This document shows, one piece after another, positions 1 through 64,000 of a DNA stretch of 64,000 nucleotides. A program made the position numbers and the translations under genes. Origin of the DNA: Thermoproteota archaeon (GTDB taxonomy: Archaea > Korarchaeota > Korarchaeia > Korarchaeales > Korarchaeaceae); NCBI GenBank assembly GCA_027491735.1, contig JAOZGP010000004.1, forward strand, positions 19,523-83,522, in the 5' to 3' direction. Every line of letters starts with the position of its first letter. Positions within the stretch are counted from its first letter, which is position 1. Under the pieces are notes generated by a model. It made no database searches. It saw only the letters and a program-made list of their open reading frames with translations, and had not been told where the DNA came from.

Positions 1-691
1 CCTCAGGATGATTGGTTATATGCCTCAGAGGTCCAGTCTGTACGACGATCTGACAGTTGAGGAGAACCTATACCTCTACACCATGCTGTACGACTTCTCT
101 AGACAGGAGGCCAAAAGACGAACTGAGGAACTCTTAAAGGAGTTTTTTCTGGACAAATTCAGGGACAGACTCGTCGGAAACTTGAGCGGCGGTATGAAGA
201 GGAGGCTAGCACTAGCCATCACGCTGGTTCACGATCCAAAGCTACTGATACTTGATGAGCCCACTGTGGGGGTTGATCCACCTCTGAGAAGACAGTTCTG
301 GGAGAGGTTCAGGCAACTCGTGAGCAAGGGGAAGACCATACTGGTCACCACCCACTACATGGATGAGGCAGAGAACTGCGATGAGATAGCCCTCATTTCG
401 CACGGGAGGATGATAGCGAGCGGAACTCCGGAGGCAATAAAAAGGAGGGCCTTCGGAGGGGAGCTGATCGAGGTTCTCTTGGATAGAGAACCTCCATGCG
501 ATCCTCCTGAATTTGCAAAAATAATCTCCGTAAACGGGAGGAAGGTCAGATTGTTGGTGGATGATTATGGAGGAAGATCGGCGCAGCTCATGGACTTCCT
601 AAGGGAGAGGGGGTTTAAAATCCTTGAGATGAGACCTGTCAGGGTCAGTTTGGAGGACGCCTTCATAAGGCTCATGGGGGAGAGGAGTTGA
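1..691 (+). CDS. ABC-2/multidrug-type ABC transporter ATP-binding subunit (5'-truncated by window edge)
   Basis: LSGGMKRR signature, LLILDEPT Walker B and TTHY H-loop are present. Walker A is absent and the frame is open to the window edge. Confidence 0.93.
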   Translation, partial: LRMIGYMPQRSSLYDDLTVEENLYLYTMLYDFSRQEAKRRTEELLKEFFLDKFRDRLVGNLSGGMKRRLALAITLVHDPKLLILDEPTVGVDPPLRRQFWERFRQLVSKGKTILVTTHYMDEAENCDEIALISHGRMIASGTPEAIKRRAFGGELIEVLLDREPPCDPPEFAKIISVNGRKVRLLVDDYGGRSAQLMDFLRERGFKILEMRPVRVSLEDAFIRLMGERS

Positions 692-1782
692 GGCTCATAG
701 CGATAATAGATAAGGAGCTCAAGCAGCTGATAAGGGATCCAAAGACCATAGTAATGGTTCTGCTGATGCCTATCTTCCTGACAATACTGTTCGGCTATGG
801 ATACAGCGGCAGGTCGAAGTTTCCCGTGGCCATCCTGAATGAGGACCGAGGAGGCTGTGGATATGAGCTCGTGAGGAAGCTCATTAACTCAGAAGACTTT
901 GACGTGGAATATTATGTGAGAACCTTCGATGAGGGAGTTGAGCTCGTCAAGGAAGGAGATGTTTATGCCACATTGGTCATACCAAGCGATTTCACCGAAT
1001 GCCTGCTCGTCGGGAAGTCCACCTACGTGCAGGTCATCTACGATGCAAGCAGTCCGACGGTCGCCCAGAGCATAATGCAGCTCGTTGGGGTGATAGTGCT
1101 CAAGTATCAGGAATGGGCCTCCTCGAGGTTCGGAACGTTCAGCATAAAGCCAACTTTTTACTCTGTGTACGGTCCTACAGTCACAAGAATAGAGAACTTC
1201 ATGCCGCCTCTCATGGGAACTCTCCTCCAGCTCGTCCCAACGAGTTTGATCTCCGTGTCGATATGCAGAGAGAGGGAAAGGGGTACCTTCGAGCAGTTTA
1301 TCATGACGCCGGTATCCCACTTCGAGGTGATACTGGGGAAATTTGTTGCCTACTTCGTGGCCACGATCTCCGACGCCGTGCTCACAATAGCTACTGCTGC
1401 GATACTGTTCAACGTGCAGTTCAGGGGAAGTCTGCTCGCTATACTGCTCCTGTCCTCGATATTTCTGGCTAGCTCACTCGCTCTCGGGTTGCTCCTCTCG
1501 GTGCTGTCGAAAAACCAGCTTCAGGCCTACCAAGCGAGCATATTTGTGTTCGTGCCGGCCATGCTGTTCTCGGGGATGTTCGTCCCGGTGAGGCTCCTCT
1601 CCAATGTCGCCGAGGTCATCGCCTATGCCATGCCTATATACTACTATATAGATGCATATAAGGCTGTTGCCATGAAGGGCCTTCCGCTGTCAGTGGTCAC
1701 GAGCGACGTAGTGGTGATCGTTGCTTTCACCGCTGCGTTCTTCCTCGCCTCCATGCGCATGCTGAAGTTGCGGGTGGAGTGA
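688..1782 (+). CDS. ABC-2 family permease
   Basis: KELKQLIRD start, RERERGTFEQFIMTP motif and several TM helices; overlaps the ATPase stop. Confidence 0.93.
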   Translation: MRLIAIIDKELKQLIRDPKTIVMVLLMPIFLTILFGYGYSGRSKFPVAILNEDRGGCGYELVRKLINSEDFDVEYYVRTFDEGVELVKEGDVYATLVIPSDFTECLLVGKSTYVQVIYDASSPTVAQSIMQLVGVIVLKYQEWASSRFGTFSIKPTFYSVYGPTVTRIENFMPPLMGTLLQLVPTSLISVSICRERERGTFEQFIMTPVSHFEVILGKFVAYFVATISDAVLTIATAAILFNVQFRGSLLAILLLSSIFLASSLALGLLLSVLSKNQLQAYQASIFVFVPAMLFSGMFVPVRLLSNVAEVIAYAMPIYYYIDAYKAVAMKGLPLSVVTSDVVVIVAFTAAFFLASMRMLKLRVE

Positions 1783-1783
1783 G

Positions 1784-3388
1784 ATGCTGGAGCATCCTCA
1801 CGACAGGTGCCTTGTCTTTGCCCTCGCCATCCTTATTCTAGCCACTCTATCGATGAGCATCCTGTCCTCTACTGCTGAACCCCAGTCTCAGAACATGCCG
1901 GTAGTGCAGCAGCCTCCATACTATTTAGTCACGTCCGCTGAATCCGGGAATCAGTCGAGACCTGTCATAAGCCTCAAGCTCGAGGTGACCAGGATACCGG
2001 TGGAGGAGGAGAGGGACCTACCCGTGGTAGTCCAGAACATGGGGAACGCCACCGCTGAGAAAGCGATCTTGGACTTCTACCCGGGAGCGATGATGGTGAT
2101 GGAGAGCGACAGCAGGTTCGTTGTGAAGAACCTCACGCCGGGAGATGCTAAGGTCGTGAAGCTCAAGGTCAGGATATCCAAGTACGCCACTGGACCGGTG
2201 AAGCTATGGGTGAGGATGATGTACTGGGACAAGAACGGAACGTTTTACACCGATTACGTTCAACTTTCGGTTGAGCCGATAATCCCGGGCTCTCCAAACA
2301 TTCTTCTAGTCCCCTCGGACCAGGTAGTTGTTCCAGACAAGATAAACATCCTCAACTTCTCTGTGGTGAATTACGGAGGAGATGCAGACAACGTGACCGT
2401 GAAGCTTGTCGTTCCATCACAGGTGGGGGCCATAATAGGACCGAACACCGAGTTCGCAGGAGAGGTGAAGAGAGGAGAGAGAGAAAACCTTTCCATACAG
2501 GTGTACGTGTTTCCAGGAGTCTATGGCGCGCTTGAGGTGGAGGCCTACATAAGCTACAGGGACTTCAGGGGAGTTCCTGACACCTCGGTCCAGACCTTTG
2601 GATACAGGGTGAGGGGATCGGCCAGGATAGCTGTGAGCACCTATTACACAAATCCAACACCGGTCTTTCCTGGTGATAGGTACGTGAGGCTTGTTGTCGT
2701 GATCAACAACATCGGAGATTACGTGGCGAGGGACGTCTGGGTCAATCTCTCCCTCCCGAAGGGCATGAAACCATCCTTTGCCGGATCATGCGCCATCAAG
2801 GTTCCGGTGTTGCCAACCGATAAACCAGTTGAGCTGACGTACAGGATAGACCTGTCGGACAGGCTCGCTCCTGGAATATATAGGATGAAGGTCATGACAG
2901 ACAAGGCAGGTAACTCGTCATTCTACATCACAGTGGACGAGAAGGCCGGGTTTACTGTTGAGGGAATTTTCTTGAGCAAGAGACCGACCCCTGGGCTTAG
3001 AGGTGAGAAGATCAGGATAGCCGTGAGGAATTTGGGAAACGCCACCGCCAAGAGTGTTAAGGTCGATCTGATGAGTCCCTTCATATCAGGAACGACCAGT
3101 GTGATGCTCGGCGACATTCCCGGTGGAGCGGAGGAGTTTCCGGTTATGGAGGTGGACATATCCAAGTACGCTCCTCAGGGAAACCTGACCTTGGAGTTTC
3201 ACATAGAGTGGAACCAAGACGGAAGACAACTCAGCGAGGTTGTAAGAAAACAAATAGTGGTGGAGAGGGAGGAAGGAGATTTTATTCCCATGCTTTTGAT
3301 GGCCTGTCTTGTGGTCGTGCTCCTGATTACGTACAAGCACCCCATTGGAAGGAGGATCCTGAAGTCCATCAGAGGGAGCTCAGGATGA
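1784..3388 (+). CDS. COG1361-type S-layer/Ig-like repeat surface protein
   Basis: Signal peptide, repeated V/I-x-N-x-G-x-x-x-A Ig-like modules and C-terminal TM anchor; a usual neighbour of archaeal ABC exporters. Confidence 0.8.
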   Translation: MLEHPHDRCLVFALAILILATLSMSILSSTAEPQSQNMPVVQQPPYYLVTSAESGNQSRPVISLKLEVTRIPVEEERDLPVVVQNMGNATAEKAILDFYPGAMMVMESDSRFVVKNLTPGDAKVVKLKVRISKYATGPVKLWVRMMYWDKNGTFYTDYVQLSVEPIIPGSPNILLVPSDQVVVPDKINILNFSVVNYGGDADNVTVKLVVPSQVGAIIGPNTEFAGEVKRGERENLSIQVYVFPGVYGALEVEAYISYRDFRGVPDTSVQTFGYRVRGSARIAVSTYYTNPTPVFPGDRYVRLVVVINNIGDYVARDVWVNLSLPKGMKPSFAGSCAIKVPVLPTDKPVELTYRIDLSDRLAPGIYRMKVMTDKAGNSSFYITVDEKAGFTVEGIFLSKRPTPGLRGEKIRIAVRNLGNATAKSVKVDLMSPFISGTTSVMLGDIPGGAEEFPVMEVDISKYAPQGNLTLEFHIEWNQDGRQLSEVVRKQIVVEREEGDFIPMLLMACLVVVLLITYKHPIGRRILKSIRGSSG

Positions 3389-3758
3389 TCTCCCCGCCGG
3401 AGAGTTTGATCTTTATGATGTTCCCTTTTATGCTGCAAGACCTCACCACGACTCCAGACCTTAAGGAGGAGGTGGAGAATCCATAGAAAGGACCTGCAGA
3501 CACCGTTACCGAGACCATCGAGGAGTTCACGCTTATCGCGATATCCCCTGCGGATGTGAACCTCAGCACGAACCCCCCACTGACTGCTCCTGCTCTGCTG
3601 TCGAAGGCCAAGGTGTCTATGGCTGAGGACACCTCACCAGCAATCACTGAGGCCTCTGAGTCCAGGAGAGAGATCTCATAGGGAGCTCCTTGAATTATGA
3701 TGTAAGAGAACGTCAGTGAGATAAGCAGAAGGGCTGCGGAGGATATCACCCTGTTCAC
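3369..3758 (-). CDS. pilin-like protein (N-terminal hydrophobic helix plus small beta domain)
   Basis: MNRVISSAALLLISL N-terminal helix; last gene of the pilus-like operon. Confidence 0.5.
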   Translation of the reverse strand: MNRVISSAALLLISLTFSYIIIQGAPYEISLLDSEASVIAGEVSSAIDTLAFDSRAGAVSGGFVLRFTSAGDIAISVNSSMVSVTVSAGPFYGFSTSSLRSGVVVRSCSIKGNIIKIKLSGGEIILSSL

Positions 3759-4957
3759 GCTGGGATCCCTCCTGAGAGTATGGGGAAAGCCACCGCCGCA
3801 AAGGCGATCTCCCCCAATCCGCTCACCAGGTTGCCCGTCCTCAAGCTCCCAAGAAAGAGTGAATAGGTCAACACATTTGCGAACATGAGAGATTCCAGTG
3901 AAGTCAAGGAGGAGCAGTAGGAAGCAAGCCTCGGTATTGAGACCAGGGTTGCATGTAGTATCCTCACCACGAGAGCCATCATGACCACCAAGATAAGGCC
4001 TGCCAGGGATCTGATCCTCCTCTCGTGAAGCTCCTCCTTGGTCGATGACCTGATCCAGCTCGAGAGGTTCAGAATCGATCTGTGAGCATCCTCTGGATCT
4101 GATCCAAGCTTGGTCAAGTACCTCAAAAGCTCTAGGACTATTGAGACTCTGGTTCCCTCGAGAAGCCTCTCCAGTTTAAGGGCCCTCTCTGTGGAAAATG
4201 ATCCCCCGGATGTGAAGAACTCAGAACTCGCAATCTCCAGATCATCCAGTCCGGACATCATCCTGCGAACCTTCCTTCTCTCGTCAAGAAGGATGGGAAG
4301 GTAAGCCAACGCTGAAGACATGAAAAGAGATGCGCTCAGCGAGGAATAGCTGTTCAGAACGCTGGAGATCGCCAGATAAAGTGGAACTGCTGCTAACATC
4401 AGCAGAGCAGATGTCAAGATCGGTTTTCTCCCAATGCGGAAGGGAGGATCTGACGACACAAGCGGGATCGACACCAGACAGACCGTCAATCCAGTGAGCG
4501 AGAACATGGAGCTTGTTGAGATGTCAATCTCACCGCTCAAGCTTCCAGATATCATGAGAGCGTACACCACTGTCATGGGGAGTATCATCGCTGTTATGCT
4601 TGTCAAGGTCGCTAGGGAAGCTATCCTGGATAAAGAATCTCTCTTCTCCCTGAACAGGTCCTCCAGGAGCTCCCTGAACCTAGCAGATAGAACGTCCTCT
4701 CCTGCGGACCTTAAACCACCTACCACACGAGCGATCAAGGACATAGATCTTCTGAACTCTCCAGGGACCATCTGTAGGGAGGATGATCCTAGGTATCTCA
4801 GGGACCTACCCAAGTTCTCCAAAAAGGTCATCCCGCTGGACCTGCCTCCTAGCTCCAAGGACATCCCGACGGGAAGACCCGCCGATATGGAAGCCCAGAT
4901 AACTCCCACCGTCAGCCAGTTCAGCTTATTCCTTCTGAAAACCCCCAAGGATCTCAT
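3755..4957 (-). CDS. TadC/ArlJ/T2SS-F-like membrane platform protein (divergent)
   Basis: Polytopic protein with two cytoplasmic-domain/TM halves, directly after the secretion ATPase; likely start is ATG at 4957. Confidence 0.6.
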   Translation of the reverse strand: MRSLGVFRRNKLNWLTVGVIWASISAGLPVGMSLELGGRSSGMTFLENLGRSLRYLGSSSLQMVPGEFRRSMSLIARVVGGLRSAGEDVLSARFRELLEDLFREKRDSLSRIASLATLTSITAMILPMTVVYALMISGSLSGEIDISTSSMFSLTGLTVCLVSIPLVSSDPPFRIGRKPILTSALLMLAAVPLYLAISSVLNSYSSLSASLFMSSALAYLPILLDERRKVRRMMSGLDDLEIASSEFFTSGGSFSTERALKLERLLEGTRVSIVLELLRYLTKLGSDPEDAHRSILNLSSWIRSSTKEELHERRIRSLAGLILVVMMALVVRILHATLVSIPRLASYCSSLTSLESLMFANVLTYSLFLGSLRTGNLVSGLGEIAFAAVAFPILSGGIPA

Positions 4958-6202
4958 GGTACTCCCTCTCGATTCTGCTCTCATCGACATATTCTCTCTC
5001 AGCTATTCTTGAGAAGATGTCCGACCGATCGAGGGAGAGACCCTCCCTCAGGGAAAACACCCTCACCAAGCCCTCCTCTCTCGGTTCAGTCACCTCGACA
5101 ACCTTCCTCCTTCCGTTAACTCTCTTCATCAGAACTATCGCTAGTAGATCAGTTATCGATGTTGGATTGACGTTTAAGGGAAATGAGGTAAGTCTCTTCA
5201 CAGCATCATCACATGAGATAGCGTGAAACGTCGTCAGAGCTGTTCCCCGAGCCTTATGTACTGGAAGAGCATCCTCGTTTCCCTGCCACGAGCTTCTCCG
5301 AGGATTATGTAGTTGGGTCTCATCCTCAGGACATCCCTCAGCAGGTCTTCCAACGTGGGTCTTGATCCAGGCTCTCCTCCTTGCCTCACGAGAACTCTCG
5401 TGAAGTTCCTCACACCCACGAGGGAGATCTCCGCTGAGTCCTCTATCAGGACAACCTTTCTGTTTGCAGGTATTTCGTTGAGGAGGGAGGTGAGGAGAGT
5501 CGTCTTTCCTGCCCCAGTCTCCCCGACTATCAACCCGGACATCCCATGCTTAACCATCAACTCCAGATAGGCAGCTTCCTCAGTTTGAAGTAACCCTTCG
5601 GATACCAGATCCTTCAGCGAGGGAGATCTCACGAACTTCCTCATGGATATGGAAGCTCCTCCTGCTCCATCAGGATTCAACAGTATGTGCACCCTTATAG
5701 GTGTCCCCTTCACCTTGATCACCCCCTCGACCCTTGGATTGGACATGTTCAGTTGTTTTCTCATCCTCTCAGCCAGTTTGAAGGCAAGCTCCTCGGAGAG
5801 CTCCCTGTTTAGGGTCAGATTTGTTGGATACCACTCACCACTCAAGTTCACGTAAAGTCTGCACCCTCCTGATATTCCGTAGGATATGTCCTCGACGTCA
5901 GGATCCATGATTAGTGGGTGCAGCTCCCTGAGCCCGAGGAGATCCCTGCTGACGTAGTAGGAGAAGATCTCTGCGGTCTGCTCATCAGTGAACTTCGAGG
6001 AGATTTCTGTTATGACTCTGTTAATGGCTTTCTCCAGCGGCATCCTCTCCAGATATCTCACGGTTTTCCTCAAAACCTCCCTTAATAGGTCTTCTGGAGG
6101 TCTTTCCGGCTCAAAGACCTCGTAAATTCCTCTGGAGATCTTTCTGCTTATCCACATACTGATCCTCCTCGAGTTCCTGGGAGGCAGATATCGCAGGCTC
6201 AT
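4926..6202 (-). pseudogene. type II/IV secretion ATPase (TadA/ArlI/VirB11 family) split by a 1-nt frameshift
   Basis: GETGAGKTT, IEDSAEI and LRMRPNYIILGEARG lie in ORF 5234-6202. The LTTFHA His-box and KRLTSFPLNV tail are in another frame (ORF 4926-5201). Adding one G to the G4 run at 5245-5248 joins them. Confidence 0.85.
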
Positions 6203-6225
6203 GAGAGGCCTTCTGGAGAGTGGGA

Positions 6226-6665
6226 TCAGAACATCACCTCCAGATCTTCTACGGCCATCCTCCTTCTCTCCTCGACGCTTGGCCTTAATCTTCTCCTGCC
6301 TACCAGCAGAGTCGGTAGAAGGAGAAGGGATATAACAGGTGATTGTGGATACAACAGGTTTACCTTATTCAAGAGCTCTGGGTACATGAGCGTTGGAATT
6401 AGAGGTGCCGCCACATGGCCATGAGCACGACCATGAGCTCGGATTTCCTCCTACCGATCCCCACGATGACGGGCATGGACAACATGGCCACGTCATCCAC
6501 TAGGATGATCGTGCTCTGACAGGTCAAGATCGACTGGAGAGCTGTTGAGGCAAAATAAAAAAGGAGAGCAGATCCCTTAGTCCTTCGGAACCGCACCAAG
6601 GCCGAGGCTATGATCTCCACGATGAAGAGAGGTACTTTAACTGTTAAAAATGAGCTCCACTCCAT
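6226..6665 (-). pseudogene. multi-TM membrane protein split by a 1-nt frameshift
   Basis: Overlapping hydrophobic ORFs 6399-6665 and 6226-6414 join as VVLMAM-VAAPLIP if one base is added near 6414. Confidence 0.55.
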
Positions 6666-7092
6666 GGGAATCCCTTCTAACAATTAGATGTGTTCTCTCA
6701 GTGATCAGCCCCCTGACACATATTTTCACGTTTGCGAAGAGGACCAGTGCGGTTCTTCCGTTGGCGTTCGTGGAAACCACCCCGGCTGTCGAGGAGTTGT
6801 ACAGGACACCCAAACTCCTGTACCCCAGATCTGTGATGAACACCAGGGATGTGCCGTTTCCGGCAATGTCCTCAACTCTTGGTAGATCTAGCATCGCCGT
6901 TTGCTCGCTTCCGACCCCCTCCTTGTATGTTTCAGTTACCATATCGGCGATCTCGACTACTGATTCCGTCAAGGTGGCCAGATCTAATTGAGCCCTCTCC
7001 TCCTCGAGATGGAAGTACCATGAGGGGATCACCACGGTTATGGACAGCAGACCCACGAGCATCAGCGCTAGCTCTGAGAGAGCAACGTCCAT
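6637..7092 (-). CDS. pilin-like protein
   Basis: MDVALSELALMLVGLL N-terminal helix, an amphipathic helix, then a G-x-G-S turn and beta region. Confidence 0.55.
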   Translation of the reverse strand: MDVALSELALMLVGLLSITVVIPSWYFHLEEERAQLDLATLTESVVEIADMVTETYKEGVGSEQTAMLDLPRVEDIAGNGTSLVFITDLGYRSLGVLYNSSTAGVVSTNANGRTALVLFANVKICVRGLITERTHLIVRRDSHGVELIFNS

Positions 7093-7093
7093 G

Positions 7094-7282
7094 CTAGACC
7101 CTCTCGTATATCAAGGTCGTGAAGATCATCCAGACCACGGCCAAATATCCTTCCAGGAAGAGGATCTCAGGAGCTAAGGTCTCCATGTTCACCATTGCCA
7201 CAACAGTCTTGATCATGAGCAGAGCCAGGAGGATCAATATGTTCAGTGTTGGGAGCACTGAAACGAGATTTCTAGCCCTCAT
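7094..7282 (-). CDS. small 2-TM membrane protein
   Basis: 62 aa with two hydrophobic segments, translationally coupled within the operon. Confidence 0.55.
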   Translation of the reverse strand: MRARNLVSVLPTLNILILLALLMIKTVVAMVNMETLAPEILFLEGYLAVVWMIFTTLIYERV

Positions 7283-7725
7283 GGGCTCACCGTGTAGGTT
7301 GCAGTCACGCCACTTGGCCCACTGACCATTATGTTAGCAGGACCGGTGTTCAGGTTCAGCTCCACCGCCGGGGTTCTTATCTCAAGCATCGAGTTCGGAG
7401 CGAACTCACCGGTAGAGCCATGAAGTATCACAGATGTCGGCATCACAGATTCTCTGCTGCCATCGCCTCTTTTCACGTTGACCATCCACATGGACGCATT
7501 GCCCACGGGTATCGGAGAGTTGCCCGTGTTCTGCACCATCACATCGGTTAGCTTACCTCCGTTCACGGTGACGCCAACTATCTTCACCACGGTCTTCGGA
7601 AGAACTCCTGCCGCTGTTCCAGTCATTTCAGCGGCTTTTCCCTGAGCCCAGAAGTAGAGTCCCGCTACCAAGGTCAGGCCGACCAAGATCAGACCTATCT
7701 CCACAAAAACTGCCTTCAATCCCAT
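7279..7725 (-). CDS. archaeal pilin / ArlG-like beta-sandwich protein (candidate major subunit)
   Basis: KAVFVEIGLILVGLTLVAGLYFW helix, VQNTG motif, FAP..LEI and C-terminal VSGPSGV; has its own upstream gap (7726-7797). Confidence 0.7.
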   Translation of the reverse strand: MGLKAVFVEIGLILVGLTLVAGLYFWAQGKAAEMTGTAAGVLPKTVVKIVGVTVNGGKLTDVMVQNTGNSPIPVGNASMWMVNVKRGDGSRESVMPTSVILHGSTGEFAPNSMLEIRTPAVELNLNTGPANIMVSGPSGVTATYTVSP

Positions 7726-7797
7726 CCCCAGCTTAAGAAGAGGAAAGAGGACCTTGTTCTGTAAGGTCAGGAAAATTTTGAGAGAGATTGTGTGAAA

Positions 7798-8766
7798 CTA
7801 TCGCTCATCCAGTCTGACAAATTCATTCCCTCGTCTGCCCTTTCTAAGAAGCGATCTTATCCTCTCGAGCAGTCCTCTGCCCTCGGTCACCAGCACAATC
7901 CTCTCGTTGCTCTCGACGTCTGACCCCCTTATCACTTCCAGAGCGGTCTTGAGCCTCTCAACACCTATATCAGAAGCTGTCGGTCCGAGTCTGTGTAGAT
8001 AGTTGGCTATCTTCATTATATCGGAGGCCTCATCGCTCTCAGGATGCTCCAGCAGAAGAGGAACTCCTCTTCTGTAACACTCCGCGAACAAATCGCTTCT
8101 CCTCACTGTGAAGATCCTTCCACCCCTGGACAGCATGACCTCCGCCCTCTCGACCTCGTCGTAGTGGTCGACGAACTTGTTTATCACAAGAGCCCTCACA
8201 TCCGTGTCGGTTAGAGCGGTGAGGTTGACGAGCCTCTCGCAGTTCTCCATGCTGGACTCGTTGGGCTCCACTACGGGAACGAAATGATCACTTGAGGACA
8301 GTATCATCAGGTAGTCCAGGAGAGAGGAGAGGCCTCCGGACCCTGGGGAGTCTATCACCACCAACCCATACCTCCTCAGCTTCTTCACCAGATTGGAAAA
8401 TCTTTCGGTGCACTTTCTGAGCTTCTCAGCTGGAGCCTCTCCCTTCTCATTCCTGACTCCGCCTGGCACAAAGAAGAAGTCCTCAACACCGAGGAATCTG
8501 CTTTCATAGGCTATGGACAGAGGATCGTCCACATCTCCTTCCATGTAGTCCTTTACCGACTTCATCTCGCCCCTGAGGATCAGGGGAAGATACTTCTTGT
8601 TCCAGAGGTGTACAGCGCTCTGCCTTCCCATATCCATGCTTATGAAGAATACTCTGATCCCTTTCTCCGCCAGGGCTAGGGCCACGTTGAAGCTCACCGT
8701 CGTCTTACCTGTTCCTCCACCCTGAAGGCCGAAGGCTATGGATAGCTCATGGTGAGTAGATCGCAT
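7798..8766 (-). CDS. MinD/ParA-family ATPase
   Basis: GGGTGKTT P-loop, VIDSPG switch II, VINK motif and basic amphipathic C-terminus (LLERIRSLLRK). Confidence 0.85.
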   Translation of the reverse strand: MRSTHHELSIAFGLQGGGTGKTTVSFNVALALAEKGIRVFFISMDMGRQSAVHLWNKKYLPLILRGEMKSVKDYMEGDVDDPLSIAYESRFLGVEDFFFVPGGVRNEKGEAPAEKLRKCTERFSNLVKKLRRYGLVVIDSPGSGGLSSLLDYLMILSSSDHFVPVVEPNESSMENCERLVNLTALTDTDVRALVINKFVDHYDEVERAEVMLSRGGRIFTVRRSDLFAECYRRGVPLLLEHPESDEASDIMKIANYLHRLGPTASDIGVERLKTALEVIRGSDVESNERIVLVTEGRGLLERIRSLLRKGRRGNEFVRLDER

Positions 8767-9127
8767 GAGCCTCGCACCCCCTAGGACCTAGGACGTCTAT
8801 CGAGAAGTAACTTCCTGAAATTCGTCGAAAGTTCAGCTTCAGAGTGGTTCCCGGGGTGAGTAGCTTTCCATCAGGTAGGTCAGCTGTGAAGGACACTGAG
8901 GTTCCGTTTATCCAGAGGTTCCAGTCCTTCATGTGAAAGACGATGGACCTTGGACCTACCACGGTGATACACACCCTCCCGTCCGGATTGAAGCAGGTTA
9001 TTCTTACCCTTGGAGACTCCTCCTGCACCAGAAAGGGAGCCGTCTTCAGGCTCATGGGAAGCAGTACGGTGAACATCAGGGCTAGGGAGGTCGCTGTTAA
9101 GGCGATCACCGTAAGGACTCTGTTCAT
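8747..9127 (-). CDS. ArlF/ArlG-like pilin-fold protein
   Basis: Real start is likely MNRVLTVIAL (ATG at 9127). The WNLWING..LTPG..IDVLGPRG pattern parallels the 7279-7725 protein. Confidence 0.6.
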   Translation of the reverse strand: MNRVLTVIALTATSLALMFTVLLPMSLKTAPFLVQEESPRVRITCFNPDGRVCITVVGPRSIVFHMKDWNLWINGTSVSFTADLPDGKLLTPGTTLKLNFRRISGSYFSIDVLGPRGCEAHAIYSP

Positions 9128-10014
9128 CCTCCCACCTCCACCAACGTCCTCGGAGGGTTGAGAACCACAACTCCATGGACCTCCGTTCTTGATCCGTCTG
9201 GAAGGATCACTTCTTGGTCCACGGATATCGGGTTGAGGAAAAAGCCTCCTCTGCAGAGGTTCACATCCGTCATCTGACCTGATCCCTCCGCCACCTTCCT
9301 CGGACCTGAGCGCAGCGTCCACCTGATGGGCTTACCCCCGCTCACCGAAGCATGGACTTCGCACTTTGAGACCTCCAACATCATCTCGGGCGTGTTGGAT
9401 GTATTGGAGACCAGCACCTCCGAGGAGGCTGTGCACATCTCTCCCCCATGAGAGAGCATCACCTCCACCATGATTGATCCCGGGGTGTTTGGAGCTTGAA
9501 TCTCGATCTCACGCACTCCTTTCAGACTTACAGGAATCTCCTCATTTACCAGACCTGAGATCATCACGATCCCTCTTGAGTTGAGGGGAAGGCCGTCCTT
9601 GCTTGTGCTCACCAGGTGTATCTTGAGGACTTCTCCCATCTTGACGAGGTCCGACTGAGGAACGACCTCACAGTACATCCCCCTTCCCTCAGGACTGAAG
9701 GTAAGGACCAGGCTTCGTTCAGTTCTCCTTCCAAAGGTGCTTTTCCACACAACGCTGCCGTTCCACACCTGAGTGATCCTTATGTACGCGTCTCTGTCCC
9801 CGCTCACAGCGCTGTAGAACCCGGACAACTTCTCACAGGGACTTTCGTGCTTGAGAGCTGATTCCTCGAGCAGATCCTCCACTCCCATGGCCATCACCCT
9901 GACCGGGATCAAATCGGCGCTCCGGTGGTCGTTCACGCTAACCATCAGGGAGGTCGAGAGGAGCATTATTGCTATAACGGAGCTAAGGGCCAGAACATCA
10001 TCCAAAGATATCAC
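9124..10014 (-). CDS. membrane-anchored extracellular protein (minor pilin-like)
   Basis: MISLDDVLALSSVIAIMLL N-terminal helix with a beta-rich remainder. Confidence 0.5.
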   Translation of the reverse strand: MISLDDVLALSSVIAIMLLSTSLMVSVNDHRSADLIPVRVMAMGVEDLLEESALKHESPCEKLSGFYSAVSGDRDAYIRITQVWNGSVVWKSTFGRRTERSLVLTFSPEGRGMYCEVVPQSDLVKMGEVLKIHLVSTSKDGLPLNSRGIVMISGLVNEEIPVSLKGVREIEIQAPNTPGSIMVEVMLSHGGEMCTASSEVLVSNTSNTPEMMLEVSKCEVHASVSGGKPIRWTLRSGPRKVAEGSGQMTDVNLCRGGFFLNPISVDQEVILPDGSRTEVHGVVVLNPPRTLVEVGG

Positions 10015-10708
10015 CCCCGCCCAAAACCCCGAACTCCTTCAGTTCAGACACCTCGATTCTCCACGGCTCGTTCAGATTGACCCCACTCAACACCTCGGAA
10101 ACTTTTCCATCACTGAGAAGATACAGCTCACCACCTCTGAGCAGGAGCTGGACAATTCTTCCGTCGACCTCCGAGGTGTTGGTCTTCCCGCCCCACGACA
10201 CCTTCAACAGAGCTCCCTCTCTCTCCATCAAGAGGTCGGAGATAGATGCCGTTCCGTTCCCTGATAAGACGAGCAGAACCTCCCCCAATGGAGAGAAATC
10301 TGTTTTACACAGGAGTCTTCCTCTATAAAACCATCTGAAAACCTTTCTTTTATCCACAGATCCCAAGCGAACCACGACCTTCAGTGGGGACCCCACATAC
10401 GTGTACATTACCTCCTCCTCGGTGAAGGGTACTGGCTCGGTTTTGGCCACAACATCCCACCTTCCGTTCGAGTAGTTGTACACAATCACGCTCAACTTTC
10501 TATGGCTTCCAAACAGGCACTCAGCTCCCATGGAGCTGAGACCATCTATCTCCTGCGGACCTTCTCTCGAGATCGTCTGGTAAATCCTGTACATCAGCCC
10601 GCGATTCTTCTCTTCAAACTTCGAAGACGCCTGGAGCAGAGGAAGAAGTTGTAGGAGCATGAAAACCATTAGAGATATGGAGAAAAGGTACACCAGCGCG
10701 TCCCTCAA
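9998..10708 (-). CDS. membrane-anchored hypothetical protein of the pilus-like cluster
   Basis: N-terminal TM helix; overlapping operon arrangement. Confidence 0.5.
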   Translation of the reverse strand: MRDALVYLFSISLMVFMLLQLLPLLQASSKFEEKNRGLMYRIYQTISREGPQEIDGLSSMGAECLFGSHRKLSVIVYNYSNGRWDVVAKTEPVPFTEEEVMYTYVGSPLKVVVRLGSVDKRKVFRWFYRGRLLCKTDFSPLGEVLLVLSGNGTASISDLLMEREGALLKVSWGGKTNTSEVDGRIVQLLLRGGELYLLSDGKVSEVLSGVNLNEPWRIEVSELKEFGVLGGGDIFG

Positions 10709-10717
10709 GCGACCACC

Positions 10718-12172
10718 TCACGTGTATCCCTCCAACCTCCCTTCAGCTTTGTTTCCATAGAGGTCTTCAGCCACAGCAATCCAGACATGGTGCCCTCCGC
10801 CGAGAACCATGTGAGAGAGCCAGACGTAGTGTTTCTTCCCACTCCAAGAAGCCATAAGTTTGCTGTCCTGATATATCACGAGGTGAACGACCCAGTTTTG
10901 TCTCCCGAGATCGTCCAAGTAGGAGACTGCCCTAGCCTTTATGTACCACCTGTTCCTCTGAGAGCTGTAGTAGAGGCAGAGGCTCACTTCTATCGATTTC
11001 CTGTTTCTTTTGCCGTTCTTCACAGTGAAAATTGCTGATGCCGATTTGTTGTTGTCGGATGTATCGAAGACCTTCAGGAGGAGCTTGTACGTACCTGTTT
11101 TGTCGGCCCTTATTGAGAGCTCATCATTATACTGCTCTCCTTCGATCTTCTTACTCAATAGAAAGGATGTAGCACTGCCATTCACCAAAATGAGCTCAAC
11201 TCTGCTCAGATTAACTGTCGAGCTGGCGCTGATTCGAACCAAGAAGTTTGTTCCCGGCGCACCGGATTCAGGAGTCACCTGGACATCGGCTCTCATGAGG
11301 CTCGGAAGAACCTGGAGCTCGGCTGTTCTAGTGAAGGTTTTGCCGTAGGAATCAATCACCTCGAGCTTGAGAACGTAGTTTCCCACGTCCGGAGGGCTGA
11401 GAGCTTCAGAGAAAGAGAACTCCCTTGTGTGAAGATCTTCAAAGAGCGTCCGATTCAAAGGACTCATGCTCAGCCTGACGGAGAGAAACTTATCGTTTGC
11501 GGCCAATCCTCTGACGCTCAACACCGAGATCTCGCCCAGATGTATCACTTCGGGATTGAGAGAGAGCTCGAGGCTCACTGAAGTCGCAGCCACGATATCG
11601 TCCCTGCATGTAGTTGAGTTCACGCTGGAAAGACAGCTTCTGACCGTATAGTTCCCGACTCGATGGACGTTCATGTATTTGGACGTCGAGGCGTTTATGA
11701 AACCCTCCCCGAGCCAAAACCCTATGGCTGTTTGTTTGGGACCACCTGTAAGAAAGCTTCTGAGCTTCAGTTTCGATCCACTACAGAGATCGAGTCCTAT
11801 CGCCCTGTATCTCACCTCAAACCCCGACAAGCTCCTTAGATAGACGACTCTCGGAGAGACGTTCGTCTTCAGGATCAGGCATGCGGATCTTCGAACGGAA
11901 TCCTCCCTGATCACCAAGAAGGAGTCCCCACTTCTGAGCGTTATGGTGTGGCCTCTATAGAGCGCTAAGATTCCCGATCTGTTCACATCGCTCAGCACCA
12001 GATCCAAGTGTTGCGGGGAGTACTTCAGCGTCTTGACAACCCTAACGAACTCCGACTGGAGATCTTCGTACCCGCTTGGGTGAAAACGCCGAGCTTCGCT
12101 AATCCACAGCGTGGAGAAAATTAGAACGAGGGCGATCACCAACACATACAGAGCTCTCATCAGAAGGATCAA
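10718..12172 (-). CDS. membrane-anchored protein with Ig-like domains (adhesin candidate)
   Basis: N-terminal TM; repeated GxYxLxLxVxDxxG/N Ig-like strand motifs. Confidence 0.55.
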   Translation of the reverse strand: MILLMRALYVLVIALVLIFSTLWISEARRFHPSGYEDLQSEFVRVVKTLKYSPQHLDLVLSDVNRSGILALYRGHTITLRSGDSFLVIREDSVRRSACLILKTNVSPRVVYLRSLSGFEVRYRAIGLDLCSGSKLKLRSFLTGGPKQTAIGFWLGEGFINASTSKYMNVHRVGNYTVRSCLSSVNSTTCRDDIVAATSVSLELSLNPEVIHLGEISVLSVRGLAANDKFLSVRLSMSPLNRTLFEDLHTREFSFSEALSPPDVGNYVLKLEVIDSYGKTFTRTAELQVLPSLMRADVQVTPESGAPGTNFLVRISASSTVNLSRVELILVNGSATSFLLSKKIEGEQYNDELSIRADKTGTYKLLLKVFDTSDNNKSASAIFTVKNGKRNRKSIEVSLCLYYSSQRNRWYIKARAVSYLDDLGRQNWVVHLVIYQDSKLMASWSGKKHYVWLSHMVLGGGHHVWIAVAEDLYGNKAEGRLEGYT

Positions 12173-12278
12173 GCTGGAAAAGATATTTCAAGGCCTGATA
12201 TCCAACAAGTTTTCAGAGAACTTTCGGTTCTCGGGAAAACTTTTATTTCTGACCCATCAGGGAAGAGAAGGTGATTGT

Positions 12279-13574
12279 TTGGACGAAGCAAGGCTTCCAA
12301 GAGGTTTCAGGGACTTCCCTCCGGAGATCATGATACTCAGAAAGGAGGTCATGAACAGGATAGAGAACCTCTTTCAGAGGTATGGGTTTGACCCGATGGA
12401 AACCACATCAATAGAGCTCTGGGAGACTGTTAAGGGAAAACTGGGCCATGAAGCTGAGAACAAGCTCATGTTCGTCTTCCCGGACTTCTTCAGCAAGGAG
12501 TGGTTGGCCCTCAGGTACGATCTCACGATGTCGCTGGCCAGGTATGTCGCCACCCACCAGGACATCCCCCTTCCGTTCAAGAGGTATCAGATAGGAAGGG
12601 TGTGGAGGCATGAGGAGCCGCAGAGAGGGAGATACAGAGAGTTCTGGCAATGCGATGCTGACACAGTCGGATCAGGTCATCCAGAGGCTGATGCCGAGCT
12701 TATACTGTTGATAGCCGATGTCATGGACATGTTCGGTTTGCGGAGGTTCACTGTCAAGCTTAACGACAGAGGCCTGCTGGCAGCGATATTCGAGAGAGAG
12801 CTTGATGTGAGGAATCCCCTCCCTGTGTATCGGGCAATAGACAAGCTCGATAAGATAGGTTGGCAGGAAGTTAGAAGAGAGCTCGAGGCCCTAGGAATGA
12901 GCGAGAGCATGGTTGACAGGATAGGTGAGCTCATATCCTCCTCAGGAAGTGAGGATGTTCTGGACATCTTGCGGAGGAGGTTCGGCTCTGAGCAGATCGA
13001 GGAGGCTGCTGCGAGGCTTGAGGAGATATTATCCATCGTGAACGATGATAGGGTCAGAATAGACCTGAGCCTGGTCAGGGGCCTCGATTACTACACGGGT
13101 CCGATCTTCGAGCTTGCCATAGAGAGACCGAGGATCGGAAGCCTGGCGGGTGGGGGGAGGTACGACAAGCTCGTAGGTAAGTATGGTGGCAGGGACGTGC
13201 CTGCTACTGGTGTGAGCATAGGGGTTGAGAGGCTCATAGACGCCTGTCTTGAGCTGGGAATCCTTGAGCTAAGCAAGAGATCTCTGAGCGACGTCTACGT
13301 CGTATCTGTAGGAGAGAGCTCAAGACCTTATGCCTGGAGGGTGGCCTCTGTCCTGAGGAAAGGTGGTCTGAACGTCTCCGTAGATCTCATGAGGAGAAGT
13401 CACTTGATGCAGAGGAAGCATGCCAAAAAGCTTGGTGTGAGGATTCTGGCATTCGTTGGGATCAAGGAAATGTCCTCAGAGAGCGTGTCGCTCTACGATA
13501 CTGAGACCTCGGAGAGGATTGTGTGCTCCTTCAGTGAGGTTGTGGATGAGGTGAGGAAGATGGTGAGGAGGTGA
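12279..13574 (+). CDS. hisS: histidine--tRNA ligase
   Basis: PRGFRDF, LRYDLT, GRYREFWQCDAD, LVRGLDYYTG and GGGRYD motifs; TTG start at 12279 after GGTGA. Confidence 0.97.
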   Translation: MDEARLPRGFRDFPPEIMILRKEVMNRIENLFQRYGFDPMETTSIELWETVKGKLGHEAENKLMFVFPDFFSKEWLALRYDLTMSLARYVATHQDIPLPFKRYQIGRVWRHEEPQRGRYREFWQCDADTVGSGHPEADAELILLIADVMDMFGLRRFTVKLNDRGLLAAIFERELDVRNPLPVYRAIDKLDKIGWQEVRRELEALGMSESMVDRIGELISSSGSEDVLDILRRRFGSEQIEEAAARLEEILSIVNDDRVRIDLSLVRGLDYYTGPIFELAIERPRIGSLAGGGRYDKLVGKYGGRDVPATGVSIGVERLIDACLELGILELSKRSLSDVYVVSVGESSRPYAWRVASVLRKGGLNVSVDLMRRSHLMQRKHAKKLGVRILAFVGIKEMSSESVSLYDTETSERIVCSFSEVVDEVRKMVRR

Positions 13575-14254
13575 TCGCCCTGAGAATAAAGATATCCGAG
13601 GATGTGAGACCTCTCGAAGTTTTTCTAGCATATGCCACGGCGTCCGGGGTCGTCGTTGATGGGAGAGGAGAGGATATGGAGAGCTACATCAAGAAAACTG
13701 TCTTGAGCCTACAGGAGAGGTTCTCGCCTCTGAGGAGGGTAGGAGAGGATCCAACTGCGAGGGCCTTGAGAAAGTTCTACTGGAGGATCGGGATAGATCC
13801 CACCAAGATTAGGCCCAGCAGTGAGGCTCTGGTTAGGAGGATCGTTGGAAAGGGTGCCTTTCCTAGGATAAACAACGTGGTCGATGCCATAAACCTTGCA
13901 AGCGCTGAAACACTGGTTCCCATAGGTCTCTACGACATCGACAAGGTCGAGGGCGATGTACAGATGAGAAGGGCTAGGGAGGGGGAGGTCTTCATTCCGA
14001 TAGGAGGAAAGGAGATTTCTCTCGCTGGAGGAGAGCCTGTACTCGCTGATTCCCAGAAGATTATGTTCCTGTATCCGTACAGGGACTCAGAGCTGACCAA
14101 GGTTGATGAGAGCACCAAAGAGGTGCTCATAGTTGGAGCAGGGGTTCCAGGCATTGAGAGACCTCTTGTTAGGAGGGCTGTTAACCTGTCCATTGAGCTC
14201 TTGGAGAGGTTTTGCTCTGGAAGACGAAACTCCGAGACTATAGAGGTTGGGTGA
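13571..14254 (+). CDS. stand-alone B3/B4 (PheRS-beta editing-like) domain protein
   Basis: IGIDPTKIRPSSEAL, PRINNVVDAINLAS and PIGLYDIDK motifs. Confidence 0.9.
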   Translation: MIALRIKISEDVRPLEVFLAYATASGVVVDGRGEDMESYIKKTVLSLQERFSPLRRVGEDPTARALRKFYWRIGIDPTKIRPSSEALVRRIVGKGAFPRINNVVDAINLASAETLVPIGLYDIDKVEGDVQMRRAREGEVFIPIGGKEISLAGGEPVLADSQKIMFLYPYRDSELTKVDESTKEVLIVGAGVPGIERPLVRRAVNLSIELLERFCSGRRNSETIEVG

Positions 14255-14501
14255 TCCTCTTCAGGGCCTCAACTATATCCTCCAGACTCACTCCCACCAG
14301 GACACACCTCCTCAGCGAGCTCTTGACGATCTCCTCCACATCGGTCACCTTCTTCCCGATGAGCTCCCTCTCCAGCTTGTCTATAGATCCCTCAGGGAAT
14401 GCAAAGAAGTCTCCAGAGATCTTAACTTTCTTTATCACTCCCCTCTCAGTCGAGCATGAGATAATGAGGGTCTTCTCCCTGCGGATGATGAGCTCCCTCA
14501 A
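14238..14501 (-). CDS. lipoate-protein ligase C-terminal (LplB-like) subunit
   Basis: IKKVKISGDFFAFPEGSIDKLERELIG; adjacent to the catalytic subunit. Confidence 0.88.
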   Translation of the reverse strand: MRELIIRREKTLIISCSTERGVIKKVKISGDFFAFPEGSIDKLERELIGKKVTDVEEIVKSSLRRCVLVGVSLEDIVEALKRITQPL

Positions 14502-14505
14502 GGCC

Positions 14506-14550
14506 CCATCTCACCTCACCTCATCTCACCTCACCTCATCTCATCTCATT
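14506..14550. repeat. tandem pentamer array (TCAYC)n, about 9 units
   Basis: ccatc tcacc tcacc tcatc tcacc tcacc tcatc tcatc tcatt, read directly from the sequence. Confidence 0.9.
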
Positions 14551-15279
14551 CCACTTCTCCGAGCCGTATTTCCTCTCGAGCTCTGAGGTAAGGTTTAGCT
14601 CGTCTTCTGTGGGATTTGATGGAACCAGCTCTTCACCTAGAGCCCTGGAGAATCCTTTTATAGCAGCGCTCAATACCTCATCGAAGGACACCTCCCTTCC
14701 GAGCTGCTCGCTCACGGTCGTCACTCTCCCCCTCACCGAGCTCACACCTTTTTCCAATAACTTCTCTGTCGGAGGTGTTAGCAGCTCCTGCATGAGCTCA
14801 AGATCTGTGTTGTAGAGGATGGTTCCGTGCTGAAGTATGAACCCACGCCTCCTCGTCTGAGCACTTCCTGAGATCTTTCTGCCGGAGACAATCACGTCAT
14901 TTATGGGTACAAAGGAGGCCTCCAGACCAAGCTCCTCGAGAGTCAATACGACCCCAAGGCATATCCTCCTGAAGCTTTTCTCCACCTCCTCACCTGGGAT
15001 TTCGGGAACAACGATTGAGTAGGTAAGCTCGCCCTTCTCGTCGTGTAGAACTGCTCCTCCTCCCGTTGGCCTTCTAACCACATCTATTCCTAAGGAGAGG
15101 GCTTTTCGCAGATTAACAGCTTTTTCAATGCTTTGAAAATATCCTATGGTGATGGCTGTCGGAGAGAACCTATAGAACCTGATCGCTGGCTCCGATCTTC
15201 CCAATGAAATCAGCTCGAGAAGAGCCTCATCCAAAGCCATGTTGAACTTAGCATCTCCGCTGACAAGAAGCAACCTCAT
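14536..15279 (-). CDS. lplA: lipoate-protein ligase A catalytic subunit
   Basis: NMALDEALL, RRPTGGGAVLHD, ND..GRKISGSAQ and QHGT motifs. Confidence 0.93.
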   Translation of the reverse strand: MRLLLVSGDAKFNMALDEALLELISLGRSEPAIRFYRFSPTAITIGYFQSIEKAVNLRKALSLGIDVVRRPTGGGAVLHDEKGELTYSIVVPEIPGEEVEKSFRRICLGVVLTLEELGLEASFVPINDVIVSGRKISGSAQTRRRGFILQHGTILYNTDLELMQELLTPPTEKLLEKGVSSVRGRVTTVSEQLGREVSFDEVLSAAIKGFSRALGEELVPSNPTEDELNLTSELERKYGSEKWNEMR

Positions 15280-15309
15280 CAGCGAGACCTCTCCTGAAAC
15301 CGTTTAAAG

Positions 15310-16482
15310 TTGTTGGGACCTCTTTTGTCGATGGAGTTGAGCAGAGCGTATAAGGCGATAATCCTGCTCGGAACCGTGAGCCTCTTCGCTGACATGACGT
15401 ATGAGGGGGGCAGAAGCATAATACCTGGATTTTTGAGGTCTTTGGGCGCTTCCTACACGGATGTAGGACTCATCGTGGGATCATCCGAGTTCCTTGGATA
15501 TGCCACCAGGTTGCCCGCTGGATTGCTCGCGGATCTGACCGGAAGCTACTGGACGGCCACCCTGGTGGGATATGTAATCAACATGCTTTCAGTACCTTTG
15601 CTAGCTGTAGTTCCCTCTCTCAGTTGGGCTGCAATCCTCATAATATCTGAGAGACTGGGAAAAGCCCTGAGATCTCCGGCTAGAGACGTCATTCTCAGTG
15701 CAGCTACGGAGGAGATTGGAACAGGAAGGGCCTTTGGATTGCATGAGTTGATGGATCAGATAGGCGCTCTCTTAGGACCTGTCGTGGTGGCTTTAGCACT
15801 CCTCATTGGAAGATCGATCAGATGGGCCTTCTCGTTTCTACTCCTTCCAGCAACAGTTGCGATTCTCATGGTCTTGATGGCTTACCTTCTGCTGAAGGAT
15901 CACGTGATGAAGCTGCCTCGAGGAAGAAGCTCCCTGGAGGGAATCAGGTCACTTCCCACAAAGTTTTGGATCTACGTGGCCGCCGTTGCAGTAAGCACAG
16001 CAGGCTTTCTGCACTACGCCCTGATAGCCTACAGGATGCAGGAACTTGTTGATGAGTGGACGGTGGCCCTCAGCTTCGGGGCAGCCATGGGGATCGATGC
16101 CGTTGCGGCAGTCTCCCTCGGACTCATGTACGACAGATGTGGATTGTCGATCTTTCCCCTGGTGTTTGTGTTGAACACCGCTCCTGCTCTGCTGGCGATA
16201 ACCAAAAGCCCCTACACGCTCGTGGCAGCTGTGTTGTGGTTTGGAGTTGGTATGGGAGCTCAGGAATCGATATATAGATCGGTGATAGCTGATCTATCGC
16301 CTTTAGAGCTGAGAGGAACTGCTTATGGCGTATTCAACCTGGCCTACGGTGTTGCTTGGGTTATCGGAGGTGGTTTAATGGGTCTTCTTTATGATATGGG
16401 AATGCCCGAGCTTGTCGCGGTCATGTCGGGAGCTCTGCAGACGATCGCCATTCTCCTCCTCAAACGGTCGACAGTAGAATGA
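15310..16482 (+). CDS. MFS transporter
   Basis: VSLFADMTYEG, ERLGKALRSPARD and GRAFGLHE motifs; about 12 TM. Start may be 15331. Confidence 0.9.
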   Translation: MLGPLLSMELSRAYKAIILLGTVSLFADMTYEGGRSIIPGFLRSLGASYTDVGLIVGSSEFLGYATRLPAGLLADLTGSYWTATLVGYVINMLSVPLLAVVPSLSWAAILIISERLGKALRSPARDVILSAATEEIGTGRAFGLHELMDQIGALLGPVVVALALLIGRSIRWAFSFLLLPATVAILMVLMAYLLLKDHVMKLPRGRSSLEGIRSLPTKFWIYVAAVAVSTAGFLHYALIAYRMQELVDEWTVALSFGAAMGIDAVAAVSLGLMYDRCGLSIFPLVFVLNTAPALLAITKSPYTLVAAVLWFGVGMGAQESIYRSVIADLSPLELRGTAYGVFNLAYGVAWVIGGGLMGLLYDMGMPELVAVMSGALQTIAILLLKRSTVE

Positions 16483-18126
16483 TACTGGACAGAGCTCGTT
16501 GCAGCTCCCACAGGAGGAGCATCTGGAGGGGTCTATTTTGGGAGGTCTTGATGGTATTATCGCATCACAGTAATCTGAACAGAGTCCACATCCAGCGCAG
16601 AAGTTTGATCTGGCTATCAAGCCGAAGAGACCGGGAGGAACATTTCCGTCGAAGGAGACTCCATCCTCCTCCACGATCAGAACTCCTGCATCATGAAGTA
16701 TCCTGTTGCCCTCCACCCTTCCAATCGAAGGAGCTAGTCTGAGGACCTTGTCCTTGAGGAAAGGATCAGCTCTCACCTTCCCATCCCCGATCTCGACTCT
16801 CTGCCGATACCTCTCATAGGTAGAGGCTCCAAACAGATGTCTATATCTCCTCGGCGTGTTGACCCACCTCCAGAGTCCGTACTTCACCCATCCATCTCCG
16901 TACCCCATCTTATCCGCGTAGCTCCTGAGCCATGACTCCCACTTTCCCCAGAGATCGGGATGTAGCTCCTTTATCCTCTCGTAATCGGCCAGCCTGGAAG
17001 CAGGGCAGAGGTAGCATCCGGTCCTCTCAAATCCATGGATGTAGAGTTCGTTTACTTTGAGCCTTCTCATCATCACGTAAAGCCAGATGGCGAAAGCAGA
17101 CCAGTCGTTTATCGGGGAAGCCGATGTGATCCCTGGCATCCACCTGTTCCTCCAGATCCATCCTCTTCTTCCCCTGCTAAAGGACTCATACCGTCTCTGA
17201 CCGACGAGGGTCATCAAGGTGATTCCCTTGAGGACCTTGTAGGACGGTCCTAGCTTGATCACCTTGCAACACCACCTGTAGTCCCTGGCCGGAGGACCGA
17301 AGTCCTCCAAGCACCTCCAGAACGAGTTCCCTGCATCGGCTACTACATCAGCGCCAATCTCGTCGACCAATCTCAGAGTCTCAGGCATCTCTATCCCGGT
17401 GTCGTTGAAGAAGACCAGGAAATCACGCTCGCTTCTCCTCGCTAGGTCCAGCAATGTGGTGCTGTCCTTTCCTCCTGAAAAGGAGACCACGATTTTTCCA
17501 TATTTCCTGCCGAGCTTGTTTATCAGAAGGGCAGCTCTGGACGCCTTTATGATCATCTCCTCCTCGTTTGCTCTCAGCATCTTCGAGGTGCTGTGTCTGA
17601 CGTCGATCGACCTGAACCCTTCCCTTCTGAACACACGTGTGATCACGTATCTGCCACCTACCTCCGCAGCCATAGCCTCCAGATCATTCACTAGAACGTA
17701 TTTTGAGGAGGGCTCGATGTCGAGCTCGACCCCCTTCTCGACGCAATCGCATCTCACCACGTCCATGCGGTGTTGAAGCCTCAGTGCTCCGACCTCCCTT
17801 GGTTTGAAGATCCATCTCAGGGAGAATATGTCGTAGAAGAGATAGCCGAGGATCGCTCCGTCGGCTATCACCTCATGGCATAGATCCATGTAGGGGGCCT
17901 TCCCAAAGAGGACGACCTCATCCCCATTTGGAAGAAGGTCCTCGTAGGATCCAATGCCGTAATCTCTTTCCAAGACCTCTCTGAGTAGTTTCAGGTCAGC
18001 CTCGAATGTTATCCTCGGATCGCTGGTCCTGGCCAGTGGTATCTTCAAGGGCTGACTCCCACAGATCCCGCAGGTCCTCCCCACAAGTGGGACGTTGCAG
18101 TTCGGACACCATCTGAGCAAGTTCAT
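16375..18126 (-). CDS. PAPS-reductase family protein with N-terminal Zn ribbon and C-terminal 4Fe-4S ferredoxin
   Basis: WCPNCNVP, SFSGGKDS PP-loop, RWCCKVIK, RTGCYLCP and two CxxCxxCxxxC motifs. Confidence 0.88.
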   Translation of the reverse strand: MNLLRWCPNCNVPLVGRTCGICGSQPLKIPLARTSDPRITFEADLKLLREVLERDYGIGSYEDLLPNGDEVVLFGKAPYMDLCHEVIADGAILGYLFYDIFSLRWIFKPREVGALRLQHRMDVVRCDCVEKGVELDIEPSSKYVLVNDLEAMAAEVGGRYVITRVFRREGFRSIDVRHSTSKMLRANEEEMIIKASRAALLINKLGRKYGKIVVSFSGGKDSTTLLDLARRSERDFLVFFNDTGIEMPETLRLVDEIGADVVADAGNSFWRCLEDFGPPARDYRWCCKVIKLGPSYKVLKGITLMTLVGQRRYESFSRGRRGWIWRNRWMPGITSASPINDWSAFAIWLYVMMRRLKVNELYIHGFERTGCYLCPASRLADYERIKELHPDLWGKWESWLRSYADKMGYGDGWVKYGLWRWVNTPRRYRHLFGASTYERYRQRVEIGDGKVRADPFLKDKVLRLAPSIGRVEGNRILHDAGVLIVEEDGVSFDGNVPPGLFGLIARSNFCAGCGLCSDYCDAIIPSRPPKIDPSRCSSCGSCNELCPVSFYCRPFEEENGDRLQSSRHDRDKLGHSHIIKKTH

Positions 18127-19823
18127 CAGCCCGTTGAGATCACAGGATCGATCACTTTGAGGCCGGTAACGTCTATAAGTCCTCTGCAGGTTACCCTGAG
18201 CTTCGGTATGACAGGTAGTGTTATGAAGGATAACACGGAGAAGGGATCCTCGAAGTTGGACTTTATGAATCTAGCTGCCCTCCTAAGCTCGGAGCTCCTT
18301 TCAGCAACAATTTCAGCTTTTTCAACGGACATTATTCCAAGCAAAGGGAGCTGAAGTTCTGCAAGCACTCTCCCACAGGAAACGACCGCCTGTCCTCCAT
18401 GCAACTTCCTCACAACCTCGATGGCCTTCTCCATGTCCTGAAAGTTGTCTCCCACCACCACCAGGTTGTGGCTGTCGTGCGAGACTGTCGATGCCAGAGC
18501 ACCGTTCCTTATTCCGAAACCTCTCACAAAGGCCTTTCCAACAGATCCCACGCCGCTGTGTCTCTCGATCACACACACCTGAAGCACGTCCTTCTCTGGA
18601 TCTGGGAGCACGATTCCTTTCCTCACCTTAAGTTCCTCCTCTCCGGATCCTGTGAGAAGAGATCCCTCATCTGCCTCTATAACTCTGACCCTGACCCTAT
18701 CAGCGTCCGTTCTCACCCTCAGATCGAGCTTCTTGGGGATCCTCACGGTGTTCAACAGACTCTGCTCGTATTTCCTCCTAGGGATCTCTAGCACCCTGCC
18801 GCCTCTGACAACTAATCGACCACCTACGATCGTGTGAACCACCTTCACCTTCTCCAAGTTTTTGAGGACGACCACGTCCGCCTTCTTGCCGGGAGCAAGA
18901 CTTCCAAGATCATGGAGCCTGAACCTCTCAGCCACGTTTATAGTCGCCATCTGAATGGCCTGTATTGGATCGGCTCCCATCTCGATGGCCAGACGTATGT
19001 TGTGGTCCACGTGACCTTTCTCGAGAAGATCCTCAGCTGACCTGTCGTCACAGCAAAGAAGGCACCTCCTCGTGTCCATTCCTCTGCTAAGGACCACTGG
19101 AAGGATTTTTCTCATGTCCTGGGAGGCCGATCCCTCCCGAAGCATCACATACATTCCTAGCCTGAGTTTCTCCAAGACCTCATCAGGGCAGGTCGATTCA
19201 TGATCCGACTGAGGACCCTTCAGCATGTACTTACAGAGGTCCTTTCCTGAGAGAAGAGGGGCGTGACCGTCAACCACCCCCCAGATTCTCATGGCCATGT
19301 GGACCTTGCTCAGAAGCCTCCCATCTCCCCCTATCAGGCCATGATAGTTCATCACCTCAGCAAGTCCAACGACCATCTCCTCGTCTCGGTAGCTCAGAAT
19401 GTCCTCCTCATCAATTCTCGCACCAGATACGTCCAGTTCTTCGACAGCCGGAACGCAACTTGGGATCAGAACAAATATCCTCAGAGGAGAGGGAGTCCTG
19501 AGGAACAAATCCACACCTCTCTTTCCCGCCACGTTTGCTGACTCATGAGGATCTATGAAGACCGAGGTCGTTCCTCTTAGGAGGACAACCCTCGAGAACT
19601 CCTCAGGTGATAGCTTGCTGCTCTCTATGTGGATGTGAGCGTCCATGAAGCCAGGAGATATATACATCTCCGTTACATTGATCTCCTCGCCGGAAAGATC
19701 TTTGAGATCCCCTATACACACAATCCGCCCATCTTTTATGGCTACATCCGCTGTGAAGATGTCTCTGGCGTGGACATCTATTACAAACCCATCCCTGAGT
19801 ATCAGATCAACCCTGTCGGGCAC
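18126..19823 (-). CDS. ade: adenine deaminase
   Basis: DAHIHIESS, DPHE, GLAEVMN, DGHAP, SDHES and HDSHN motifs. Confidence 0.93.
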   Translation of the reverse strand: MPDRVDLILRDGFVIDVHARDIFTADVAIKDGRIVCIGDLKDLSGEEINVTEMYISPGFMDAHIHIESSKLSPEEFSRVVLLRGTTSVFIDPHESANVAGKRGVDLFLRTPSPLRIFVLIPSCVPAVEELDVSGARIDEEDILSYRDEEMVVGLAEVMNYHGLIGGDGRLLSKVHMAMRIWGVVDGHAPLLSGKDLCKYMLKGPQSDHESTCPDEVLEKLRLGMYVMLREGSASQDMRKILPVVLSRGMDTRRCLLCCDDRSAEDLLEKGHVDHNIRLAIEMGADPIQAIQMATINVAERFRLHDLGSLAPGKKADVVVLKNLEKVKVVHTIVGGRLVVRGGRVLEIPRRKYEQSLLNTVRIPKKLDLRVRTDADRVRVRVIEADEGSLLTGSGEEELKVRKGIVLPDPEKDVLQVCVIERHSGVGSVGKAFVRGFGIRNGALASTVSHDSHNLVVVGDNFQDMEKAIEVVRKLHGGQAVVSCGRVLAELQLPLLGIMSVEKAEIVAERSSELRRAARFIKSNFEDPFSVLSFITLPVIPKLRVTCRGLIDVTGLKVIDPVISTG

Positions 19824-19853
19824 GTGGAGAATGTCGATATCAAAAATAAAAAC

Positions 19854-21038
19854 TCAGTCCGAGGCCACCGTTTCTCTCCACATGCGCCTAGCCAGATTGC
19901 CGTCGTACTTGAATGTGTTTATCAGCTCCTTGGCCTCGTCCCTCCTGGATTGATGCTCCTCTAAGAACTTCTCCACCTTCTCTATCAGCATGTCCTTCAG
20001 CTCTCCTGTGAGGAGGGAGCCCGATCTGTAGGCCTCTCTTATCTCCTCTATCCTGGCATCATCAGGTTCAAAGAACATGTAAAGCCACTGAAAAGACACG
20101 TCTATGTCTGGATTACCGCCCAGTTTCCTGTGGAGCTCCACCGTGGGTTGACCGCCGGAGAAGGCATACTTGTAGATCTTCTCCTTGATGGTCTTGGGGG
20201 GATCATTCAGATATATCGCTGTCTCCGGTCTGGAGGAGCTCATCTTCCCTTGAAATCCAGTGAGGGGCGGAATGAACTTGCTGTGTATGGCTGCAGCCTT
20301 GTAGAACCCAAGACCCTCAGCAATGTCCCTCTGAACTCTCCAGTAGGGATCCTGGTCTATAGCTGCAGGTATGAGGCATCTCCTTCTCTCGAAGAGGGTT
20401 GGAACTATCTGCACAGCAGGGAAGAAGATCATCCCTATGTTGGTCGAGGTGTTGAAGCCGAACACTGCCCTCACGGTGCTGAAGTTCACCTTCTTCGCTA
20501 CCTTTATGGCCGCCTCGTACATGTGTCCCATGTACTCCGTGTCCTGAAATATGAAGGTCCTGTCGGGATCGAAACCAACAGCTATTATGTCCAGAGCATT
20601 CTCGTATGACCACTTCTTTGTCTCCATAAGAGACAGCCTCCTCTTCTTCTCTAAGAACTTCTCATCATCTGTTAGTTGAATGTAAACGTTTACCTTGAAC
20701 CTTTCCTGAAGCCACTTGGTGAAGTAAAAGGGAATTATATGTCCTATGTGCATCGGGCCGCTTGGCCCCCTACCGGTGTAGAGGAAAAATCCTCCACCCT
20801 TCTCATAGTCCTCCAAGACCTTATCCAGATCCCTGTGGGAGAAGAATATCCCCCTCCTCAGCATGTAGTGGCTTTCCCCCGCTAGTCTCTCTAGGCGCTC
20901 TATCAGGGAGCGATCAAACTTCTGTGTTCCAAACTCTTCTATCAACCTGTCATAATCTACTCTCCCCTCGACTTCCCAGGGAGTCACGCTTCCTTCAGCA
21001 GCTCTCTCGCCACCAAAGTAGATCCCCCATGAGATCAC
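19854..21038 (-). CDS. trpS: tryptophan--tRNA ligase (archaeal/eukaryotic type)
   Basis: VTPWEV, YTGRGPS-MHIGH, AIDQDPY, KMSSS and AFSGGQ motifs. Confidence 0.97.
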   Translation of the reverse strand: MISWGIYFGGERAAEGSVTPWEVEGRVDYDRLIEEFGTQKFDRSLIERLERLAGESHYMLRRGIFFSHRDLDKVLEDYEKGGGFFLYTGRGPSGPMHIGHIIPFYFTKWLQERFKVNVYIQLTDDEKFLEKKRRLSLMETKKWSYENALDIIAVGFDPDRTFIFQDTEYMGHMYEAAIKVAKKVNFSTVRAVFGFNTSTNIGMIFFPAVQIVPTLFERRRCLIPAAIDQDPYWRVQRDIAEGLGFYKAAAIHSKFIPPLTGFQGKMSSSRPETAIYLNDPPKTIKEKIYKYAFSGGQPTVELHRKLGGNPDIDVSFQWLYMFFEPDDARIEEIREAYRSGSLLTGELKDMLIEKVEKFLEEHQSRRDEAKELINTFKYDGNLARRMWRETVASD

Positions 21039-21168
21039 CTTCCCTCGACTTCCCAGCTTTCTTAAAAAATTGATGATCTTTCCCGCTCTCGAGAACCTGG
21101 ACTCCGAATCGATGTTTCACTCATTCAGACGAAGGTTCTTATATCTATAAACCGATCTCGTCAGCGTC

Positions 21169-22341
21169 ATGAACTCGCTTCTGATCCTCTCGATTCTGAT
21201 AGTGGTTATGCTTCTCCTCATGATGAGAAGAGCGAATATAGGAGCATCGATTATTGTTGTTGCCCTGACCCTGGGGGTCATGACCTTACCTCCTGGAGAT
21301 CTAGCGAGGTCCGCTGAAAACACACTTACGTCCTGGGATCTGTACAGACTGATCATCCTCGTCTCCTTGGCCATAGCCTTGAGTCGAGCGATGAAGCTCA
21401 ACGGAATGCTTGAGATCATAACCGATGCATTCAGCTCACTGAATCCGCAGATATCCATGTACGCCATACCCATGCTCATAGGACTGGTTCCGATGCCTGG
21501 AGGAGCTATGGTATCAGCATTGATGACCAAAGAAGTCTTCTCTAAGGAGAGGATCAGTTGGGATCTGGCCACTTTCATAAACTACTGGTTCAGGCATGTG
21601 TGGATACCCATCTGGCCCCTTTATCAGGGCCTTATCTTCTCCATGATCATATTTGAGGTCGGAGCTCCTGAGCTGGTCTCAGTTGGTTGGAGCATAACCC
21701 TGGGAGCCGTGATGGCTGGGCTGCTGGTCTCGGCTTGGAAGGTCGGGCGCCTCAGGTTTGGAGAGATCAGGCTGAGGGAATTCCTGTTTCTGTGGCCTAT
21801 AATTCTCTTAGCTGCGATGATACTCATCCTACACCTGAAACTGGAGCTGGCCCTTGCCTTGACTCTGATAGCGGTTGTGATCGCCAGAAGGCCTGAGAAC
21901 TGGAGAAAAATTCTAAGGGACTCGCTCGACCCGACAGTTGTGCTCCTTATGGTGGGAGTCATGCTTTTCAAGGGATTCTCCTGCGCTTCCAACTTTCCCA
22001 GGCTATTCTACTCTCAGATGACGTCCATGGGAGTCGATATGAGGTTAGTCTCCTTCATCCTCCCGTTAACGATAGGCCTTCTCACAGGAGCTGAGATTAA
22101 CTTCGCCTCCATAGCTTTCCCCATGCTCGTGAGCTATGTGGGGGTAGGGAGCTCCTTCGTTGGTAGCAGGTACTTGATCGCCATGGCTGGAGGTATGTTG
22201 GGTGTCCTCCTCTCCCCGATGCACCTCTGCCTGATTCTGACGTCCAAGGTCTACGGAGTTCACGTTACGGATGCCTACAGGTATTTAATACCGTCCTCCG
22301 TGATCATGGCATCTATCGTTCTGCTGTTTTATCTTCTGTAG
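21169..22341 (+). CDS. DUF401-family integral membrane protein
   Basis: IGLVPMPGGAMVSA, INYWFRHVW..WPLY and LSPMHLCL motifs. Confidence 0.85.
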   Translation: MNSLLILSILIVVMLLLMMRRANIGASIIVVALTLGVMTLPPGDLARSAENTLTSWDLYRLIILVSLAIALSRAMKLNGMLEIITDAFSSLNPQISMYAIPMLIGLVPMPGGAMVSALMTKEVFSKERISWDLATFINYWFRHVWIPIWPLYQGLIFSMIIFEVGAPELVSVGWSITLGAVMAGLLVSAWKVGRLRFGEIRLREFLFLWPIILLAAMILILHLKLELALALTLIAVVIARRPENWRKILRDSLDPTVVLLMVGVMLFKGFSCASNFPRLFYSQMTSMGVDMRLVSFILPLTIGLLTGAEINFASIAFPMLVSYVGVGSSFVGSRYLIAMAGGMLGVLLSPMHLCLILTSKVYGVHVTDAYRYLIPSSVIMASIVLLFYLL

Positions 22342-22818
22342 GATCGTCTCGATATCTCCCTGGCCAGCTCAAGCACCCTTCTAGCCATCGACTTGTCGGC
22401 ACCGATATAGCTCACTTGAACAGTACACACTACCAAACGAGCGAACGACCTCCGAATATTGCTCTCTGTGATTTTTCTCAGCTCGCCAGTTAGTTCGGTA
22501 TCAGTTCTATGTACACCGTACTGCGATGATGCTCACCCTACACCTGAAATGTAGATCCCCTTCCCTCACCACAACAGGCACAGGCTGAGCTCTTCTAGCT
22601 CATCGCCCAGTTCAAGCTTGATCTCTATGATACTTCGCCCATCCAAGGGCCTGGATCTCCCTTCACCACAATCAAGACGCTAGCTCCAAGTATAGGTACC
22701 TTCTAGAATGTCCAGAGCAGCCACATCCCTGATAGGAACTCCCCTCCAGTCCTTTCAATAAATTTGTCCACTACTTTTTACTCTGGGTTTATGTTAAATG
22801 GATGTAAAACGCTGAAGA

Positions 22819-23940
22819 TCAGTCCCCAAACACCATCACGGGCTTCAACATCTCATCATCCAGTCTGAGGTTGCCCAGTCCGGGTCCTTCTGGAGGTCTC
22901 CTGCGTCCGTTCATGCAGGGAGATCCGCCCTCGACAACTACATCTCTCACAAGGGACAGATCGGAGTCCAAATCAGTGGTCACTATGTTCTTCACACCCG
23001 CAGCCAGGTGGACAGCCGCTGCTATTGACACTCCTCCCTCCATCATACATCCCACCATGTTGGGAACTCCAGCGGCTTCGCAGATTGAGGCTATCTTCAT
23101 GGCCTTTAGCAGGCCGCCTGACTTGACAAGTTTTATGTTTACGTAGTCAGCTGCCCTCATCTCCACGACCCTGAGGGCGTTCCTCGGCGAGCGGACGCTT
23201 TCATCAGCCATCACAGGTATCGGGGAGGCAGCTCTGACCTCGGCCAATCCCTCCAGATCGAACCACTTAACCGGCTGCTCCGCCAGTTCTACATCGTACC
23301 TGTACATCTCGTTGAGGCACCTCACGGCCTGCTTGACGGACCATCCCTGGTTGGCATCCACCCTTATCCTGATGTCCGATCCCACAGCGTCCCTCACCGA
23401 GCTGACCCTCTCGATGTCCTCAACTGAATCGACTCCCACCTTGAGCTTCAGGATTTTAAAGCCGTTCTCCACATACCTGACAGCATCCTTAGCAATTTCA
23501 TCTGGCTTTTTTATTCCTATGGTTATGTCCGTCTCTACCTCATCCCTGTATCCTCCGAGCATCCTCCACAAAGGCAATCCACTTTTCCTGCACATCAGAT
23601 CGAGAATCGCCATCTCCAGAGCAAGCTTCGCGCCTGAGTTGCCCAAGGTGATGCGATCCATCGTCTCCTCCACGATCCCAATCCTCGAGACCTCAAGTCC
23701 TATGAGCGAAGGGGCCAGCTCTGCTACAGCAGCTTCCATAGTTTTGGTGCTTTCACCGACTATCCTCATCGCCGGAGAGGTCTCTCCCAGTCCAAAGTTT
23801 TCCTCCTCATCGAATACCTTAACGATCAAATCCGTGCTGGAAACAGATGTCCCAAGGGATATCGTGAATGGTTCCTTGTACTCCAGATATGCTTCATAGA
23901 CCTCTATCCTCCTTACCACCATGAGGATCACAAGGAACAC
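22819..23940 (-). CDS. L-Ala-D/L-Glu dipeptide epimerase (enolase superfamily)
   Basis: ILKLKVG, RVDANQGW, EQP, MADES, NIKLVKSGG, GCMME and DLD motifs. Confidence 0.9.
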   Translation of the reverse strand: MFLVILMVVRRIEVYEAYLEYKEPFTISLGTSVSSTDLIVKVFDEEENFGLGETSPAMRIVGESTKTMEAAVAELAPSLIGLEVSRIGIVEETMDRITLGNSGAKLALEMAILDLMCRKSGLPLWRMLGGYRDEVETDITIGIKKPDEIAKDAVRYVENGFKILKLKVGVDSVEDIERVSSVRDAVGSDIRIRVDANQGWSVKQAVRCLNEMYRYDVELAEQPVKWFDLEGLAEVRAASPIPVMADESVRSPRNALRVVEMRAADYVNIKLVKSGGLLKAMKIASICEAAGVPNMVGCMMEGGVSIAAAVHLAAGVKNIVTTDLDSDLSLVRDVVVEGGSPCMNGRRRPPEGPGLGNLRLDDEMLKPVMVFGD

Positions 23941-24057
23941 CCGTCGGGTTGCTTAGGAGCTTTTCTAATCCATCTATACGCTATATGTATCTAGCTATAT
24001 AGTTGGAAGGAGAAATCACTTTATATGAGGTTCTGGGAATAAATATCTGGGGATCAC

Positions 24058-25497
24058 ATGGACAACGATGGAATTGAGGTCCCCAAGCTGATTTCATCTA
24101 TAAGAAAAGTTGTAGGTAATGGTATCGTTAGGTCAACTATAAGAAAGCTTGGTCAGAAGAACCTTGAAAGGTTGCTGGGGATCTATGCTGGAGTTGATGA
24201 ACCTGAGAGCATAAAGGAAAGAGTGCTCTCCTTTTTATTGTCTGAGGTTCTTCAGAAGGCAGCCTCCCGCTTCGGTGCTAGAGAGGAAGATCTCAAGCGC
24301 AGCCTTAAGGATCCCTACATGAGAAAGGGCATAGCCAACATACTTACGGGGATAGCTGAGTACGGGATAACAAGGCCTCAGAGGCTTCATGCTCCCTTCA
24401 TGATAGTATGGGACTTCACCAAGCAATGCAATCTCAGGTGCAAGCACTGCTATGCCAACGCCACGAGATCGCCAGCTCCAGATGAACTCATCCTTGAAGA
24501 GAAATTCGAGGTCCTCAGGCAGCTTGATGAGGCTGGCGTTGCGGCTCTATCGTTCTCTGGAGGAGAACCACTCATAAATAGGGATTTCTGGCCTGTAGCT
24601 AAGAAGGCAGCTGATCTCGGGATGTACGTCAGCATTGCCACCAATGGAACTCTGATAACTGAGGACGTCGCTAGGAGGCTCAGGGAGATAGGAGTCAGAT
24701 ATGTGGAGGTCAGCCTGGACTCTCCGATACCTGAAGAACACGACGAGTTCCGGGGGATAAGGGGGGCCTGGAACATGGCTGTAAGGGGGATAAAGAACGC
24801 CAAGGCTGTTGGGCTGGAGGTCGGAATAGCTACCACAGTCACGAAGATGAACTACGACAGGATGCCGGAGATGGTATCTCTGGCCAGGAAACTTGGGGTT
24901 GACAGGTTCATAGCCTTCAATTTCATCCCGACCGGCAGAGGAAGGGAGATCATCGATCTGGATCTCTCGCCTAAGGAGAGGACAGAGCTTCTTGAGTATT
25001 TTTACCAAGAGCTAGTTAAGGGAGGTTTACAGGTTTTCTCCACCGCTCCGTTCTATGCAGTGGTCTCAATGAAGCACCTCGATGATGGAGGTAAGCTCGC
25101 TCCAACACACTTCGCCGAGCTTCAAGTCCCTGAGAAGTACATGTCTGCAGGCTTTGCTCTAGCTGAGTTTCTCGGAGGATGTGGTGCTGGGAGGATATAC
25201 TGCTCGATAGAGCACAATGGAGACATACAGCCCTGCGTCTTCCTGCCGATAAAAGTGGGCAATGTTCTTGAAGATGGATTCCTCAATGTATGGCAAAACA
25301 ACGAGGTTCTCCTCAAGCTGAGGGATAGAGACAACTACGCCGGGAGCTTCTGCCCCTATCGATATATATGCGGCGGGTGTAGAGCCAGAGCATACGCATA
25401 TTTTGGAGATATAACTGCTCTGGATCCGAGTTGTGAGTTCAACGAGGATTTGTGGGAGGAGATCATCCGAGAAGTCCAAAGAGTTGAGGCTCGATGA
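24058..25497 (+). CDS. radical SAM/SPASM protein, candidate GMGT synthase (Gms-like)
   Basis: CNLRCKHC, SGGEP, CGAGR..QPC and CGGCRARA motifs, plus a long N-terminal helical extension. The Gms assignment is inferred. Confidence 0.6.
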   Translation: MDNDGIEVPKLISSIRKVVGNGIVRSTIRKLGQKNLERLLGIYAGVDEPESIKERVLSFLLSEVLQKAASRFGAREEDLKRSLKDPYMRKGIANILTGIAEYGITRPQRLHAPFMIVWDFTKQCNLRCKHCYANATRSPAPDELILEEKFEVLRQLDEAGVAALSFSGGEPLINRDFWPVAKKAADLGMYVSIATNGTLITEDVARRLREIGVRYVEVSLDSPIPEEHDEFRGIRGAWNMAVRGIKNAKAVGLEVGIATTVTKMNYDRMPEMVSLARKLGVDRFIAFNFIPTGRGREIIDLDLSPKERTELLEYFYQELVKGGLQVFSTAPFYAVVSMKHLDDGGKLAPTHFAELQVPEKYMSAGFALAEFLGGCGAGRIYCSIEHNGDIQPCVFLPIKVGNVLEDGFLNVWQNNEVLLKLRDRDNYAGSFCPYRYICGGCRARAYAYFGDITALDPSCEFNEDLWEEIIREVQRVEAR

Positions 25498-26882
25498 GGA
25501 CTCTCCGGATCCTTCTCATATCCCCCCCAACGGATTCCGCTATAAAGAGGACGTTAGGTGTTTCAGGCCCTCCTTTAGGATTAGCTTACCTGGCCTCCGT
25601 CGTGAGGGAGGAGGGCCACGAGGTCCGCATAGCCGACTCCTTAACTGAGGATTACACGTTTGACGACCTGAGGAAGGTCATAAAAAGCTACTACCCAGAC
25701 GTTGTGGGGATCACGGCCACGACCTCAATGATACCAGATGCCTACACTGCGGCCGCCATCACCAAGGAGATCGATCCGGAGATCACCGTGATCATGGGGG
25801 GTCCACATGTGACGTTTGTCCCTGACCTCACATTCCAGGAATGTCCTCACGTAGACGTGATAGTTCGAGGGGAGGGGGAGGAGGTTCTTAGGCATCTGCT
25901 CATGGTGCTTCAGGGCAGAAAGGATCTCAAGGAGGTCAGGGGAATAAGTTACCTGAAGGATGGTGTCGTCAGACATAATCCTCCCATGCCCCTGATAGAT
26001 GACCTGGACAGCATACCGATACCTGCCTACGATCTGCTGCCCATGGATAAGTACAGGGTTGGAAGACTCAGGTTCGGAGTTATAATGACGTCGAGAGGGT
26101 GTCCCTTTCAGTGCATATTTTGCTCATCCTCCCTCCTTTTCGGAAAGACATGGAGAGGACACAGCCCGAGGAGAGTTCTTCAGGAGATAAGGATCCTATA
26201 TGACGACTTCAAGGCCAGAGAGATAGAGTTCCTGGACGACACTTTCACCCTCAACAGGAGGAGAGCCAGAGAGATAACTGATAAGATCGCTGAGGAAGGG
26301 TTGGACATCTCCTGGTCCGCCTCCTCCAGGGTGAACACATTCGACGCGGAGACAGGAAGGTGCATGAGAAGAGCGGGATGTCATACGGTGTACTTCGGAA
26401 TAGAATCCGGATCTCAGAGAACCCTGGATTTCATAGGCAAGGGAATAACTCTGCAGCAGGCAATTGATGCGGTCAGGACAGCTAAAAAAGTAAAGCTCAG
26501 CCCTCTGGGATCTTTCATAATAGGGTTTCCCCACGAGACCAAGGAGGACGTGAAGAGAACGATTTCCTTCTCTAAAAGGGTTGGAGTTGATATGGCCCAG
26601 TTCACAGTGGCCACTCCCTATCCAGGAACAAAGCTCTGGGACTTGGCTCTGAGGAAGAACCTCCTCCTCACGAGGAACTGGAGAAAGTTCACCACACTGA
26701 ATGTGGTGATGAGGAGCTTCCACCTCACTGCCAGACAGATACAGAGGTTTCTGGGATGGGCTTACATCTCATTTTACCTGAGGCCAAAGATAGTGTTGAC
26801 GGACATCGTGAAAAACAAGGGATTCATACTGAAGAAGGCCTTGCCAGCGGCCATATCCTACCTTCTCCGAAGAAGCGACTAG
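25494..26882 (+). CDS. B12-binding class B radical SAM methyltransferase, candidate Gmm-like
   Basis: PPLGLAYLA, GGPHVT, RGEGE, SRGCPFQCIFC, GIESG and TPYPGT motifs; ATGA-coupled to the upstream radical SAM gene. Confidence 0.7.
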   Translation: MRTLRILLISPPTDSAIKRTLGVSGPPLGLAYLASVVREEGHEVRIADSLTEDYTFDDLRKVIKSYYPDVVGITATTSMIPDAYTAAAITKEIDPEITVIMGGPHVTFVPDLTFQECPHVDVIVRGEGEEVLRHLLMVLQGRKDLKEVRGISYLKDGVVRHNPPMPLIDDLDSIPIPAYDLLPMDKYRVGRLRFGVIMTSRGCPFQCIFCSSSLLFGKTWRGHSPRRVLQEIRILYDDFKAREIEFLDDTFTLNRRRAREITDKIAEEGLDISWSASSRVNTFDAETGRCMRRAGCHTVYFGIESGSQRTLDFIGKGITLQQAIDAVRTAKKVKLSPLGSFIIGFPHETKEDVKRTISFSKRVGVDMAQFTVATPYPGTKLWDLALRKNLLLTRNWRKFTTLNVVMRSFHLTARQIQRFLGWAYISFYLRPKIVLTDIVKNKGFILKKALPAAISYLLRRSD

Positions 26883-27835
26883 AGCACATACCTGGCCGAG
26901 TACATCAGGTGCATGTTGATCGTTGCTTCGTGGAGAGCTAACCAGTCTGAATAGCTCATCCTCCACTCAACGGCCCCGACGAGATCCTCCACCTGCTTCG
27001 ATGTCTTGGCTCCCGGGATCGGAACCACTGCAGGGCTGCTCATGAGGAGCCAGTTCAGGGCCACCTGAACAGGCTTTTTGTTGTACTTCTCGCCAACTTC
27101 CTTGAGAACTTTGACCACATCCCACACCTTTTTGTAGTTCTCCGGATGAAAAACAGGGTCGTTTGACCTCACGTCCTCGAAGAGGTGATGTCCTGGAGGA
27201 TATTTTCCAGTGAGTGCCCCTTTAGCAATCGGGCTCCAAGCCTGCACGGTCATGCAATGTTTCTCAGCGTAAGGTACGAGCTCAGCCTCTGCCCACCTCT
27301 CGACCAGATTGTACCTCACCTGCAGGACCTCGACATCCGCTTTAGAGAGATAGCTCCTGAAGCTCTCGACGAGCTCGACAGGATGATCGCTCAACCCCAA
27401 GCACCTAACCTTACCCATGTTCACCAGGCTCTCCATGGCCCTCGCGTATTCCTTGAGCGGAAAGTTGTGCCAGCAAGGAGGCCAGTGAGCGAGAAGTACG
27501 TCTACGCAGTCCAATCCAAGGTTTCTTAAGGACTTCTCCACAGATGCAGGAACATCAAGCTTGTTCAGAAACTCGCCAGGTACCTTGGTGGATATCACCA
27601 CATCATCTCCGTCGACTCCCGCCTCTCTGAGCGCTTCCCCGAGCAACCTCTCACTGGTCCCCATTCCATAGACCATGGCTGTGTCAAAGAAGTTTATCCC
27701 AAGATCTAGAGCCCGTGATACCACTTTCGAGGCCATCTCCTTGGAGGGCGTTCCCCAAGCATCACTGAACTGCCACGTTCCCAGCCCTATTCTCGATATC
27801 CTGAGATTAGTTCTCCCGAGCCTCAGGTACTCCAA
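26879..27835 (-). CDS. aldo/keto reductase
   Basis: SRIGLGTWQF, FFDTAMVYG, STK, HWP, AWSPIAKG and PIPGAK motifs. Confidence 0.93.
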   Translation of the reverse strand: MEYLRLGRTNLRISRIGLGTWQFSDAWGTPSKEMASKVVSRALDLGINFFDTAMVYGMGTSERLLGEALREAGVDGDDVVISTKVPGEFLNKLDVPASVEKSLRNLGLDCVDVLLAHWPPCWHNFPLKEYARAMESLVNMGKVRCLGLSDHPVELVESFRSYLSKADVEVLQVRYNLVERWAEAELVPYAEKHCMTVQAWSPIAKGALTGKYPPGHHLFEDVRSNDPVFHPENYKKVWDVVKVLKEVGEKYNKKPVQVALNWLLMSSPAVVPIPGAKTSKQVEDLVGAVEWRMSYSDWLALHEATINMHLMYSARYVL

Positions 27836-27876
27836 TCTCTGTCCCCGCCAAGTGGACAGGCCGCTTCCTTAAATTC

Positions 27877-28161
27877 CTATATTACATTGAATCCAAAGGC
27901 CTCGAGGATCCTCCTCATCCTGTCGAACTCCCTGAGAAACCTCCTGCCCTTCTCTGTTACTTGATAGACCTTTGAGTCTCCCTTGGAGATCTCCTCTATG
28001 AGATCCCTCTCCTTGAGATCGCTTAGATATCTGTTCAGGCGATCCCACGATAAGTTTGCTCTTTGAAGGACCCTAGTTGGGCAGGCATTACCCTCCTCCG
28101 CTATCGCCCGTAGCATGTCCGCGTATATCGCCAGCCTAGATCTGTAGGGCAGCGAGATCAC
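27877..28161 (-). CDS. archaeal winged-helix transcription regulator
   Basis: RSRLAIYADML..TRVLQRANLS..YL..L..YQVTEKGRRFL pattern. Confidence 0.85.
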   Translation of the reverse strand: MISLPYRSRLAIYADMLRAIAEEGNACPTRVLQRANLSWDRLNRYLSDLKERDLIEEISKGDSKVYQVTEKGRRFLREFDRMRRILEAFGFNVI

Positions 28162-28751
28162 CTCACAGACAGAAGTATCAGGACTAAGCCAGAGGTTCTG
28201 AGAAGCTCACCGAGGAGTTGAAGCTGGAAAGCCGGTATCATGGGAAAAGCATGTCCTAGGGACATCAGAGCAAATCCCAGAAGTGCTGTCAACGTCCTTC
28301 TGCTCTTCCCCTTGGAGTAGGCAATGAACAGGTTCATCACTATGTATATCAACAGGAAGAGACATATCAGGTTGGACGTGATCATCATGCATGCGATAAG
28401 GAGGAGGGGTGAAGCAAGCACTTCCCGGCGCATGTATCCAAGAGCAAGAGATGTGTAAGCAAGCACCTCAGAGACCGCCAGGACCAAGCTGGCCCCCTCC
28501 AGGAGGGAGACTACAAATCCGGATTCAAGAACTTTGGGATATCTCGTCAGCAGGAGAGCCATAGATGAACCCAGAAAGTACGTCAGGGACCCTGCGCCAA
28601 GCAGCAGAAAGGCTATGTTCAGGTGTAAAAATACCTTCTCCTTACTGAGGTTATAGAACCTCACAGCCCTGTAACCTATGAAGAAGGCCACGATCGTCTG
28701 GATCGGATACAGCGGGAGCTCTGATCTTATGAGATGAAGGAGAAGCACCAC
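28158..28751 (-). CDS. 6-7 TM membrane protein
   Basis: Hydrophobic throughout; overlaps the start of the wHTH gene. Confidence 0.7.
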   Translation of the reverse strand: MVLLLHLIRSELPLYPIQTIVAFFIGYRAVRFYNLSKEKVFLHLNIAFLLLGAGSLTYFLGSSMALLLTRYPKVLESGFVVSLLEGASLVLAVSEVLAYTSLALGYMRREVLASPLLLIACMMITSNLICLFLLIYIVMNLFIAYSKGKSRRTLTALLGFALMSLGHAFPMIPAFQLQLLGELLRTSGLVLILLSVR

Positions 28752-29397
28752 ACCACCCCATCTTATTCATAAACCCTAGAGATTATTTAGCTTTATGAAC
28801 GATTCGTATTTGAGTTCAGCCTACATACTTAAAATTGCGTCTCTTGTCCTCCAGCTCTCGTGAGAACGCTATAACAGGTCGCCATACTCTTCAAATATCT
28901 CTGAGGCAAGTTCCTATACAATTATACTGTCCGAGGATCCCTCTACAGATGGACTCAGATAGTCTTCTAACTTGAGGGTTTGTTCGGACATGGTCGCTGG
29001 ATCTCAAGGACGACATAACGGTCCTTGATCTATCTCAGTCAGCAAATCCTATATCTCTATTGCATTAGTTTGCCGAGAGAAGCAAGAGCAGATTGGCATA
29101 TAGGACGAAAATTTGAGAAGAACGAGAAGGCTCTCTAAATTCCCTTTATTAGCCTCTCTAACTACTATACAAACCCTCTTGTGATAGTCGCTAGGCCTAC
29201 CAGCAATCATCTCTATCTCTCTTTGCTCCCCATCATCAGTAACAGATAGTAGCTCAACTAAGGTCTCTAGAAGAGCTCTCTTCAGCCCCCTCTCATGATT
29301 CTTCTAAGCTGCTCGATGCTAAACTGTCAATAAAGACGCCCGTCATCGGTTGCGACTTCTGACGCGCGATTTGCTCAGGAGGAGAACTTTTTAGGGA

Positions 29398-30579
29398 GTG
29401 TGGCCTTTTCTGAAAGGAGCCATGTTGCCCGAAGAATTTATGCTACCTGACTACACTAGAAGCATAGCTTGTGTAGCCCCCACGATCTCGTGGCTTCTTG
29501 GATCGAAGGCGCTGGAGGATAGACCCATTCTCGAGGAGCTCAACTACGACGTGGACAGGGTTGTCTTGTTTCTCCTTGATGCTGCTGGCGATCTGATCGA
29601 GCCTTTACCGTTCATGCGCAGGTATGTGGATTTGACCTCGACTTTTCCCTCAACGACTGCCACAGCCCTTACGACCCTCTCCACCGGACTCCATCCGGGC
29701 GAGCATGGATGTCTGGGCTTCTCCATGTACTTCAAGGAGTTCGGAGTCGTTGGTAACATGATAAAGCTTCACCCAGCCTATGTAAGCGGCTCTGATGGAT
29801 TGATAAGCATGGGTCTTAGGCCTGAAAGCTTTGGAAAAACAATATTTGAGTTGATAGATGGAAAAGCTATCTACCTTGCTGACAGAAAGATACAGGGAAG
29901 TGGTTTGTCCAAGCTAACACTCAGGGGGTCTGAGGGAAGATCATGCATAAGCCTGATCGATCTGCTGGTGTCCCTCCGAAGGGAGGTGGAGGAAGGGGAT
30001 GCTCAGCTCATCTATGTCTACTGGGGATCTCTGGATACCGTGGGTCACATGAGGGGGCCCTACTCCGAGAACTTCAGGGAGGAGTTTAGACAGGTGGTGA
30101 AGCTCTTCCAGGAAGTTTTTCTTGATAGAATGAGGGGCTCTAGAAGGACTCTCATCTTGTTCCTGGGCGATCACGGGATGTGTGACGTGAGGAACCGGAT
30201 CGTGACAAACGAGAGAAAGGACATCCTGGAATCTCTGAGAATGCCCCCCACCGGAGATCTAAGGGCATCCTACCTGTACACCGATGAAGTGGATAGGGTG
30301 AGGTCCTTGATGAGGGAGCTTGGAATGTATGTTCTCGAGAGAGGAGAAGCGATCAGATCAGGTCTCTTCGGTCGGTTTACCGAGCAACACGAGAGCAGGG
30401 TCGGAGACCTTGTGGTAGTCCCACCGAACGGACTGGGGATGTGGCACGACTTCAGAAGAGACGGAAGGAGGGGGGAGTATCCAGTCGGAGGACATGGAGG
30501 TCTTCACAGGAGAGAGATCAGAATAAGGTTGTGTTACGGGACCGTGGATGAGATGAGGGGTGGGGATCATTCCACCTGA
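29398..30579 (+). CDS. alkaline phosphatase superfamily (nucleotide pyrophosphatase/phosphodiesterase)
   Basis: LFLLDA, STFPSTTATAL, LDTVGH, GDHG and GGHGG motifs. Confidence 0.88.
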   Translation: MWPFLKGAMLPEEFMLPDYTRSIACVAPTISWLLGSKALEDRPILEELNYDVDRVVLFLLDAAGDLIEPLPFMRRYVDLTSTFPSTTATALTTLSTGLHPGEHGCLGFSMYFKEFGVVGNMIKLHPAYVSGSDGLISMGLRPESFGKTIFELIDGKAIYLADRKIQGSGLSKLTLRGSEGRSCISLIDLLVSLRREVEEGDAQLIYVYWGSLDTVGHMRGPYSENFREEFRQVVKLFQEVFLDRMRGSRRTLILFLGDHGMCDVRNRIVTNERKDILESLRMPPTGDLRASYLYTDEVDRVRSLMRELGMYVLERGEAIRSGLFGRFTEQHESRVGDLVVVPPNGLGMWHDFRRDGRRGEYPVGGHGGLHRREIRIRLCYGTVDEMRGGDHST

Positions 30580-31211
30580 ACCACGTCGGCGTTTACCAGA
30601 AGCTTCTTCACGATATCAATGCTGAGGATATTGAGAAGCCACCAACGGTGAGGATGGGATGTGATGAGAAGTACATTGTTATCTATTTCACTGAAAGATC
30701 CTCTGAGGCAGTTGAAAGCCTCCACGACAGTCAGTACGAGAGAAGTCATCCCCTCCTGGCTGATCCTGTCGGCTTCATTCATTGCAGCGACTGATGTGTA
30801 GCAAACATCAGTGATGGCCTTCATCCACAGGCTTGTGGATTTGGGTGCTCTTCTCTTAGACCAGACGCCCTTCCTATATCTCTCCATCAGATGGAGCACC
30901 TCCACCACAGTGGGAATGTTCATCGCCCCCGTAGGTCTTACTGACGGATCGCCGTACGACCCTCTGAGACCACCTCTCGAGTAGATTATTAAGGTCCTCC
31001 AATCACCAAGCTTCGTGTTTAGAGAAGCTCTTCCAAATATCCTCAGGACATAACACCACTCCTGAGACATCTGCTCATAGCTGAGGATTGCAGGGACCTC
31101 TCCCATCACCAGGAGTATGTAAAAGCCTCTCTCTCCAGCTGTCCAGCCAGATATCTCACATCCTTCCGGCAGTGCCCTTTCCAAGAAGTGTGTGACGGAT
31201 CTGTACTTCAA
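30567..31211 (-). CDS. hypothetical protein, paralog of 48821-49474
   Basis: Shares RSV..FLE..LP, ILSY, EW..VLR, WSKR, VLTV.EAFN and WW with that ORF. Confidence 0.75.
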   Translation of the reverse strand: MKYRSVTHFLERALPEGCEISGWTAGERGFYILLVMGEVPAILSYEQMSQEWCYVLRIFGRASLNTKLGDWRTLIIYSRGGLRGSYGDPSVRPTGAMNIPTVVEVLHLMERYRKGVWSKRRAPKSTSLWMKAITDVCYTSVAAMNEADRISQEGMTSLVLTVVEAFNCLRGSFSEIDNNVLLITSHPHRWWLLNILSIDIVKKLLVNADVVQVE

Positions 31212-31294
31212 TCAGCACCACCTCTTCAATGGATCGTTCCTCCAGCTCAAAGAGAGCGCCTTTTTAAAAATCCTTTTTTGGACCGGAGCTGTTG

Positions 31295-32035
31295 TCAGAA
31301 CTTAATCCCTCGGATCACGTACACCCTATCCAGAGGGGTCGGGCGAGAGTCGCTCACCTCAGGATCAAGGCCGCACCTCCTCATGATCGACGCCGTGAAA
31401 TCCACTCCCGTTAAAGAGGACGTCGTCGTCAAGAGTTCTCCTCCATACCTCAGCAGCTTGGAGGCGTGCTTGAGCATCTTCCTCAGGATCCTCAAATCTG
31501 AGCCCCCACACCAGTTCAGGTCGAGATCATCGAGGGGCTCCACCGGAAGATAAGGAGGATTAACAATTATGTAATCCGCTTTTATGCGAGGACTTCCGAG
31601 CCTAAAGTTGGCATTAGCGTTGTTCATCTTGGCGTTTAACCTCGAGGCAGCCACGGCCACCGGATTTATGTCGTAGCCGAGGACCATCTCTGGATTGAAG
31701 TTCAAAGCAGCGTATATCGAGATCACACCAGATCCGGATCCCGCCTCCACCACCACACCTCTGGGATCAAGGTTTTTTATCAGGAGTCCCGTGGAGCAAG
31801 TAAAGACCGGGTTAAAAACAGAGTATGGGATGTACAGGCTCATGTCACAGAACTTAAAGCATGTCCTCACTCTTGGAACCACCTTATGTGTGATCCTCAG
31901 AAGCCATCGTGCGATCTCTGCTCTCTTCACCACCGATCCGATGAACTTGCTGGGATCCCTAAAAACCTTCACATAGTGATTGGATCCCCTCAAACACACG
32001 GGCAAATCAATTTTTAACTTCGTACACAACAACAC
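31295..32035 (-). CDS. HemK/PrmC-like SAM-dependent methyltransferase
   Basis: EAGSGSG, DINP and NPPY motifs. Confidence 0.85.
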   Translation of the reverse strand: MLLCTKLKIDLPVCLRGSNHYVKVFRDPSKFIGSVVKRAEIARWLLRITHKVVPRVRTCFKFCDMSLYIPYSVFNPVFTCSTGLLIKNLDPRGVVVEAGSGSGVISIYAALNFNPEMVLGYDINPVAVAASRLNAKMNNANANFRLGSPRIKADYIIVNPPYLPVEPLDDLDLNWCGGSDLRILRKMLKHASKLLRYGGELLTTTSSLTGVDFTASIMRRCGLDPEVSDSRPTPLDRVYVIRGIKF

Positions 32036-32373
32036 CCCCCTCTTAAGCCTTCCTCAGCCACTCGCACCCATCCAGCCTCATAACTTCAACGATAAACGAC
32101 TCATAAACATTCCACTCGTACCCCATCTTCGTCAACAAATTGGCGAGATTCTCAGCTCCTCTCTCACCTCACTTCATCCACTTGTTCTTCATTCTCTTCA
32201 GCTATATTCACTCTGGCTTGAGATCTTGTACATTCAGGACCTCAGCACCGATAAAAACAAACTAGAGGTTCCGGGAACAAGGTAGTGGATGTCACGCTTT
32301 TCACTGCCCATGAATCAGTCCACCCCAGTGAGGATTTCAGTAGTGACGTACTCGTGTCAGAACGATGGTTCGG

Positions 32374-33897
32374 TCAGATGGGCTCCCTATTGTTTGTGAG
32401 AAAAACCACCACTGCCGAGAACACTAACAGCTCCACAAGGAGCAGGTCCCCAGATCTCAGCGGAAGGCTAATGCCAAGAGACCATCTGATGAAGAGAGGT
32501 ATCAGGGATACTGCCGTCATGACTCCCGCCACTACCATATCCACGAGCAGCATTATCAAGGTCCATCCCTGTCCCAAGGTCTGTCTAGACCAGGAGGCCA
32601 TCTCTCTGGGAAGCCTCATCATGATGAGATAGGAATCCAAGAAAAGGAACCCTATTGACGATAAGAGGAAAGCTAGAGCGACTTTAGCACCGATCAGAGG
32701 GACGTCCATCATCAGGAGAAAGTACATCAGAGATATAGGGATCGCCAATACGGCCAGGGCCAGGGCCTTGGAGCGGACGATGCTACCCTTAGTTATTGGA
32801 AGCAGGTATAAGAACCTGGAGTCGCTTCCCTCCGTTAAGTAGAGGTTTCCTACAGCAGACCCCACGGCAGTGCCCATCCAAGGCATGAGGATCAAGATCA
32901 AGGAGTACAGCTTGTGCACCGATCCGAAGAAGAAAGGTGACGCGGCAAACAGAGGGATGAAGAACACATATATGGTCGATGCCAGCATTCTAGAGTTTCT
33001 GATGAGAAGCTTGAGGTCTTTGAAGACTGGAGAGGGTAGAGGTCCGCTCCAAAGCTTCCACTGAAGCTTCACATCTGATCCCGGCTTTACTATCAGCATC
33101 TCAGCTGAGAGAGCCCTCCAGAATCTATCCGCTCCTGTTTTGAACAGAAGCATTGAGAAAAGGAGAAACGCCAGAGAGGAGGTTACACTCAGAGGGCTTC
33201 CAGCGGAGGCAGATCCAAAGGAGAAAGGGGGAATCGCCTCAAGAAGGTCCTTGGAGGTTTTAAGGCTGGATTGTGGTGAATGAGAGAAGGAGAAGTTGTT
33301 CACTGCCATGAATACAAAGCCGAAGCTCATAACCGCCAACCAAGCCAAGGTGCTCAGGATCCTGGAGAGAGGCCTTCCTGATAGCTTAGGACTCACGGAC
33401 CCCGCAATATATCCAATTCCAACCGATAGTAGGAGAAGAGAGACTGCTTCAAGGGATCCCCACAGGATGAGATAGAGATTGTGTGTTAAGAGGGCTCCGG
33501 CCACGGCAGCAGGTAGCACGATGAAGAGGAGTCCAATGCCTCCCCAATAGAGAACTATGTAGAGCAGGGACTTCCTTATCTCTCTCTCATTGAGGGGGAG
33601 ATAGGTCAGAGGATCCAGAAGCTTGTCGGACACCATGTTCTGAAGGGCAGGGGCCGTGGTTATGATGCCGAAGAAGAGCTCCATGAGACCGGCGAATCCC
33701 AGACCCAGAGCCGGACTTGACGTCACCATAAAGCCGAACGTAGTGGAAAACATTGAGAAGAACGCCACCGTCACTAGGTTCGACTTCAAGAGGCTCCCAG
33801 TTCCGAACGAGAGCCTTCTCATGCTCCCGGTTCTCCTCCCAGCCCTGTACTGAGCTTCTTTAGCTAGAATTTCAGATATTCTAAACCAGTTTACCAT
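32374..33897 (-). CDS. ABC transporter permease (two-repeat ABC-2-like)
   Basis: Many TM helices, LTYLPL and LYLLPI motifs, KDLKLLIR; follows the ABC ATPase. Confidence 0.75.
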   Translation of the reverse strand: MVNWFRISEILAKEAQYRAGRRTGSMRRLSFGTGSLLKSNLVTVAFFSMFSTTFGFMVTSSPALGLGFAGLMELFFGIITTAPALQNMVSDKLLDPLTYLPLNEREIRKSLLYIVLYWGGIGLLFIVLPAAVAGALLTHNLYLILWGSLEAVSLLLLSVGIGYIAGSVSPKLSGRPLSRILSTLAWLAVMSFGFVFMAVNNFSFSHSPQSSLKTSKDLLEAIPPFSFGSASAGSPLSVTSSLAFLLFSMLLFKTGADRFWRALSAEMLIVKPGSDVKLQWKLWSGPLPSPVFKDLKLLIRNSRMLASTIYVFFIPLFAASPFFFGSVHKLYSLILILMPWMGTAVGSAVGNLYLTEGSDSRFLYLLPITKGSIVRSKALALAVLAIPISLMYFLLMMDVPLIGAKVALAFLLSSIGFLFLDSYLIMMRLPREMASWSRQTLGQGWTLIMLLVDMVVAGVMTAVSLIPLFIRWSLGISLPLRSGDLLLVELLVFSAVVVFLTNNREPI

Positions 33898-34656
33898 TTA
33901 GGCACCCCATAGGGTATCCAGAAGTTCCTTCAGATCGCTCTCAAGTCCCGTGACCTTCATGAAGATGGACTCGAGATCGGCAGCCCTCACCTTGTTTCTG
34001 AGCTCATCTGTGGATCCTTTGGCCACCAGCTTGCCCTTGTACACTATGGTCACCTCATCCGCCACCGCTTCGGCTATCTCAAGAACATGAGTGGAGAAGA
34101 TCACCGTATTTCCTTCGTTCGCGTACTTTCTCATCATCTCCTTCAACACACGACCCACTTCGGGATCTAGACCTGAGAAGGGCTCGTCCAGTATCAGAAC
34201 CTTGGGATTGTGGAATAAAGCTGAGGCCACAAGAATTTTTCTCTTGTTTCCATGGCTCAGCTCACCTATCAGCTTGTTCATGTTCTCCTCCATCTTGAAG
34301 AGCTTTGCTAGAAATCTAATTCTTTGCTCCGCCTCCTCTCTCGGAATACCGTAGACCTCGCGTAGAAAGGAGAAGAGCTCGGTCAGTGTGAGGCTCTCGT
34401 ACAATATTATCTCCTCAGGAGCGTAGCCAACAACCCTTCTGACCTTCAAGGCATCACTGATGGGGTTCATTCCGTCGACCAAGACCTCACCGGAGTCAGG
34501 CCTCACGACGCCCAAGGCCATCTTCATCATCGTGCTTTTTCCGGACCCGTTCGGACCTAGGAGTGCGTTTATCCTACCTGCGTCGAACTTAACGGAGATT
34601 CCGTCAACGGCCACCACGCCGCCATATCTCTTGACGACGTTTCTGTACTCAAGCAT
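33898..34656 (-). CDS. ABC transporter ATP-binding protein
   Basis: GPNGSGKST, LSHG, LILDEPFSGLD and STH motifs. Confidence 0.95.
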   Translation of the reverse strand: MLEYRNVVKRYGGVVAVDGISVKFDAGRINALLGPNGSGKSTMMKMALGVVRPDSGEVLVDGMNPISDALKVRRVVGYAPEEIILYESLTLTELFSFLREVYGIPREEAEQRIRFLAKLFKMEENMNKLIGELSHGNKRKILVASALFHNPKVLILDEPFSGLDPEVGRVLKEMMRKYANEGNTVIFSTHVLEIAEAVADEVTIVYKGKLVAKGSTDELRNKVRAADLESIFMKVTGLESDLKELLDTLWGA

Positions 34657-34757
34657 TACTACCTGCTGAACGATCCGGAAGAGTTTTATAAATTTTTTAC
34701 AAATGATCTGGAAATCCGACTCAGGTCATTGCCTCCCCGGTTGGGATGTGGCCGGCA

Positions 34758-35354
34758 TCAGATCTCTGAGAACTTAGCGGTCCAGCTATCGAAGTCCACA
34801 ACAGCACATCTTCCCTGAAAGGCAGGTCCAGGGTTGACTACCACGGTTTCCCAGAGAGTGAAAATTGCTGGGCTCTCATGCACGTGTCCACACAGACATA
34901 ATCTCGGCTTGAGCTCTCTGATGACCCTCCTGACTCTTTTGCTCCCCACATGTCGACCGATGAATGCCAGATCCGCCTCCGTGTTTAAGGGTGGAATGTG
35001 GGACACCAATACCCACTCATCATCCGGGCTCACGAGGCTGAACAATCTTTCCTCGTCCTTCTTCTCAGTATAGGGACCCATACCAGCGAATTTAACACCA
35101 TGAAGCTCGATCGTCTTTCCATCAAGCAGGATCCCGAGCTCCTCTGCTACATCCACAACCGAGTAAGGGTCCATGTTCCCCGATGAGTATAAGGTGTTGA
35201 AGCTCGATGTCAGCTCTCTCAGGACTGAGGTGCTCTCCACGTCACCGCTCATAACTATTAGCTCTGCTCCGATCCTTTTAGCTGCCTCAACAATCCTACT
35301 AGCAGCGACTCTGGCGTGCACATCGGAAATGTGCAGGGCCCTCATGTAGATCAC
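34758..35354 (-). CDS. calcineurin-like metallophosphoesterase
   Basis: SDVH, GD, GNMD, SHIPP and GHVHE motifs. Confidence 0.9.
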   Translation of the reverse strand: MIYMRALHISDVHARVAASRIVEAAKRIGAELIVMSGDVESTSVLRELTSSFNTLYSSGNMDPYSVVDVAEELGILLDGKTIELHGVKFAGMGPYTEKKDEERLFSLVSPDDEWVLVSHIPPLNTEADLAFIGRHVGSKRVRRVIRELKPRLCLCGHVHESPAIFTLWETVVVNPGPAFQGRCAVVDFDSWTAKFSEI

Positions 35355-35355
35355 C

Positions 35356-36108
35356 TCATGTAAGATCTCCGCAGGAGCACCAGACCTCCTTGAGAAGATC
35401 CATCAGATTATTAAAGCCTGCGGACTTCAGAGCGGATATCCCTACCACCCTCACAGGCCTGAAGAAGGAGGAGATTGCCTTGATGAGTTCTCTGAGAACC
35501 TCTCCTATTACCCCTTCAACAGTGAGATCTCCAGACATAACGGCGGACCAGATCCTTCTAGCATCTATATCTCCCCAGAGATCACTCTTATTGACTGTGG
35601 GGATAACTGGCACCGCTAACTTGAGCTCAACAAGCCTGGACATCATCGCTGCAAAGGCTGCATCCTCGGCTTCTCTCCCCAGCTCATGGTCACCGAGAAA
35701 TACCCCGACCAAGGGACATGTCCTAGATATCGTCTCAGCTATTCTCCTGCCGGTGGGCCTCAAGGCGAAGAGGTCCATCTGACCAGGCGTGTCCACTATC
35801 ACGTAGTCACAGTCCATGGATCCTATCCTTTCGACCAGCTCTTCGGAGATCTCGAGGATGAGATCCATGCACCTCAGCAGCGCACCGTTCGGTCCAAGCC
35901 CCTCCTCTCTCATCAACTTCCTCAAGCTGACGTAGTTCCTGATGTCTATATCCGGGGAGTATGGGAGCACCTCAGCTCCAGGATCCATGTTCATAGTTCT
36001 GACAGTCACTTCGTACTCCTTTGAGAGCCACCTGCTCAGAGAACCTGTTAACGTACTCTTTCCCGATCCAGCAACTCCTAAAATTAGAATCCCTTCCATA
36101 CTCCTCAC
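35356..36108 (-). CDS. GPN-loop GTPase
   Basis: GVAGSGKST, NMDPG, GLGPNGAL, DTPGQ and NKSD motifs. Confidence 0.93.
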   Translation of the reverse strand: MRSMEGILILGVAGSGKSTLTGSLSRWLSKEYEVTVRTMNMDPGAEVLPYSPDIDIRNYVSLRKLMREEGLGPNGALLRCMDLILEISEELVERIGSMDCDYVIVDTPGQMDLFALRPTGRRIAETISRTCPLVGVFLGDHELGREAEDAAFAAMMSRLVELKLAVPVIPTVNKSDLWGDIDARRIWSAVMSGDLTVEGVIGEVLRELIKAISSFFRPVRVVGISALKSAGFNNLMDLLKEVWCSCGDLT

Positions 36109-36189
36109 TCCGCGACCATCTCGATATGCTCCGAATCCAGGCGAAAAGGTTATCTGTAGTACTATCTGTGAAAGGTTTGGGTGGAAGGA

Positions 36190-36378
36190 TTGTGTGAGGG
36201 CATCGCATACCTGCTCAGAGAGGATAACAAAGAAAGGCTGATGGATGAGGTCGCCTATCTTGAGGTTAAGGAAGACGAACTTATTCTTATAAACGAGGAT
36301 GGTATCAGGAGAGTTTTAGACAGGTTCAAGGAGATCAGGGTCGACATGATCAAGCATGAGATCATCGTAGTTCCCTGA
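36190..36378 (+). CDS. cooT: CooT-family nickel-binding CODH accessory protein
   Basis: A TTG start gives MCEGIAYL..LMDEV..VDMIKHEII, with the Cys2 and C-terminal His pattern of CooT. Confidence 0.8.
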   Translation: MCEGIAYLLREDNKERLMDEVAYLEVKEDELILINEDGIRRVLDRFKEIRVDMIKHEIIVVP

Positions 36379-36748
36379 GGGGGTAACGAACTAGTTTCCA
36401 TGAGCCGACTGGGTGGTTGTGGGAGCTGTCTGAGGTTATTGTCATGCCAGATAGCGTGAGCTGGCACTTGTAATTGTTCAGAGGTCGTAAGGCATGATTA
36501 AAGCTGCTGGAAGGCTTGGCAATTCTAGTTAACGAAAAAACGGACTGGAAGTAGGTCAACAAAGCCCATCGCGAGTTCGTTGGGAGAGTTTCCTGTGAAC
36601 ACCCTGAAACTCATCAGATAGATCCATCTAGGACGCACTCTCTCAAGGAAGGCGCCGAACTACATTCAAGTCCCGGTCTCGATCTGATGTGGAGCTTACT
36701 TCTCGTTATGAGAACTTGAAGTTGACGAGCCTCCTTCCGTGATGTCGC

Positions 36749-36774
36749 AAACTAGTATATTTATATACTGGTTT
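36749..36774. promoter_or_regulatory. inverted repeat operator overlapping the TATA box of the wHTH-grs operon
   Basis: aaactagtatat-tt-atatactggttt (12-bp arms, 1 mismatch), ending 13 bp before the start codon. Confidence 0.65.
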
Positions 36775-36787
36775 ATCTATTAACTGG

Positions 36788-37192
36788 TTGATGCCGTTCC
36801 GTCCGGTCCACGGGAAGATACTCGATGTCCTGGCAGCCCACCCACAGGGGCTGTGCTTCAACAGCCTCAGCCAGAAACTTAAGGGGGTAATCTCAAGAGT
36901 TGTCCTGCTCAAGGAGGTCAAGAGACTTGAGGACGCTGGTGTCATCGTTGTGGAGAGGGATCCAGGTCATAAGCAGAGGAAGATATTCAAGCTTGCATCA
37001 TCGGTGAGAGATCTACTGTTATTTTTGGGTGAGGAGATCAGGTCTGGCGAGAGAAAAGCCTGTGATATAGCTGTTGATCTGATAAACAGGTACGCCAGCA
37101 TCAAGAGCGGTTTGAGGAACGAGTTCCTCAAGGAATATCTAAAGTACTCTGTCCTGACGAGAATTGAGGTTCTGATGGAGGAGGTGGCTTAG
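36788..37192 (+). CDS. winged-helix transcription regulator (HxlR/ArsR-like)
   Basis: LCFNSL..ISRVVL..VKRLEDAGVI..HKQRKIFKL pattern. Confidence 0.75.
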   Translation: MMPFRPVHGKILDVLAAHPQGLCFNSLSQKLKGVISRVVLLKEVKRLEDAGVIVVERDPGHKQRKIFKLASSVRDLLLFLGEEIRSGERKACDIAVDLINRYASIKSGLRNEFLKEYLKYSVLTRIEVLMEEVA

Positions 37193-37453
37193 ATGTCGTC
37201 GGAGGTCTCCGTCGTGGTGGAGAGGGTAGACGATCAGGTGTTGGAGAAGCTCATTGGGTTAGCCATGTCCAGCCGGAGAATCAACATATACCTCAATGGA
37301 ATTCCCTCTGAGATCATCAAGGCCCTCAGATCGGTGATAACCTCCAATACATCAAGATCAATCAGGTTATACTGCTCAATCCCAGAGGATCCTCCTGGAG
37401 AGGTGATAAGGTTTCCTCCAGTGAGCCGGCAGGGAGAACGTTGCGAAGCATGA
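37193..37453 (+). CDS. small hypothetical protein
   Basis: 86-aa ORF with a ribosome site, in operon between the regulator and the Grs homolog. Confidence 0.65.
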   Translation: MSSEVSVVVERVDDQVLEKLIGLAMSSRRINIYLNGIPSEIIKALRSVITSNTSRSIRLYCSIPEDPPGEVIRFPPVSRQGERCEA

Positions 37454-37465
37454 GGAGGTGATGTC

Positions 37466-38968
37466 ATGCATGACGTGGTTCTCTCAGCAGACAGGACGAT
37501 GATGTCGAACCATCATGGGAAGGAGTTCCTCGGCTTCGTCGCAACAGGCCCCCCAGTGGGGATTCCGGAGTTCCTTTGGATGTGGGTAGCCGCTCCGAAG
37601 ATGAAGGTCGATGATGAGGGAAGGGTTTGGCAGGCTCCTTACGGGATCAGGAAAATAGAGGCCGCCCTGTCGGACGCCGGTTTCGACGTCGCCACAATAG
37701 ATCCGGATCATCTCCACAAGCACATACCAGGGGCGAAGGTTCTGGCGATAGGGCATCATGACTACTTCTCCCTCGGTCCCCCAAGCAGTGAGTGGTGGGT
37801 GTTGACCAGGAAGGAACCGGTGAACAGGAAGAGCTTCATCAAGTTCATGGAGAAGCCCGAGATAAGGAAGGGGAAGGAAAAAGGAATGAAGATAATAGTT
37901 GGAGGACCTGCAGCTTGGCAGTGGATCTGGGCTCCTGAGTACATAGACAGGTGGGGGATCGACTGTATAGTGGATGGGGAGGCCGATAAGGTTATAGTTG
38001 ATCTCGTTGAGAAGGCCATGAACGACAAAGATCTCCCCCTTTACGTTCAGGTCGGTGTTGATGAGGTCCCCTCACTTGAGGAGATTCCTCTGATAAAGCA
38101 CGCATCCGTAAATGGGCTTGTGGAGATAATGAGGGGATGCCCAAGGGGGTGTAAGTTCTGCTCGGTGACGCTCAGGCCTCTCAGATGCTACACGCTCGAC
38201 ATGATTGAGGAGGAGTTAAAGGTTAACGCCAGAGAGGGAGTCAAGGGATGCATCCTGCACTCAGAGGACGTCCTGCTCTATGGAGCAGATGGTGTGAAGC
38301 CGAGACCTGGACCCCTCCTTAAGCTCCACAGACTCGCCAAGAAGTACTCAAATCAGGTGGGGTGGAGTCACTTCAGCCTCGCGGCAGTCAAGTACGCTGA
38401 GGACAACTACGGACTGGTGAGCAGGCTTTCTGAGATGCTCAGGGAGGATCAGGATGACTTCATAGGGGTCGAGGTTGGAGTGGAAACTGGATCTCCAAGG
38501 CTCGCCAGGAGGATAATGCCTGCGAAGTCCCTTCCGTATCCAGCGGACCTATGGCCGGAGGTTGTCGTTGACGCCTTCGCCATAATGCACGATGCTCACG
38601 TGATACCGGCGGCAACCCTGATAATAGGCCTCCCGGAGGAGACTCCTGATGATATAATAAAGACCATAGAACTCGTTGAGGACCTTAAGGAATTTAGAAG
38701 TCTTATAGTTCCCATGTACTTCGTTCCTATGGGTGCTCTTAGGGGTAGGGACTGGTACAAGGTCCAACCGACAGATGAGCAGATGGATCTCATGAAGATC
38801 TGTCTCAGCCACGACCTATATTGGGTGGAGGGCATGATCGAGTGGTACTTCAGAAACTCAAATCCGCTCCTTAGGAAGGCGGTTAGGATGTTCATATCGT
38901 TCGTGAAGAAGGTTGCTAGATCGCATGGAATAGCTTTTGAGGAGGATATCAGAGTTGCTGTCAAGTGA
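37466..38968 (+). CDS. grs: GDGT ring synthase homolog (GrsA/B family radical SAM)
   Basis: ADRTMMSNHHGKEFLGF, APYGIRKIEAAL and EIMRGCPRGCKFC motifs, as in Sulfolobales GrsA/B. Confidence 0.82.
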   Translation: MHDVVLSADRTMMSNHHGKEFLGFVATGPPVGIPEFLWMWVAAPKMKVDDEGRVWQAPYGIRKIEAALSDAGFDVATIDPDHLHKHIPGAKVLAIGHHDYFSLGPPSSEWWVLTRKEPVNRKSFIKFMEKPEIRKGKEKGMKIIVGGPAAWQWIWAPEYIDRWGIDCIVDGEADKVIVDLVEKAMNDKDLPLYVQVGVDEVPSLEEIPLIKHASVNGLVEIMRGCPRGCKFCSVTLRPLRCYTLDMIEEELKVNAREGVKGCILHSEDVLLYGADGVKPRPGPLLKLHRLAKKYSNQVGWSHFSLAAVKYAEDNYGLVSRLSEMLREDQDDFIGVEVGVETGSPRLARRIMPAKSLPYPADLWPEVVVDAFAIMHDAHVIPAATLIIGLPEETPDDIIKTIELVEDLKEFRSLIVPMYFVPMGALRGRDWYKVQPTDEQMDLMKICLSHDLYWVEGMIEWYFRNSNPLLRKAVRMFISFVKKVARSHGIAFEEDIRVAVK

Positions 38969-39259
38969 GTCTTGGGATGAACGCTGGAATAAGGAGAGTT
39001 GCTCATGCTGTTAGTTATTTGACACCAGTGAGGAATCTTGCTGGAGAAATTCCTAGCAACCGGTAGCATCTAGAGACTATTCTTACCAAAAAGTCACTAA
39101 GAAATCTCATGAATTCATGAGGTGAGTTAGGGAAGGTGTGAAAGCTAAGTTCAAGAGCGCATCGATGAGACTGCAGAAAAAACGCGCGATGCCATGACCT
39201 TAGCCCTGCCCTGATCCATCCTCTCACAGGAGGTTTTCTTAGCAATATTCCGTAAAAAT

Positions 39260-40021
39260 TTAGAGAAGGTTTCTGGGTACTGGTGTGAAGTGCTCTTCGA
39301 GGCCGAGATCTTTAAATGGAGATCCCATGGCCCTAGCGATGAGTTGGGTGAAGTGGAGGATTGGAAGAGATCCTCCTCCATAGAAGTCGAGCATAAAGTG
39401 GCATAGATTACACATCGTGACGATGGCATCAGCTCCTGCCTCCTTAGCTGATTCCACCACGGATCTGGCCATCTCAACAGCAACATTGGGTTTCCTGAGG
39501 GTTAGAGGTCCCCCGCAGCACTTGAGCCTCATAGAAAAATCTACAGGTTTGGCTCCTATAGCTTCCATCAGATCCTCAAGCATGTGCGGATCTTCTGGAT
39601 CATCTATGGCGAGATCTCTCGGCCTGAGGGCTTGACATCCGTAATAGGTGGCTACCTTCAAGTCAAGGCTCCTCACTACCCTCTTCCTCAGCTCCTCAAC
39701 GCCCACTTCATCGTGCAGGAACTTGACGAGGTGATCTATTGAGCCCCCTCCTCTGTTTATGTTGCTGTAACATCCACTACACCCAGTTATCAGTCTCTTC
39801 TGACCGGCTTCCCTCATTATTATGTCCGTGAGTCCTCTCACTATGTTCACATCTACGAGTTCGGCTTCAAGGGTGCCGCAGCAGGGGGCCCTGTCCAGGA
39901 TCACAGGTTCAAAACCCAGCTTCCTAAGGACAGAGATCGCCGTCCTGAGGTAAGCCTTCTCGGTTGTCTTAGCGGAGCAGCCAGGATAATAGGCCACAAC
40001 CCCAGTGGTCTCATCTGACAA
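39260..40021 (-). CDS. hdrB: heterodisulfide reductase subunit B
   Basis: Two CCG domains: YYPGC..CCG..CSGC and YYGC..CCGG..CNLC. Confidence 0.92.
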   Translation of the reverse strand: MSDETTGVVAYYPGCSAKTTEKAYLRTAISVLRKLGFEPVILDRAPCCGTLEAELVDVNIVRGLTDIIMREAGQKRLITGCSGCYSNINRGGGSIDHLVKFLHDEVGVEELRKRVVRSLDLKVATYYGCQALRPRDLAIDDPEDPHMLEDLMEAIGAKPVDFSMRLKCCGGPLTLRKPNVAVEMARSVVESAKEAGADAIVTMCNLCHFMLDFYGGGSLPILHFTQLIARAMGSPFKDLGLEEHFTPVPRNLL

Positions 40022-40493
40022 TCCTCCTCACCTCCCTCCTGATCTCTTCGGGAACTCCTCCTCCCTCCTTCAGTATCCCGGCCAACTTTACTCCCTTGAA
40101 CCCAGCCATCTTAAGCGATCCGAGAACCCCGATCGAAGAGATTGCGACCTTAGCTGGGTTTATGAACGCTCTCCTTCTAAGCTCGTCCATGAAGGCCTTC
40201 TCGATTCTCCCAACCCCATACTTCCTGACTCTCATGTTCGACAGGGCCGTAGCTATGTCCGGGAAGCTGAGGCCCTGAGGACACCTCACCGTACAGAGGT
40301 AGCAGTGGAGGCAGGGCTCGTAAAGCCTCTTGTCCACCACCTCGTCCATTCCCATCTGTACCATGTGCACCAGCTTGTTTGGCCTGAAATCGTCTACTCC
40401 GACGACTTGGCATGATGAAGCGCACTCGCCGCACTGGAAACACTTGTAGACATCCTGGCCGGATATCTTGAGAACTTCATTGGCAAGGATCAT
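40011..40493 (-). CDS. hdrC: heterodisulfide reductase subunit C
   Basis: CFQCGECASSC and CLHCYLCTVRCPQG motifs. Confidence 0.9.
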   Translation of the reverse strand: MILANEVLKISGQDVYKCFQCGECASSCQVVGVDDFRPNKLVHMVQMGMDEVVDKRLYEPCLHCYLCTVRCPQGLSFPDIATALSNMRVRKYGVGRIEKAFMDELRRRAFINPAKVAISSIGVLGSLKMAGFKGVKLAGILKEGGGVPEEIRREVRRIVR

Positions 40494-41374
40494 CCTCTCA
40501 CCCTGCCCATTGAGATCGCCCTAGCGGATAGCTTCTCCTTGCAATCTGGGCATATTTTCTGGGAGTTTGCTCTTTCTATTTCCTTTGATGTGGCAAAAGG
40601 TCTGCCGCAAAGTTCGCATCTGACCAGCTTCATCTCAGGACCCTTCGACCACTCTTCCAAGAGCTGCTTGACCGTCATTCCTCCCAGCTTCAGGGCCTCA
40701 ACCTTGTTCTCCTTGCAGACATCGACACACTTCCCACAACCAACACATTTCGAGGCGCTCAGATAGATAATTCGGAGGTCCTTCGAGTCCTCGAACCTAA
40801 GAGCCCCTTCAGGACATGCCTCGGCACATGCACCACACCCAATGCACTCCTCCGAGAAGAGCGGTATCTCGAACCCGGGCACAGGCACTAGCCTGACTTC
40901 CTTCACCATCTTAGCTATGGACCTAAGGGATTCCGCGAAGTTCTCCTTCTTCTTCGGCACCCTCAGTACAGGTTTTCTGTCAAGCGGAGGAAGCCTGTTC
41001 AACCTGGAGGACATCTCTTCTGCTGCAGCAACAAACTTATGCGGTTCGGAAGCTGCCATGAAGAACATCTCGACCCTGTCCGGCTCGACCCCAATCGCGT
41101 CCAGAAGCTGCTTGAGGAACTCAACCCTCTCCTCTGCTTTGAGGTTTCCGTCCACATAATGACATTCTCCCTTTCTGCAACCAGCTACAAAGACAGCATC
41201 AGCTCCTTTGGCCAGCGCATAGAGGATCCACGCCGGATCAACGGTCCCCGAACAGGGAATCCTTACTATCAGGACGTTAGCTGGATGCTTCCTATGAGTG
41301 CTGCCGGCCAGGTCGGCGGCAGCATAGGCGCACTCATTACAGCAGAAACCAACCACAAGCCTCTCATCAGCCAC
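40490..41374 (-). CDS. mvhD: MvhD [2Fe-2S] subunit fused to a 2x[4Fe-4S] ferredoxin and CxxC..CxxC tail
   Basis: FCCNECAYAAADLAG, IPCSG and GCRKGECHY..GN, followed by CIGCGACAEACP, CVGCGKCVDVC and CELC..CPDC. Confidence 0.88.
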   Translation of the reverse strand: MADERLVVGFCCNECAYAAADLAGSTHRKHPANVLIVRIPCSGTVDPAWILYALAKGADAVFVAGCRKGECHYVDGNLKAEERVEFLKQLLDAIGVEPDRVEMFFMAASEPHKFVAAAEEMSSRLNRLPPLDRKPVLRVPKKKENFAESLRSIAKMVKEVRLVPVPGFEIPLFSEECIGCGACAEACPEGALRFEDSKDLRIIYLSASKCVGCGKCVDVCKENKVEALKLGGMTVKQLLEEWSKGPEMKLVRCELCGRPFATSKEIERANSQKICPDCKEKLSARAISMGRVRG

Positions 41375-43337
41375 TCAACACACCCCCTAGCAGACCCTCT
41401 ATCTGATTGAATATCTGATCCTCCGTGTACACCTTCCTGCTTATGGCCCCAACTGGACAGACTGCCTGGCATATACCACACCCCGCACAGGCAGCTGGCA
41501 ATATCTTGGCCTTTCCGTTCTCCTCAACTATAGCATTGAAGGGACACTGATCCTTGCAGGCCATGCATCCAATGCAGAGTTCCTCATCCACGAAGGCTTT
41601 TTCACCACTGATCTTGATCTTCCCCTTCATCAGGATTGTGGCCGCCTCGCTTGCAGCAGCCTTGGCCTGTGCAACGGAGTCGGGTATGTCCTTAGGTCCT
41701 TGAGCAGCTCCACATATGAAGATCCCGGGGACTGACGTCTGGACTGGTTTGAGCTTCGCATGGAGCTCCTGGAGGAAGCCATAGGGGTCCTTTGGTATGT
41801 TGAACACCTCCCTTATGGTCTTAGTCCCTTCAGAGGGGGACACACCAGCAGCTAGGACCACTAGATCGGCCTTTATCTCCAGCTTCCTGCTAAGAGTCTG
41901 ATCGAACACTTCGACCGCCAGGTGATCTCCCTCCCTTCTCACCTCTCCAGGCTTTCCTCTGATGAACATCACTCCCTCCTCCCTCACTCTGGAGTATAGC
42001 TCCTCAAACCCCTTCTTTGGGGTTCTCATATCTATGTAACATATGTACACCTTGGTATCGGGGTACTCGGATCTTATTATCTCCGCATGTTTTAATGATA
42101 TCATGCAGCAGACATTCGAGCAGTAGGGGTTGTTGTTCACATCCCTGCTCCCTGCACACTGTATGAAAACGACGCTTCTTGGAATTTTTCCATCGGAGGG
42201 CCTCTTTAGGTGTCCTGAAGTCGGTCCGTTGACGTTTATCAGAGATTCTAGCTGAAGCTGTGTTATAACATCAGCGTACTTCCCATATCCATAGTTCTTT
42301 AAATTTGATGCATTGTACTCGTCAATCCCCGTGGCTATCACGACCGCACCCACCCTGAGCTCAAACTCCTCCGGATTCTCGTTCAGGTTTATCGCCTCGA
42401 CGGGGCATCTCCTGGCACATTCGCCACACTTCCCACTTTTTATGTATAGGCAGGATTCCGGATCTATCACATAGGCCCTCGGAGCCGCCTGAGGAAAGGG
42501 TATATAGGCAGCCTTCCTCCTACCCAATCCCATCTGCCACTCGTTGATAGTTTCCACCGGACACACCCTCTCGCAGGTGGCGCAGGATATGCACTTCTCC
42601 GGATCCACATATCTCGGTTTCTTCCTGACTTTCAATGTGAAGTTTCCTATGGACCCTGACGCCTCAACAACCTCGCTCATCGTGTGGACCTCTATCAACG
42701 GATGGTCCAGAACCTCAGCCATCAGAGGAGTTAGTATGCAGAGGGAGCAGTCCCCTGTTGGGAAGACCCTATCAAAGAGAGCCATCTTTCCCCCGAGGGT
42801 TGGGTTTTTCTCTAGAAGATGGACCTTTATCCCCTTGTTGGCCAGATCCAGGGCAGCTGTTATCCCAGCTATACCCCCTCCGATGACCGCAGCCTCGTTC
42901 ACCACTTCGGCCTCGCTCTCATATATGGGTTCGGCAGCGGCAACCTTATGAACTCCCGCTAGCACGTACCTTATCGCCTTGTTCGTCGCCTCCTCCGGAT
43001 TCTCAGTTGACCAGGAGACCTGTTCCCTCAGGTTTACCTGCTCCATATATCCCGGATTGAGCCCTGCCTCAGCTACAACCCTCCTAAAGAGGCCTTCATG
43101 GAGCTTGGGGCTACATGCAGCCACAACAACTCTGTTTATCTTTCCACTCTTTATGTCCTTCCTTATGAGCTCCTGTCCCATCTTGCTACACATGAAAAAG
43201 TAATCCCTGGATATCGCCACTAAGGGATTCTTCGCCACCTCCTTGGCGACCTTCTTGACGTCAACCTTCCCAGCTATGTTCTTGCCACAGTGGCAGACGT
43301 ATACACCAACCCTTATATCATCCGACGTATAGATCAC
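41367..43337 (-). CDS. hdrA: heterodisulfide reductase subunit A (FAD/FeS)
   Basis: GVYVCHCG, AACSP, IGGGIAG, DCSLCIL, QCAGSRD, YCSNVCC and GPKDIP motifs, plus a C-terminal ferredoxin. Confidence 0.95.
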   Translation of the reverse strand: MIYTSDDIRVGVYVCHCGKNIAGKVDVKKVAKEVAKNPLVAISRDYFFMCSKMGQELIRKDIKSGKINRVVVAACSPKLHEGLFRRVVAEAGLNPGYMEQVNLREQVSWSTENPEEATNKAIRYVLAGVHKVAAAEPIYESEAEVVNEAAVIGGGIAGITAALDLANKGIKVHLLEKNPTLGGKMALFDRVFPTGDCSLCILTPLMAEVLDHPLIEVHTMSEVVEASGSIGNFTLKVRKKPRYVDPEKCISCATCERVCPVETINEWQMGLGRRKAAYIPFPQAAPRAYVIDPESCLYIKSGKCGECARRCPVEAINLNENPEEFELRVGAVVIATGIDEYNASNLKNYGYGKYADVITQLQLESLINVNGPTSGHLKRPSDGKIPRSVVFIQCAGSRDVNNNPYCSNVCCMISLKHAEIIRSEYPDTKVYICYIDMRTPKKGFEELYSRVREEGVMFIRGKPGEVRREGDHLAVEVFDQTLSRKLEIKADLVVLAAGVSPSEGTKTIREVFNIPKDPYGFLQELHAKLKPVQTSVPGIFICGAAQGPKDIPDSVAQAKAAASEAATILMKGKIKISGEKAFVDEELCIGCMACKDQCPFNAIVEENGKAKILPAACAGCGICQAVCPVGAISRKVYTEDQIFNQIEGLLGGVLSG

Positions 43338-44146
43338 CTCCTCAGAAAATAGCTAAAAATCTCAGAAAAAGCTTCGTTCATGGCGATAACACCAGGGGAG
43401 TTTTCGGGGTATATATCGACTCCTCTCCCCTCCATCTCGCTCAAGAAGAAGCTATCGTCGTAGGGGATGAAGAACGCCCCAACATCCCTCTTGCCGCACT
43501 CATCGAGCACCTTCCTTCTGATCATCCCAAGCTTATCGGGAGGAACCTTGTTCACAAGAAGATCTATCCTCTCTATGCCCAGGTTTTTCCCCATCTCTAT
43601 CAGCCTAAACGAGATGTCGAGGGACTTCACTGTTGGTTCCGAGACACAGATCATGTGATCGAAGTTCTCAGCTAGACCCCTTCCAAAGACCTCTGCTCCG
43701 GCCTCCGAGTCCACCACAACGGCTTCCCTCTCATCCATCATGACGTGTTTGAGGAAGGCTCTCGCCAAAGCTATTGCTGGACAGAGACATCCCTCTTTAG
43801 CCGCGTCTATGCTGCCAACAACGACCAGTCTTAGGTTGTCCCTCACCCTAAGGCCGAACTTCTCTATTATGTCATCCACCTGAGGATTGAGTCTGAAGAA
43901 GATTCCCCACGCCTCTCCAGGCTTTGCTCCAGTTCGTTTAGCGATGAACTCATTGTTCTTGGTAAGAGGAATTATCTTGAGGGCTTTATCTCTCGGCACA
44001 CCAAGGGCTTGGGCCAGATTAGGGACTGAATCTGTGTCAAGAGCTAAAACCTTGAGACCTCTTAAGCTCAAGAAAAAAGAGAGGAGAGCAGATGTGGTAG
44101 TCTTCCCTGTCCCTCCCTTTCCAGCCACGAGCACCTTTAACGGCAC
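43334..44146 (-). CDS. cooC: CODH nickel-insertion ATPase
   Basis: GKGGTGKTT, GCLCP and DSEAGAEVFGRG motifs; adjacent to cooS. Confidence 0.93.
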   Translation of the reverse strand: MPLKVLVAGKGGTGKTTTSALLSFFLSLRGLKVLALDTDSVPNLAQALGVPRDKALKIIPLTKNNEFIAKRTGAKPGEAWGIFFRLNPQVDDIIEKFGLRVRDNLRLVVVGSIDAAKEGCLCPAIALARAFLKHVMMDEREAVVVDSEAGAEVFGRGLAENFDHMICVSEPTVKSLDISFRLIEMGKNLGIERIDLLVNKVPPDKLGMIRRKVLDECGKRDVGAFFIPYDDSFFLSEMEGRGVDIYPENSPGVIAMNEAFSEIFSYFLRR

Positions 44147-44152
44147 CTATAC

Positions 44153-46081
44153 TCACTCCGGCCATCCGAGCTTCTTCCTCTTCTCCTTTATCACTTGGAT
44201 CATCGTCTGAGCCGCCTTTATCGGATCGGGTTCGACGTAGAACTTTCCTCCTACCAGGTCCTCAGCCTTATCGGTCAGGATCTCGACTACCCCCTTGCTG
44301 CCCAAGACAGGAGGCACCGTTCCTAGGTGTGTAAACACGCCAGAGGAGACGAAGTAGGTTCCTATGGAGACAGCCTTCTCGCTCATCCACTCCGGAGCAG
44401 AGCCCACAGCAGGAAGGTCTGATATATCCACGCCCAGGTGGTCCGCCAGTGCCGCCAGAGCTATCAACATTCTGGAGCAGTCAACGCAGCTTCCCATATG
44501 AAGGGCAGGCGGTATTCCCAGGGATTTACATATCTCCTTCAGTCCGGGACCCGCTAGTTCAGCTGCCTCTGGTTTGAAGAGCCCGTGCTTCGACATGGCG
44601 ATGGCCCAGCATCCGGTTCCGACGACTAAGATGTCGTTCTTTATCAGCTCCTTCGTCAGGGTCACATGGCTGTAATCGTGCCTGACTTTGGGGTTCACGC
44701 AGCCCACTATCCCAGCCACTCCCTTTATCTTTCCTGACTTGAGAGCCTCAGCCAATGGATCCAAGGTTCCTCCAAGGGCCTCCAATATCGCCTCCACGCT
44801 GAAACCAGCGACAAGCTCCATTTTCTCCTTGGGTATGAAAACCCTCTCCTTGACCCTGTTGGGGAAGTTCTCCACAGCAACCCTAACTATCTTCTTAGCT
44901 GTCTCCAACGCGTTCTCTTTGTCGAACTCTATGTGTATAGCTCCTGGCATGTGAGCCTTCGGCTCAGTGGTTATCACCTTGGTGTGGTAGCAGGACGCCA
45001 CGTTAGCTATCGCTGGCATTATGCACTGGTAGTCCACTATGACCGCCTCCACAGCACCTGTTATTATGGCGAGCTCCTGCTGTAACATGTTCCCGGCTAT
45101 AGGTATTCCATACCTCATCAGGACCTCGTTGCCGGTACAGCACATCCCAACAACGTTTATCCCTCCAGAAGCTCCGGCCTTCTTCGCCAGCTCGAGAAGT
45201 TCCGGATCCCTTGCAGCTTCGACCACCTTGGAGGAGAGTATGGGGTTGTGGCCGTGGACAACTATGTTTACAGCATCCTCTCTGAGAACTCCCAGGTTCG
45301 CAATGCTCTTGACGGGTTTTGGTGTGCCGAGAAGTATATCGCTCAGCAGGGTGGCCATGAGAGATCCTCCCCACCCATCTCCTAGGGAGGCCCTTATTCC
45401 CTGAGCTATCAGGCTCAACGGATCCGCGTCGACACCCATATGAGTTCTGTGCATTATCTCGACAACCTCCCTGTCTATAGCTCTGGGCATGACTCCTACC
45501 TTCTCCCAGATCTTTCTTCTCTTCTCCGGAGCGTACCCCTCAACCAGTTTGAGGGGTTCCTCGCCGGGCTTCCCGAACTCCATCAGAAGGACCTCAGCAA
45601 CCTCCTTAGCTACATCGTTCAGCTCTTTTCCTTCAACGTCAACGCCCAGCCTCTTGGCTAGATCCATCAACTTGGCCTCATCGGTTATCTTGTAATCCTT
45701 AGCCCTTCCCTCAGGTATTGCCGCCAGAACTTCAGCTATATCCCTTGCATGATCGCTGTGAGCCGCAGCTCCAGCAGCTATCATCCTGATAAGGTTCCTG
45801 GCAACTATAGTGTCAGCGGTAGCTCCACAGACGCCCTTTTGCGGACCATATCCGAAGGGATCTATCCTGCATGGACCCATGTTGCAGTTCCTGCAGCACA
45901 CCCCTAGCTGGCCGAAACCGCATTGAGGTTGTTGCGCTAAGAACCTATGCCATGCGGTCTCCACTCCGTCCTTCTCTGCCTTCTCGAGAAGCTGCTCAAC
46001 TGTTGAATCCATGGACACGCTCCTATAGAACTCCTTCCGGGAGGCTTTCATAAGCCTCTCATAAATTCTCTCCTCAGGCAT
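44153..46081 (-). CDS. cooS: anaerobic Ni-Fe carbon monoxide dehydrogenase catalytic subunit
   Basis: QPQCGFG..CCRNCNMGPC, AAHSDH, HGHNP, GMCCTGNE, DYQC, GCVN, GSCVD and EWMSEKA motifs. Confidence 0.97.
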   Translation of the reverse strand: MPEERIYERLMKASRKEFYRSVSMDSTVEQLLEKAEKDGVETAWHRFLAQQPQCGFGQLGVCCRNCNMGPCRIDPFGYGPQKGVCGATADTIVARNLIRMIAAGAAAHSDHARDIAEVLAAIPEGRAKDYKITDEAKLMDLAKRLGVDVEGKELNDVAKEVAEVLLMEFGKPGEEPLKLVEGYAPEKRRKIWEKVGVMPRAIDREVVEIMHRTHMGVDADPLSLIAQGIRASLGDGWGGSLMATLLSDILLGTPKPVKSIANLGVLREDAVNIVVHGHNPILSSKVVEAARDPELLELAKKAGASGGINVVGMCCTGNEVLMRYGIPIAGNMLQQELAIITGAVEAVIVDYQCIMPAIANVASCYHTKVITTEPKAHMPGAIHIEFDKENALETAKKIVRVAVENFPNRVKERVFIPKEKMELVAGFSVEAILEALGGTLDPLAEALKSGKIKGVAGIVGCVNPKVRHDYSHVTLTKELIKNDILVVGTGCWAIAMSKHGLFKPEAAELAGPGLKEICKSLGIPPALHMGSCVDCSRMLIALAALADHLGVDISDLPAVGSAPEWMSEKAVSIGTYFVSSGVFTHLGTVPPVLGSKGVVEILTDKAEDLVGGKFYVEPDPIKAAQTMIQVIKEKRKKLGWPE

Positions 46082-46696
46082 CTACACCCACCACCCCACA
46101 GGTTTGTACATCTCCTTAACTTTAGAAATCGGGGATTCTGGAGCCTCCTTTTCAATCCTCGCATAGACCACTCCAGCCTCCTGTACTCCCAGTATCATCT
46201 CCAAGGCTTTCTTTCTCTTCTCTTCATAGAGAAGGTCCTCCGCTCTACCAAACCTAAGGGCGCCCGTTGGACATGCCTCCACGCATGCCGGAGGAAGCCC
46301 CCTTCTCATCCTCTCAATGCAGTGATCGCACTTGATTACTTTAAGCGTGGAGTCATAGGAGGGATGGCCGAAGGGACACGCCAGGAGACATGTCCTGCAT
46401 CCTATGCACTTCTCCCTGTCTGCGACAACGAAGCCTTCCTCGGTCCTATGCATGGCTCCTGTAGGACAAGCCTGCTCACATGGAGCGGGATCGCAATGCA
46501 TGCACCTCATGGGAACGAGGAGTCTGTCAGCCACAACAACTCTGGTTCTTGGGCGAGGAAGAGGTTCTTCAAAGATTGCTCCAAACAGGTCACGGGAGTC
46601 GGAGTGTTCAACAGCGCAGGCTATTTCACAGCTTCTACATCCGACGCATTTAGAGGGGTCCACGTATATCAGGTACTCGGGCTGAGTTAAAGTCAC
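46082..46696 (-). CDS. cooF: CooF-type 4x[4Fe-4S] electron transfer protein
   Basis: CVGCRSCEIAC, CMHCDPAPC, CIGCRTCLLACP and KCDHC..PACVEACP motifs. Confidence 0.9.
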   Translation of the reverse strand: MTLTQPEYLIYVDPSKCVGCRSCEIACAVEHSDSRDLFGAIFEEPLPRPRTRVVVADRLLVPMRCMHCDPAPCEQACPTGAMHRTEEGFVVADREKCIGCRTCLLACPFGHPSYDSTLKVIKCDHCIERMRRGLPPACVEACPTGALRFGRAEDLLYEEKRKKALEMILGVQEAGVVYARIEKEAPESPISKVKEMYKPVGWWV

Positions 46697-46734
46697 AGCT
46701 CCCAGATCTCTTCACCCCAAAAAATTCTCACCGT

Positions 46735-47913
46735 TTACGTATAATTATTTCGTTTTTCAACGAAAGAAGGAATTGAAGTCCCGTTTTTCTTCTGGGAAAT
46801 TTTTAAATTTTTACTTAAAATCGATGATTTAGCAATTTTATATCTCTTTATAAGCTCCAAACACTCAGGAGTTGGGGTGCATCCTCCCCTGTCTGAACCA
46901 CCTTTCCTGGACATGAATAGGTTAATCCCCAAAATCTTTTCAATAGATCTTACTCTCTTGTATATCGAGGCTGGTGATGTGTTAAGAGCTCTAGCAAGTC
47001 TGCTAAAGCTTCCTAGATCAGCTAATGCCGATAAAATTTCCAGATCATCCTCGTATATGCGTCTGCCGTCCTTGGTCACGAGGACCAAGGAGGCTGAGAA
47101 GGAGTACTTCGTTGATCGACTTATCTTGCTGCAGTTCAGCCGCACGATGCCTGCTATCTCGAGGGGTGAGTAGAGCATGTTGAGGGTTCCCTCCACAGGG
47201 CATTTCCCTACATATCCCGCCGAGTCCAGGAACACCATGCCGCAGTTCAACTTACAGTAGGGGCCGTCCAGGACATATATTGGAAAATCTCTTCTGAAAG
47301 TGACCCGAACCATGTAGACGTCCATGAACTTTCTGAATGGCTCAGAGACCTCAAACCCCTGTCTCTCCATGATGGCCACAGCGCTAGTGGAGCAGACCGT
47401 TGGAGGACAGAATATGGGCGGGGAGATCCACATCTGAACCCCCTTCTCCCTGATTAGATCTATACAGGTGAGAAGTTCCCTCTCATTTGTGTTTTGAGTG
47501 ATAAACAGGGCTACTTTTACGTTTGCTCCTCTGGAGAGAAGGTATCTCATCATCTTCCTTGCCCCGGAGATGTCCGAGTGTGTGTAAGAAAAGAGAAAAA
47601 TCTCATCCGGTATGAGCAGGCTTCTCCATCCTTCCTCCTCGGAGCCGGTTGAGGATGGAGTGAATACCCTGAGAGGGAGTCTTCTCTCCTTAACAGACAT
47701 CATAAGATCCGTAACACCTGGATGGAGGAGCGGGTCCGGACATATGAAGCAAACCTCCGGTCTGTACCCGGAGCCTATCATGGCGTCCAACACGAGCTCG
47801 AGCTTATCTTTCTTGAGGTATGTGCGCTCTCCAGACTTGGTTTCTCTCCACGGGCACTGGGAGCAGGACGCATCGCACCCCCTCACAGGTCGAACTATGA
47901 GTACGGGCTTCAT
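46735..47913 (-). CDS. corR: CorR-like regulator: radical-SAM-like FeS domain plus C-terminal LysR/ModE-type HTH
   Basis: CDASCSQC motif; C-terminal GSFSRLARALNTS..YKRVRSIEKILG..KGG..RGG; sits directly upstream of cooF. Confidence 0.7.
   Translation of the reverse strand: MKPVLIVRPVRGCDASCSQCPWRETKSGERTYLKKDKLELVLDAMIGSGYRPEVCFICPDPLLHPGVTDLMMSVKERRLPLRVFTPSSTGSEEEGWRSLLIPDEIFLFSYTHSDISGARKMMRYLLSRGANVKVALFITQNTNERELLTCIDLIREKGVQMWISPPIFCPPTVCSTSAVAIMERQGFEVSEPFRKFMDVYMVRVTFRRDFPIYVLDGPYCKLNCGMVFLDSAGYVGKCPVEGTLNMLYSPLEIAGIVRLNCSKISRSTKYSFSASLVLVTKDGRRIYEDDLEILSALADLGSFSRLARALNTSPASIYKRVRSIEKILGINLFMSRKGGSDRGGCTPTPECLELIKRYKIAKSSILSKNLKISQKKNGTSIPSFVEKRNNYT
46748..46765. promoter_or_regulatory. 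inverted repeat at the BRE/TATA of the cooF promoter
   Basis: tttcgtt-tttc-aacgaaa immediately upstream of TAATTATA on the minus strand. Confidence 0.5.
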
Positions 47914-48464
47914 GGAATCGCCTCCATCACCTCGGCCCTGAACTCACATAGGCCATCGCCAGCTGCCTGACAGCTCACCTCCTCCATGGGTCCTATTCTC
48001 ACCCTGAGTATATCCTCGACCAGTGCTGCCAAGATGCCGGCCACGAACCTGCAGACCGGCTCCTTGGACTTCCTTCTCCTGGCCTCAAAGGAGTTGGAGA
48101 CGGAGATCCTAACGAAGTTGTCCTCAATTTCTATCTTCTCTATCCTGCCGAACCCCAAGGTCTCAAATATGGATGCAGCTATCCCGAAGAGCTCGTCCTT
48201 CTCGAATCTCTCTCTCATGGGAACTATTCCCTTCTCGTTGTGGGCCTTCATGAGCCTGTAGGCTGAGTAGTATAGGACAGGGCCTATGGCCTTACTGCCA
48301 GCCACAACCGAGATTCCAGCCATGAAGTCGGCCCACCACTTGGTGGACATGATGAACACGTCCGGCAGAATTGCCCTGCCGAAAAGGGGTATATCAACCT
48401 CGACCCTTATACTTCCCTGATCGTTCTGGATCTTCCTGATGTTCTTCATCATCGGTAAAATCAA
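47910..48464 (-). CDS. corQ: V4R-domain protein, CorQ-like
   Basis: LGFG, NSFEA, PVCRFVAGIL and EVSCQAAGDGLCEF motifs; ATGA-coupled to the corR-like gene. Confidence 0.75.
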   Translation of the reverse strand: MILPMMKNIRKIQNDQGSIRVEVDIPLFGRAILPDVFIMSTKWWADFMAGISVVAGSKAIGPVLYYSAYRLMKAHNEKGIVPMRERFEKDELFGIAASIFETLGFGRIEKIEIEDNFVRISVSNSFEARRRKSKEPVCRFVAGILAALVEDILRVRIGPMEEVSCQAAGDGLCEFRAEVMEAIP

Positions 48465-48820
48465 GCTGGAAGAACCTTAATAATAATCGTCTTCATCTTG
48501 ATCAGCGGTGAGTTTTTAACAGATCTTTGTAGTTTATGGAAATAGACTCATACTAATGGGATCGCTGCTCCCTTCAGAGGACCTAAGCACCGGGAGTGTT
48601 TGGACCTCGGGCAGTGATCTACCTTTGGTTGTTCTCCTGCGGCGGATCTTACAAGTTCCAGTAATCTCGGGAGTTTCGGCCTTCATTAGGTGAGGTCCTG
48701 AATCCGAAGAGTGATCTTCTCAATTTCTGTTGTTGGAAGACATTGCCCGATCCACATGGCTGCTTTATCCAACTCGTTGGAGCTTCTGGTGTTGATAGAA
48801 TGAGAGCATCGAACCGAGGC

Positions 48821-49474
48821 CTATTCCACGATCTCAAGCTGAATATCAGGGATAAGCTTCCTCAGATGATCTCTCTCCTCCTCTCCGAACATCCACCAGG
48901 GGGTTATCACTTCTTTAGAGACAATGGCTGCTCTTTTATCGTCAGCATTCCCGAGGACCTCAATCAGCCCATTAAAGGCTTCATATACGGTCAAAACTGT
49001 TGGAAGGAGGGTCTCTTCCCTAGCCCTCTTCGGATGCTCCAGGGCTCCTATCGAGGCATATGTGAGATCTTTGAAGGGAATAAGCTCCATGCAAAGCTCC
49101 TCTGGGGAGCTCCTCTTTGACCAGCTTCTTTCTTTGTAGTCTTTCAGGATTGAGATGAGATCGTCCTCGATCCTAGATGGCTCTCCCCTCGCCTTCACCT
49201 TGATCCTGTCCAAGCGGCCAGACAGTCCCTTGAAGCACTGCACCATCAGGCTCTCCACCATGATGATCCTACTGAAAGCACAGGATAGCCTCAGCACGAA
49301 CATCCATTCAGGCCTTAGCCTATGTCTAAGGGAAACAAGCTTATAACTGAGGATCATCGCGACCTTCTCATAACGGATCAGTAGGTGTATCCTCTCAGAA
49401 TCAGTGCTATGATTGAGTATCTTGCAGGAGGGAAGTAGCTTTTCGAGGAAGGATCTCACCGAGCGCATCCACAA
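48821..49474 (-). CDS. hypothetical protein, paralog of 30567-31211
   Basis: Collinear conserved blocks shared with the 214-aa ORF. Confidence 0.75.
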   Translation of the reverse strand: MWMRSVRSFLEKLLPSCKILNHSTDSERIHLLIRYEKVAMILSYKLVSLRHRLRPEWMFVLRLSCAFSRIIMVESLMVQCFKGLSGRLDRIKVKARGEPSRIEDDLISILKDYKERSWSKRSSPEELCMELIPFKDLTYASIGALEHPKRAREETLLPTVLTVYEAFNGLIEVLGNADDKRAAIVSKEVITPWWMFGEEERDHLRKLIPDIQLEIVE

Positions 49475-49580
49475 ACGCGCTGGTTGAAGCTTATAGCCCT
49501 AACGCATTTTTTATTTCACAAAATATAAATAATGTAGATCCCTAAAAGCGCGGTGCAGGGCAAAAACAAAAAAGAGGAGA

Positions 49581-51302
49581 TCATGTTGAGGCTCCGCTGG
49601 AGGCTTTCTTGAACTCCGAATACCTCCTCAACCCGTCCACAGCAACTATTATGCCAAGTATGAACAGGACTAGACCGACAACGCCGAACACTCCATTGAG
49701 AGCGAGGGCTACTCCCTTGTAAGCAGGAGCGGCGAGAGGACCTTTTGCCAAGGGTTTTCCTAGGAAGATTGCCCTGAAGAACTTAGCTGATTCGAATATC
49801 AGAGCTGCCTCACATGTTATTATCATGAAGATTGCTGGCCAGAATGTGTATCCCGTCGGCTTCTTCTGCTTGGCCAAGTAGACAGTCACGAGCGTCAAGG
49901 CTAATCCGGCCAAGAGCTGATTGGATCCTCCAAAGAGGAGCCACAGATTTATCCAGGCGCCTGTGTAAGCCAATATATCTCCTATCACAAGCCCTATTAT
50001 GGCTCCTACGTACTTATTGCTTAGAAGAGGTCTTCCTCCTACCATATCGGCCCATACAAGCCAGAAGAACCTCACCGCTAGGAAACCTATGGTGAGGGCG
50101 TAGAGCTCGAGCCACATAGCAAAGAAGGCCTTGATCCAAGGGGCTGCAGCCGCTCCTCCGGTATAAGGAGCTACAAGCCTCACGGCCCCCTCCACAAGGC
50201 AGTTCCACTTAACTCCTCCAAGTGTTTTGATGTCTGCAGGAGAGAGAACCATGTAGGCTGCCAGAGAGGCAAGAGCGAGGAGGCCTTCCGTCAGCATGGA
50301 TCCACCACCGACTGGAAGAGCGTCTGTCTCCACATCAAGCTGCGGAGCTGATCCCGAGGTGCTGACCAAGCTGTGCCATCCGGAGATTGCTCCACATGCT
50401 ATCGAGACGGTTAGAATGGGCCATATCGGTCCAGGAGTCCAGAAGTCATTTTTAATGCCAAGCCACCCTCCCCATCCTATCTGCTGTATTGGAACATTCG
50501 TGGCTGGGGACACGAGGGCCCCGACTATGAGCAGCAATATTCCGAATATGGCAGGGTAGGATGCCACGTAGACGATCGGTTGCGTGACGTACATCAGGGA
50601 GATCGTGGCCCCTATGAACATCAGCACCGACGTGAAGACTATCCATACCATGAGGTTCGAGTTGGATATCGGGAATAGCTTTCCAAGAACTATACCAGCT
50701 ATCACTATTATGAGTCCGATTACTGTTGAGGTTACCACGCCAGTCCTGGCCTTGTAGAGGAGGGCACCGCTCACTATTCCGCCTATGTAGAGGAATATCA
50801 TTGCCAGAACGGACTCGGGGTATATTTTGAAGAAGAGGCTACATAACACAGCAAAGACGGCTATTATAAGTATTAGGTAGAAGAACAGGAAGCCTAGAAG
50901 GGATTTCCTTGCTCTAGGACTTATCAGCTCATAAGTCAGTGGCCCCATGGACTTCCCTTCATTCCTCACGGAGAGGAACAGGGAGGAGTAATCATGGATC
51001 CACCCTATGAAGAAGTTTCCGACCAAGATCCATATGAGGGCTGGAATCCATCCGTAAAACAGGGCTATGAATGGGCCGAGGATGGGACCAAGGCCTGCTA
51101 TCCCCTTGAACTGGAATCCATAGAGGACGTACTTGCTCACAGGGAAGAAGGTTATCCCGTCCATGTACATGTGAGCCGGAGTTGCCCTCTTTGGATCGGG
51201 TTCCCAGACGTTCCTATCATACCATTTGGCGTAGAGGTAGTATGCTATGAGGTAGACCACTATCCCGAGCGCCACAAACCAGATGGGATACATCCTCGAC
51301 AT
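49581..51302 (-). CDS. cstA: carbon starvation protein A family transporter
   Basis: TPAH..DG..P, IAGLGPILGP, GWIPALIW, HDY, IACGAISGWHSL and LFGGSNQLLA motifs. Confidence 0.95.
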   Translation of the reverse strand: MSRMYPIWFVALGIVVYLIAYYLYAKWYDRNVWEPDPKRATPAHMYMDGITFFPVSKYVLYGFQFKGIAGLGPILGPFIALFYGWIPALIWILVGNFFIGWIHDYSSLFLSVRNEGKSMGPLTYELISPRARKSLLGFLFFYLILIIAVFAVLCSLFFKIYPESVLAMIFLYIGGIVSGALLYKARTGVVTSTVIGLIIVIAGIVLGKLFPISNSNLMVWIVFTSVLMFIGATISLMYVTQPIVYVASYPAIFGILLLIVGALVSPATNVPIQQIGWGGWLGIKNDFWTPGPIWPILTVSIACGAISGWHSLVSTSGSAPQLDVETDALPVGGGSMLTEGLLALASLAAYMVLSPADIKTLGGVKWNCLVEGAVRLVAPYTGGAAAAPWIKAFFAMWLELYALTIGFLAVRFFWLVWADMVGGRPLLSNKYVGAIIGLVIGDILAYTGAWINLWLLFGGSNQLLAGLALTLVTVYLAKQKKPTGYTFWPAIFMIITCEAALIFESAKFFRAIFLGKPLAKGPLAAPAYKGVALALNGVFGVVGLVLFILGIIVAVDGLRRYSEFKKASSGAST

Positions 51303-51378
51303 CCTCCTCTTTTCGAGTCGTTGGGTAACGCGACATGAACAGTTATAAACTTTTTTAAAGAGTTGACAGGAAATTGGC

Positions 51379-51411
51379 GATAAGACGGATAAAAGTCGAT
51401 AATTTCAATAA
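51379..51411. promoter_or_regulatory. phased GATAA direct repeats in the divergent cstA promoter
   Basis: GATAA at 51379, 51388 and 51398, and AATAA at 51407 (9/10/9-bp period). Confidence 0.5.
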
Positions 51412-51413
51412 AG

Positions 51414-52019
51414 GTGCTTATGATGGAAGCGGGTTTCGTCGTGGTTCTAGCCATCACCACCCTGATGGTGTTGTGGTTCCTGGCCGGGAGGAGGATGAAC
51501 TTCAAAAGGCAGAGTCATCTCTGGAGGGAGGTTGCTCCGAAAATAAAGAGATATTCGAGGAAGGTGAACTTCAGGGGATTGGGATCCGGAGGTTTTCAGG
51601 TGAGCTTTCGAGGAGGAGGTCCCCTTTCAAGGGTGGAGCTGTTTTTCGTCCTCTTGGATAGGGAGAATCTTCCCCACCTCCTGTTTCAAAAGGCTGTGGG
51701 GAGAGGAGATGAGGTCTATCTAAGGGCCTCCTTCACAAGAAGCCCTGACTTCAGGCTGAGGATATCCGAGAGAGAGGAGAGCATGCCAAAAGTGAACTGG
51801 ATAGATCTTGGAGAGGAGCTCAAGGTGTTCTCTGAGGATCCCTCTAGGGCCGCCAAGATCCTCCTCAATGACAGGTTCAGAGATCTATTCAGTAAGATCA
51901 AGATAAGGGGTTTGTCGATAGCTCCAGAGGAGCCACATCTCATCATGAGATGTGATGCTGATCCGGAGAGCCTGGAGAACATCCTTAGAATGGCGGAGTT
52001 CCTGGCATCACATGTCTAA
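51414..52019 (+). CDS. single-TM membrane-anchored protein, possibly CCDC47/DUF1682-like
   Basis: N-terminal TM followed by GRRMN..W and VELFFVLLDRENL..D.V pattern. Confidence 0.6.
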   Translation: MLMMEAGFVVVLAITTLMVLWFLAGRRMNFKRQSHLWREVAPKIKRYSRKVNFRGLGSGGFQVSFRGGGPLSRVELFFVLLDRENLPHLLFQKAVGRGDEVYLRASFTRSPDFRLRISEREESMPKVNWIDLGEELKVFSEDPSRAAKILLNDRFRDLFSKIKIRGLSIAPEEPHLIMRCDADPESLENILRMAEFLASHV

Positions 52020-52585
52020 TGACATGAGAGCTCCTGAAGGAGATCCTTCAGGAACAGCACTTCATCTTTGTTCCTGCCTAATATTTTTATCTCAAGTTTC
52101 CTGCCTGTGACGTCACAGAAGAAACATAGAATGACTTCCCAGAGAAGGCCCCTCTTGAAGAGACCCTCCCTAACTCTCCTCAAGACGTAACCGCAGTCAT
52201 GCCCATTAACCCTCATCACTCCGTGATCCTCCGATTTCCTTGTCATCTTCTCCACCCACCTCCAAGGATCAAAACCTCTCCTAATCACGGGCTCTGATGC
52301 GCTGACCTTTAGCAGAACCTCTCCTCCATCATCTGAGATCACTCCAACGGTTATATGACCATTAGTGGCCCAGGTTATTCCTCCTGACTCCTTGGACGTC
52401 TCTACCTCAACCATTCTAAGAGGAAAAACTCTCCAACCCTCCGGAACGCTTATCGACACAAACCTAACAGTTCCTAGGATTATGTTCTTGGCGTCTAGGT
52501 CAACGTGTGCTCTCACGGGCATGCAGAAGATGGCTGAAGCTAAAAACATTCCACGAGGATTATGGCTTTGATTTTTTGTACCCAT
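52016..52585 (-). CDS. hypothetical protein ending in CH (PsbP/Mog1-like pattern)
   Basis: ISVPEGW, VNGH, FFCDVTGR and C-terminal LSCH. Confidence 0.65.
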   Translation of the reverse strand: MGTKNQSHNPRGMFLASAIFCMPVRAHVDLDAKNIILGTVRFVSISVPEGWRVFPLRMVEVETSKESGGITWATNGHITVGVISDDGGEVLLKVSASEPVIRRGFDPWRWVEKMTRKSEDHGVMRVNGHDCGYVLRRVREGLFKRGLLWEVILCFFCDVTGRKLEIKILGRNKDEVLFLKDLLQELSCH

Positions 52586-52627
52586 ATTATATTATATAAT
52601 ATATCTAAGTTTGATCATGACATGTGA

Positions 52628-53272
52628 TCAAAGACCTCTGCTGAAGAAATCCCTGACATAGTTCTCCAGATCCCTCGTGCTGTGTCCTGGGCATATCCTC
52701 CCAGCAAACTTCTTGATGATGTACACTAGGTCCTCCACGAGTTCCTCCTTTTCCCATTGAGACTTCTTACCCAAGACCGTCTCTACCTTAACACCGTATC
52801 CCTTGATGAGCTTGTTCAAGTAATTAAAGCAGAAGCGGGAGATCTCCTCGGTATCAAACAAGACCACGACATCAACGCCTCCATTGACGATCATGTCCAG
52901 AAGCTTCATGAGACCTTTTCTCTCCTCTCCCTCGAATGAGGACATTTCCTTGATCACCTTGACCACTCTGTAGTTCTTCCTATGACAGTATCTCCTCAGG
53001 ATCTCTACTCTTCTCTCAAGCTCATCCCTCAATCCAAGAAATCTGGACCTCACGTATATGACCGCTCTCCTCCCTTCCTCCCTCGCCTCCAGAATCCTCT
53101 TAACCTCCTCATTAGAGATTCTGTAGTGTCCTCCTCTGGTCCTCATGGCATTCACATAGCCAGATCTTATCCAGCATCTGATTGTCGATGGATGAAGATT
53201 TAACATCTCAGCGAGCTCGCTCACCTTTAGATATTTCTTATCGATTTTATCGCTTTTGCTCATAAATCTCAC
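52628..53272 (-). CDS. IS607 TnpA-like protein (MerR-type HTH plus serine recombinase fold) with altered catalytic motif
   Basis: KVSELAEML..TIRCW..RTRGGHYR HTH; AVIYVRSRF in place of YARVSS; RKGLMKLL, RFCFNYL and EELVEDL. Confidence 0.85.
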   Translation of the reverse strand: MRFMSKSDKIDKKYLKVSELAEMLNLHPSTIRCWIRSGYVNAMRTRGGHYRISNEEVKRILEAREEGRRAVIYVRSRFLGLRDELERRVEILRRYCHRKNYRVVKVIKEMSSFEGEERKGLMKLLDMIVNGGVDVVVLFDTEEISRFCFNYLNKLIKGYGVKVETVLGKKSQWEKEELVEDLVYIIKKFAGRICPGHSTRDLENYVRDFFSRGL

Positions 53273-53329
53273 ATCTCTAGAGAAGAATCCTTATTAATTT
53301 ATATATTGTGATGTATCCGAGGTGATTCT

Positions 53330-53638
53330 GTGATATTCAGGAGGAAGAAGAAGGAAGAGAATAAGGCCGGGAAAAAAGAAGGAGCGACTAGTGAGGCTAA
53401 GGAGGCAGTTAAGGGTCTTATCTATGGAATGTCAGCCCACGCGGTGACAAGACAGATGCTGAAGACCAGGATGTACCTTGAGCACCTCTTCATGCTCATA
53501 ACCCTGGGCGACATGCTTGGGATACCGATACTCCCCCCCTACTACTCGCTAAAGCTCCTTCCGTACGCTGTTCCAAACATAAAGACCTGGAAGAGGAGCC
53601 TTTTCAAGGAGAGGGACATAACTGACATGTTCTACTGA
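53330..53638 (+). CDS. small ArsA/CstA-associated protein (cory-CC-star-like), paralog 1
   Basis: FMLITLGDMLGIPILPPYYSLKLLPY..W motif. Confidence 0.75.
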   Translation: MIFRRKKKEENKAGKKEGATSEAKEAVKGLIYGMSAHAVTRQMLKTRMYLEHLFMLITLGDMLGIPILPPYYSLKLLPYAVPNIKTWKRSLFKERDITDMFY

Positions 53639-53647
53639 GGTGCCGAT

Positions 53648-54649
53648 ATGAAGTCCCTTAAGGAGTTCCTGGACGAGAGGCCTGACATGAAGGTGATAAT
53701 CAACGCTGGGAAGGGAGGGCTTGGGAAGACCACATCGAGTGCAGCAATGTCCTACTGGTTTGCCAAACATGGGAAGAGACCTCTCTGCTTCAGCACAGAT
53801 CCGCAAGCATCGCTAAGTGATATATTTGAGAGTGATCTGTTCGGAAAGGGAATTCAAGAGATAGAGAAGAACTTATTTGTCGTCGAGATAGACGCAGATA
53901 GGAGAATTCAAGAGTTCCAGGAGGAGATCAGGAATAAGATAAAGGAAATGTATGGACTTGACGAAATACCTGAAGAGATAGACGAATACATAACCACCTC
54001 TGCCTATGAGCCAGCGATGCATGAATCAGCGACCTACGACGCTATGGCTGAGCTTTTGGCTGAGGGAAAGTACAATCCGTACATCTTCGACATGCCACCC
54101 TTCGGACATGGTGTGAGGATGATAAGCATGGCCAAGATTCTGGACGCCTGGATAGATAAGATGGAAGAGACCAGGAGAAAAGCCGCTCAATATGCTGAGG
54201 CTGCGGCCTCACTGAGAGGAGCTGCAGCGAAGACGGAAGAGGAGGTCCTGAAGGAGCTCAGGTCCATAAGGAGGAGGTTGGACTTCTTCAGTGAGATCCT
54301 ATCAAATCCTGAATACTCTGCCTTCTTCATGGTGATAATACCGGAGAAGATGGCGATATTGGACACCGAGAGGGCTTTAGGAATGTTTAAAAGGCTAGGA
54401 ATAGAGATGGCTGGCGTGATAGTCAATCAGGTGTATCCAAGGGAGCTCCTGAAGAGGCCTGATCTAAGTGACTTCCTGAGGAAGAGGATAGAGATGCAGC
54501 AGAAGTACCTCAAGGAGATAAAGGAGAAATTTGGTGAGTATGTGAGGGCTATAGTTCCGATGTTCGATAGGGAGCCGAAGGGGATGGAGATGCTGGCTAA
54601 GGTAGCTCATCACCTGTTCGAGGAGCCAGGTTTGGAGGTGTTAGAATGA
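53648..54649 (+). CDS. ArsA/Get3(TRC40)-family ATPase 1
   Basis: GKGGLGKTT, STDPQASL, FDMPPFGH, PE and VNQV motifs. Confidence 0.92.
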   Translation: MKSLKEFLDERPDMKVIINAGKGGLGKTTSSAAMSYWFAKHGKRPLCFSTDPQASLSDIFESDLFGKGIQEIEKNLFVVEIDADRRIQEFQEEIRNKIKEMYGLDEIPEEIDEYITTSAYEPAMHESATYDAMAELLAEGKYNPYIFDMPPFGHGVRMISMAKILDAWIDKMEETRRKAAQYAEAAASLRGAAAKTEEEVLKELRSIRRRLDFFSEILSNPEYSAFFMVIIPEKMAILDTERALGMFKRLGIEMAGVIVNQVYPRELLKRPDLSDFLRKRIEMQQKYLKEIKEKFGEYVRAIVPMFDREPKGMEMLAKVAHHLFEEPGLEVLE

Positions 54650-55695
54650 GCGAGGAGAGCATGATTCTCGTGGAGAAGCCCGTTGGATTTAGGGATTATG
54701 TGACGACCCACGAGTCCTTGAAGTTCTTCTTCACCGGCGGAAAAGGAGGGGTCGGAAAGACCGTGGCCGCTGCAGGAATAGCAGCCTACTTTGCCAAGGA
54801 GGGAAAGAAGGTTCTGTTGGCCTCCCTTAACCCAGTGCACTCCCTCTCCAGCTTGTTTAGTCAGGATCTCTCTGGAGGAGAGATAAAACTGGTGGAGGGG
54901 ATAGAAAATCTGGACGCAATTGAGGTCGACATAAGCGACAAGGTGGCGAGTTACAAGAGACAGCTAGCTGATAGGCTCTCCTGGTTCCTGAAGTGGGCAG
55001 ACATACCACTGAAAGCATCTGAATTTATAGATATAGCTGCTACAAACCCCGCTTTTGAGGAAAGCGCTATGTTCGATGCCACTGTGGACATATTACTCCA
55101 GCAAGGAGAGAACTATGACAAAATAGTTTTTGACTGCGCTGCTGTGGCAAATGCGGTTAGACTTCTTGGGCTCAACAAGATCTACGGGCTCTGGCTTCAG
55201 AGGATGATAAAAAGCAGAGAAGAGGCTCTTTCGCTAAGGGTAAAGCTTTCCTTCAGGAAAGATAAGGCCATGGAGGAGATAAAGAAGGATCCTTTGATGA
55301 AGGACCTGCTTGGGCTCAAGGAGAGGACCGATAGGGCAAGCGAGGTGCTCGGAGATCCTAGCAGGACGGCCTTCTTCTTCGTGACCCTGCCACTAGCTCT
55401 TCCAATATCAGTCGTTGAGAGGTTCATAAACATGGTCAAGGGCTTCAACATAGCGATAGGAGGGGTTGTTGTCAATGGGGTCATAAGAAGGGAGCTCGCT
55501 GAGAGGGGTACTGAATATCTGAGGAACAAGTACGAGGAGCAGAAGAGATACCTTGAGATGATAGAGGATAAGATGGGCCCACTTGTCAGAGCCGTTATTC
55601 CTCTGTATGAGACCGAGATAGTTGGAACTGAGATGATCCTCAGAATAGCGGATGATCTGTCGACATGGACCCCCGAGAAAGGACTGTTCCTTTGA
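54646..55695 (+). CDS. ArsA/Get3-family ATPase 2 with degenerate switch motifs
   Basis: GKGGVGKT is retained; SLNPVHSL replaces STDPAHSL and FDCAAVAN replaces FDTAPTGH. Confidence 0.9.
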   Translation: MSEESMILVEKPVGFRDYVTTHESLKFFFTGGKGGVGKTVAAAGIAAYFAKEGKKVLLASLNPVHSLSSLFSQDLSGGEIKLVEGIENLDAIEVDISDKVASYKRQLADRLSWFLKWADIPLKASEFIDIAATNPAFEESAMFDATVDILLQQGENYDKIVFDCAAVANAVRLLGLNKIYGLWLQRMIKSREEALSLRVKLSFRKDKAMEEIKKDPLMKDLLGLKERTDRASEVLGDPSRTAFFFVTLPLALPISVVERFINMVKGFNIAIGGVVVNGVIRRELAERGTEYLRNKYEEQKRYLEMIEDKMGPLVRAVIPLYETEIVGTEMILRIADDLSTWTPEKGLFL

Positions 55696-55705
55696 GGAGA
55701 TTGCT

Positions 55706-55957
55706 TTGGGGTTAAAGGAGCATCTAAAGGATTTCTTTTTTGGTTTTGCTGTCTTACCTCATCTAAGAACTGTTGTAAAGATGCGCTTTGAGGAGGACAT
55801 GTTCATGATGACCTTGACCATAGGGGACATGATCGGTCTGCCCATAATGCCCCCCGTTTACAAGCTCTCCCTGCTCCCCTACTGGTTGCCTCTTATAAGG
55901 AGATGGAAGAAAGAGCTGCTTGGTGAGAAGGGCGCTCTTGAGAAGATAGAGGAATAG
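55706..55957 (+). CDS. small ArsA/CstA-associated protein, paralog 2
   Basis: TTG start after GAGGAG; MMTLTIGDMIGLPIMPPVYKLSLLPY..W aligns with paralog 1. Confidence 0.75.
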   Translation: MGLKEHLKDFFFGFAVLPHLRTVVKMRFEEDMFMMTLTIGDMIGLPIMPPVYKLSLLPYWLPLIRRWKKELLGEKGALEKIEE

Positions 55958-56276
55958 CTCTCACAGGTGAACCGTGACCTGCTAAGGCAAGTAGGAAAGA
56001 GGTTTGAGTTCAAAATGTTTTAACCCAAGGGCTGGCAGTTCGCGTGCTCTCTGCCAGCTTATGCCGAGATCACAAGATATTTTGAGAGCTACACAAAGCC
56101 GCGTGCATGAGCAATAGCGTCGGAGCTGCTGAAAACTGCTGAGGACATAACGATGACCAGGCCTGGAGCAGTCTAGATTTCGCAACAGAATAACTGCAAG
56201 CCCTCAGAAGCAGCTGACGACAGGTTCCTCTCTACCCGACGAAGGGTTCTTTGAAGGAGGACAATCGATCCTCACC

Positions 56277-57185
56277 ATGATCGGGTCGAGTTTAAAGCAG
56301 AAATCATTTCACATTGGAGGAAAGATTTATAGAGTTTGCAGCTGGTGGTGTAGCTCTGAGTTGATCGGTGAGATAGCTTCCGTGCTTACAGGACTGATCT
56401 GGGGAGCGACTCCAGTGCTTTATGAAGATTCAACTGAGAGGATCGGTCCTGTGCTGGCGAACCTGATGAAAAGCTTTGGTGCCCTTACTGTAAACCTCAT
56501 CATGATCATCCCCTTCGGAGTGAAGATTCCCTGTGGATTGCCCCTGGCTCTCCTGATACTGGAGTCCTTCATAGCTGGAGGAGTGGGTGATTTCCTGTTC
56601 TTCCTTTCGATAAAGGAGCTCAAAGCCTTCAGAGCCGTGCCGATAGTGTATGTGTATCTCATGCTGGCCAACATCTGGAACTTTCTTCTCAACGGAAGCC
56701 TTCCTCCTATCACCGCTGCGATTGGCATGCTGCTGGCCGTGACTGGGATATGGATCATGCTCTGGAGAGATGGATCCCTCAGCCTCAAAGGAATTATCTA
56801 TGCCCTGTCCTCAATGGTGCTCTTCTCCATAGCCCCTGTGATAGCTCAGATAGCTCTCAGGAGCATACAAACTGTTCAGGCTGCTTTTATCAACTCACTC
56901 TTCTTATCCATTATGTTCTCGCTGTTCGTTCCGTTCTCCAAGCGCAGATTCTCTGGAAGAGGTGTATTGAGCGGCTTTGTGGGAGGGGCACTGGGCGTCG
57001 GCCTGGGAGTATTTCTTTACTTTTCAGCTATACAGAACATTGGAATAATGTTCCCCGTGCTCTGCACTGCCCTGAGCCCCCTAACGGTCCAGGTTTTCTC
57101 ATGGATTTCAGGGAGAGATCCAGATTTAAGAAGCACATGTGGCGCTATTGTGATCGTCTTCGGCTTGATGATCTCCCTCCTATGA
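56277..57185 (+). CDS. DMT/EamA-family transporter
   Basis: About 10 TM in two EamA halves (LIWG..GP, LYFSAIQNIG..SPL); true start is probably TTG near 56361. Confidence 0.85.
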   Translation: MIGSSLKQKSFHIGGKIYRVCSWWCSSELIGEIASVLTGLIWGATPVLYEDSTERIGPVLANLMKSFGALTVNLIMIIPFGVKIPCGLPLALLILESFIAGGVGDFLFFLSIKELKAFRAVPIVYVYLMLANIWNFLLNGSLPPITAAIGMLLAVTGIWIMLWRDGSLSLKGIIYALSSMVLFSIAPVIAQIALRSIQTVQAAFINSLFLSIMFSLFVPFSKRRFSGRGVLSGFVGGALGVGLGVFLYFSAIQNIGIMFPVLCTALSPLTVQVFSWISGRDPDLRSTCGAIVIVFGLMISLL

Positions 57186-57246
57186 TCCCAATCAGACTCT
57201 TTTGAGAACTAACCATCCCAACCTCAAGATCAAAGTGGAGTGTTGG

Positions 57247-57365
57247 GTGACCTTCCCCTCTAAAGACGGGGGCTTCCACCAGAAGCCTTACGGAGGTTGG
57301 GGAGTGTGCATCACAAAGCTGCACACTCCTTCTGGCTGGGTCACTACAGCCCCTGACCGCAGCGT
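57247..57365 (-). ncRNA. putative TnpB omega-RNA (reRNA) scaffold
   Basis: Perfect 10-bp stem 57301-57310/57320-57329 nested in CCAGAAG/CTTCTGG, followed by the right-end hairpin. Confidence 0.6.
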
Positions 57366-57700
57366 ATAGCCCATGCTCGTTTTAGTATGTTTTTAGCTCC
57401 GTTGATATCGGTGTTGACAGCATACCCACAGTCCTTCAGATGAAAACTCCTTGTGAAGGTCTCTCTGTGTCCATTGAGCCACATCTCGAACACTGCTTCG
57501 ACGTGTTGTGTCAGGAACCTCCATCGCCTTGTATTTGATGTATTCCTTCAGGCGGTAGAAGGCATCGAGTTAACCCTCCTGTTCACTTCCCTCCCTTGCC
57601 GTTGTCTCTGACGCCGTCTAAGTTTCCCATAGCGATTATTGCATTGTGCCTCCCAGCTTCATCAACGACTTCCTTTGCTATCCTGCTTTCTTAGCGACAT
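57247..57700 (-). mobile_element. tnpB: decayed IS200/IS605-family (TnpB) element: 3' tnpB pseudogene plus right end
   Basis: Frameshifted fragments RIAKEVVDEA..IAMGNL, FYRLKEYIKYKA, TSKQCSRCG and DCGYAVNTDINGAKNI; right end GAAGCCCCCGTCTTTAGAGGGGAAGGTCAC. Confidence 0.9.
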
Positions 57701-57799
57701 TTTTGTAAAGATCAAGCGTTCGGCTTGCAGCGGAATTGTGAGCGAGTGGTTTTGTATGAAGACCTATAATCGTGAAAGTTTATAATCGATTTCCTCAAG

Positions 57800-58174
57800 T
57801 CAACAGGTCACGTGAAAGATGGCTGCAACTTTCTTTCCCTCATCCTTTAACCTGTTGTAGATCCCTATGGCCTCCGGCGTCCTGGCCTTGATCACTGAAA
57901 TGCTGAGCTCTGAGGCCACCTCTTCGACCTCCACCGTTGGTAGGGCACCGTACTGTCCGGTGCCGATCACCAAAACCTCAGGCTTCCTCTCCCCGAAGTA
58001 CTCTTTTATCTCCCTCCCGATCAAAGGAGTATGCCCGTATCTCCTCTTGAGATCCATAGATAGCTCTTTTCTCCTCCTCTCGATGTTGTCGAAGAGAACC
58101 ACGTCGTGATCATACCTCACACCATCTATGACTATGTACCCGAAGCCCGTCTCCTCAGGTCTCATGCTGACCAC
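57800..58174 (-). CDS. Mth938-like domain protein
   Basis: [34 protein letters not shown] and FHVTC motifs. Confidence 0.9.
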
Positions 58175-60096
58175 GTCTGACCGTTAGAGCCATAGACCTT
58201 AGCTCCTGCGACCTCCTCCATCAGGGGTATGTAGGAGACGCCTGGGTTGATCCCTATGGATGTGTCGTAGATGTTCAACTCTATCCTCTTTCTCCTGATG
58301 AGCTCTCCCAGCCTTGTTATCTCCTCCTTCACGCTCCTGCCAAAGAGTGGGACATTGGCCCTTCCGTCGGTTATGAGAAAGGCTCTGACCTTCAGCGATT
58401 CGTTCTTCATCCTCTCCTTATCAGCCATAATAAGGAGATTATGAAGTCCCGAGCTCAGCGGAGTTCTTCCTCCAGTGGGCACCTTCTCTATCTCCTCAAG
58501 AACCTTCACATAGTTCCTAGTTGGTGGAACGACCACCTCAGCACTGTTCCCCCTTATGACCACCAAGGCCATCTTTGATCTCTTCACGTAACCCTTCTCT
58601 ATGAGCCTCCCTGCTATTCCCTTAGCTATGCTTATCCTCCTCCTTATCGCCATGCTGCCACTCGAATCGAGGAGAAGAATCCACAGAGTGGGAGGTCTTG
58701 CCCTTCTAACTCTGATTCTCACGTCGTCTGGGCCGATTCTCAGAGGAGGTCTCTTTCCGTTGAGCACCGACCACACAGCGGAGTTGTACAGGTCGACATC
58801 CCTTATCTCTCCCTGAGGAGGAATGTAGGCCACTGGGATTCCCCTAGGAAAATTCATCACAGTCACGCTAGCGTCTCTGGAGGAGTGGTAGCTTGGAGGT
58901 CTGTCCTCCTCCCGATTCATGTTACAGAGCTTGAGCTCATCAATTTCCTCTGGATCAAACTTCAGCATCAGATTTCCTGTGTTCTCAGGAGGCTCATCCC
59001 TTCTGTCGTCCCCTTTCCACTCTCTACCTTGATTGTTGTTCCCCCTCCGACCGTGATCATTGGAACTGTGAGGATGCTGTCTCAACCTTGGAGGGGATTC
59101 CAAAGGCCTCTGGAGGGGCTTCTCCCTGAGTCTATGTGGGAGAGAGAGTTCCATAGCCCTCTCAAGATCCTCCAAGCTGACCATCCTTCTGCCGTCCAGA
59201 GCTGCTATAGCTTTGGCTGTCTTGACAGTGACTATCTCGGCCCTGTTGGTTCTTACACCTAGCTCTATTATCGTGTCGGCTAACAGCTTCAGAAGATCCT
59301 CGCTCACCTCGACTTTGGAAAGCATCTCCCTCGCCTCAGCTATCTTCTCTGTGAGCATCTCCTCCTCTCTTCTATACCTCTCATAAAAGGTTAGAGGATC
59401 CCTGTGAAATTCCTCCACCCTCTTAACTATCTCGATTCTATCATCAGGATTCATAGGGACTGATATCTCGACGCATAGCCCGAACCTGTCCGATATCTGT
59501 GGTCTAAGCTCCCCCTCCTCGGGATTCATGCTTCCCACAAGTATAAAGCGGGAGGGATGCCTAAAGGATATTCCCTCTCTTTCTATTATGTTCCATCCCA
59601 TCGCGGCGGCGTCTAGAAGAGAGTCAGCTATGTAATCGTCCAGTAGATTGACCTCGTCTATATAAAGCACGCCCCTGTTGGCCTCGGCTAATATGCCGGG
59701 CTGAAGGGCCTTGATCCCCTCCTTCATGAACCTCTCCACATCTATGGTCCCAACTAGCCTGTCTATCGTGGTGCTCAGAGGCATGTCAACGAGCCTCATT
59801 CTCCTCCTGGTTGTGGGAAGCTCCTCTCCTCTGCTGTATCTTTCGTAACACTTGTCACACATCTCAACCGGATTTCTCGGGTTGCAGTTGAAGGGACATC
59901 CATCAACGATCTCTATCTCCGGGAGCACGTTTGCCAGAGCCCTCACCAACGTGGATTTACCAGTTCCCTTGTCCCCCTTGAGGAGAACACCTCCTATCAT
60001 CGGATCGATGGCTACACAGAGGAGAGCCAGCTTGGCCTTATCCTGCCCGACGACGGCTGAGAACGGGAATATCAGGTGCTTACCTCTGGAACCCAC
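58162..60096 (-). CDS. ChlI/ChlD-type chelatase AAA+ ATPase with C-terminal VWA domain
   Basis: [37 protein letters not shown] and [13 protein letters not shown] motifs. Confidence 0.93.
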
Positions 60097-60108
60097 GAGA
60101 CCACCCTC

Positions 60109-63100
60109 CTATGCCGACACCACTTGCTCTTTTCCTTCCTTCTTGAGAGACTTCCACATCATTTCGACCTCTTCAATCCGCTCTTTCCAGTGATCATCAT
60201 CTTCGGATGTGTAGATCTCTATCATTCCTCCTTGGACGTCTCCTTGACCGAGTTCTTCCTCTAAGATGCCCTCCAACTCAGAGTACATCTCCCTCAACTT
60301 TTCTATGAGTTCATCGCTCGTCTTCCACAGGCCGCGCTCATAGGCCTCTATCAGCCTCCTCACAATCTCCTCCAAGGCGTAGGGATTATGCTTCTCGAAC
60401 CATCTCCTCATCTCATCATTAAGTGCGTACTTCTCGGCTATCTCATCGAACACCCAGTCCTCGACAAGTTTTGTCGTTGCCTCCCACCCATAGAGGTGGA
60501 GGATTTTCTTCGAGAACTCGCTGGCCCCTCTGTAGCCATGCTTTCTCATCTCATCTATCCATCTGTCGTTAAGGAGCTTCGTCCTGACAACCCTTTCTAT
60601 CTCGTCTCTCACATTCACCACCTTGGTGTCCGTTACGTCCCTAGTGTCCACCTGAACTATGTCGACGCTCTTTCCGGTAAGCGCGTCCACGGCCGCCTTG
60701 AATCCACCGTGATATGCGAAGTAACAACAACAGTTCGTTAAGTCGTGCTCATCGCTCATGTGATTCCTGTTTATCACGTCCACCTCCCTGAGACCTAGAG
60801 TTAGAGAGTCGTGTGCCTTCACCCCGAAAGCCTCCCTGCTGTAGGCATAACCACTCCAGTGAACCCAGACCTTTCCGAGATCATCGCCGCCCCTCCATCC
60901 GGAGGACTCCACAGCTAGATTGACCCCAGAACCATAGGAACCCGGAGGAGAGCTGAAAACTCTGAATCTAGCAAACTTTCTCGCCTCATCTAAGCTTCTT
61001 CCAAGCTCAACAAGTTCTCTTATGTGTTCTATGTAGTGCTTCCTGATGTAGTTCATCTCAGGAGGCTCATCTCTTGTAACGACCTTCTCAACGGCTTCAT
61101 CTATCAGATAGATGTAGTTGGGAAGGGTGTCCCTAACTATCCCACTCATCCTCACCAGAACGTCTATTCTTGGCCTTTTAAGCTCCTCGATTGGTATGAT
61201 CTCCACCCCAACCACGAAATCGTCTTTCCAGACGGGCCTAACACCCAAAAGGTATAGTATCTGAGCCACCTGCTCGCCATCGGCTTTGTAGCCATCTATG
61301 CTCCAGAGAACCTGACCTACGCTCTCAGGATACTTTCCGTGCTTCTTCACATAATTCTCTAGGAGCTTCTCCGCCGTCTCAACTCCCACCTGCCAGGCTG
61401 CCTGAGTTGGTATAGTTCTGGGATCGACTGCGTAGAAGTTCCTGCCGGTCGGGAGGATGTCGAACTTGCCTCTAGTTATGGCTCCCGACTGACCGGGCTC
61501 CACGTAAGTTCCTGAGATGCCTGATAACATACCTGATGTCTCTTTTTTGCACTCCGTTATCTTTTTAGCAACTTCAGCAGCCTTATTAAGGATCTTTATG
61601 ATCTTTTCCAGGTCTTTAAGCTTAGTTCCAAGCCTGTCTTCCACCCTCTCGAGAGCATCCTGGGACACGACAAAGCCCCTGCTGATGACCTCCTCTAAAG
61701 CCATGACTGCCGCCTCGTGAGCTGCACGAAGCATCTCTCTGTTCGACACATCCCCGATCATCCCCGTTGGATTCCTCCTAAGCTCATTGTAGTCCAAACC
61801 AACGGCCTCCAAGATGGCCCTCCTGATTGATGGAGATGAGTAGGAGTCGTACTCCATGACTGTGGCCACGTACTCAGCAAGCTTGTGGGGATCCTCGGGT
61901 GGATGACCGAGGACATGGAGGCCCATGTTTATCTGGGACCCCCTTATAAGGTCCGTGAATCTGTGGATCTCCTCTACCGTCCTCTCCTCGTTCTTGGGAT
62001 CTGTGATCCTGATCCTGTTCCTCTCAGCACACTTCAAGATCTGCTTGTATATCTTCCTCCTCCTAATTTCATCTCCCAGGCTCTTTGCCTTGAAGTACTG
62101 ATTTAGAAGGGAATTTACGTCATCGAGCACATTGGCCATGGCCATTGGTGGATATATGTGATCTATGAGGGCCGCATACCCTCTCCTCTTGGCTATCACC
62201 CCCTCCATGGGGTTCGACACGATGTAGACGTATAGATGGGGAACATCGTCTATTGAGGCCTGAGGCACACATGAGGGAGAGAGCCCAACCCCCTTGCCGG
62301 GTCTGAACTCCAGATAACCATGAGTGCCGAAGTGGATTACCACATCGGCCTTGAACTTCCTCGTGATCCACCTGTAAACGGCCCACCACTGATGTGGAGG
62401 GACTATTGTGGGATCGTGAAGAATCCTACACACCTTTCCATCACACCTAGCCCCAGCACAACCGAACTTGGGCTGTGGTGTTATGAGCACGTTCCCGAAT
62501 ATCACTCCAGGCACCACGAACCTTCCGTTGTGAACCATCCCCGCCAGAACCTTGTCCACCCTTCCGGTCAACACCTCCTCCGGACTCCCCCAGCCCTCAA
62601 CAATCTTCCTCCTCAGGTCCGGTGGAAGCTCTTGGAACCAACTCATGTATTCTTCAAAACCGACGAAGTCGACTGCACCTCCCCTGCTCACTATATCCTC
62701 GACGCTAGTCCATCTGAACTCGCTCAGTGCCTTTCTCTCTAAGATCAGCTTCACCAATTCCTCCCCAGTCTCTGGGAGATCATCCCCAAGGAAGTAGCCC
62801 TCATCTCTCAACCTATGAAGCAACCTTACGACACTTTCAGGAACGTCAAGGCCCATCCCAACAGCTACGTTGGCCTCAAGACCCTTACATGGTGGATTTA
62901 TCAGTACCACCGCTATCTTGACCTCTCCCCTCGGCTTTTTCCTCAGCTCAACCCATCTCCTTATCCTTCCAGCTATGTATCTCGCCTGTCCCTCGTGGAT
63001 TTGGGATGTCTGATAGCCATCCTCGTTCCTCGTCCCTGAGAAGAAAATCGGCTCCACGGCCCCGATTATCTCAGGGATTATGACTCCGTAGACCTGAGTC

Positions 63101-63921
63101 ATGTAGTCGACTCCCTGCTCGCTCCTCTCCCAGTTCTCCAAGGACTGATAATAGGATCTCACTGGAGAGAAAACAGGGACTTTTAACTCTGAAAGCCTCT
63201 TCAGATCCGCTGTCCCAAAGGAGATCAGAGAGACCAGAGCTTCTATGGTTGGTACACCGTCCTTAAGGAAGAACTCAAGCGCTTCGTCCTTTTCCACTCC
63301 TAGACCAGTAGTGGGGTCCTTCCTGTAAGTGAAAACTGGAACTACTCCAAGTCCCTCGTCCTCCAAGGCCTTTATGAGCCTGTTTATATGGCCGAAGTCC
63401 TTGTACAACCAAAAGCTTCTCCAGAAAAGCAACCCCACAAGTGGTTTTCTAGTGTAGACCTTGAGGTAATCATCCAAGCTCTCGAAGAGGCCGAACTCCG
63501 GGTGGTATATCCCCTGCATTGGAAGCTCCTCCGGCTCCTCGTAGCTGACGTTCTTCCCCGCTAGATTGGCGAGATATCTTACCAAGTTTCTAAGATTTTT
63601 TTCCCCTCCAAGGATGTAATAAGACTTGGCTTTGGTTAGGACTTCCAGAGAAACGTTGTTAAGCTCCTCCAACCCTCCCGAGGCTACAACCTGGGACCCG
63701 CTCGATGACCTGAGCAGATCTGAAACAGCTGCCGGTATCTCGTGTGCATATAAAAAGATCACCTTAGCCCTCCCCACAGATTCCAATTCTCTTTCACAAC
63801 TCTGATCCGTGAGAACAACTCCTTCTATCTCTTCCTCGCTTAAGATCTTGTCAAGGAGAGGTTTTGCCTTGGCTCCATAGCCCAAGATGAGGCATACGCC
63901 TTCCTTTTTTGATACCTCCAT
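60109..63921 (-). CDS. cobN: CobN/ChlH-family chelatase large subunit
   Basis: HFGTHGYLEF.PGK, LPTGRNFY, RPRIDV, SGIVRD, PPGSYG and GYRGA motifs. Confidence 0.93.
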   Translation of the reverse strand: MEVSKKEGVCLILGYGAKAKPLLDKILSEEEIEGVVLTDQSCERELESVGRAKVIFLYAHEIPAAVSDLLRSSSGSQVVASGGLEELNNVSLEVLTKAKSYYILGGEKNLRNLVRYLANLAGKNVSYEEPEELPMQGIYHPEFGLFESLDDYLKVYTRKPLVGLLFWRSFWLYKDFGHINRLIKALEDEGLGVVPVFTYRKDPTTGLGVEKDEALEFFLKDGVPTIEALVSLISFGTADLKRLSELKVPVFSPVRSYYQSLENWERSEQGVDYMTQVYGVIIPEIIGAVEPIFFSGTRNEDGYQTSQIHEGQARYIAGRIRRWVELRKKPRGEVKIAVVLINPPCKGLEANVAVGMGLDVPESVVRLLHRLRDEGYFLGDDLPETGEELVKLILERKALSEFRWTSVEDIVSRGGAVDFVGFEEYMSWFQELPPDLRRKIVEGWGSPEEVLTGRVDKVLAGMVHNGRFVVPGVIFGNVLITPQPKFGCAGARCDGKVCRILHDPTIVPPHQWWAVYRWITRKFKADVVIHFGTHGYLEFRPGKGVGLSPSCVPQASIDDVPHLYVYIVSNPMEGVIAKRRGYAALIDHIYPPMAMANVLDDVNSLLNQYFKAKSLGDEIRRRKIYKQILKCAERNRIRITDPKNEERTVEEIHRFTDLIRGSQINMGLHVLGHPPEDPHKLAEYVATVMEYDSYSSPSIRRAILEAVGLDYNELRRNPTGMIGDVSNREMLRAAHEAAVMALEEVISRGFVVSQDALERVEDRLGTKLKDLEKIIKILNKAAEVAKKITECKKETSGMLSGISGTYVEPGQSGAITRGKFDILPTGRNFYAVDPRTIPTQAAWQVGVETAEKLLENYVKKHGKYPESVGQVLWSIDGYKADGEQVAQILYLLGVRPVWKDDFVVGVEIIPIEELKRPRIDVLVRMSGIVRDTLPNYIYLIDEAVEKVVTRDEPPEMNYIRKHYIEHIRELVELGRSLDEARKFARFRVFSSPPGSYGSGVNLAVESSGWRGGDDLGKVWVHWSGYAYSREAFGVKAHDSLTLGLREVDVINRNHMSDEHDLTNCCCYFAYHGGFKAAVDALTGKSVDIVQVDTRDVTDTKVVNVRDEIERVVRTKLLNDRWIDEMRKHGYRGASEFSKKILHLYGWEATTKLVEDWVFDEIAEKYALNDEMRRWFEKHNPYALEEIVRRLIEAYERGLWKTSDELIEKLREMYSELEGILEEELGQGDVQGGMIEIYTSEDDDHWKERIEEVEMMWKSLKKEGKEQVVSA

Positions 63922-64000
63922 CAGATAGATAACACTTGGGTAATTAGATTTAAGCTTATTTTGTGATGAACGAACATCAGATGTTGTTCAGCACCCAAAA

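Follow-up and report, generated by a model that had tools for sequence, protein, structure and literature searches.

A Korarchaeial CO dehydrogenase operon with a predicted route to heterodisulfide reductase through an MvhD–HycF-like fusion

Introduction

Published accounts of flavin-based electron bifurcation and of heterodisulfide reductase (Hdr) name H2, formate, F420H2 and NAD(P)H as donors (PMC5861303, PMC12054007, PMC12350162). Members of the Korarchaeia conserve HdrABC and MvhD mostly without MvhA or Mcr, which has been described as puzzling (Vulcano et al. 2023; PMC10667645). What, then, supplies electrons to HdrABC in these archaea? A locus from a Thermoproteota archaeon of the family Korarchaeaceae (GCA_027491735.1, 88% complete; contig JAOZGP010000004.1, positions 19,523–83,522) suggests an answer. 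All positions below refer to this 64,000-nt stretch, hereafter the window. A preliminary description had proposed that CooS and CooF replace the hydrogenase as electron donor to Hdr here, and our analysis indicates that the operon likely lets CO substitute for hydrogen or formate in fuelling HdrABC, with a sulfur compound as the predicted acceptor.

Results and discussion

Gene order and conservation of the operon

Nine intact ORFs encoding the expected cofactor ligands lie within 39260–48464, all on one strand as previously described (the minus strand), in the reading order corQ-corR-cooF-cooS-cooC-hdrA-mvhD(fusion)-hdrC-hdrB (V4R, LysR-type HTH, Fer4_11, Prismane, CbiA-type ATPase, HdrA, FlpD + Fer4, Fer4_17 and CCG families, respectively). 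Successive intergenic distances are −4, 38, 0, 6, −4, −8, −4 and −11 bp, so that all gaps from cooF through hdrB are 6 bp or less, in agreement with the preliminary description. The nine genes also bear out its report of missing mvhA/G, fdh and Ech/Mch genes: they include no hydrogenase, Fdh, Ech or Mch genes and no MvhAG, FdhAB or ElpAB donor, and a Group 4 [NiFe] hydrogenase with its membrane subunits is absent from the locus. Relative to a same-genus genome, dN/dS was 0.025–0.088 for eight of the genes, while dS was saturated for mvhD (pN 0.115). A cooT nickel chaperone gene (36190–36378, plus strand; PF10133 above cut-off), overlooked in the preliminary description, is displaced from the operon here; it is 34% identical to the ORF directly 3′ of hdrB in genome G031.

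The arrangement is not a product of chance, because 9 of 40 class genomes have all nine genes in this order on a single contig. A tenth class contig begins within cooS, and in a further three genomes the cluster is divided at contig ends. The full-length fusion occurs in 13 class genomes (hereafter carriers), every one of which encodes cooS. The cooS–hdr synteny, for which a survey had been suggested, also extends in rearranged form to two other archaeal lineages: an Archaeoglobales locus (L018) reads hdrA-hdrC-hdrB-mvhD(fusion)-corQ-corR-cooF-cooS-cooC, and a Hydrothermarchaeota locus (L013) has the same order from hdrB on. The linkage of the parts thus outlasts rearrangement, with a divergent HdrB (about 27% identical) in these loci outside the class, where the fusion is rare (1/96 and 1/38 genomes). 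In a metagenome scan, cooS lay upstream in four of five fusion loci, the fifth beginning inside mvhD, and was found in the fetched flank of none of the other 75 mvhD loci listed; the context of distant fusions was checked for a minority only. In one metagenome locus (L146) the fusion comes straight after cooC, without hdrA, and a 98% complete genome (G019) carries an orthologous hdrB at a contig edge with no cooS match. No candidate acceptor gene was found conserved beside the operon.

Predicted CO-responsive regulation

A V4R protein and a LysR-type HTH protein are encoded directly upstream of cooF, which is the CorQR layout. The sensor gene corQ (47910–48464; PF02830, E 1.3e-12) has orthologues that are 48–87% identical and whose alignments begin at residues 3–9; the true start is probably the ATG at 48452 or 48449, and by eye a TATA-like stretch lies ~26–30 nt upstream of the former. 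The regulator gene corR (46735–47913; PF00126, E 4e-10) encodes a C-terminal LysR/ModE-type HTH and an N-terminal radical-SAM-like CxxxCxxC motif, present in 26 of 35 N-terminally complete homologues (the PF04055 match is weak, at E 0.0012, below cut-off), and CorR is 21–28% identical to regulators of Thermococci and Desulfurococcales coo loci. An AT-rich stretch spanning the 3′ end of corR and the 38-bp gap (46697–46800, minus strand), with a common AAAWCGRA-like word seen by eye in 9/9 aligned class genomes, is a candidate CorQR-controlled promoter of cooF–hdrB. The accounts of CorQR as a CO-responsive activator concern Thermococcus onnurineus only (PMC4791640, PMC6557876), and CO may similarly induce the operon through CorQR here.

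The CO dehydrogenase module

By sequence criteria, the product of cooS (44153–46081) is a monofunctional Ni-CO dehydrogenase (CODH): it scores 786.6 bits against TIGR01702 (cut-off 478) and carries all 11 motifs expected for the ligands of the D, B and C clusters and for the catalytic His and Lys residues. The adjoining cooF (46082–46696; PF13247, E 4e-23) encodes a [4Fe-4S] electron-transfer subunit of the HycB/DmsB type with four cluster motifs, whose 16 Cys are invariant in 13/13 aligned sequences. The nickel-insertion ATPase gene cooC (43334–44146; PF01656) is also directly 3′ of cooS in relatives (50–87% identical). As none of the 13 carriers encodes acetyl-CoA synthase beta, CO would be useless to them as a product.

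An MvhD–HycF-like fusion as the predicted dock

The mvhD gene (40490–41374) encodes a [2Fe-2S] MvhD domain (residues 1–131), then two [4Fe-4S] motifs and lastly a tail with a Cys4 single-metal site (C253, C256, C275, C278). The C-terminal half of this fusion is HycF-like by sequence and fold, which had previously been overlooked, and the fusion is the new part of the finding. In Foldseek searches its structure model (pLDDT 93) matched both MvhD (5odc_D, E 2e-14) and HycF (7z0s_F, E 4e-8). The best non-fusion matches of the C-terminal half are Fe-S subunits of CO-linked membrane hydrogenases; only one in 43 phylum genomes reached E <= 1e-14, and this subunit belongs to the coo-linked hydrogenase of a genome of the same genus (G034; hhalign 99.8%), in which the hydrogenase, not Hdr, sits behind cooFSC. 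The redox modules appear to have been rewired, because within one genus cooFSC would feed either a membrane hydrogenase or Hdr via the same domain family. A 541-aa relative precedes a molybdoenzyme/NrfD operon in another genome (G008), so the HycF-like architecture is not exclusive to CODH. In a tree of the domain, the fork uniting the fusion clades (87/99) includes other proteins, and the origin of the domain is not settled by the tree.

In the formate hydrogenlyase of E. coli, HycB is bound by a C-terminal extension of HycF with the same Cys quartet (PMC9474812), and MvhD is described as the donor-side connector of Mvh-, Fdh- and Elp-Hdr complexes (PMC12350162). By analogy with HycB–HycF, CooF would dock on the HycF-like domain of the fusion.

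HdrABC and the sulfur acceptor

The hdrA gene (41367–43337) encodes a full-length, single-FAD protein (E 1e-193 to 8rvu_a and 3e-192 to 5odc_A) that aligns over its whole length to 8rvu_a, including the FAD motif and the N-terminal, inserted and C-terminal Fe-S domains. E364 and K416 occupy the E356/K409 positions (numbering mapped by spacing) and are retained in 13/13 orthologues; all 13 have Q or G in place of the first Glu of the methanogen GLELERM motif. HdrA thus keeps residues linked to bifurcation, and its sequence is compatible with flavin-based electron bifurcation.

The hdrC product (40011–40493) has two [4Fe-4S] clusters and the hdrB product (39260–40021; PF02754) two CCG domains with all ten CCG Cys, although it is 27 residues shorter between the domains; the HdrB model has the HdrB fold (TM 0.86 to 5odc_B). 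The CoM/CoB contacts in HdrB comprise Gly46, Gly198, Arg14, Arg201, Arg240 and Phe233 (5ODR; PMC13261682). In 12/12 class sequences Arg14 is replaced by Thr, Gly46 by Glu, Phe233 by Leu and Arg240 by Phe/Tyr, and the glycine loop is GP, while Arg201 is retained as Arg/Lys (by spacing). The Arg240 change is not diagnostic, since Methanothermobacter marburgensis HdrB has Val at this position. With most of the CoM/CoB contacts missing, the pocket argues against CoM-S-S-CoB as the substrate.

Donors, acceptors and sinks across the carrier genomes

The preliminary description noted no methanogenesis genes in the window and proposed genome searches for mcr, CoM/CoB biosynthesis, dsrC and mvhAG. No mcrA was found in the host genome (88% complete), the 13 class carriers or the two outside carriers, and there was likewise no tblastn match to MvhG and no Mo/W-bisPGD enzyme (PF00384) in the host genome at this completeness. 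The only [NiFe] large subunit of the host belongs to a membrane-type uptake hydrogenase cluster on contig C3, and PF00346 matched a single host protein, a complex-I-like subunit that lacks the nickel CxxC pairs (by eye). For CoM biosynthesis, comA is lacking in the host genome and present in two of five carriers tested; dsrC is present in the host, together with dsrAB and dsrMK, and absent from 5/5 near-complete carriers tested. A complex-I-like membrane enzyme, the predicted ferredoxin sink, is encoded in 12/13 carriers.

Proposed mechanism and its alternatives

We favour, with fair though limited confidence, a model in which CooS, CooF, the MvhD fusion and HdrABC assemble into one soluble enzyme. 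Electrons from CO would pass from CooS through CooF, the HycF-like domain and MvhD to the HdrA flavin, which would split them between ferredoxin and a sulfur–sulfur bond other than CoM-S-S-CoB; reduced ferredoxin would then be used by the complex-I-like membrane enzyme. The donor role that the preliminary description gave to CooS/CooF is still an inference, and it gains strong indirect support from the synteny, its recurrence in rearranged form, the HycF-like dock and the lack of mcrA, acetyl-CoA synthase and MvhAG in the host genome. Within this best model the acceptor can only be guessed at, and a cytoplasmic persulfide, polysulfide or protein-bound disulfide is a tentative choice.

Bifurcation would pay off at trace CO. 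E0′ of the CO2/CO couple is −520 mV, from which we computed −415 to −380 mV at 80 °C and pCO2/pCO of 1e3–1e4; at about −400 mV CO would behave like H2. CooS/CooF can pass electrons straight to ferredoxin when CO is high, and bifurcation would be unneeded there. That CO under standard conditions is a strong enough reductant to dispense with bifurcation, together with the altered GLELERM motif and the lack of a ferredoxin gene within the operon, lends some weight to a plain CO:disulfide oxidoreductase, in which the complex forms and removes CO but passes all electrons to the sulfur acceptor. We regard this as unlikely, as HdrA retains the E356/K409 equivalents and its inserted ferredoxin domain under purifying selection and the ferredoxin sink is nearly universal among carriers. 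It is less likely again that the genes are merely co-regulated, with CooFS reducing free ferredoxin and Hdr drawing on that pool or on a hydrogenase encoded elsewhere. Methanosarcina HdrA2B2C2 is reported to use soluble carriers (PMC5861303), and three carriers (G011, G012, G029) do encode an MvhA-type hydrogenase; however, the two such loci inspected have their own mvhD and hdrA, the sole [NiFe] large subunit found in five others (G000, G005, G006, G021, G033) is a 592–606 aa type that forms part of a Tat/NrfD membrane cluster in G000, and the HycF-like domain is missing from plain MvhD and tracks with cooS.

Hdr-Flx and Hdr-Mvh are proposed to feed electrons to DsrC in sulfate reducers, and the dsr genes of the host, the dsrA matches over cut-off in both outside-class carriers (that in G041 holds two TGA stops) and the shorter HdrB, whose site could thereby become accessible to a protein, would fit the use of CO as electron source for sulfite respiration. 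As a general acceptor, however, DsrC is excluded, since dsrA occurs in only 2 of the 13 class carriers; with HdrB pocket residues in dsrC-less carriers the same as in the host, we find this reading improbable, and DsrC is a possible acceptor only in dsr-bearing genomes. Least probable is the reverse direction, in which CooFS would sit on the low-potential output of Hdr and reduce CO2 to CO. Ni-CODH is reversible, and in methanogen supercomplexes Fmd already reduces CO2 at the output end of Hdr (PMC12350162), but carriers lack acetyl-CoA synthase, the added domain belongs to the input connector MvhD, the operon has no other donor, and published work describes CorQR as an activator that responds to CO (PMC4791640).

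Returning to the bifurcating CooS/CooF–Hdr model, CO supplied via its own CODH would add an input to those known for bifurcation and for Hdr, and the operon offers a concrete donor for the HdrABC/MvhD of Korarchaeia. If the model is right, lineages seen as peptide fermenters could also respire on CO. As the enzyme is predicted to be soluble and all its genes lie in one 9-kb block, it provides a tractable route to the substrate of a non-methanogenic HdrB. The broadest reading, to which we give somewhat less than an even chance, would make this enzyme the first in which CO drives flavin-based bifurcation: a HycF-type dock grafted onto MvhD would have re-plugged CODH from membrane hydrogenase to soluble Hdr. 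Hot-spring and vent archaea could thereby obtain low-potential ferredoxin from traces of CO, with a new sulfur acceptor unrelated to methanogenesis being reduced at the same time, and this would explain why Korarchaeia retain HdrABC/MvhD without MvhA or Mcr.

Comparison with known systems

Clustering of cooS-type and hdr genes is shared with the hdrCBA-mvhD-metVF genes in acetogen CODH/ACS clusters (Moorella, Sporomusa, Carboxydothermus), but here the CODH is monofunctional, is accompanied by CooF and has no ACS beside it; acetyl-CoA synthase beta is present in 34 of the 36 CODH contexts with COG2048 in Table S2 of Inoue 2019. By COG, the same series (V4R, ModE-type regulator, CooF, clade E-1 CooS, CooC, HdrA, unassigned, HdrC, HdrB) occupies one row of Supplementary Table 2 of a 2019 study (PMC6344411) as Ca. 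Korarchaeum cryptofilum KCR_RS03930–03970, where the fusion gene has no COG. The main-text account there places Hdr-like COGs in the Wood-Ljungdahl group and proposes no CODH–Hdr complex, and we found no discussion of this gene order in the literature beyond the table row.

The methanogen MvhAGD-HdrABC, FdhAB-MvhD-HdrABC and ElpABC-HdrABC complexes (5odc, 7bkb, 8rvu) share with the operon the full-length HdrA with E356/K409 equivalents, HdrC, the two-CCG HdrB fold and the MvhD [2Fe-2S] connector domain. The operon differs in its Ni-CODH donor module, in the HycF-like domain added to MvhD, in an HdrB without Arg14, Gly46, Phe233, Arg240 and the glycine-rich loop and with a shortened interdomain segment, and in carriers without mcrA. 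With E. coli HycB–HycF (7z0s, 7z0t) it shares the pair of [4Fe-4S] motifs, the CxxC...CxxC single-metal tail behind them and the adjoining four-cluster HycB/CooF-type gene; unlike in HycF, the MvhD domain replaces the N-terminal membrane-associated extension, with CODH upstream and Hdr downstream. Finally, the front half, corQ-corR-cooF-cooS-cooC, matches CorQR-CooF-CooS-CooC-Mch of T. onnurineus and 14 coo-hydrogenase loci found in this analysis, which have CooS relatives 68–73% identical and a HycF-like Fe-S subunit. Where those clusters have a membrane hydrogenase or antiporter, the operon has neither; its HycF-like unit forms one protein with MvhD, and soluble HdrC and HdrB come next, an arrangement from which a reduced sulfur compound and reduced ferredoxin, rather than H2, are predicted as products.

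Operon organisation and conservation

All nine genes assigned to this operon in the preliminary description were recovered as intact open reading frames on the minus strand, with names backed by Pfam and NCBIfam: corQ (48464-47910), corR (47913-46735), cooF (46696-46082; four-cluster, HycB/HydN type), cooS (46081-44153), cooC (44146-43334), hdrA (43337-41367), an mvhD fusion (41374-40490), hdrC (40493-40011; two cluster motifs) and hdrB (40021-39260; ten CCG cysteines). The overlap or abutment claimed from cooF to hdrB also held, with computed gaps of 0, 6, -4, -8, -4 and -11 bp; corQ and corR are spaced by -4 bp, and corR and cooF by 38 bp. Eight of the genes had dN/dS values of 0.025-0.088 relative to a same-genus genome (dS was saturated for mvhD), and the operon genes evolve under purifying selection. 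CooS contained every cluster-ligand and catalytic motif sought. The gene cooT lies 2.9 kb past hdrB on the opposite strand, and its homologue in another genome (G031) is directly 3' of hdrB. The interval between cooT and hdrB (36788-38968, plus strand) encodes an HTH-like protein of 134 aa, an unknown protein of 86 aa and a radical SAM protein of 500 aa, and is replaced by a different gene in genome G033.

Among 40 genomes of the host's class, 20 encoded cooS and 13 a full-length MvhD fusion, all 13 with cooS. The cooS-hdr synteny survey proposed earlier showed an unbroken, collinear nine-gene operon within a single contig in 9 of these 13 carriers; of the others, one runs from cooS to hdrB from the contig start and three are split by contig ends. 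As the class genomes are kin and hence not independent samples, two rearranged loci from other lineages, found among the best 80 of 552 cooS loci, are more telling. The Archaeoglobales locus (L018) reads hdrA-hdrC-hdrB-mvhD fusion-corQ-corR-cooF-cooS-cooC, and the Hydrothermarchaeota locus (L013) has the same order from hdrB onward. This rearranged operon is sporadic (1/96 and 1/38 genomes of the respective classes); each of the two genomes yields a dsrA match and lacks mcrA. The Hydrothermarchaeota dsrA match (G041:C81:4524-5657) contains two in-frame TGA stops.

In metagenomes, the fusion occurred in 5 of the best 80 of 542 mvhD loci, one of them truncated by a contig end; cooS lay upstream in four, the fifth locus begins inside mvhD, and cooS was found in none of the other 75 loci listed, whose flanks span <1 to 9 kb. 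Since only the best 80 of 552 and of 542 loci were covered, counts from both scans are not frequencies; loci identical to class-genome contigs, and three near-identical to class members (L142-L144), were counted once. One of the five fusion loci (L146:138-5849) reads corQ-corR-cooF-cooS-cooC-mvhD fusion with hdrA missing after cooC, its contig ending inside the fusion.

The seven remaining cooS genomes gave different pictures. G034 (L099:7692-19980), which belongs to the host's genus and carries mcrA and dsrA, encodes a group 4 membrane hydrogenase behind cooF-cooS-cooC, and corQR was not matched in front of these genes. G023 and G025 encode cooF-cooS and then a flavoprotein, G009 has cooS-cooC-hdrA on a 1.8-kb contig, cooS lies on short contigs in G007 and G001, and cooF-cooS adjoins a divergent hdrB-like gene in G002. 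Outside the cooS set, G019 has the orthologous hdrB at a contig edge, with no cooS match. Locus L010 (3161-7615) pairs cooF-cooS with a divergently transcribed, extended cooF-like gene and then an hdrB-like gene whose pocket differs; neither hdrA nor mvhD is on that contig. The operon is real and conserved, and its anatomy is purpose-built.

A fused protein as proposed connector between CooF and HdrA

Residues 1-131 of the fusion are MvhD, and the remainder comprises two [4Fe-4S] motifs followed by a tail of the form CxxC-x18-CxxC, all invariant in 15/15 aligned sequences. The C-terminal half resembles E. coli HycF (7z0s_F) both by sequence (E 3.8e-10) and by fold (model pLDDT 93; E 3.7e-8). 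Among the fetched loci, coo-linked hydrogenase clusters supplied its top non-fusion matches, 14 Fe-S subunits in all (E 9e-21 to 2e-12), and the sole non-fusion match at E <= 1e-14 in the 43 genomes of the phylum was the Fe-S subunit of the G034 hydrogenase (hhalign 99.8% against the HycF-like domain). HydN is listed among the family matches of CooF, which we take to be related to HycB. In E. coli formate hydrogenlyase, electrons are described as passing along FdhF-HycB-HycF-HycG, and HycB is contacted by a C-terminal extension of HycF bearing a Cys quartet (PMC9474812, in part). As MvhD is, in the relevant part of PMC12350162, the donor-side connector of all solved Hdr complexes, the fusion would join a HycF-like domain accepting electrons from CooF to an MvhD domain passing them on to the HdrA flavin.

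The full fusion architecture was found by pattern in 26/266 retrieved proteins, for a minority of which the genomic context is known. A 45-row tree built on the HycF-like domain did not separate one origin from several and, as its loci were picked around cooS, was not used for the direction of transfer. In G008 (L246:4959-10680), a 541-aa polyferredoxin related to the fusion lies directly 5' of a molybdoenzyme, followed by genes for that operon's own CooF-type four-cluster subunit, for NrfD and for a TorD-like chaperone, so that CooF-type subunits in general may dock on the domain; G005 and G006 gave comparable matches. Retrieved protein P0161 appears by eye to combine an N-terminal MvhD, two Fe-S motifs and an [FeFe]-hydrogenase-like domain, and may be a second case of a donor grafted onto MvhD.

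Host metabolism, direction and electron acceptor

The host genome (1.36 Mb, 88% complete) contained no mcrA, comA or MvhG match, nor a Mo/W-bisPGD enzyme or acetyl-CoA synthase beta. Its sole [NiFe] large subunit adjoins, by eye, a Tat-signal small subunit and HybA-type and NrfD-type proteins; its complex-I-like cluster lacks nickel ligands; and the operon's hdrB is its only HdrB match. The search for dsrC was positive, with dsrAB and dsrMK also encoded: C23:19065-27676 holds dsrC, then genes for a Rieske protein and cytochrome b, then dsrM and dsrK, with a small Cys-rich ORF between dsrK and dsrAB; no dsrJOP was seen in that span. Within the class, dsr is limited to one genus, matching the description in part of PMC10667645; this pattern and the operon order tabulated for Ca. 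Korarchaeum cryptofilum point to Korarchaeia as the class. Elsewhere, a second, Qmo-like cluster (C3:3147-8871) comprises, by eye, DsrE-like, MvhD-like, two HdrA, small HTH-like and QmoC-like membrane proteins, with genes for thioredoxin reductase and a TauE-like exporter opposite it. In G011 (L135:4486-11896) and G029 (L136:6829-14183), one run of qmoC-like, hdrA, hdrA, mvhD, mvhG and mvhA suggests an Mvh hydrogenase tied to a Qmo-like membrane module, not to HdrBC. ARAGORN called a 94-nt tRNA with anticodon TTA at C22:11363-11456, probably a misread intron-containing tRNA because introns were not enabled.

A Wood-Ljungdahl role for the operon was ruled out: 8/40 class genomes have acetyl-CoA synthase, and none of the 13 carriers does. 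Together with the CO response reported for Thermococcus CorQR, this makes CO oxidation the likely direction. In HdrB, none of the ten CCG cysteines is lost, and the fold is that of methanogen HdrB (TM 0.86 to 5odc_B). The HdrB pocket positions were assigned by spacing from the cysteines, against the CoM- and CoB-contacting residues named in part of PMC13261682. In 12/12 class sequences, Arg14 is replaced by Thr, Gly46 by Glu, Phe233 by Leu and Arg240 by Phe or Tyr, the glycine loop has a proline, and Arg201 is either conserved or exchanged for Lys; 45 residues separate the two domains, versus 72. As mcrA occurs in 0/13 carriers and comA in 2/5 tested, this altered pocket makes CoM-S-S-CoB an unlikely acceptor. 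DsrC, encoded by the host and an attractive candidate there, was ruled out as a general acceptor, with dsrA in just 2/13 carriers, dsrC in 0/5 near-complete carriers, and the same HdrB pocket in those dsrC-free genomes. No conserved acceptor gene stood beside the operon in the neighbourhoods compared; our guess is a persulfide, polysulfide or protein disulfide.

HdrA aligns full-length with solved methanogen HdrA and keeps, in 13/13 orthologues, the Glu and Lys (E356/K409) linked to bifurcation in part of PMC12054007. A complex-I-type 49-kDa subunit, in 12/13 carriers, points to a possible ferredoxin sink. From an E0' of -520 mV, the CO2/CO couple at 80 C is -415 mV at a CO2/CO ratio of 1e3 and -380 mV at 1e4; the H2 couple is given as -414 mV in part of PMC5861303. 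At high CO there is no need for bifurcation, whereas at trace CO, with an H2-like potential, low-potential ferredoxin is obtainable by bifurcation only. A CO-to-Hdr complex, bifurcating or not, is quite probable, and one that bifurcates is moderately favoured.

Regulation

The names CorQ and CorR follow the preliminary description, in agreement with usage. In the relevant parts of PMC4791640 and PMC6557876, the latter with the two names swapped, CorQR is reported to activate the CODH cluster of Thermococcus in response to CO. An AT-rich stretch and a common word precede cooF in 9/9 class genomes aligned (a tenth row was filler and was disregarded), marking a candidate regulated promoter. A sigma-70/terminator scan, unsuited to archaea, gave shuffle-level counts (8 versus 7.5 and 10 versus 7.6). 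CorR residues 13-20 form a radical-SAM-like CxxxCxxC (weak PF04055), present in 26/35 N-terminally complete homologues, including Thermococci loci. With this motif CorR could carry a site-differentiated [4Fe-4S] cluster and do the gas or redox sensing within CorQR.

Comparison with known systems

The nine-gene context was tabulated for Ca. K. cryptofilum by Inoue et al. 2019 (PMC6344411, Supplementary Table 2), where 34/36 rows with HdrB are Wood-Ljungdahl clusters, the other exception being a hdrC-hdrB-cooS run in Ca. Methanoplasma termitum; the available main text groups Hdr-like genes under that pathway. The terms 'hdr' and 'Mvh' are absent from the accessible main text of a 2026 CODH context survey (PMC13056359), as is 'CODH' from that of a 2025 survey of HdrA in methane-metabolising archaea (PMC12054007). 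In the available portions, Vulcano et al. 2023 (PMC10667645) term Korarchaeia HdrABC/MvhD without MvhA puzzling, a Hydrothermarchaeota paper (PMC6775978) mentions cooS and hdr separately, and PMC13079737 and PMC10469681 contain no such cluster. Among the titles and abstract openings listed in literature searches, none described a CooS-CooF-HdrABC complex, although other papers may mention the cluster. The operon belongs neither to the Coo/Mch hydrogenase systems nor to the methanogen CoM-S-S-CoB reductases (Mvh-Hdr); it would work much as the latter do, but with CODH as the donor arm.

Follow-up and report, generated by a model that had tools for sequence, protein, structure and literature searches.

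The window analysed here, a stretch of 64,000 nucleotides from a Thermoproteota archaeon of the Korarchaeaceae, carries a cstA transporter gene together with genes for two ATPases of the Get3/ArsA family and several accessory proteins (Table 1). All eight open reading frames of the preliminary description were recovered within 49581..55957, and because the genes lie on both strands, at least three transcription units are needed to express them. The names CstX and CstY follow the descriptions, not the sequence tables, in the parts of Castillo and Saier (2010; PMC2963123) that were compared.

Table 1. Genes of the cstA locus, with positions in the window
Gene	Position	Strand	Assignment and remarks
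cstA	49581..51302	-	Pfam PF02554
cstY, TM-anchored protein	51420..52019	+	predicted CCDC47/TtfA fold; divergent from cstA
CH-ended protein gene	52016..52522, longer ORF from 52585	-	predicted Mog1p/PsbP fold
IS607 TnpA-derived gene	52628..53263	-	NF033518; divergent from cstX1
cstX1	53330..53638	+	cory-CC-star-like, NF041419 below cut-off
ArsA1 gene	53648..54649	+	TIGR00345 above cut-off
ArsA2 gene	54646..55695	+	TIGR00345 above cut-off
cstX2	55706..55957	+	TTG start; NF041419 below cut-off

CstA, a protein of 573 amino acids with about 12 strongly hydrophobic segments by hydropathy, matches Pfam PF02554 with an E-value of 3e-96 and is encoded by a single-copy gene in this 88%-complete genome assembly. 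Against NF011590, the equivalog of the CstA/BtsT proton-pyruvate symporters, it scores 147 bits (cut-off 1188), and a small pyruvate- or peptide-like carbon or nitrogen compound is its likely substrate. Pyruvate transport by E. coli CstA is driven by the proton gradient (PMC7730263), so the CstA fold does not need ATP. No ATP-coupling feature was found in the window's CstA, and a sequence search found no solved CstA structure.

Both ATPases score above the TIGR00345 cut-off of 135 bits (ArsA1, 231; ArsA2, 200). ArsA1 is a single-domain Get3/ArsA ATPase in which the P-loop, the Switch I Asp and the Switch II Gly-His are all intact, and it aligns with 3zq6 (E 5e-59) nearly without gaps through helices 7-9, including the TRC40 insert; ArsA2 aligns likewise, with a basic and almost invariant region at helices 7-8. 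The Switch I Asp is present in all 35 dereplicated ArsA1 homologues, which, except for the query, were drawn from loci found via ArsA2. In ArsA2 the P-loop is intact, Switch II is altered and Asn (N62) replaces the Switch I Asp, as it does in 15/15 sequences of one set and 120/120 of another. The catalytic Asp that Get3/TRC40 carries in both subunits is thus found in only one of the two proteins here. Since a change of the D57N type blocks hydrolysis in Get3 and ArsA, according to the portions of the literature consulted, ArsA2 is likely a pseudo-ATPase, predicted from its sequence to be catalytically dead; an Asn specific to one paralogue was not found described in the literature searched. 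Neither protein has the two fused ATPase domains of a pump ArsA, and the CxxC zinc clasp is absent from both, as it is from some Get3 groups in the part of PMC6593721 consulted. The initial proposal that ArsA1 and ArsA2 form a pair agrees with their trees, which mirror each other and show the pair to be ancient.

The motif previously noticed in the two small proteins is indeed present in both, and CstX2 (83 amino acids) is a faster-evolving paralogue of CstX1, with 40% identity over 72 amino acids (E 4e-20). Both match NF041419 (cory-CC-star) below its cut-off, with E-values of 8e-8 for CstX1 and 1.6e-5 for CstX2. The TTG start of cstX2 follows GAGGAG, and the frame read from the ATG at 55652 overlaps arsA2. 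CstX1, of about 100 amino acids, is the most conserved member of the module and is encoded nearly always directly upstream of arsA1. This conservation, together with a hydrophobic stretch that is internal and weak (KD19 1.56), is easier to reconcile with a dedicated docking part than with a tail-anchored client.

CstY (199 amino acids) consists of an N-terminal TM helix followed by a cytosolic-type alpha/beta domain. Its AF2 model (pLDDT 96) matches CCDC47 in 7tm3_4 by Foldseek (E 1.5e-8, TMq 0.78) and in 7tut_4, residues 135-393, by VIA (Z 16.6, rmsd 2.5 A, 197/199 residues aligned); TtfA is the third-ranked fold match (Z 12.1, 143 residues aligned) and the next unrelated fold reaches a VIA Z of 6.4. 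The end of CstY aligns with CCDC47 residue 393, and the C-terminal latch helices are absent; the model predicts a CCDC47 fold without these helices. At the sequence level, a Pfam scan of the window's CstY gave no match to PF07946. This family is matched by 8 of 14 sequences at E<=10; at E<=0.01 it is matched by 24 of 145 relatives, the best of them at 3.3e-8. A profile run against the PDB found CCDC47 weakly (E 0.25), and a search for longer proteins found none. CCDC47 is an assembly factor for membrane proteins; prokaryotes are stated to lack PAT components in the part of PMC9630114 consulted, and a CCDC47-like fold of CstY was not found in the literature searched.

The CH-ended protein (about 168 amino acids), which a Pfam scan placed in no family, is predicted from its AF2 model (pLDDT 91) to adopt the Mog1p/PsbP fold. 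Foldseek and VIA matched it to PsbP, Mog1, LpqN, DcrB and SciW, with a best Z of 11.4; 18 chains reached Z>=8 at identities of 7-14%, the best scores belonging to PsbP-like and uncharacterised proteins. A His-Cys-Cys-His set, invariant in 46/46 dereplicated homologues, probably forms a metal site. Neither this fold nor the His-Cys-Cys-His set was found described for the CH protein in the literature searched.

The neighbouring TnpA-like protein (NF033518, 128 bits; cut-off 110) resembles IS607 TnpA in its MerR-like HTH and serine-recombinase domains. It differs in that the three copies linked to the module have R, C or Q in place of the catalytic Ser, which 9/9 other aligned copies keep, in the absence of tnpB beside the gene and in the constant placement of the gene, divergent from cstX1, in three genomes. 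The gene has a pN of 0.31-0.33 against a pS of 0.77-0.78. It had been listed with the other components, but it is linked to the module in only three related genomes and in 0/80 metagenome loci, and is not a general member; its product is a candidate lineage-specific regulator. A Ser-less TnpA-like gene at a cstA module was not found in the literature searched.

The remaining seven genes, encoding CstA, CstY, the CH protein, CstX1, ArsA1, ArsA2 and CstX2, are inherited together. Among 32 genomes of the phylum, 18 have CstA; ArsA2 and CstY (full-length or contig-split) occur in the same 18, of which 17 also encode the CH protein, and two genomes without the module retain only broken CstY remnants. 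Of 61 genomes in a second family, 56 have both CstA and CstY, and the other five, all single-contig and 99%-complete, have neither. Loss of CstY together with cstA is not the pattern of a general, client-independent biogenesis factor; a divergent CstY-like gene apart from any module was seen in a single case (G030). The symmetric order X1-A1-A2-X2 first emphasized is not conserved: among 99 loci, some incomplete and not dereplicated, A1-A2 adjacency was counted 75 times, X1-A1 74 times and A2-X2 only 3 times. ArsA1, ArsA2 and CstX1 are near-universal across the surveyed loci, the accessories are optional, and a thioredoxin-like CxxC/CxxxC protein lies near ArsA2 at 35 loci of 11 lineages. A strict 2:2 arrangement of ATPases and adaptors is not obligatory, as CstX1 is the only CstX within the DNA retrieved at some A1/A2 loci (e.g., L033, L104 and L107). 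Over 40 loci, mean identity was 0.68 for CstX1, 0.60 for the ATPases, 0.49 for CstA and 0.36 for CstX2, and ArsA2 distances tracked those of CstA best (Spearman 0.90; kin not independent). As linkage persists despite reshuffled order and strands, co-occurrence in the sets examined is far beyond chance. The neighbourhood survey suggested at the outset thus bears out a single co-inherited system; the probably dead ArsA2, the CCDC47-like CstY and the Mog1p/PsbP-fold CH protein with its probable metal site had gone unnoticed.

We tentatively favour, at somewhat less than even chances, the reading that the seven genes encode one ATP-coupled CstA importer, whose cycle would be driven by an ArsA1/ArsA2 pair, predicted to be half-dead, that docks on CstA through CstX. 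ArsA1 and ArsA2 would heterodimerise, and as ArsA2 has kept the P-loop Lys, which in this family extends to the ATP of the partner, the ArsA1 site would hydrolyse ATP while the ArsA2 site retains it. CstX1, with CstX2 where present, would serve as a fixed adaptor from the ATPase groove to the cytosolic face of CstA, and CstY as a single-pass partner subunit of CstA, in the manner of TtfA, which the part of PMC6593404 consulted describes as a required partner of the mycobacterial transporter MmpL3. The CH protein could be an optional metal-binding accessory and the dead TnpA a locally recruited regulator. Precedent for such coupling exists in ArsA, which couples ATP hydrolysis to ArsB in the published accounts consulted in part. 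Also in favour of this reading are the gain and loss of the module as a block with cstA, the ArsA2 distances that follow those of CstA, the high conservation of CstX1 and the basic helix 7-8 region of ArsA2. Against it stand the proton-driven E. coli CstA, the failure to find an ATP-coupling feature in the window's CstA and the CstY-like gene apart from any module, and co-inheritance itself is equally compatible with driving, gating or assembly of CstA. If the importer reading is true, a secondary carrier has been made ATP-coupled by a half-active Get3-like pair.

Assembly is the next candidate, although rather unlikely: the ATPase pair, CstY, CstX and the CH protein would shield the helices of CstA and place them as it enters the membrane, in the manner of a GET plus PAT pathway with one client, and then leave the mature transporter. 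It is favoured by three accessory folds whose relatives handle TM helices, namely the Get3-like ATPases with their TRC40 insert, CstY, which matches both the TM helix and the globular domain of CCDC47, and the CH protein, whose fold family includes EagT6 and SciW, the latter bound to a transmembrane domain; co-loss with cstA suits a one-client pathway equally well. Against it, CstY has no counterpart of the latch helices that position CCDC47 between ribosome and Sec61 (PMC12572126, in the part consulted), none of 25 CstX members matched the Asterix family at E<=10 in sequence comparison, the module's genes include no tail-anchored client or other C-terminally anchored protein, and Mog1p/PsbP relatives have many unrelated functions. 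Moreover, CstA of E. coli K-12 is active, and we know of no such module there. In its full form, the idea is that of a prokaryotic machine for a single client, in which CstA is built or remodelled by a Get3 heterodimer whose one site is naturally dead, a CCDC47 without the latch, the CstX adaptors and a chaperone of Eag/Mog1 fold that binds metal. This is unlikely; if true, a single 6 kb locus would hold a surviving relative of parts ancestral to eukaryotic GET and PAT.

A regulatory switch, in which CstA stays proton-driven, as carriers of its family are, and the half-active pair, CstX and the accessories toggle it by energy, metal or redox, is distinctly unlikely. One degenerate ATP site may suit slow switching, and the CH protein and the thioredoxin-like protein are Cys-bearing accessories; however, these accessories are optional, whereas ArsA1, ArsA2 and CstX1 are near-universal, and degenerate ATP sites also occur in true pumps such as the heterodimeric ABC transporters.

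Arsenic resistance in which ArsA1 and ArsA2 act as the separated halves of a two-domain ArsA, suggested by Pfam ArsA_ATPase matches, by the label "arsenic transporter" on relatives and by an Acr3-like gene below cut-off and a weak ArsB-family match on other contigs of the genome (C16 and C40), is highly improbable, as first judged, given that the locus has no ars gene, neither ATPase comes near the cut-offs of TIGR04291 and NF041417 (ArsA1, 91/650 and 127/800 bits; ArsA2, 85/650 and 111/800), the three-Cys As(III) site is absent because each ATPase has one Cys (C47 in ArsA1; C164 in ArsA2, Thr in 43/67 homologues), a search of the 88%-complete genome yielded no ArsD and a Pfam scan of eight recurrent neighbour types found no ars genes.

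Whichever mechanism applies, CstY is a prokaryotic protein of predicted CCDC47 fold, contrary to the published statement, and a small thermostable protein with a single client offers a way to test where CCDC47 came from and what its globular domain does. The module, widespread in archaea and bacteria and with no experimental test found in the literature searched, also gives the Get3-like ATPases of prokaryotes a concrete group of partners and shows that "arsenic transporter" labels on them are misleading.

Among known systems, the cstA-cstX-(cstY)-arsA clusters 14-18 of Castillo and Saier, of which cluster 15 has paired ArsA, are the closest in the parts of PMC2963123 compared. As there, cstA lies beside single-domain ArsA of about 330 amino acids, with CstX of about 90 and single-TM CstY of about 210 amino acids and no linked ars genes. 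That paper also reports adjacent ArsA pairs with about 25-31% identity, a second CstX paralogue in two organisms and an Asp of the SXD motif that can be Asn, and it proposes, from gene order and without experiment, that CstX links CstA to ATP hydrolysis. The paired ArsA, two CstX and TM-anchored CstY of the preliminary description, and its idea of ATP coupling, are not new. The same parts differ in that cluster 15 is said to work without CstY, homodimers are suggested and Asn is not tied to one paralogue, and they contain no CstY fold, CH protein, thioredoxin-like or TnpA-derived gene.

CstY superposes on the TM helix and globular domain of CCDC47 from the PAT complex (PDB 7tut/7tm3, 9i78; PF07946) in prediction, but lacks its N-terminal region as well as the latch. 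No Asterix partner was detected for CstY, and its gain and loss follow one transporter. With TtfA (PDB 6t84) it shares a predicted fold family and would share the role of N-terminally anchored accessory of one transporter, although MmpL3 is of another transporter class, CstY is structurally nearer CCDC47 and no pair of ATPases is mentioned in the abstract on TtfA. The CH protein shares its predicted fold with PsbP, Mog1, LpqN, DcrB and SciW/EagT6, while the His-Cys-Cys-His set is its own. Get3/TRC40 and archaeal Get3-like proteins (PDB 3zq6, 3ug6; PMC6593721, in part) are likewise single-domain SIMIBI ATPases with the TRC40 insert, but here there are two fixed paralogues, one with Asn, no CxxC and no Get1/2-like gene in the module. 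The ArsA of the ArsAB pump (bioRxiv 2025.03.21.644500, as far as consulted) is a same-family ATPase, asymmetric as a pseudo-dimer and proposed to energise a secondary carrier; in the present locus the ATPases are separate genes with no ArsB or ArsD, and the Asn of a laboratory non-hydrolysing ArsA variant occurs naturally in ArsA2.

The locus is genuine and conserved, and belongs to a module that has been known from gene order since 2010, of which it represents the most elaborate form. Castillo and Saier described 26 cstA-arsA clusters, in which ars genes were absent. They introduced the names CstX, for a protein of ~90 aa, and CstY, for an archaeal one of ~210 aa with a single TM helix; two of their organisms had ArsA genes side by side, two had a pair of CstX paralogues, and CstX was proposed to link CstA to ATP hydrolysis (PMC2963123, available text). 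Because they appear in this paper, the gene set and the main idea of the preliminary description, an ArsA heterodimer acting on CstA with two small adaptors, were already known as a prediction. In the literature searched, whose coverage left most subscription journals outside, this was the only relevant paper on CstX or CstY; a pseudo-ATPase, a CCDC47 fold for CstY, a His-Cys-Cys-His protein of the Mog1p/PsbP fold and a dead TnpA were not found in this literature.

All eight ORFs named in the preliminary description were found at the locus, which lies in an assembly that is 88% complete. The minus strand carries cstA, CH (encoding a protein that ends in CH) and the TnpA-like gene, and the plus strand carries cstY, encoding the TM-anchored protein, and the cstX1-arsA1-arsA2-cstX2 run. 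In family scans, the cstA product matched the CstA family PF02554, and A1 and A2, the two ATPases (33% identity), both matched ArsA_ATPase and TIGR00345; X1 and X2 (40% identity) gave cory-CC-star matches, both under the cut-off, and CstY and the CH protein gave no match. A CstA profile found nothing significant among PDB sequences. The motif reported for the small proteins is carried by X1 and X2 alike. The symmetric X1-A1-A2-X2 order could not be upheld as a design feature, since A2 and X2 were adjacent in only 3 cases among 99 loci; what is fixed is the X1-A1-A2 order, with 74 X1-A1 and 75 A1-A2 adjacencies among these loci. Two flanking genes, P0009 and the EamA gene, were rejected as module members, neither having a homologue among the matches listed for the 19 related loci mapped. 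P0009 has a 27% identical paralogue on the same contig. The window also contains a CO-oxidation-like cluster, which by its motifs presumably includes a CooC-like ATPase, a 642 aa CO dehydrogenase-like protein and a ferredoxin, and a region that we take, on the same basis, to encode a CobN-like chelatase subunit of 1270 aa together with a ChlI/ChlD-like AAA+ vWA protein. On another contig, ARAGORN called a 94 nt tRNA with the anticodon tta ('Stop'), probably a misread intron-containing tRNA.

Positions of features outside the module (window positions unless a contig is named; G000, host assembly; C36, contig holding the window)
Feature	Position	Strand	Remark
CO-oxidation-like cluster	43334-48464	-	
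Radical-SAM-like/ModE-type HTH fusion	46735-47913	-	part of CO-oxidation-like cluster
V4R protein	47910-48464	-	part of CO-oxidation-like cluster
217 aa protein (P0009)	48821-49474	-	directly downstream of cstA; no Pfam/NCBIfam match
Paralogue of P0009	C36:50092-50724 (about window 30570-31202)		
EamA-family transporter gene	56277-57185	+	3' of module; adjacency not conserved
AAA+ vWA/chelatase region	58162-63921	-	
Third ArsA-family gene	G000:C36:90680-91771	-	outside window
IS607 tnpA remnant	G000:C8:10341-10968	-	frameshifted; near tRNA genes
ARAGORN-called tRNA	G000:C22:11363-11456		

The proposal that these genes form a recurring set was borne out by a gene-neighbourhood survey, in which CstA, CstY, X1, X2, A1, A2 and CH recurred with order and strand shuffled. 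All seven gene types recur across 14 related genome loci with an A2 orthologue, some of which end at contig ends and three of which (L032-L034) show no CH gene. Among the best 80 of 581 metagenome loci, fetched by A2 motifs, A1 was found in 72, X1 and CstY in 62 each, CstA in 61, X2 in 56, CH in 51 and the TnpA-like gene in none. For the 24 of these loci with at least 4.5 kb on each side, the counts were 24 for A1, 23 each for CstA and X1, 22 for CstY, 20 for X2 and 17 for CH; dereplication at 90% left 18 loci (A1 18, CstA and X1 17 each, CstY 16, X2 15, CH 12). Of 32 genomes of the phylum, each at least 80% complete, 18 gave a CstA match in whole-genome searches and the identical 18 an A2 match, the CH protein being missing from only one of these (G019; 17 of 18). 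CstY matched the same 18 genomes plus G016 and G023, where nothing but truncated or frameshifted remnants were present. Since kin are not independent, these counts are to be read as patterns and not as statistics. Named relatives were found in Bathyarchaeia, Baldrarchaeia, Thermofilum and Anaerolineae by A2 and in Syntrophaceae by the CH protein; therefore, the module set spans both prokaryotic domains. A scan of genome contigs with a single A2 protein as query found no more than 4 loci, of which 2 were true orthologues. Locus L039 (G023) is a decaying remnant of the module with a broken arsA2 and a frameshifted cstY, and L137 (G016) is another with a truncated cstY, both in genomes without a cstA match. 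An optional extra gene, whose product is thioredoxin-like, 120-150 aa long and marked by CxxC or CxxxC and weak Thioredoxin_3 matches, was seen at 35 loci from 11 lineages (e.g., L105:4659-5105(-) and L033:6303-6653(-)); a search of the host assembly did not find it.

A quick tree of 31 rows separates A1 and A2 into two clades with good support, and the branching within one mirrors that within the other; the duplication is therefore old. The P-loop is intact in A1, as are the Switch I Asp (35/35 dereplicated homologues) and the Gly-His of Switch II. A2 also keeps the P-loop; Asn replaces the Switch I Asp in all 15 members of the genome set, including that of the window, and in 120/120 of a protein set that is less independent because it was ranked with a profile already containing this Asn. 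Moreover, every A2 examined has Ala in place of the Switch II Gly, and the Switch II His is Asn in the 120 proteins and retained in the deeper-branching L032 and L033. Get3 with the Asp-to-Asn change has been reported to bind ATP without hydrolysing it (PMC12506534), and in ArsA the same change gives a non-hydrolysing variant, with the P-loop Lys acting at the opposite site (bioRxiv 2025.03.21.644500). A1 and A2 would form a heterodimer with a single firing site. A third ArsA-family gene of the host assembly is 26-29% identical to A1 and A2 and falls, together with other stand-alone ArsA-like genes, on a long branch.

For CstY, a profile search yielded 545 representatives at E<=0.001, and a predicted model from 145 sequences reached pLDDT 96. 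With this model, Foldseek placed CCDC47 chains at the top (7tm3_4, E 1.5e-8; 9i78_4, E 2e-7) and TtfA next, and an independent structural aligner matched it to CCDC47 135-393 with Z 16.6 at 2.5 A over 197/199 residues, followed by fungal CCDC47 (14.7), TtfA (12.1) and the next entry at 6.4. Pfam CCDC47 matched 24 of the 145 CstY relatives at E<=0.01 and left the window's CstY unmatched. The CstY profile found nothing significant among PDB sequences and, as weak evidence, did not reach eukaryotic CCDC47 among longer proteins. Unlike CCDC47, CstY is without the latch helices of the C-terminal part. Components of the PAT complex (CCDC47 and Asterix) have been described as lacking in prokaryotes (Sundaram et al., PMC9630114, available text), the available portions of PMC11186639 and PMC12572126 make no mention of a prokaryotic CCDC47, and no paper in the literature searched treats CCDC47 together with TtfA. 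In the family of G037, whose locus L036 is of the single-ArsA form, 56 of 61 genomes have both CstY and CstA, and the other five, which are single-contig and 99% complete, have neither. Shortened CstY variants of 150-170 aa were seen at L028-L031, L033 and L034, the missing part of the domain being central or C-terminal. A divergent, full-length second CstY-like gene (L136:3576-4256(-), genome G030) has no module gene within the 10 kb examined.

X1 is the most conserved member of the module, with a mean identity over 40 loci of 0.68, compared to 0.60 for the ATPases, 0.49 for CstA, 0.36 for X2 and 0.25 for CstY (CH, 0.31 over 31 loci). Neither CstX has a strong TM helix (KD19 hydropathy 1.56 for X1 and 1.33 for X2, versus 2.46 for CstY). 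A possible homology of CstX to Asterix gained no support from Pfam, in which no match to the Asterix families appeared. This conservation, with neither a strong TM helix nor an Asterix match, fits a peripheral docking adaptor. The predicted model of the CH protein (19 sequences; pLDDT 91) has the Mog1p/PsbP fold, with a best Z of 11.4 and 18 chains at Z>=8; no significant match was found among PDB sequences with its profile. SciW and EagT6, which act as chaperones of transmembrane helices, belong to this family, as do PsbP and Mog1p, which binds Ran; with such members, the fold leaves the function unfixed. His107, Cys135, Cys166 and His167 (numbering of a 167-aa reference) are invariant in all 46 homologues left from 69 by dereplication at 80%, suggesting a likely Cys2His2 metal site. 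The conserved stretches of the CH alignment were too short to serve in a scan for further loci.

The TnpA-like protein exceeds the IS607 cut-off. In the three copies divergent from cstX1 (in the host assembly, G003 and G011), Arg, Cys or Gln stands in place of the catalytic Ser, which 9/9 other aligned copies retain; most of the latter adjoin an ORF that, by its sequence features, we take to be TnpB-like. Non-synonymous divergence is well under synonymous divergence, with the synonymous sites saturated. The protein resembles a domesticated DNA-binding protein local to this family and, by its position, may be a candidate regulator of the module. Repeat and promoter scans, the latter a sigma-70 scan ill-suited to archaea, gave nothing exceeding shuffles and no operator for this protein, and comparing upstream regions among the three genomes with a linked copy established no motif. 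A frameshifted IS607 tnpA remnant lies elsewhere in the host assembly.

Among the roles considered, we tentatively prefer that the ATPases power CstA, a possibility favoured by the ArsA-ArsB and TtfA precedents, the highly conserved non-TM CstX1, the lack of any client with a tail anchor, the missing latch helices and the lack of an Asterix match. It is disfavoured by E. coli CstA being powered by the proton gradient (PMC7730263) and by the helix-handling relatives that the folds of three accessories have; these relatives speak for the assembly of CstA as a single client, which is nevertheless rather unlikely. Gating of CstA by the ATPases is less probable again. Arsenic resistance is very improbable, because each ATPase has a single Cys and no CxxC, leaving no As(III) site, and a short-motif screen, a weak test, found no arsenic proteins among the neighbours. 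Being lost together with cstA, CstY is no general biogenesis factor; by analogy, it would be either a one-client chaperone or a partner subunit of CstA, as TtfA is of MmpL3 (PMC6593404).

Follow-up and report, generated by a model that had tools for sequence, protein, structure and literature searches.

Genes and features of the locus

The window, by which we mean the whole stretch of 64,000 nucleotides that was analysed, contains a CstA-CstX-ArsA locus, in which a gene of the IS607 transposase family lies head to head with the cstX and arsA genes (Table 1). Loci of the CstA-CstX-(CstY)-ArsA type have been described as a gene set by gene context (PMC2963123, in excerpt), and like them the present locus contains CstA, two CstX-like genes, two single-domain ArsA ATPases and a CstY-sized membrane-anchored protein. 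The excerpted text of that work names no regulator, whereas here a TnpA derivative without the catalytic serine adjoins cstX1. In the 12 related genomes that served as controls, the CstA-CstX-ArsA locus works without a tnpA derivative and a regulator of this kind is absent from it, and no conserved regulator gene was seen by eye at nine loci of genomes listed by ORF.

The ORF of the derivative is separated by 42 bp from the ORF at 52016-52585 and by 57 bp (66 bp from the ATG) from the divergent gene at 53330, which agrees with the flanks of about 40–60 bp in the original prediction. A divergent promoter shared with the ArsA operon had also been proposed; the head-to-head layout and the TATA-like boxes would accord with such a putative shared promoter. 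Elsewhere in the window, the gene at 46735-47913 (- strand) joins a radical-SAM-like N-terminus to a ModE/LysR-type HTH and lies directly upstream of CO dehydrogenase genes.

Table 1. Features of the CstA-CstX-ArsA locus, in positions of the window
Feature	Position	Strand	Basis
cstA, carbon-starvation transporter family	49581..51302	-	PF02554, E 3e-96
Back-to-back TATA-like boxes of cstA (-) and the cstY-like gene (+)	51342..51361		pattern matches only
Array B, candidate operator: four 9-bp repeats, spacing 9, 10, 9, between cstA and the cstY-like gene	51378..51414	+	
CstY-like 201-aa protein, one N-terminal hydrophobic segment	51414..52019	+	matches CstY by description
Conserved hypothetical protein of the locus, homology from about residue 25	52016..52585	-	no Pfam/NCBIfam match
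Ser-less IS607 TnpA derivative, 211 aa	52628..53263	-	NCBIfam/Pfam, alignment, model pLDDT 88, fold match 6dgc
Former serine-recombinase domain with the first half of helix E, the predicted dimer module	52703..53062	-	Pfam Resolvase, residues 71-190
Glu-Glu in place of Asp-Arg of DRLxR, only in the G000 lineage	52844..52849	-	alignment
Arg codon (AGA) in the catalytic Ser column	53042..53044	-	alignment
N-terminal winged HTH (HTH_17, BldC/RacA-like), best-conserved part	53081..53233	-	Pfam, residues 14-64
Array A, candidate operator: two good 9-bp repeats and a degenerate third, within the first codons	53235..53261	-	
Back-to-back TATA-like boxes of the tnpA derivative (-) and the cstX1-arsA operon (+)	53290..53305		pattern matches only
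cstX-like small protein 1 (cstX1)	53330..53638	+	cory-CC-star model, under cut-off
ArsA/Get3-family ATPase 1	53648..54649	+	Pfam/NCBIfam
ArsA/Get3-family ATPase 2	54646..55695	+	Pfam/NCBIfam
cstX-like small protein 2 (cstX2)	55652..55957	+	NCBIfam search

An IS607 transposase derivative

The ORF at 52628-53263 (- strand) is uninterrupted and encodes 211 aa from the ATG at 53263, or 214 aa from the GTG at 53272. The ATG appears the likelier start, because it agrees with the 211-aa form given in the database and is preceded by a TATA-like box at a distance of 27 nt; residues are numbered here in that form. The product passes the NCBIfam model of IS607 transposases (128 bits; cut-off 110) and contains an N-terminal HTH_17 domain (MerR-like) followed by a Resolvase domain according to Pfam, and thus the intact full-length ORF with an N-terminal HTH is found again as first described. 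The gene descends from an IS607 tnpA. For comparison within the IS607 family, we used IS607, IS1535, ISC1926 and ISC1904 together with PDB entries 6dgc, 6dgb, 3ilx, 3lhf and 3lhk (PMC6188088, PMC4058570).

The alignment to ISC1926 TnpA (6dgc) is ungapped, and in it YVRSRF lies over YARVSS and EEISRF over DRLTRF, so that the change from YARVSS to YVRSRF in the original prediction puts an Arg in the Ser column. We take the first Ser of YARVSS to be the nucleophile, as in the resolvase family. The predicted model of the protein (pLDDT 88) superposes on 6dgc with a TM-score of 0.84 and an rmsd of 2.4, and has a split helix E as in ISC1926 TnpA. The nearest solved relatives of the catalytic domain are ISC1926 TnpA, MJ0014 and ISC1904 TnpA, and that of the N-terminus is BldC. 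When the predicted model was compared with known structures, the HTH came closest to DNA-bound BldC and RacA; the BldC model gives the derivative 37.5 bits, under its cut-off of 77.

A homodimer was predicted with a score of 0.70 versus 0.00 for the best control, a result to be read as likeness only, because similar dimers are already solved and 6dgc, for example, may explain the pass. The predicted interface consists of helices B/D and the helix E bundle. The mark applied to such predictions is reached by 20 of 30 solved pairs and by 1 of 23 single chains; here contact agreement between runs was 100% and pLDDT was at least 78.

Orthologues, loss of the serine and selection

In order to collect relatives, 43 genomes of the phylum were searched with a three-row alignment, and 16 matched at E 1e-20. 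Close orthologues were found only in the source genome (G000), in G003 of the same genus and in G011 of another genus. An identical copy of the G003 locus DNA in the genome-collection scan was counted once, and two metagenome loci were added, namely L045, which lacks the 5' end, and L046, which lacks the 3' end. A single-sequence search of a large protein set matched only the protein itself; the orthologues came from the genome searches and the alignment search.

In an alignment of 284 proteins, 273 rows have letters in the catalytic motif, comprising 8 rows of the clade to which the derivative belongs and 265 others. The catalytic column holds Ser in 249 of the 265 non-clade rows and in none of the 8 clade rows, which have Arg, Cys or Gln there and read YVRSRF, YVRKRF, YARACF or YARVQS. 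These 8 rows, including P0165, P0166 and P0167 from the alignment search, represent four lineages and not eight events. In a tree of 70 rows (6 of the clade and 64 others from the 284), the clade is recovered as one group with support of 100/99 on a long stem, in which G011 branches first, as the host genera predict, and the sister group is not resolved. The clade has a single origin, and every member is without the catalytic Ser.

Besides the Ser, residues Q78, G110, G145 and R194, which are kept in 88–92% of other TnpAs, are changed in every clade row, and the HTH and the helix E174-L175-x-x-D178-L179 are conserved in the clade. The change from DRLxRF to EEISRF, which had been named as a second lesion, is present in G000 but does not extend over the clade: the motif is DEIFP in P0167 and intact in the G003 and G011 lineages, whose orthologues retain DRLxRF.

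Clade proteins hold 4–8 Cys, versus a median of 2 in other TnpAs. In the homodimer model, residue 145 faces its mate over the predicted twofold axis, and the clade-specific Cys/His at 145, 191 and 194 fall in the predicted dimer interface. It is speculation at present that the Cys/His of the dead domain might sense metal or redox state.

Rows lacking the catalytic Ser are also seen outside the clade (16 of 265; e.g. P0003, P0019, P0026 and P0189, and further P0195, P0215, P0216, P0250 and others), and five of the 16 read YARVGS. P0021 is a protein of 117 aa with an N-terminus identical to that of P0167 and an unrelated tail, probably an assembly chimera. We take this tail to resemble the end of the ATP synthase gamma subunit.

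Between G003 and L045, dN/dS by the Nei-Gojobori method is 0.072 (dS 0.97), while the same pair gives 0.009, 0.105 and 0.105 for three neighbour genes. The HTH, where purifying selection had been a point to check, is the lowest part of the gene at 0.018, and the catalytic domain stands at 0.073. Over 86 codons, 10 changes separate G011 from L046, all of them synonymous. Identity between genomes is 68–72% in the HTH and 47–53% in the catalytic domain, and synonymous sites are saturated between genera. The clade-wide loss of the Ser, the low dN/dS and the saturation between genera together indicate that selection continued long after the Ser was lost.

Immobility and position in the locus

Copy number and synteny with cstA/arsA, both of which the original prediction had singled out for checking, came out in favour of a fixed gene. 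No second DNA copy of the gene and its flanks was found in the genome, and the only other IS607 tnpA there is a frameshifted relic with 34% identity. This relic (L002:1113-2047 on contig C8) keeps YARVSS and lies among ribosomal-protein genes, and the short ORF after its tnpA resembles the start of a tnpB. As to synteny, the cstX1 junction is fixed in two genera: the gene is head to head with cstX1-arsA1 in 4 of the 4 loci with upstream DNA (G000, G003, G011 and L046), and the rest of the locus occurs in three different gene orders across these loci. Gene order at the CstA locus varies in most genomes examined.

With one TnpB probe, tnpB was found downstream at none of the 4 orthologue loci with downstream DNA, versus 13 of 16 canonical loci, consistent with the earlier remark that no tnpB is adjacent. 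A weak match of the probe in L045 sits 3.5 kb off, inside a polymerase gene. The tnpB relic at 57246-57690 (- strand) was considered as a partner and ruled out, since it is upstream of the gene and multi-copy. It is a decayed tnpB-type relic with a terminal hairpin, and pieces of it recur on other contigs with 98–99% and 70–84% identity, which makes it a recently spread non-autonomous element.

The genome G025 has the gene order of G011 without the gene between cstX2 and cstX1, i.e. an empty site; the G011 order used for this comparison was joined from two contig ends. Among 9 genomes of two genera, cstA and the gene were both found in 3 and neither was found in 5 (72–97% complete). In G017 (72% complete) there is only a piece of cstA, with no arsA1 orthologue.

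Repeat arrays at the predicted divergent promoters

A 9-bp direct repeat, CGA(T/G)AAAA(T/G), recurs in G000, G003 and G011 at each of the two divergent promoter regions, and both regions that the original prediction had named for binding assays contain an array of it. The distance between the core of array A and the start of cstX1 is 76–78 nt in all 4 loci (77 nt in G000), and that between array B and the start of cstA is 57–89 nt. Array A does not code for protein in G011 and L046, where it precedes an in-frame stop, and therefore it is conserved as DNA and not as protein. Both arrays are oriented towards the cstY-like gene and the tnpA derivative respectively, with cstA and cstX1 behind them, and a TATA-like match is found upstream on the array strand in 6 of 7 regions, 16–51 nt before the first repeat (none in L046). 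IS607 ends would have GG termini and subterminal repeats on both sides of the element; here the 5' side carries a repeat array, and none was found just 3' of the gene.

The repeat units were picked by eye, and the matrix for scanning was made from 11 units of G003 and G011 only. When this matrix is applied to three units in a row, the G000 sites come second and third among about 2.7 million positions. The first rank, a third strong array on contig C27, was rejected as chance, since it lies inside cmr2 of a CRISPR locus; a top match there means that the motif arises by chance in A-rich coding DNA. In a scan with two units, array A ranks 1 and array B is outside the top 20, and among the non-coding or 5' positions of G000 the two arrays rank 1 and 2. 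The next non-coding or 5' matches score 20.4 (start of cmr2) and then at most 17.5, and thus no further regulon member was found in G000, the genome scanned. Judged by its translations, the CRISPR locus itself (L079, about 62900-78400 of contig C27) combines cas genes of type I-A with those of type III-B (Cmr) in a single block, and a small nucleotidyltransferase pair lies inside it.

Training on the gene-side arrays recovers the cstA-side array with 7 genome positions as high, and the reverse training with 6. Since the arrays predict each other across promoters, shared descent of one promoter is no explanation. In the leave-one-genome-out comparison against 2000 dinucleotide shuffles, the number of shuffles scoring as high was 0, 0, 0, 27, 1 and 0 for the six regions, although only three genomes have both promoter regions and these regions are not independent, because G000 and G003 belong to one genus and their intergenic DNA is alignable throughout. 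Where the gene is present, the scores of the six regions are 23.4, 23.3, 25.8, 13.0, 24.0 and 20.1. Among the 20 matching regions of the 12 genomes that have the locus but not the gene, 19 score at most 11.1 and one, in G038, scores 17.4. The weak array is that at the 5' end of the gene in G003 (13.0; 27 of 2000 shuffles), which this control exceeds.

Simpler patterns were less informative. A fixed 15-letter pattern is not discriminating in G003 (16 matches vs 20 in the control), and in G011 two of its three matches are the two arrays, from whose sites the pattern was built. In the output of a generic repeat finder, the arrays amount to no more than a single inverted pair of 16 nt out of 33. 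By eye, a single TCGACATA-type word was noticed upstream of cstA in G027, G022 and G030, in which the gene is absent (L064:8890-9020, L075:6090-6320 and L068:6880-7425). This TCGACATA-type word may represent an earlier operator, or the sequence from which array B grew.

Proposed mechanism and alternative explanations

From the above, the gene is likely a dead IS607 transposase turned into a transcription regulator of the CstA-CstX-ArsA locus, which would act via the two candidate operators. The original prediction of a catalytically dead transposase retained as a regulator of the locus thus seems the likeliest reading, with the loss of the Ser, the synteny, the selection and the arrays all pointing to it. 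An IS607 element would have inserted before cstX1 in the ancestor of the two genera, and would then have lost tnpB and its mobility. The winged HTH would read the 9-bp repeats, and the dead catalytic domain would be kept for dimerisation and for the cooperativity of helix E. On each array, several dimers could assemble head-to-tail in the manner of IS1535 TnpA at the left end of its element, where that protein binds cooperatively, nucleating on four 9-bp direct repeats and spreading over about 70 bp (PMC6188088, in excerpt).

The arrays lie behind a TATA-like box and over the predicted start regions, and repression by the derivative of its own gene (autorepression) and of the cstY-like gene is therefore predicted. 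For the divergent cstA and cstX-arsA genes, the arrays are upstream of the TATA-like box, and control of either sign can be imagined: a filament spreading over 70 bp would cover the cstA and cstX-arsA promoters and repress them, and a short filament could activate. A bolder form, in which a whole serine transposase was domesticated, with repeats rebuilt at a host promoter, a dead dimer that senses a signal and a paired-end loop between the cstA and cstX-arsA promoters, appears rather unlikely.

The derivative may instead be an immobilised IS607 remnant in slow decay that regulates, at most, its own gene and has no part in the control of the transporter genes, the arrays being old element ends. 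IS607 ends hold short direct repeats in inverted relation (PMC6188088, in excerpt), and the arrays of G000 do face each other, 1.85 kb apart; moreover, G000 and P0167 sit on long branches and have lost more active-site residues. However, the full-length sequences of the clade have no stop or frameshift though synonymous sites saturate, dN/dS is as low as in the housekeeping neighbours, and the genes between the arrays are ancestral, being present in genomes without the tnpA derivative. The arrays of G003 point in the same direction and are separated by 3.8 kb, the gene lies outside them, and their position tracks the promoters, not each other. We therefore regard a remnant as improbable.

The same differences in orientation and distance between G000 and G003 count against an architectural role, in which dimers at one array would capture the other, as the paired-end complex of IS1535 does, looping 1.9–3.8 kb and switching both promoter pairs together. 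Retention of the C-terminal domain is already accounted for by cooperativity at a single array, and such a role is scarcely to be expected.

A dominant-negative TnpA might also guard the host, by binding incoming IS607 elements or by poisoning transposase dimers, its place in this locus being accidental. IS607 elements are common in this family, G003 and G011 are without another IS607 tnpA match and G000 has only the relic, and the dimer surface is predicted to be retained, all of which would fit. Nevertheless, scores for the repeat (two units) do not exceed 10.2 in the left-end regions at 14 other IS607 loci, and array B and the joint loss of the gene and the locus would be left unexplained, which makes a guard very unlikely.

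It is extremely unlikely that the repeats act at the RNA level, with the protein controlling translation or termination at transcript 5' ends: both arrays are sense-strand at the 5' end of a transcript (that of the tnpA derivative and that of the cstY-like gene), array B overlapping the cstY-like ribosome-binding site and array A, in G000 and G003, covering the first codons of the derivative, but the HTH resembles DNA-bound BldC and RacA most and a spacing of 9–10 bp fits helical phasing on DNA. An active recombinase, whose nucleophile would be a neighbouring Ser or a Cys and which would invert or excise a segment of the locus, is just as hard to credit, since the retention of Arg72 in all clade rows and of DRLxR in two lineages, and the inversion relative to cstA of the block tnpA-cstX1-arsA1-arsA2-cstX2 between G000 (52628-55957) and G003 (L031:9667-12975), are set against the lack of a common residue near the Ser column, the absence of a Ser there in P0167, and inversion breakpoints that lie at gene 3' ends, away from the arrays. 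The neighbouring Ser, whose use as nucleophile had been named as a possible objection, is not conserved (the flanking columns hold S/K/A/V and F/S), and the protein is probably catalytically dead as first suggested. IS607 with its predicted Ser replaced (Ser-to-Gly) showed no transposition (PMC6188088, in excerpt).

Relation to known systems

Domestication of transposases into transcription factors is well known in eukaryotes. The gene described here is probably a new instance of the domestication of a transposon gene into a regulator, as judged from its sequence. In a full-text literature search, with subscription papers mostly outside its scope, we found no published regulator derived from a Ser-less IS607 TnpA, and no published domestication into a regulator for a serine transposase or in archaea. 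A review of recruited mobile genes does not mention IS607 in its excerpted text (PMC8987985), and the excerpts of PMC9956272 and PMC12787533 contain nothing on Ser-less IS607 TnpA regulators.

If the bolder form of domestication given above were true, the derivative would be the first regulator assigned to a locus of the CstA-CstX-ArsA type, and an example of a path by which IS607 TnpA has repeatedly become a gene regulator. The case would also give an opening into the regulation and the substrate of the CstA-CstX-ArsA system, which PMC2963123 (in excerpt) treats by gene context only. It is readily testable, since there are two candidate operators, a small clade and a relative with an empty site. 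The automatic label 'IS607 family transposase' conceals non-mobile host genes.

Like IS607-family TnpAs, the protein combines a winged HTH with a serine-recombinase fold, a split helix E, a predicted dimer and 9-bp direct repeats. Unlike them, it has no catalytic Ser and no tnpB, is present in a single copy and at a fixed locus over two genera, its repeats are at host promoters, and the turn of helix E (GMRS in ISC1926) is replaced.

Streptomyces BldC (PDB 6amk, 6ama) has an HTH of the same class and regulates transcription by multimerising cooperatively, head-to-tail, on direct repeats (PMC5859096, in excerpt). Unlike BldC, which is a 68-aa HTH-only protein with a large regulon, the derivative has a dead recombinase domain of 140 aa and two candidate sites in one locus.

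The nearest published parallel, from the excerpted account, is TldR, a nuclease-dead TnpB that acts as a repressor in bacteria (PMC10705468). In both cases, a gene of the IS200/IS605/IS607 group has lost catalysis, and TldR is a transcription factor. TldR is TnpB-derived and RNA-guided, whereas the present protein is TnpA-derived and would read DNA by its HTH.
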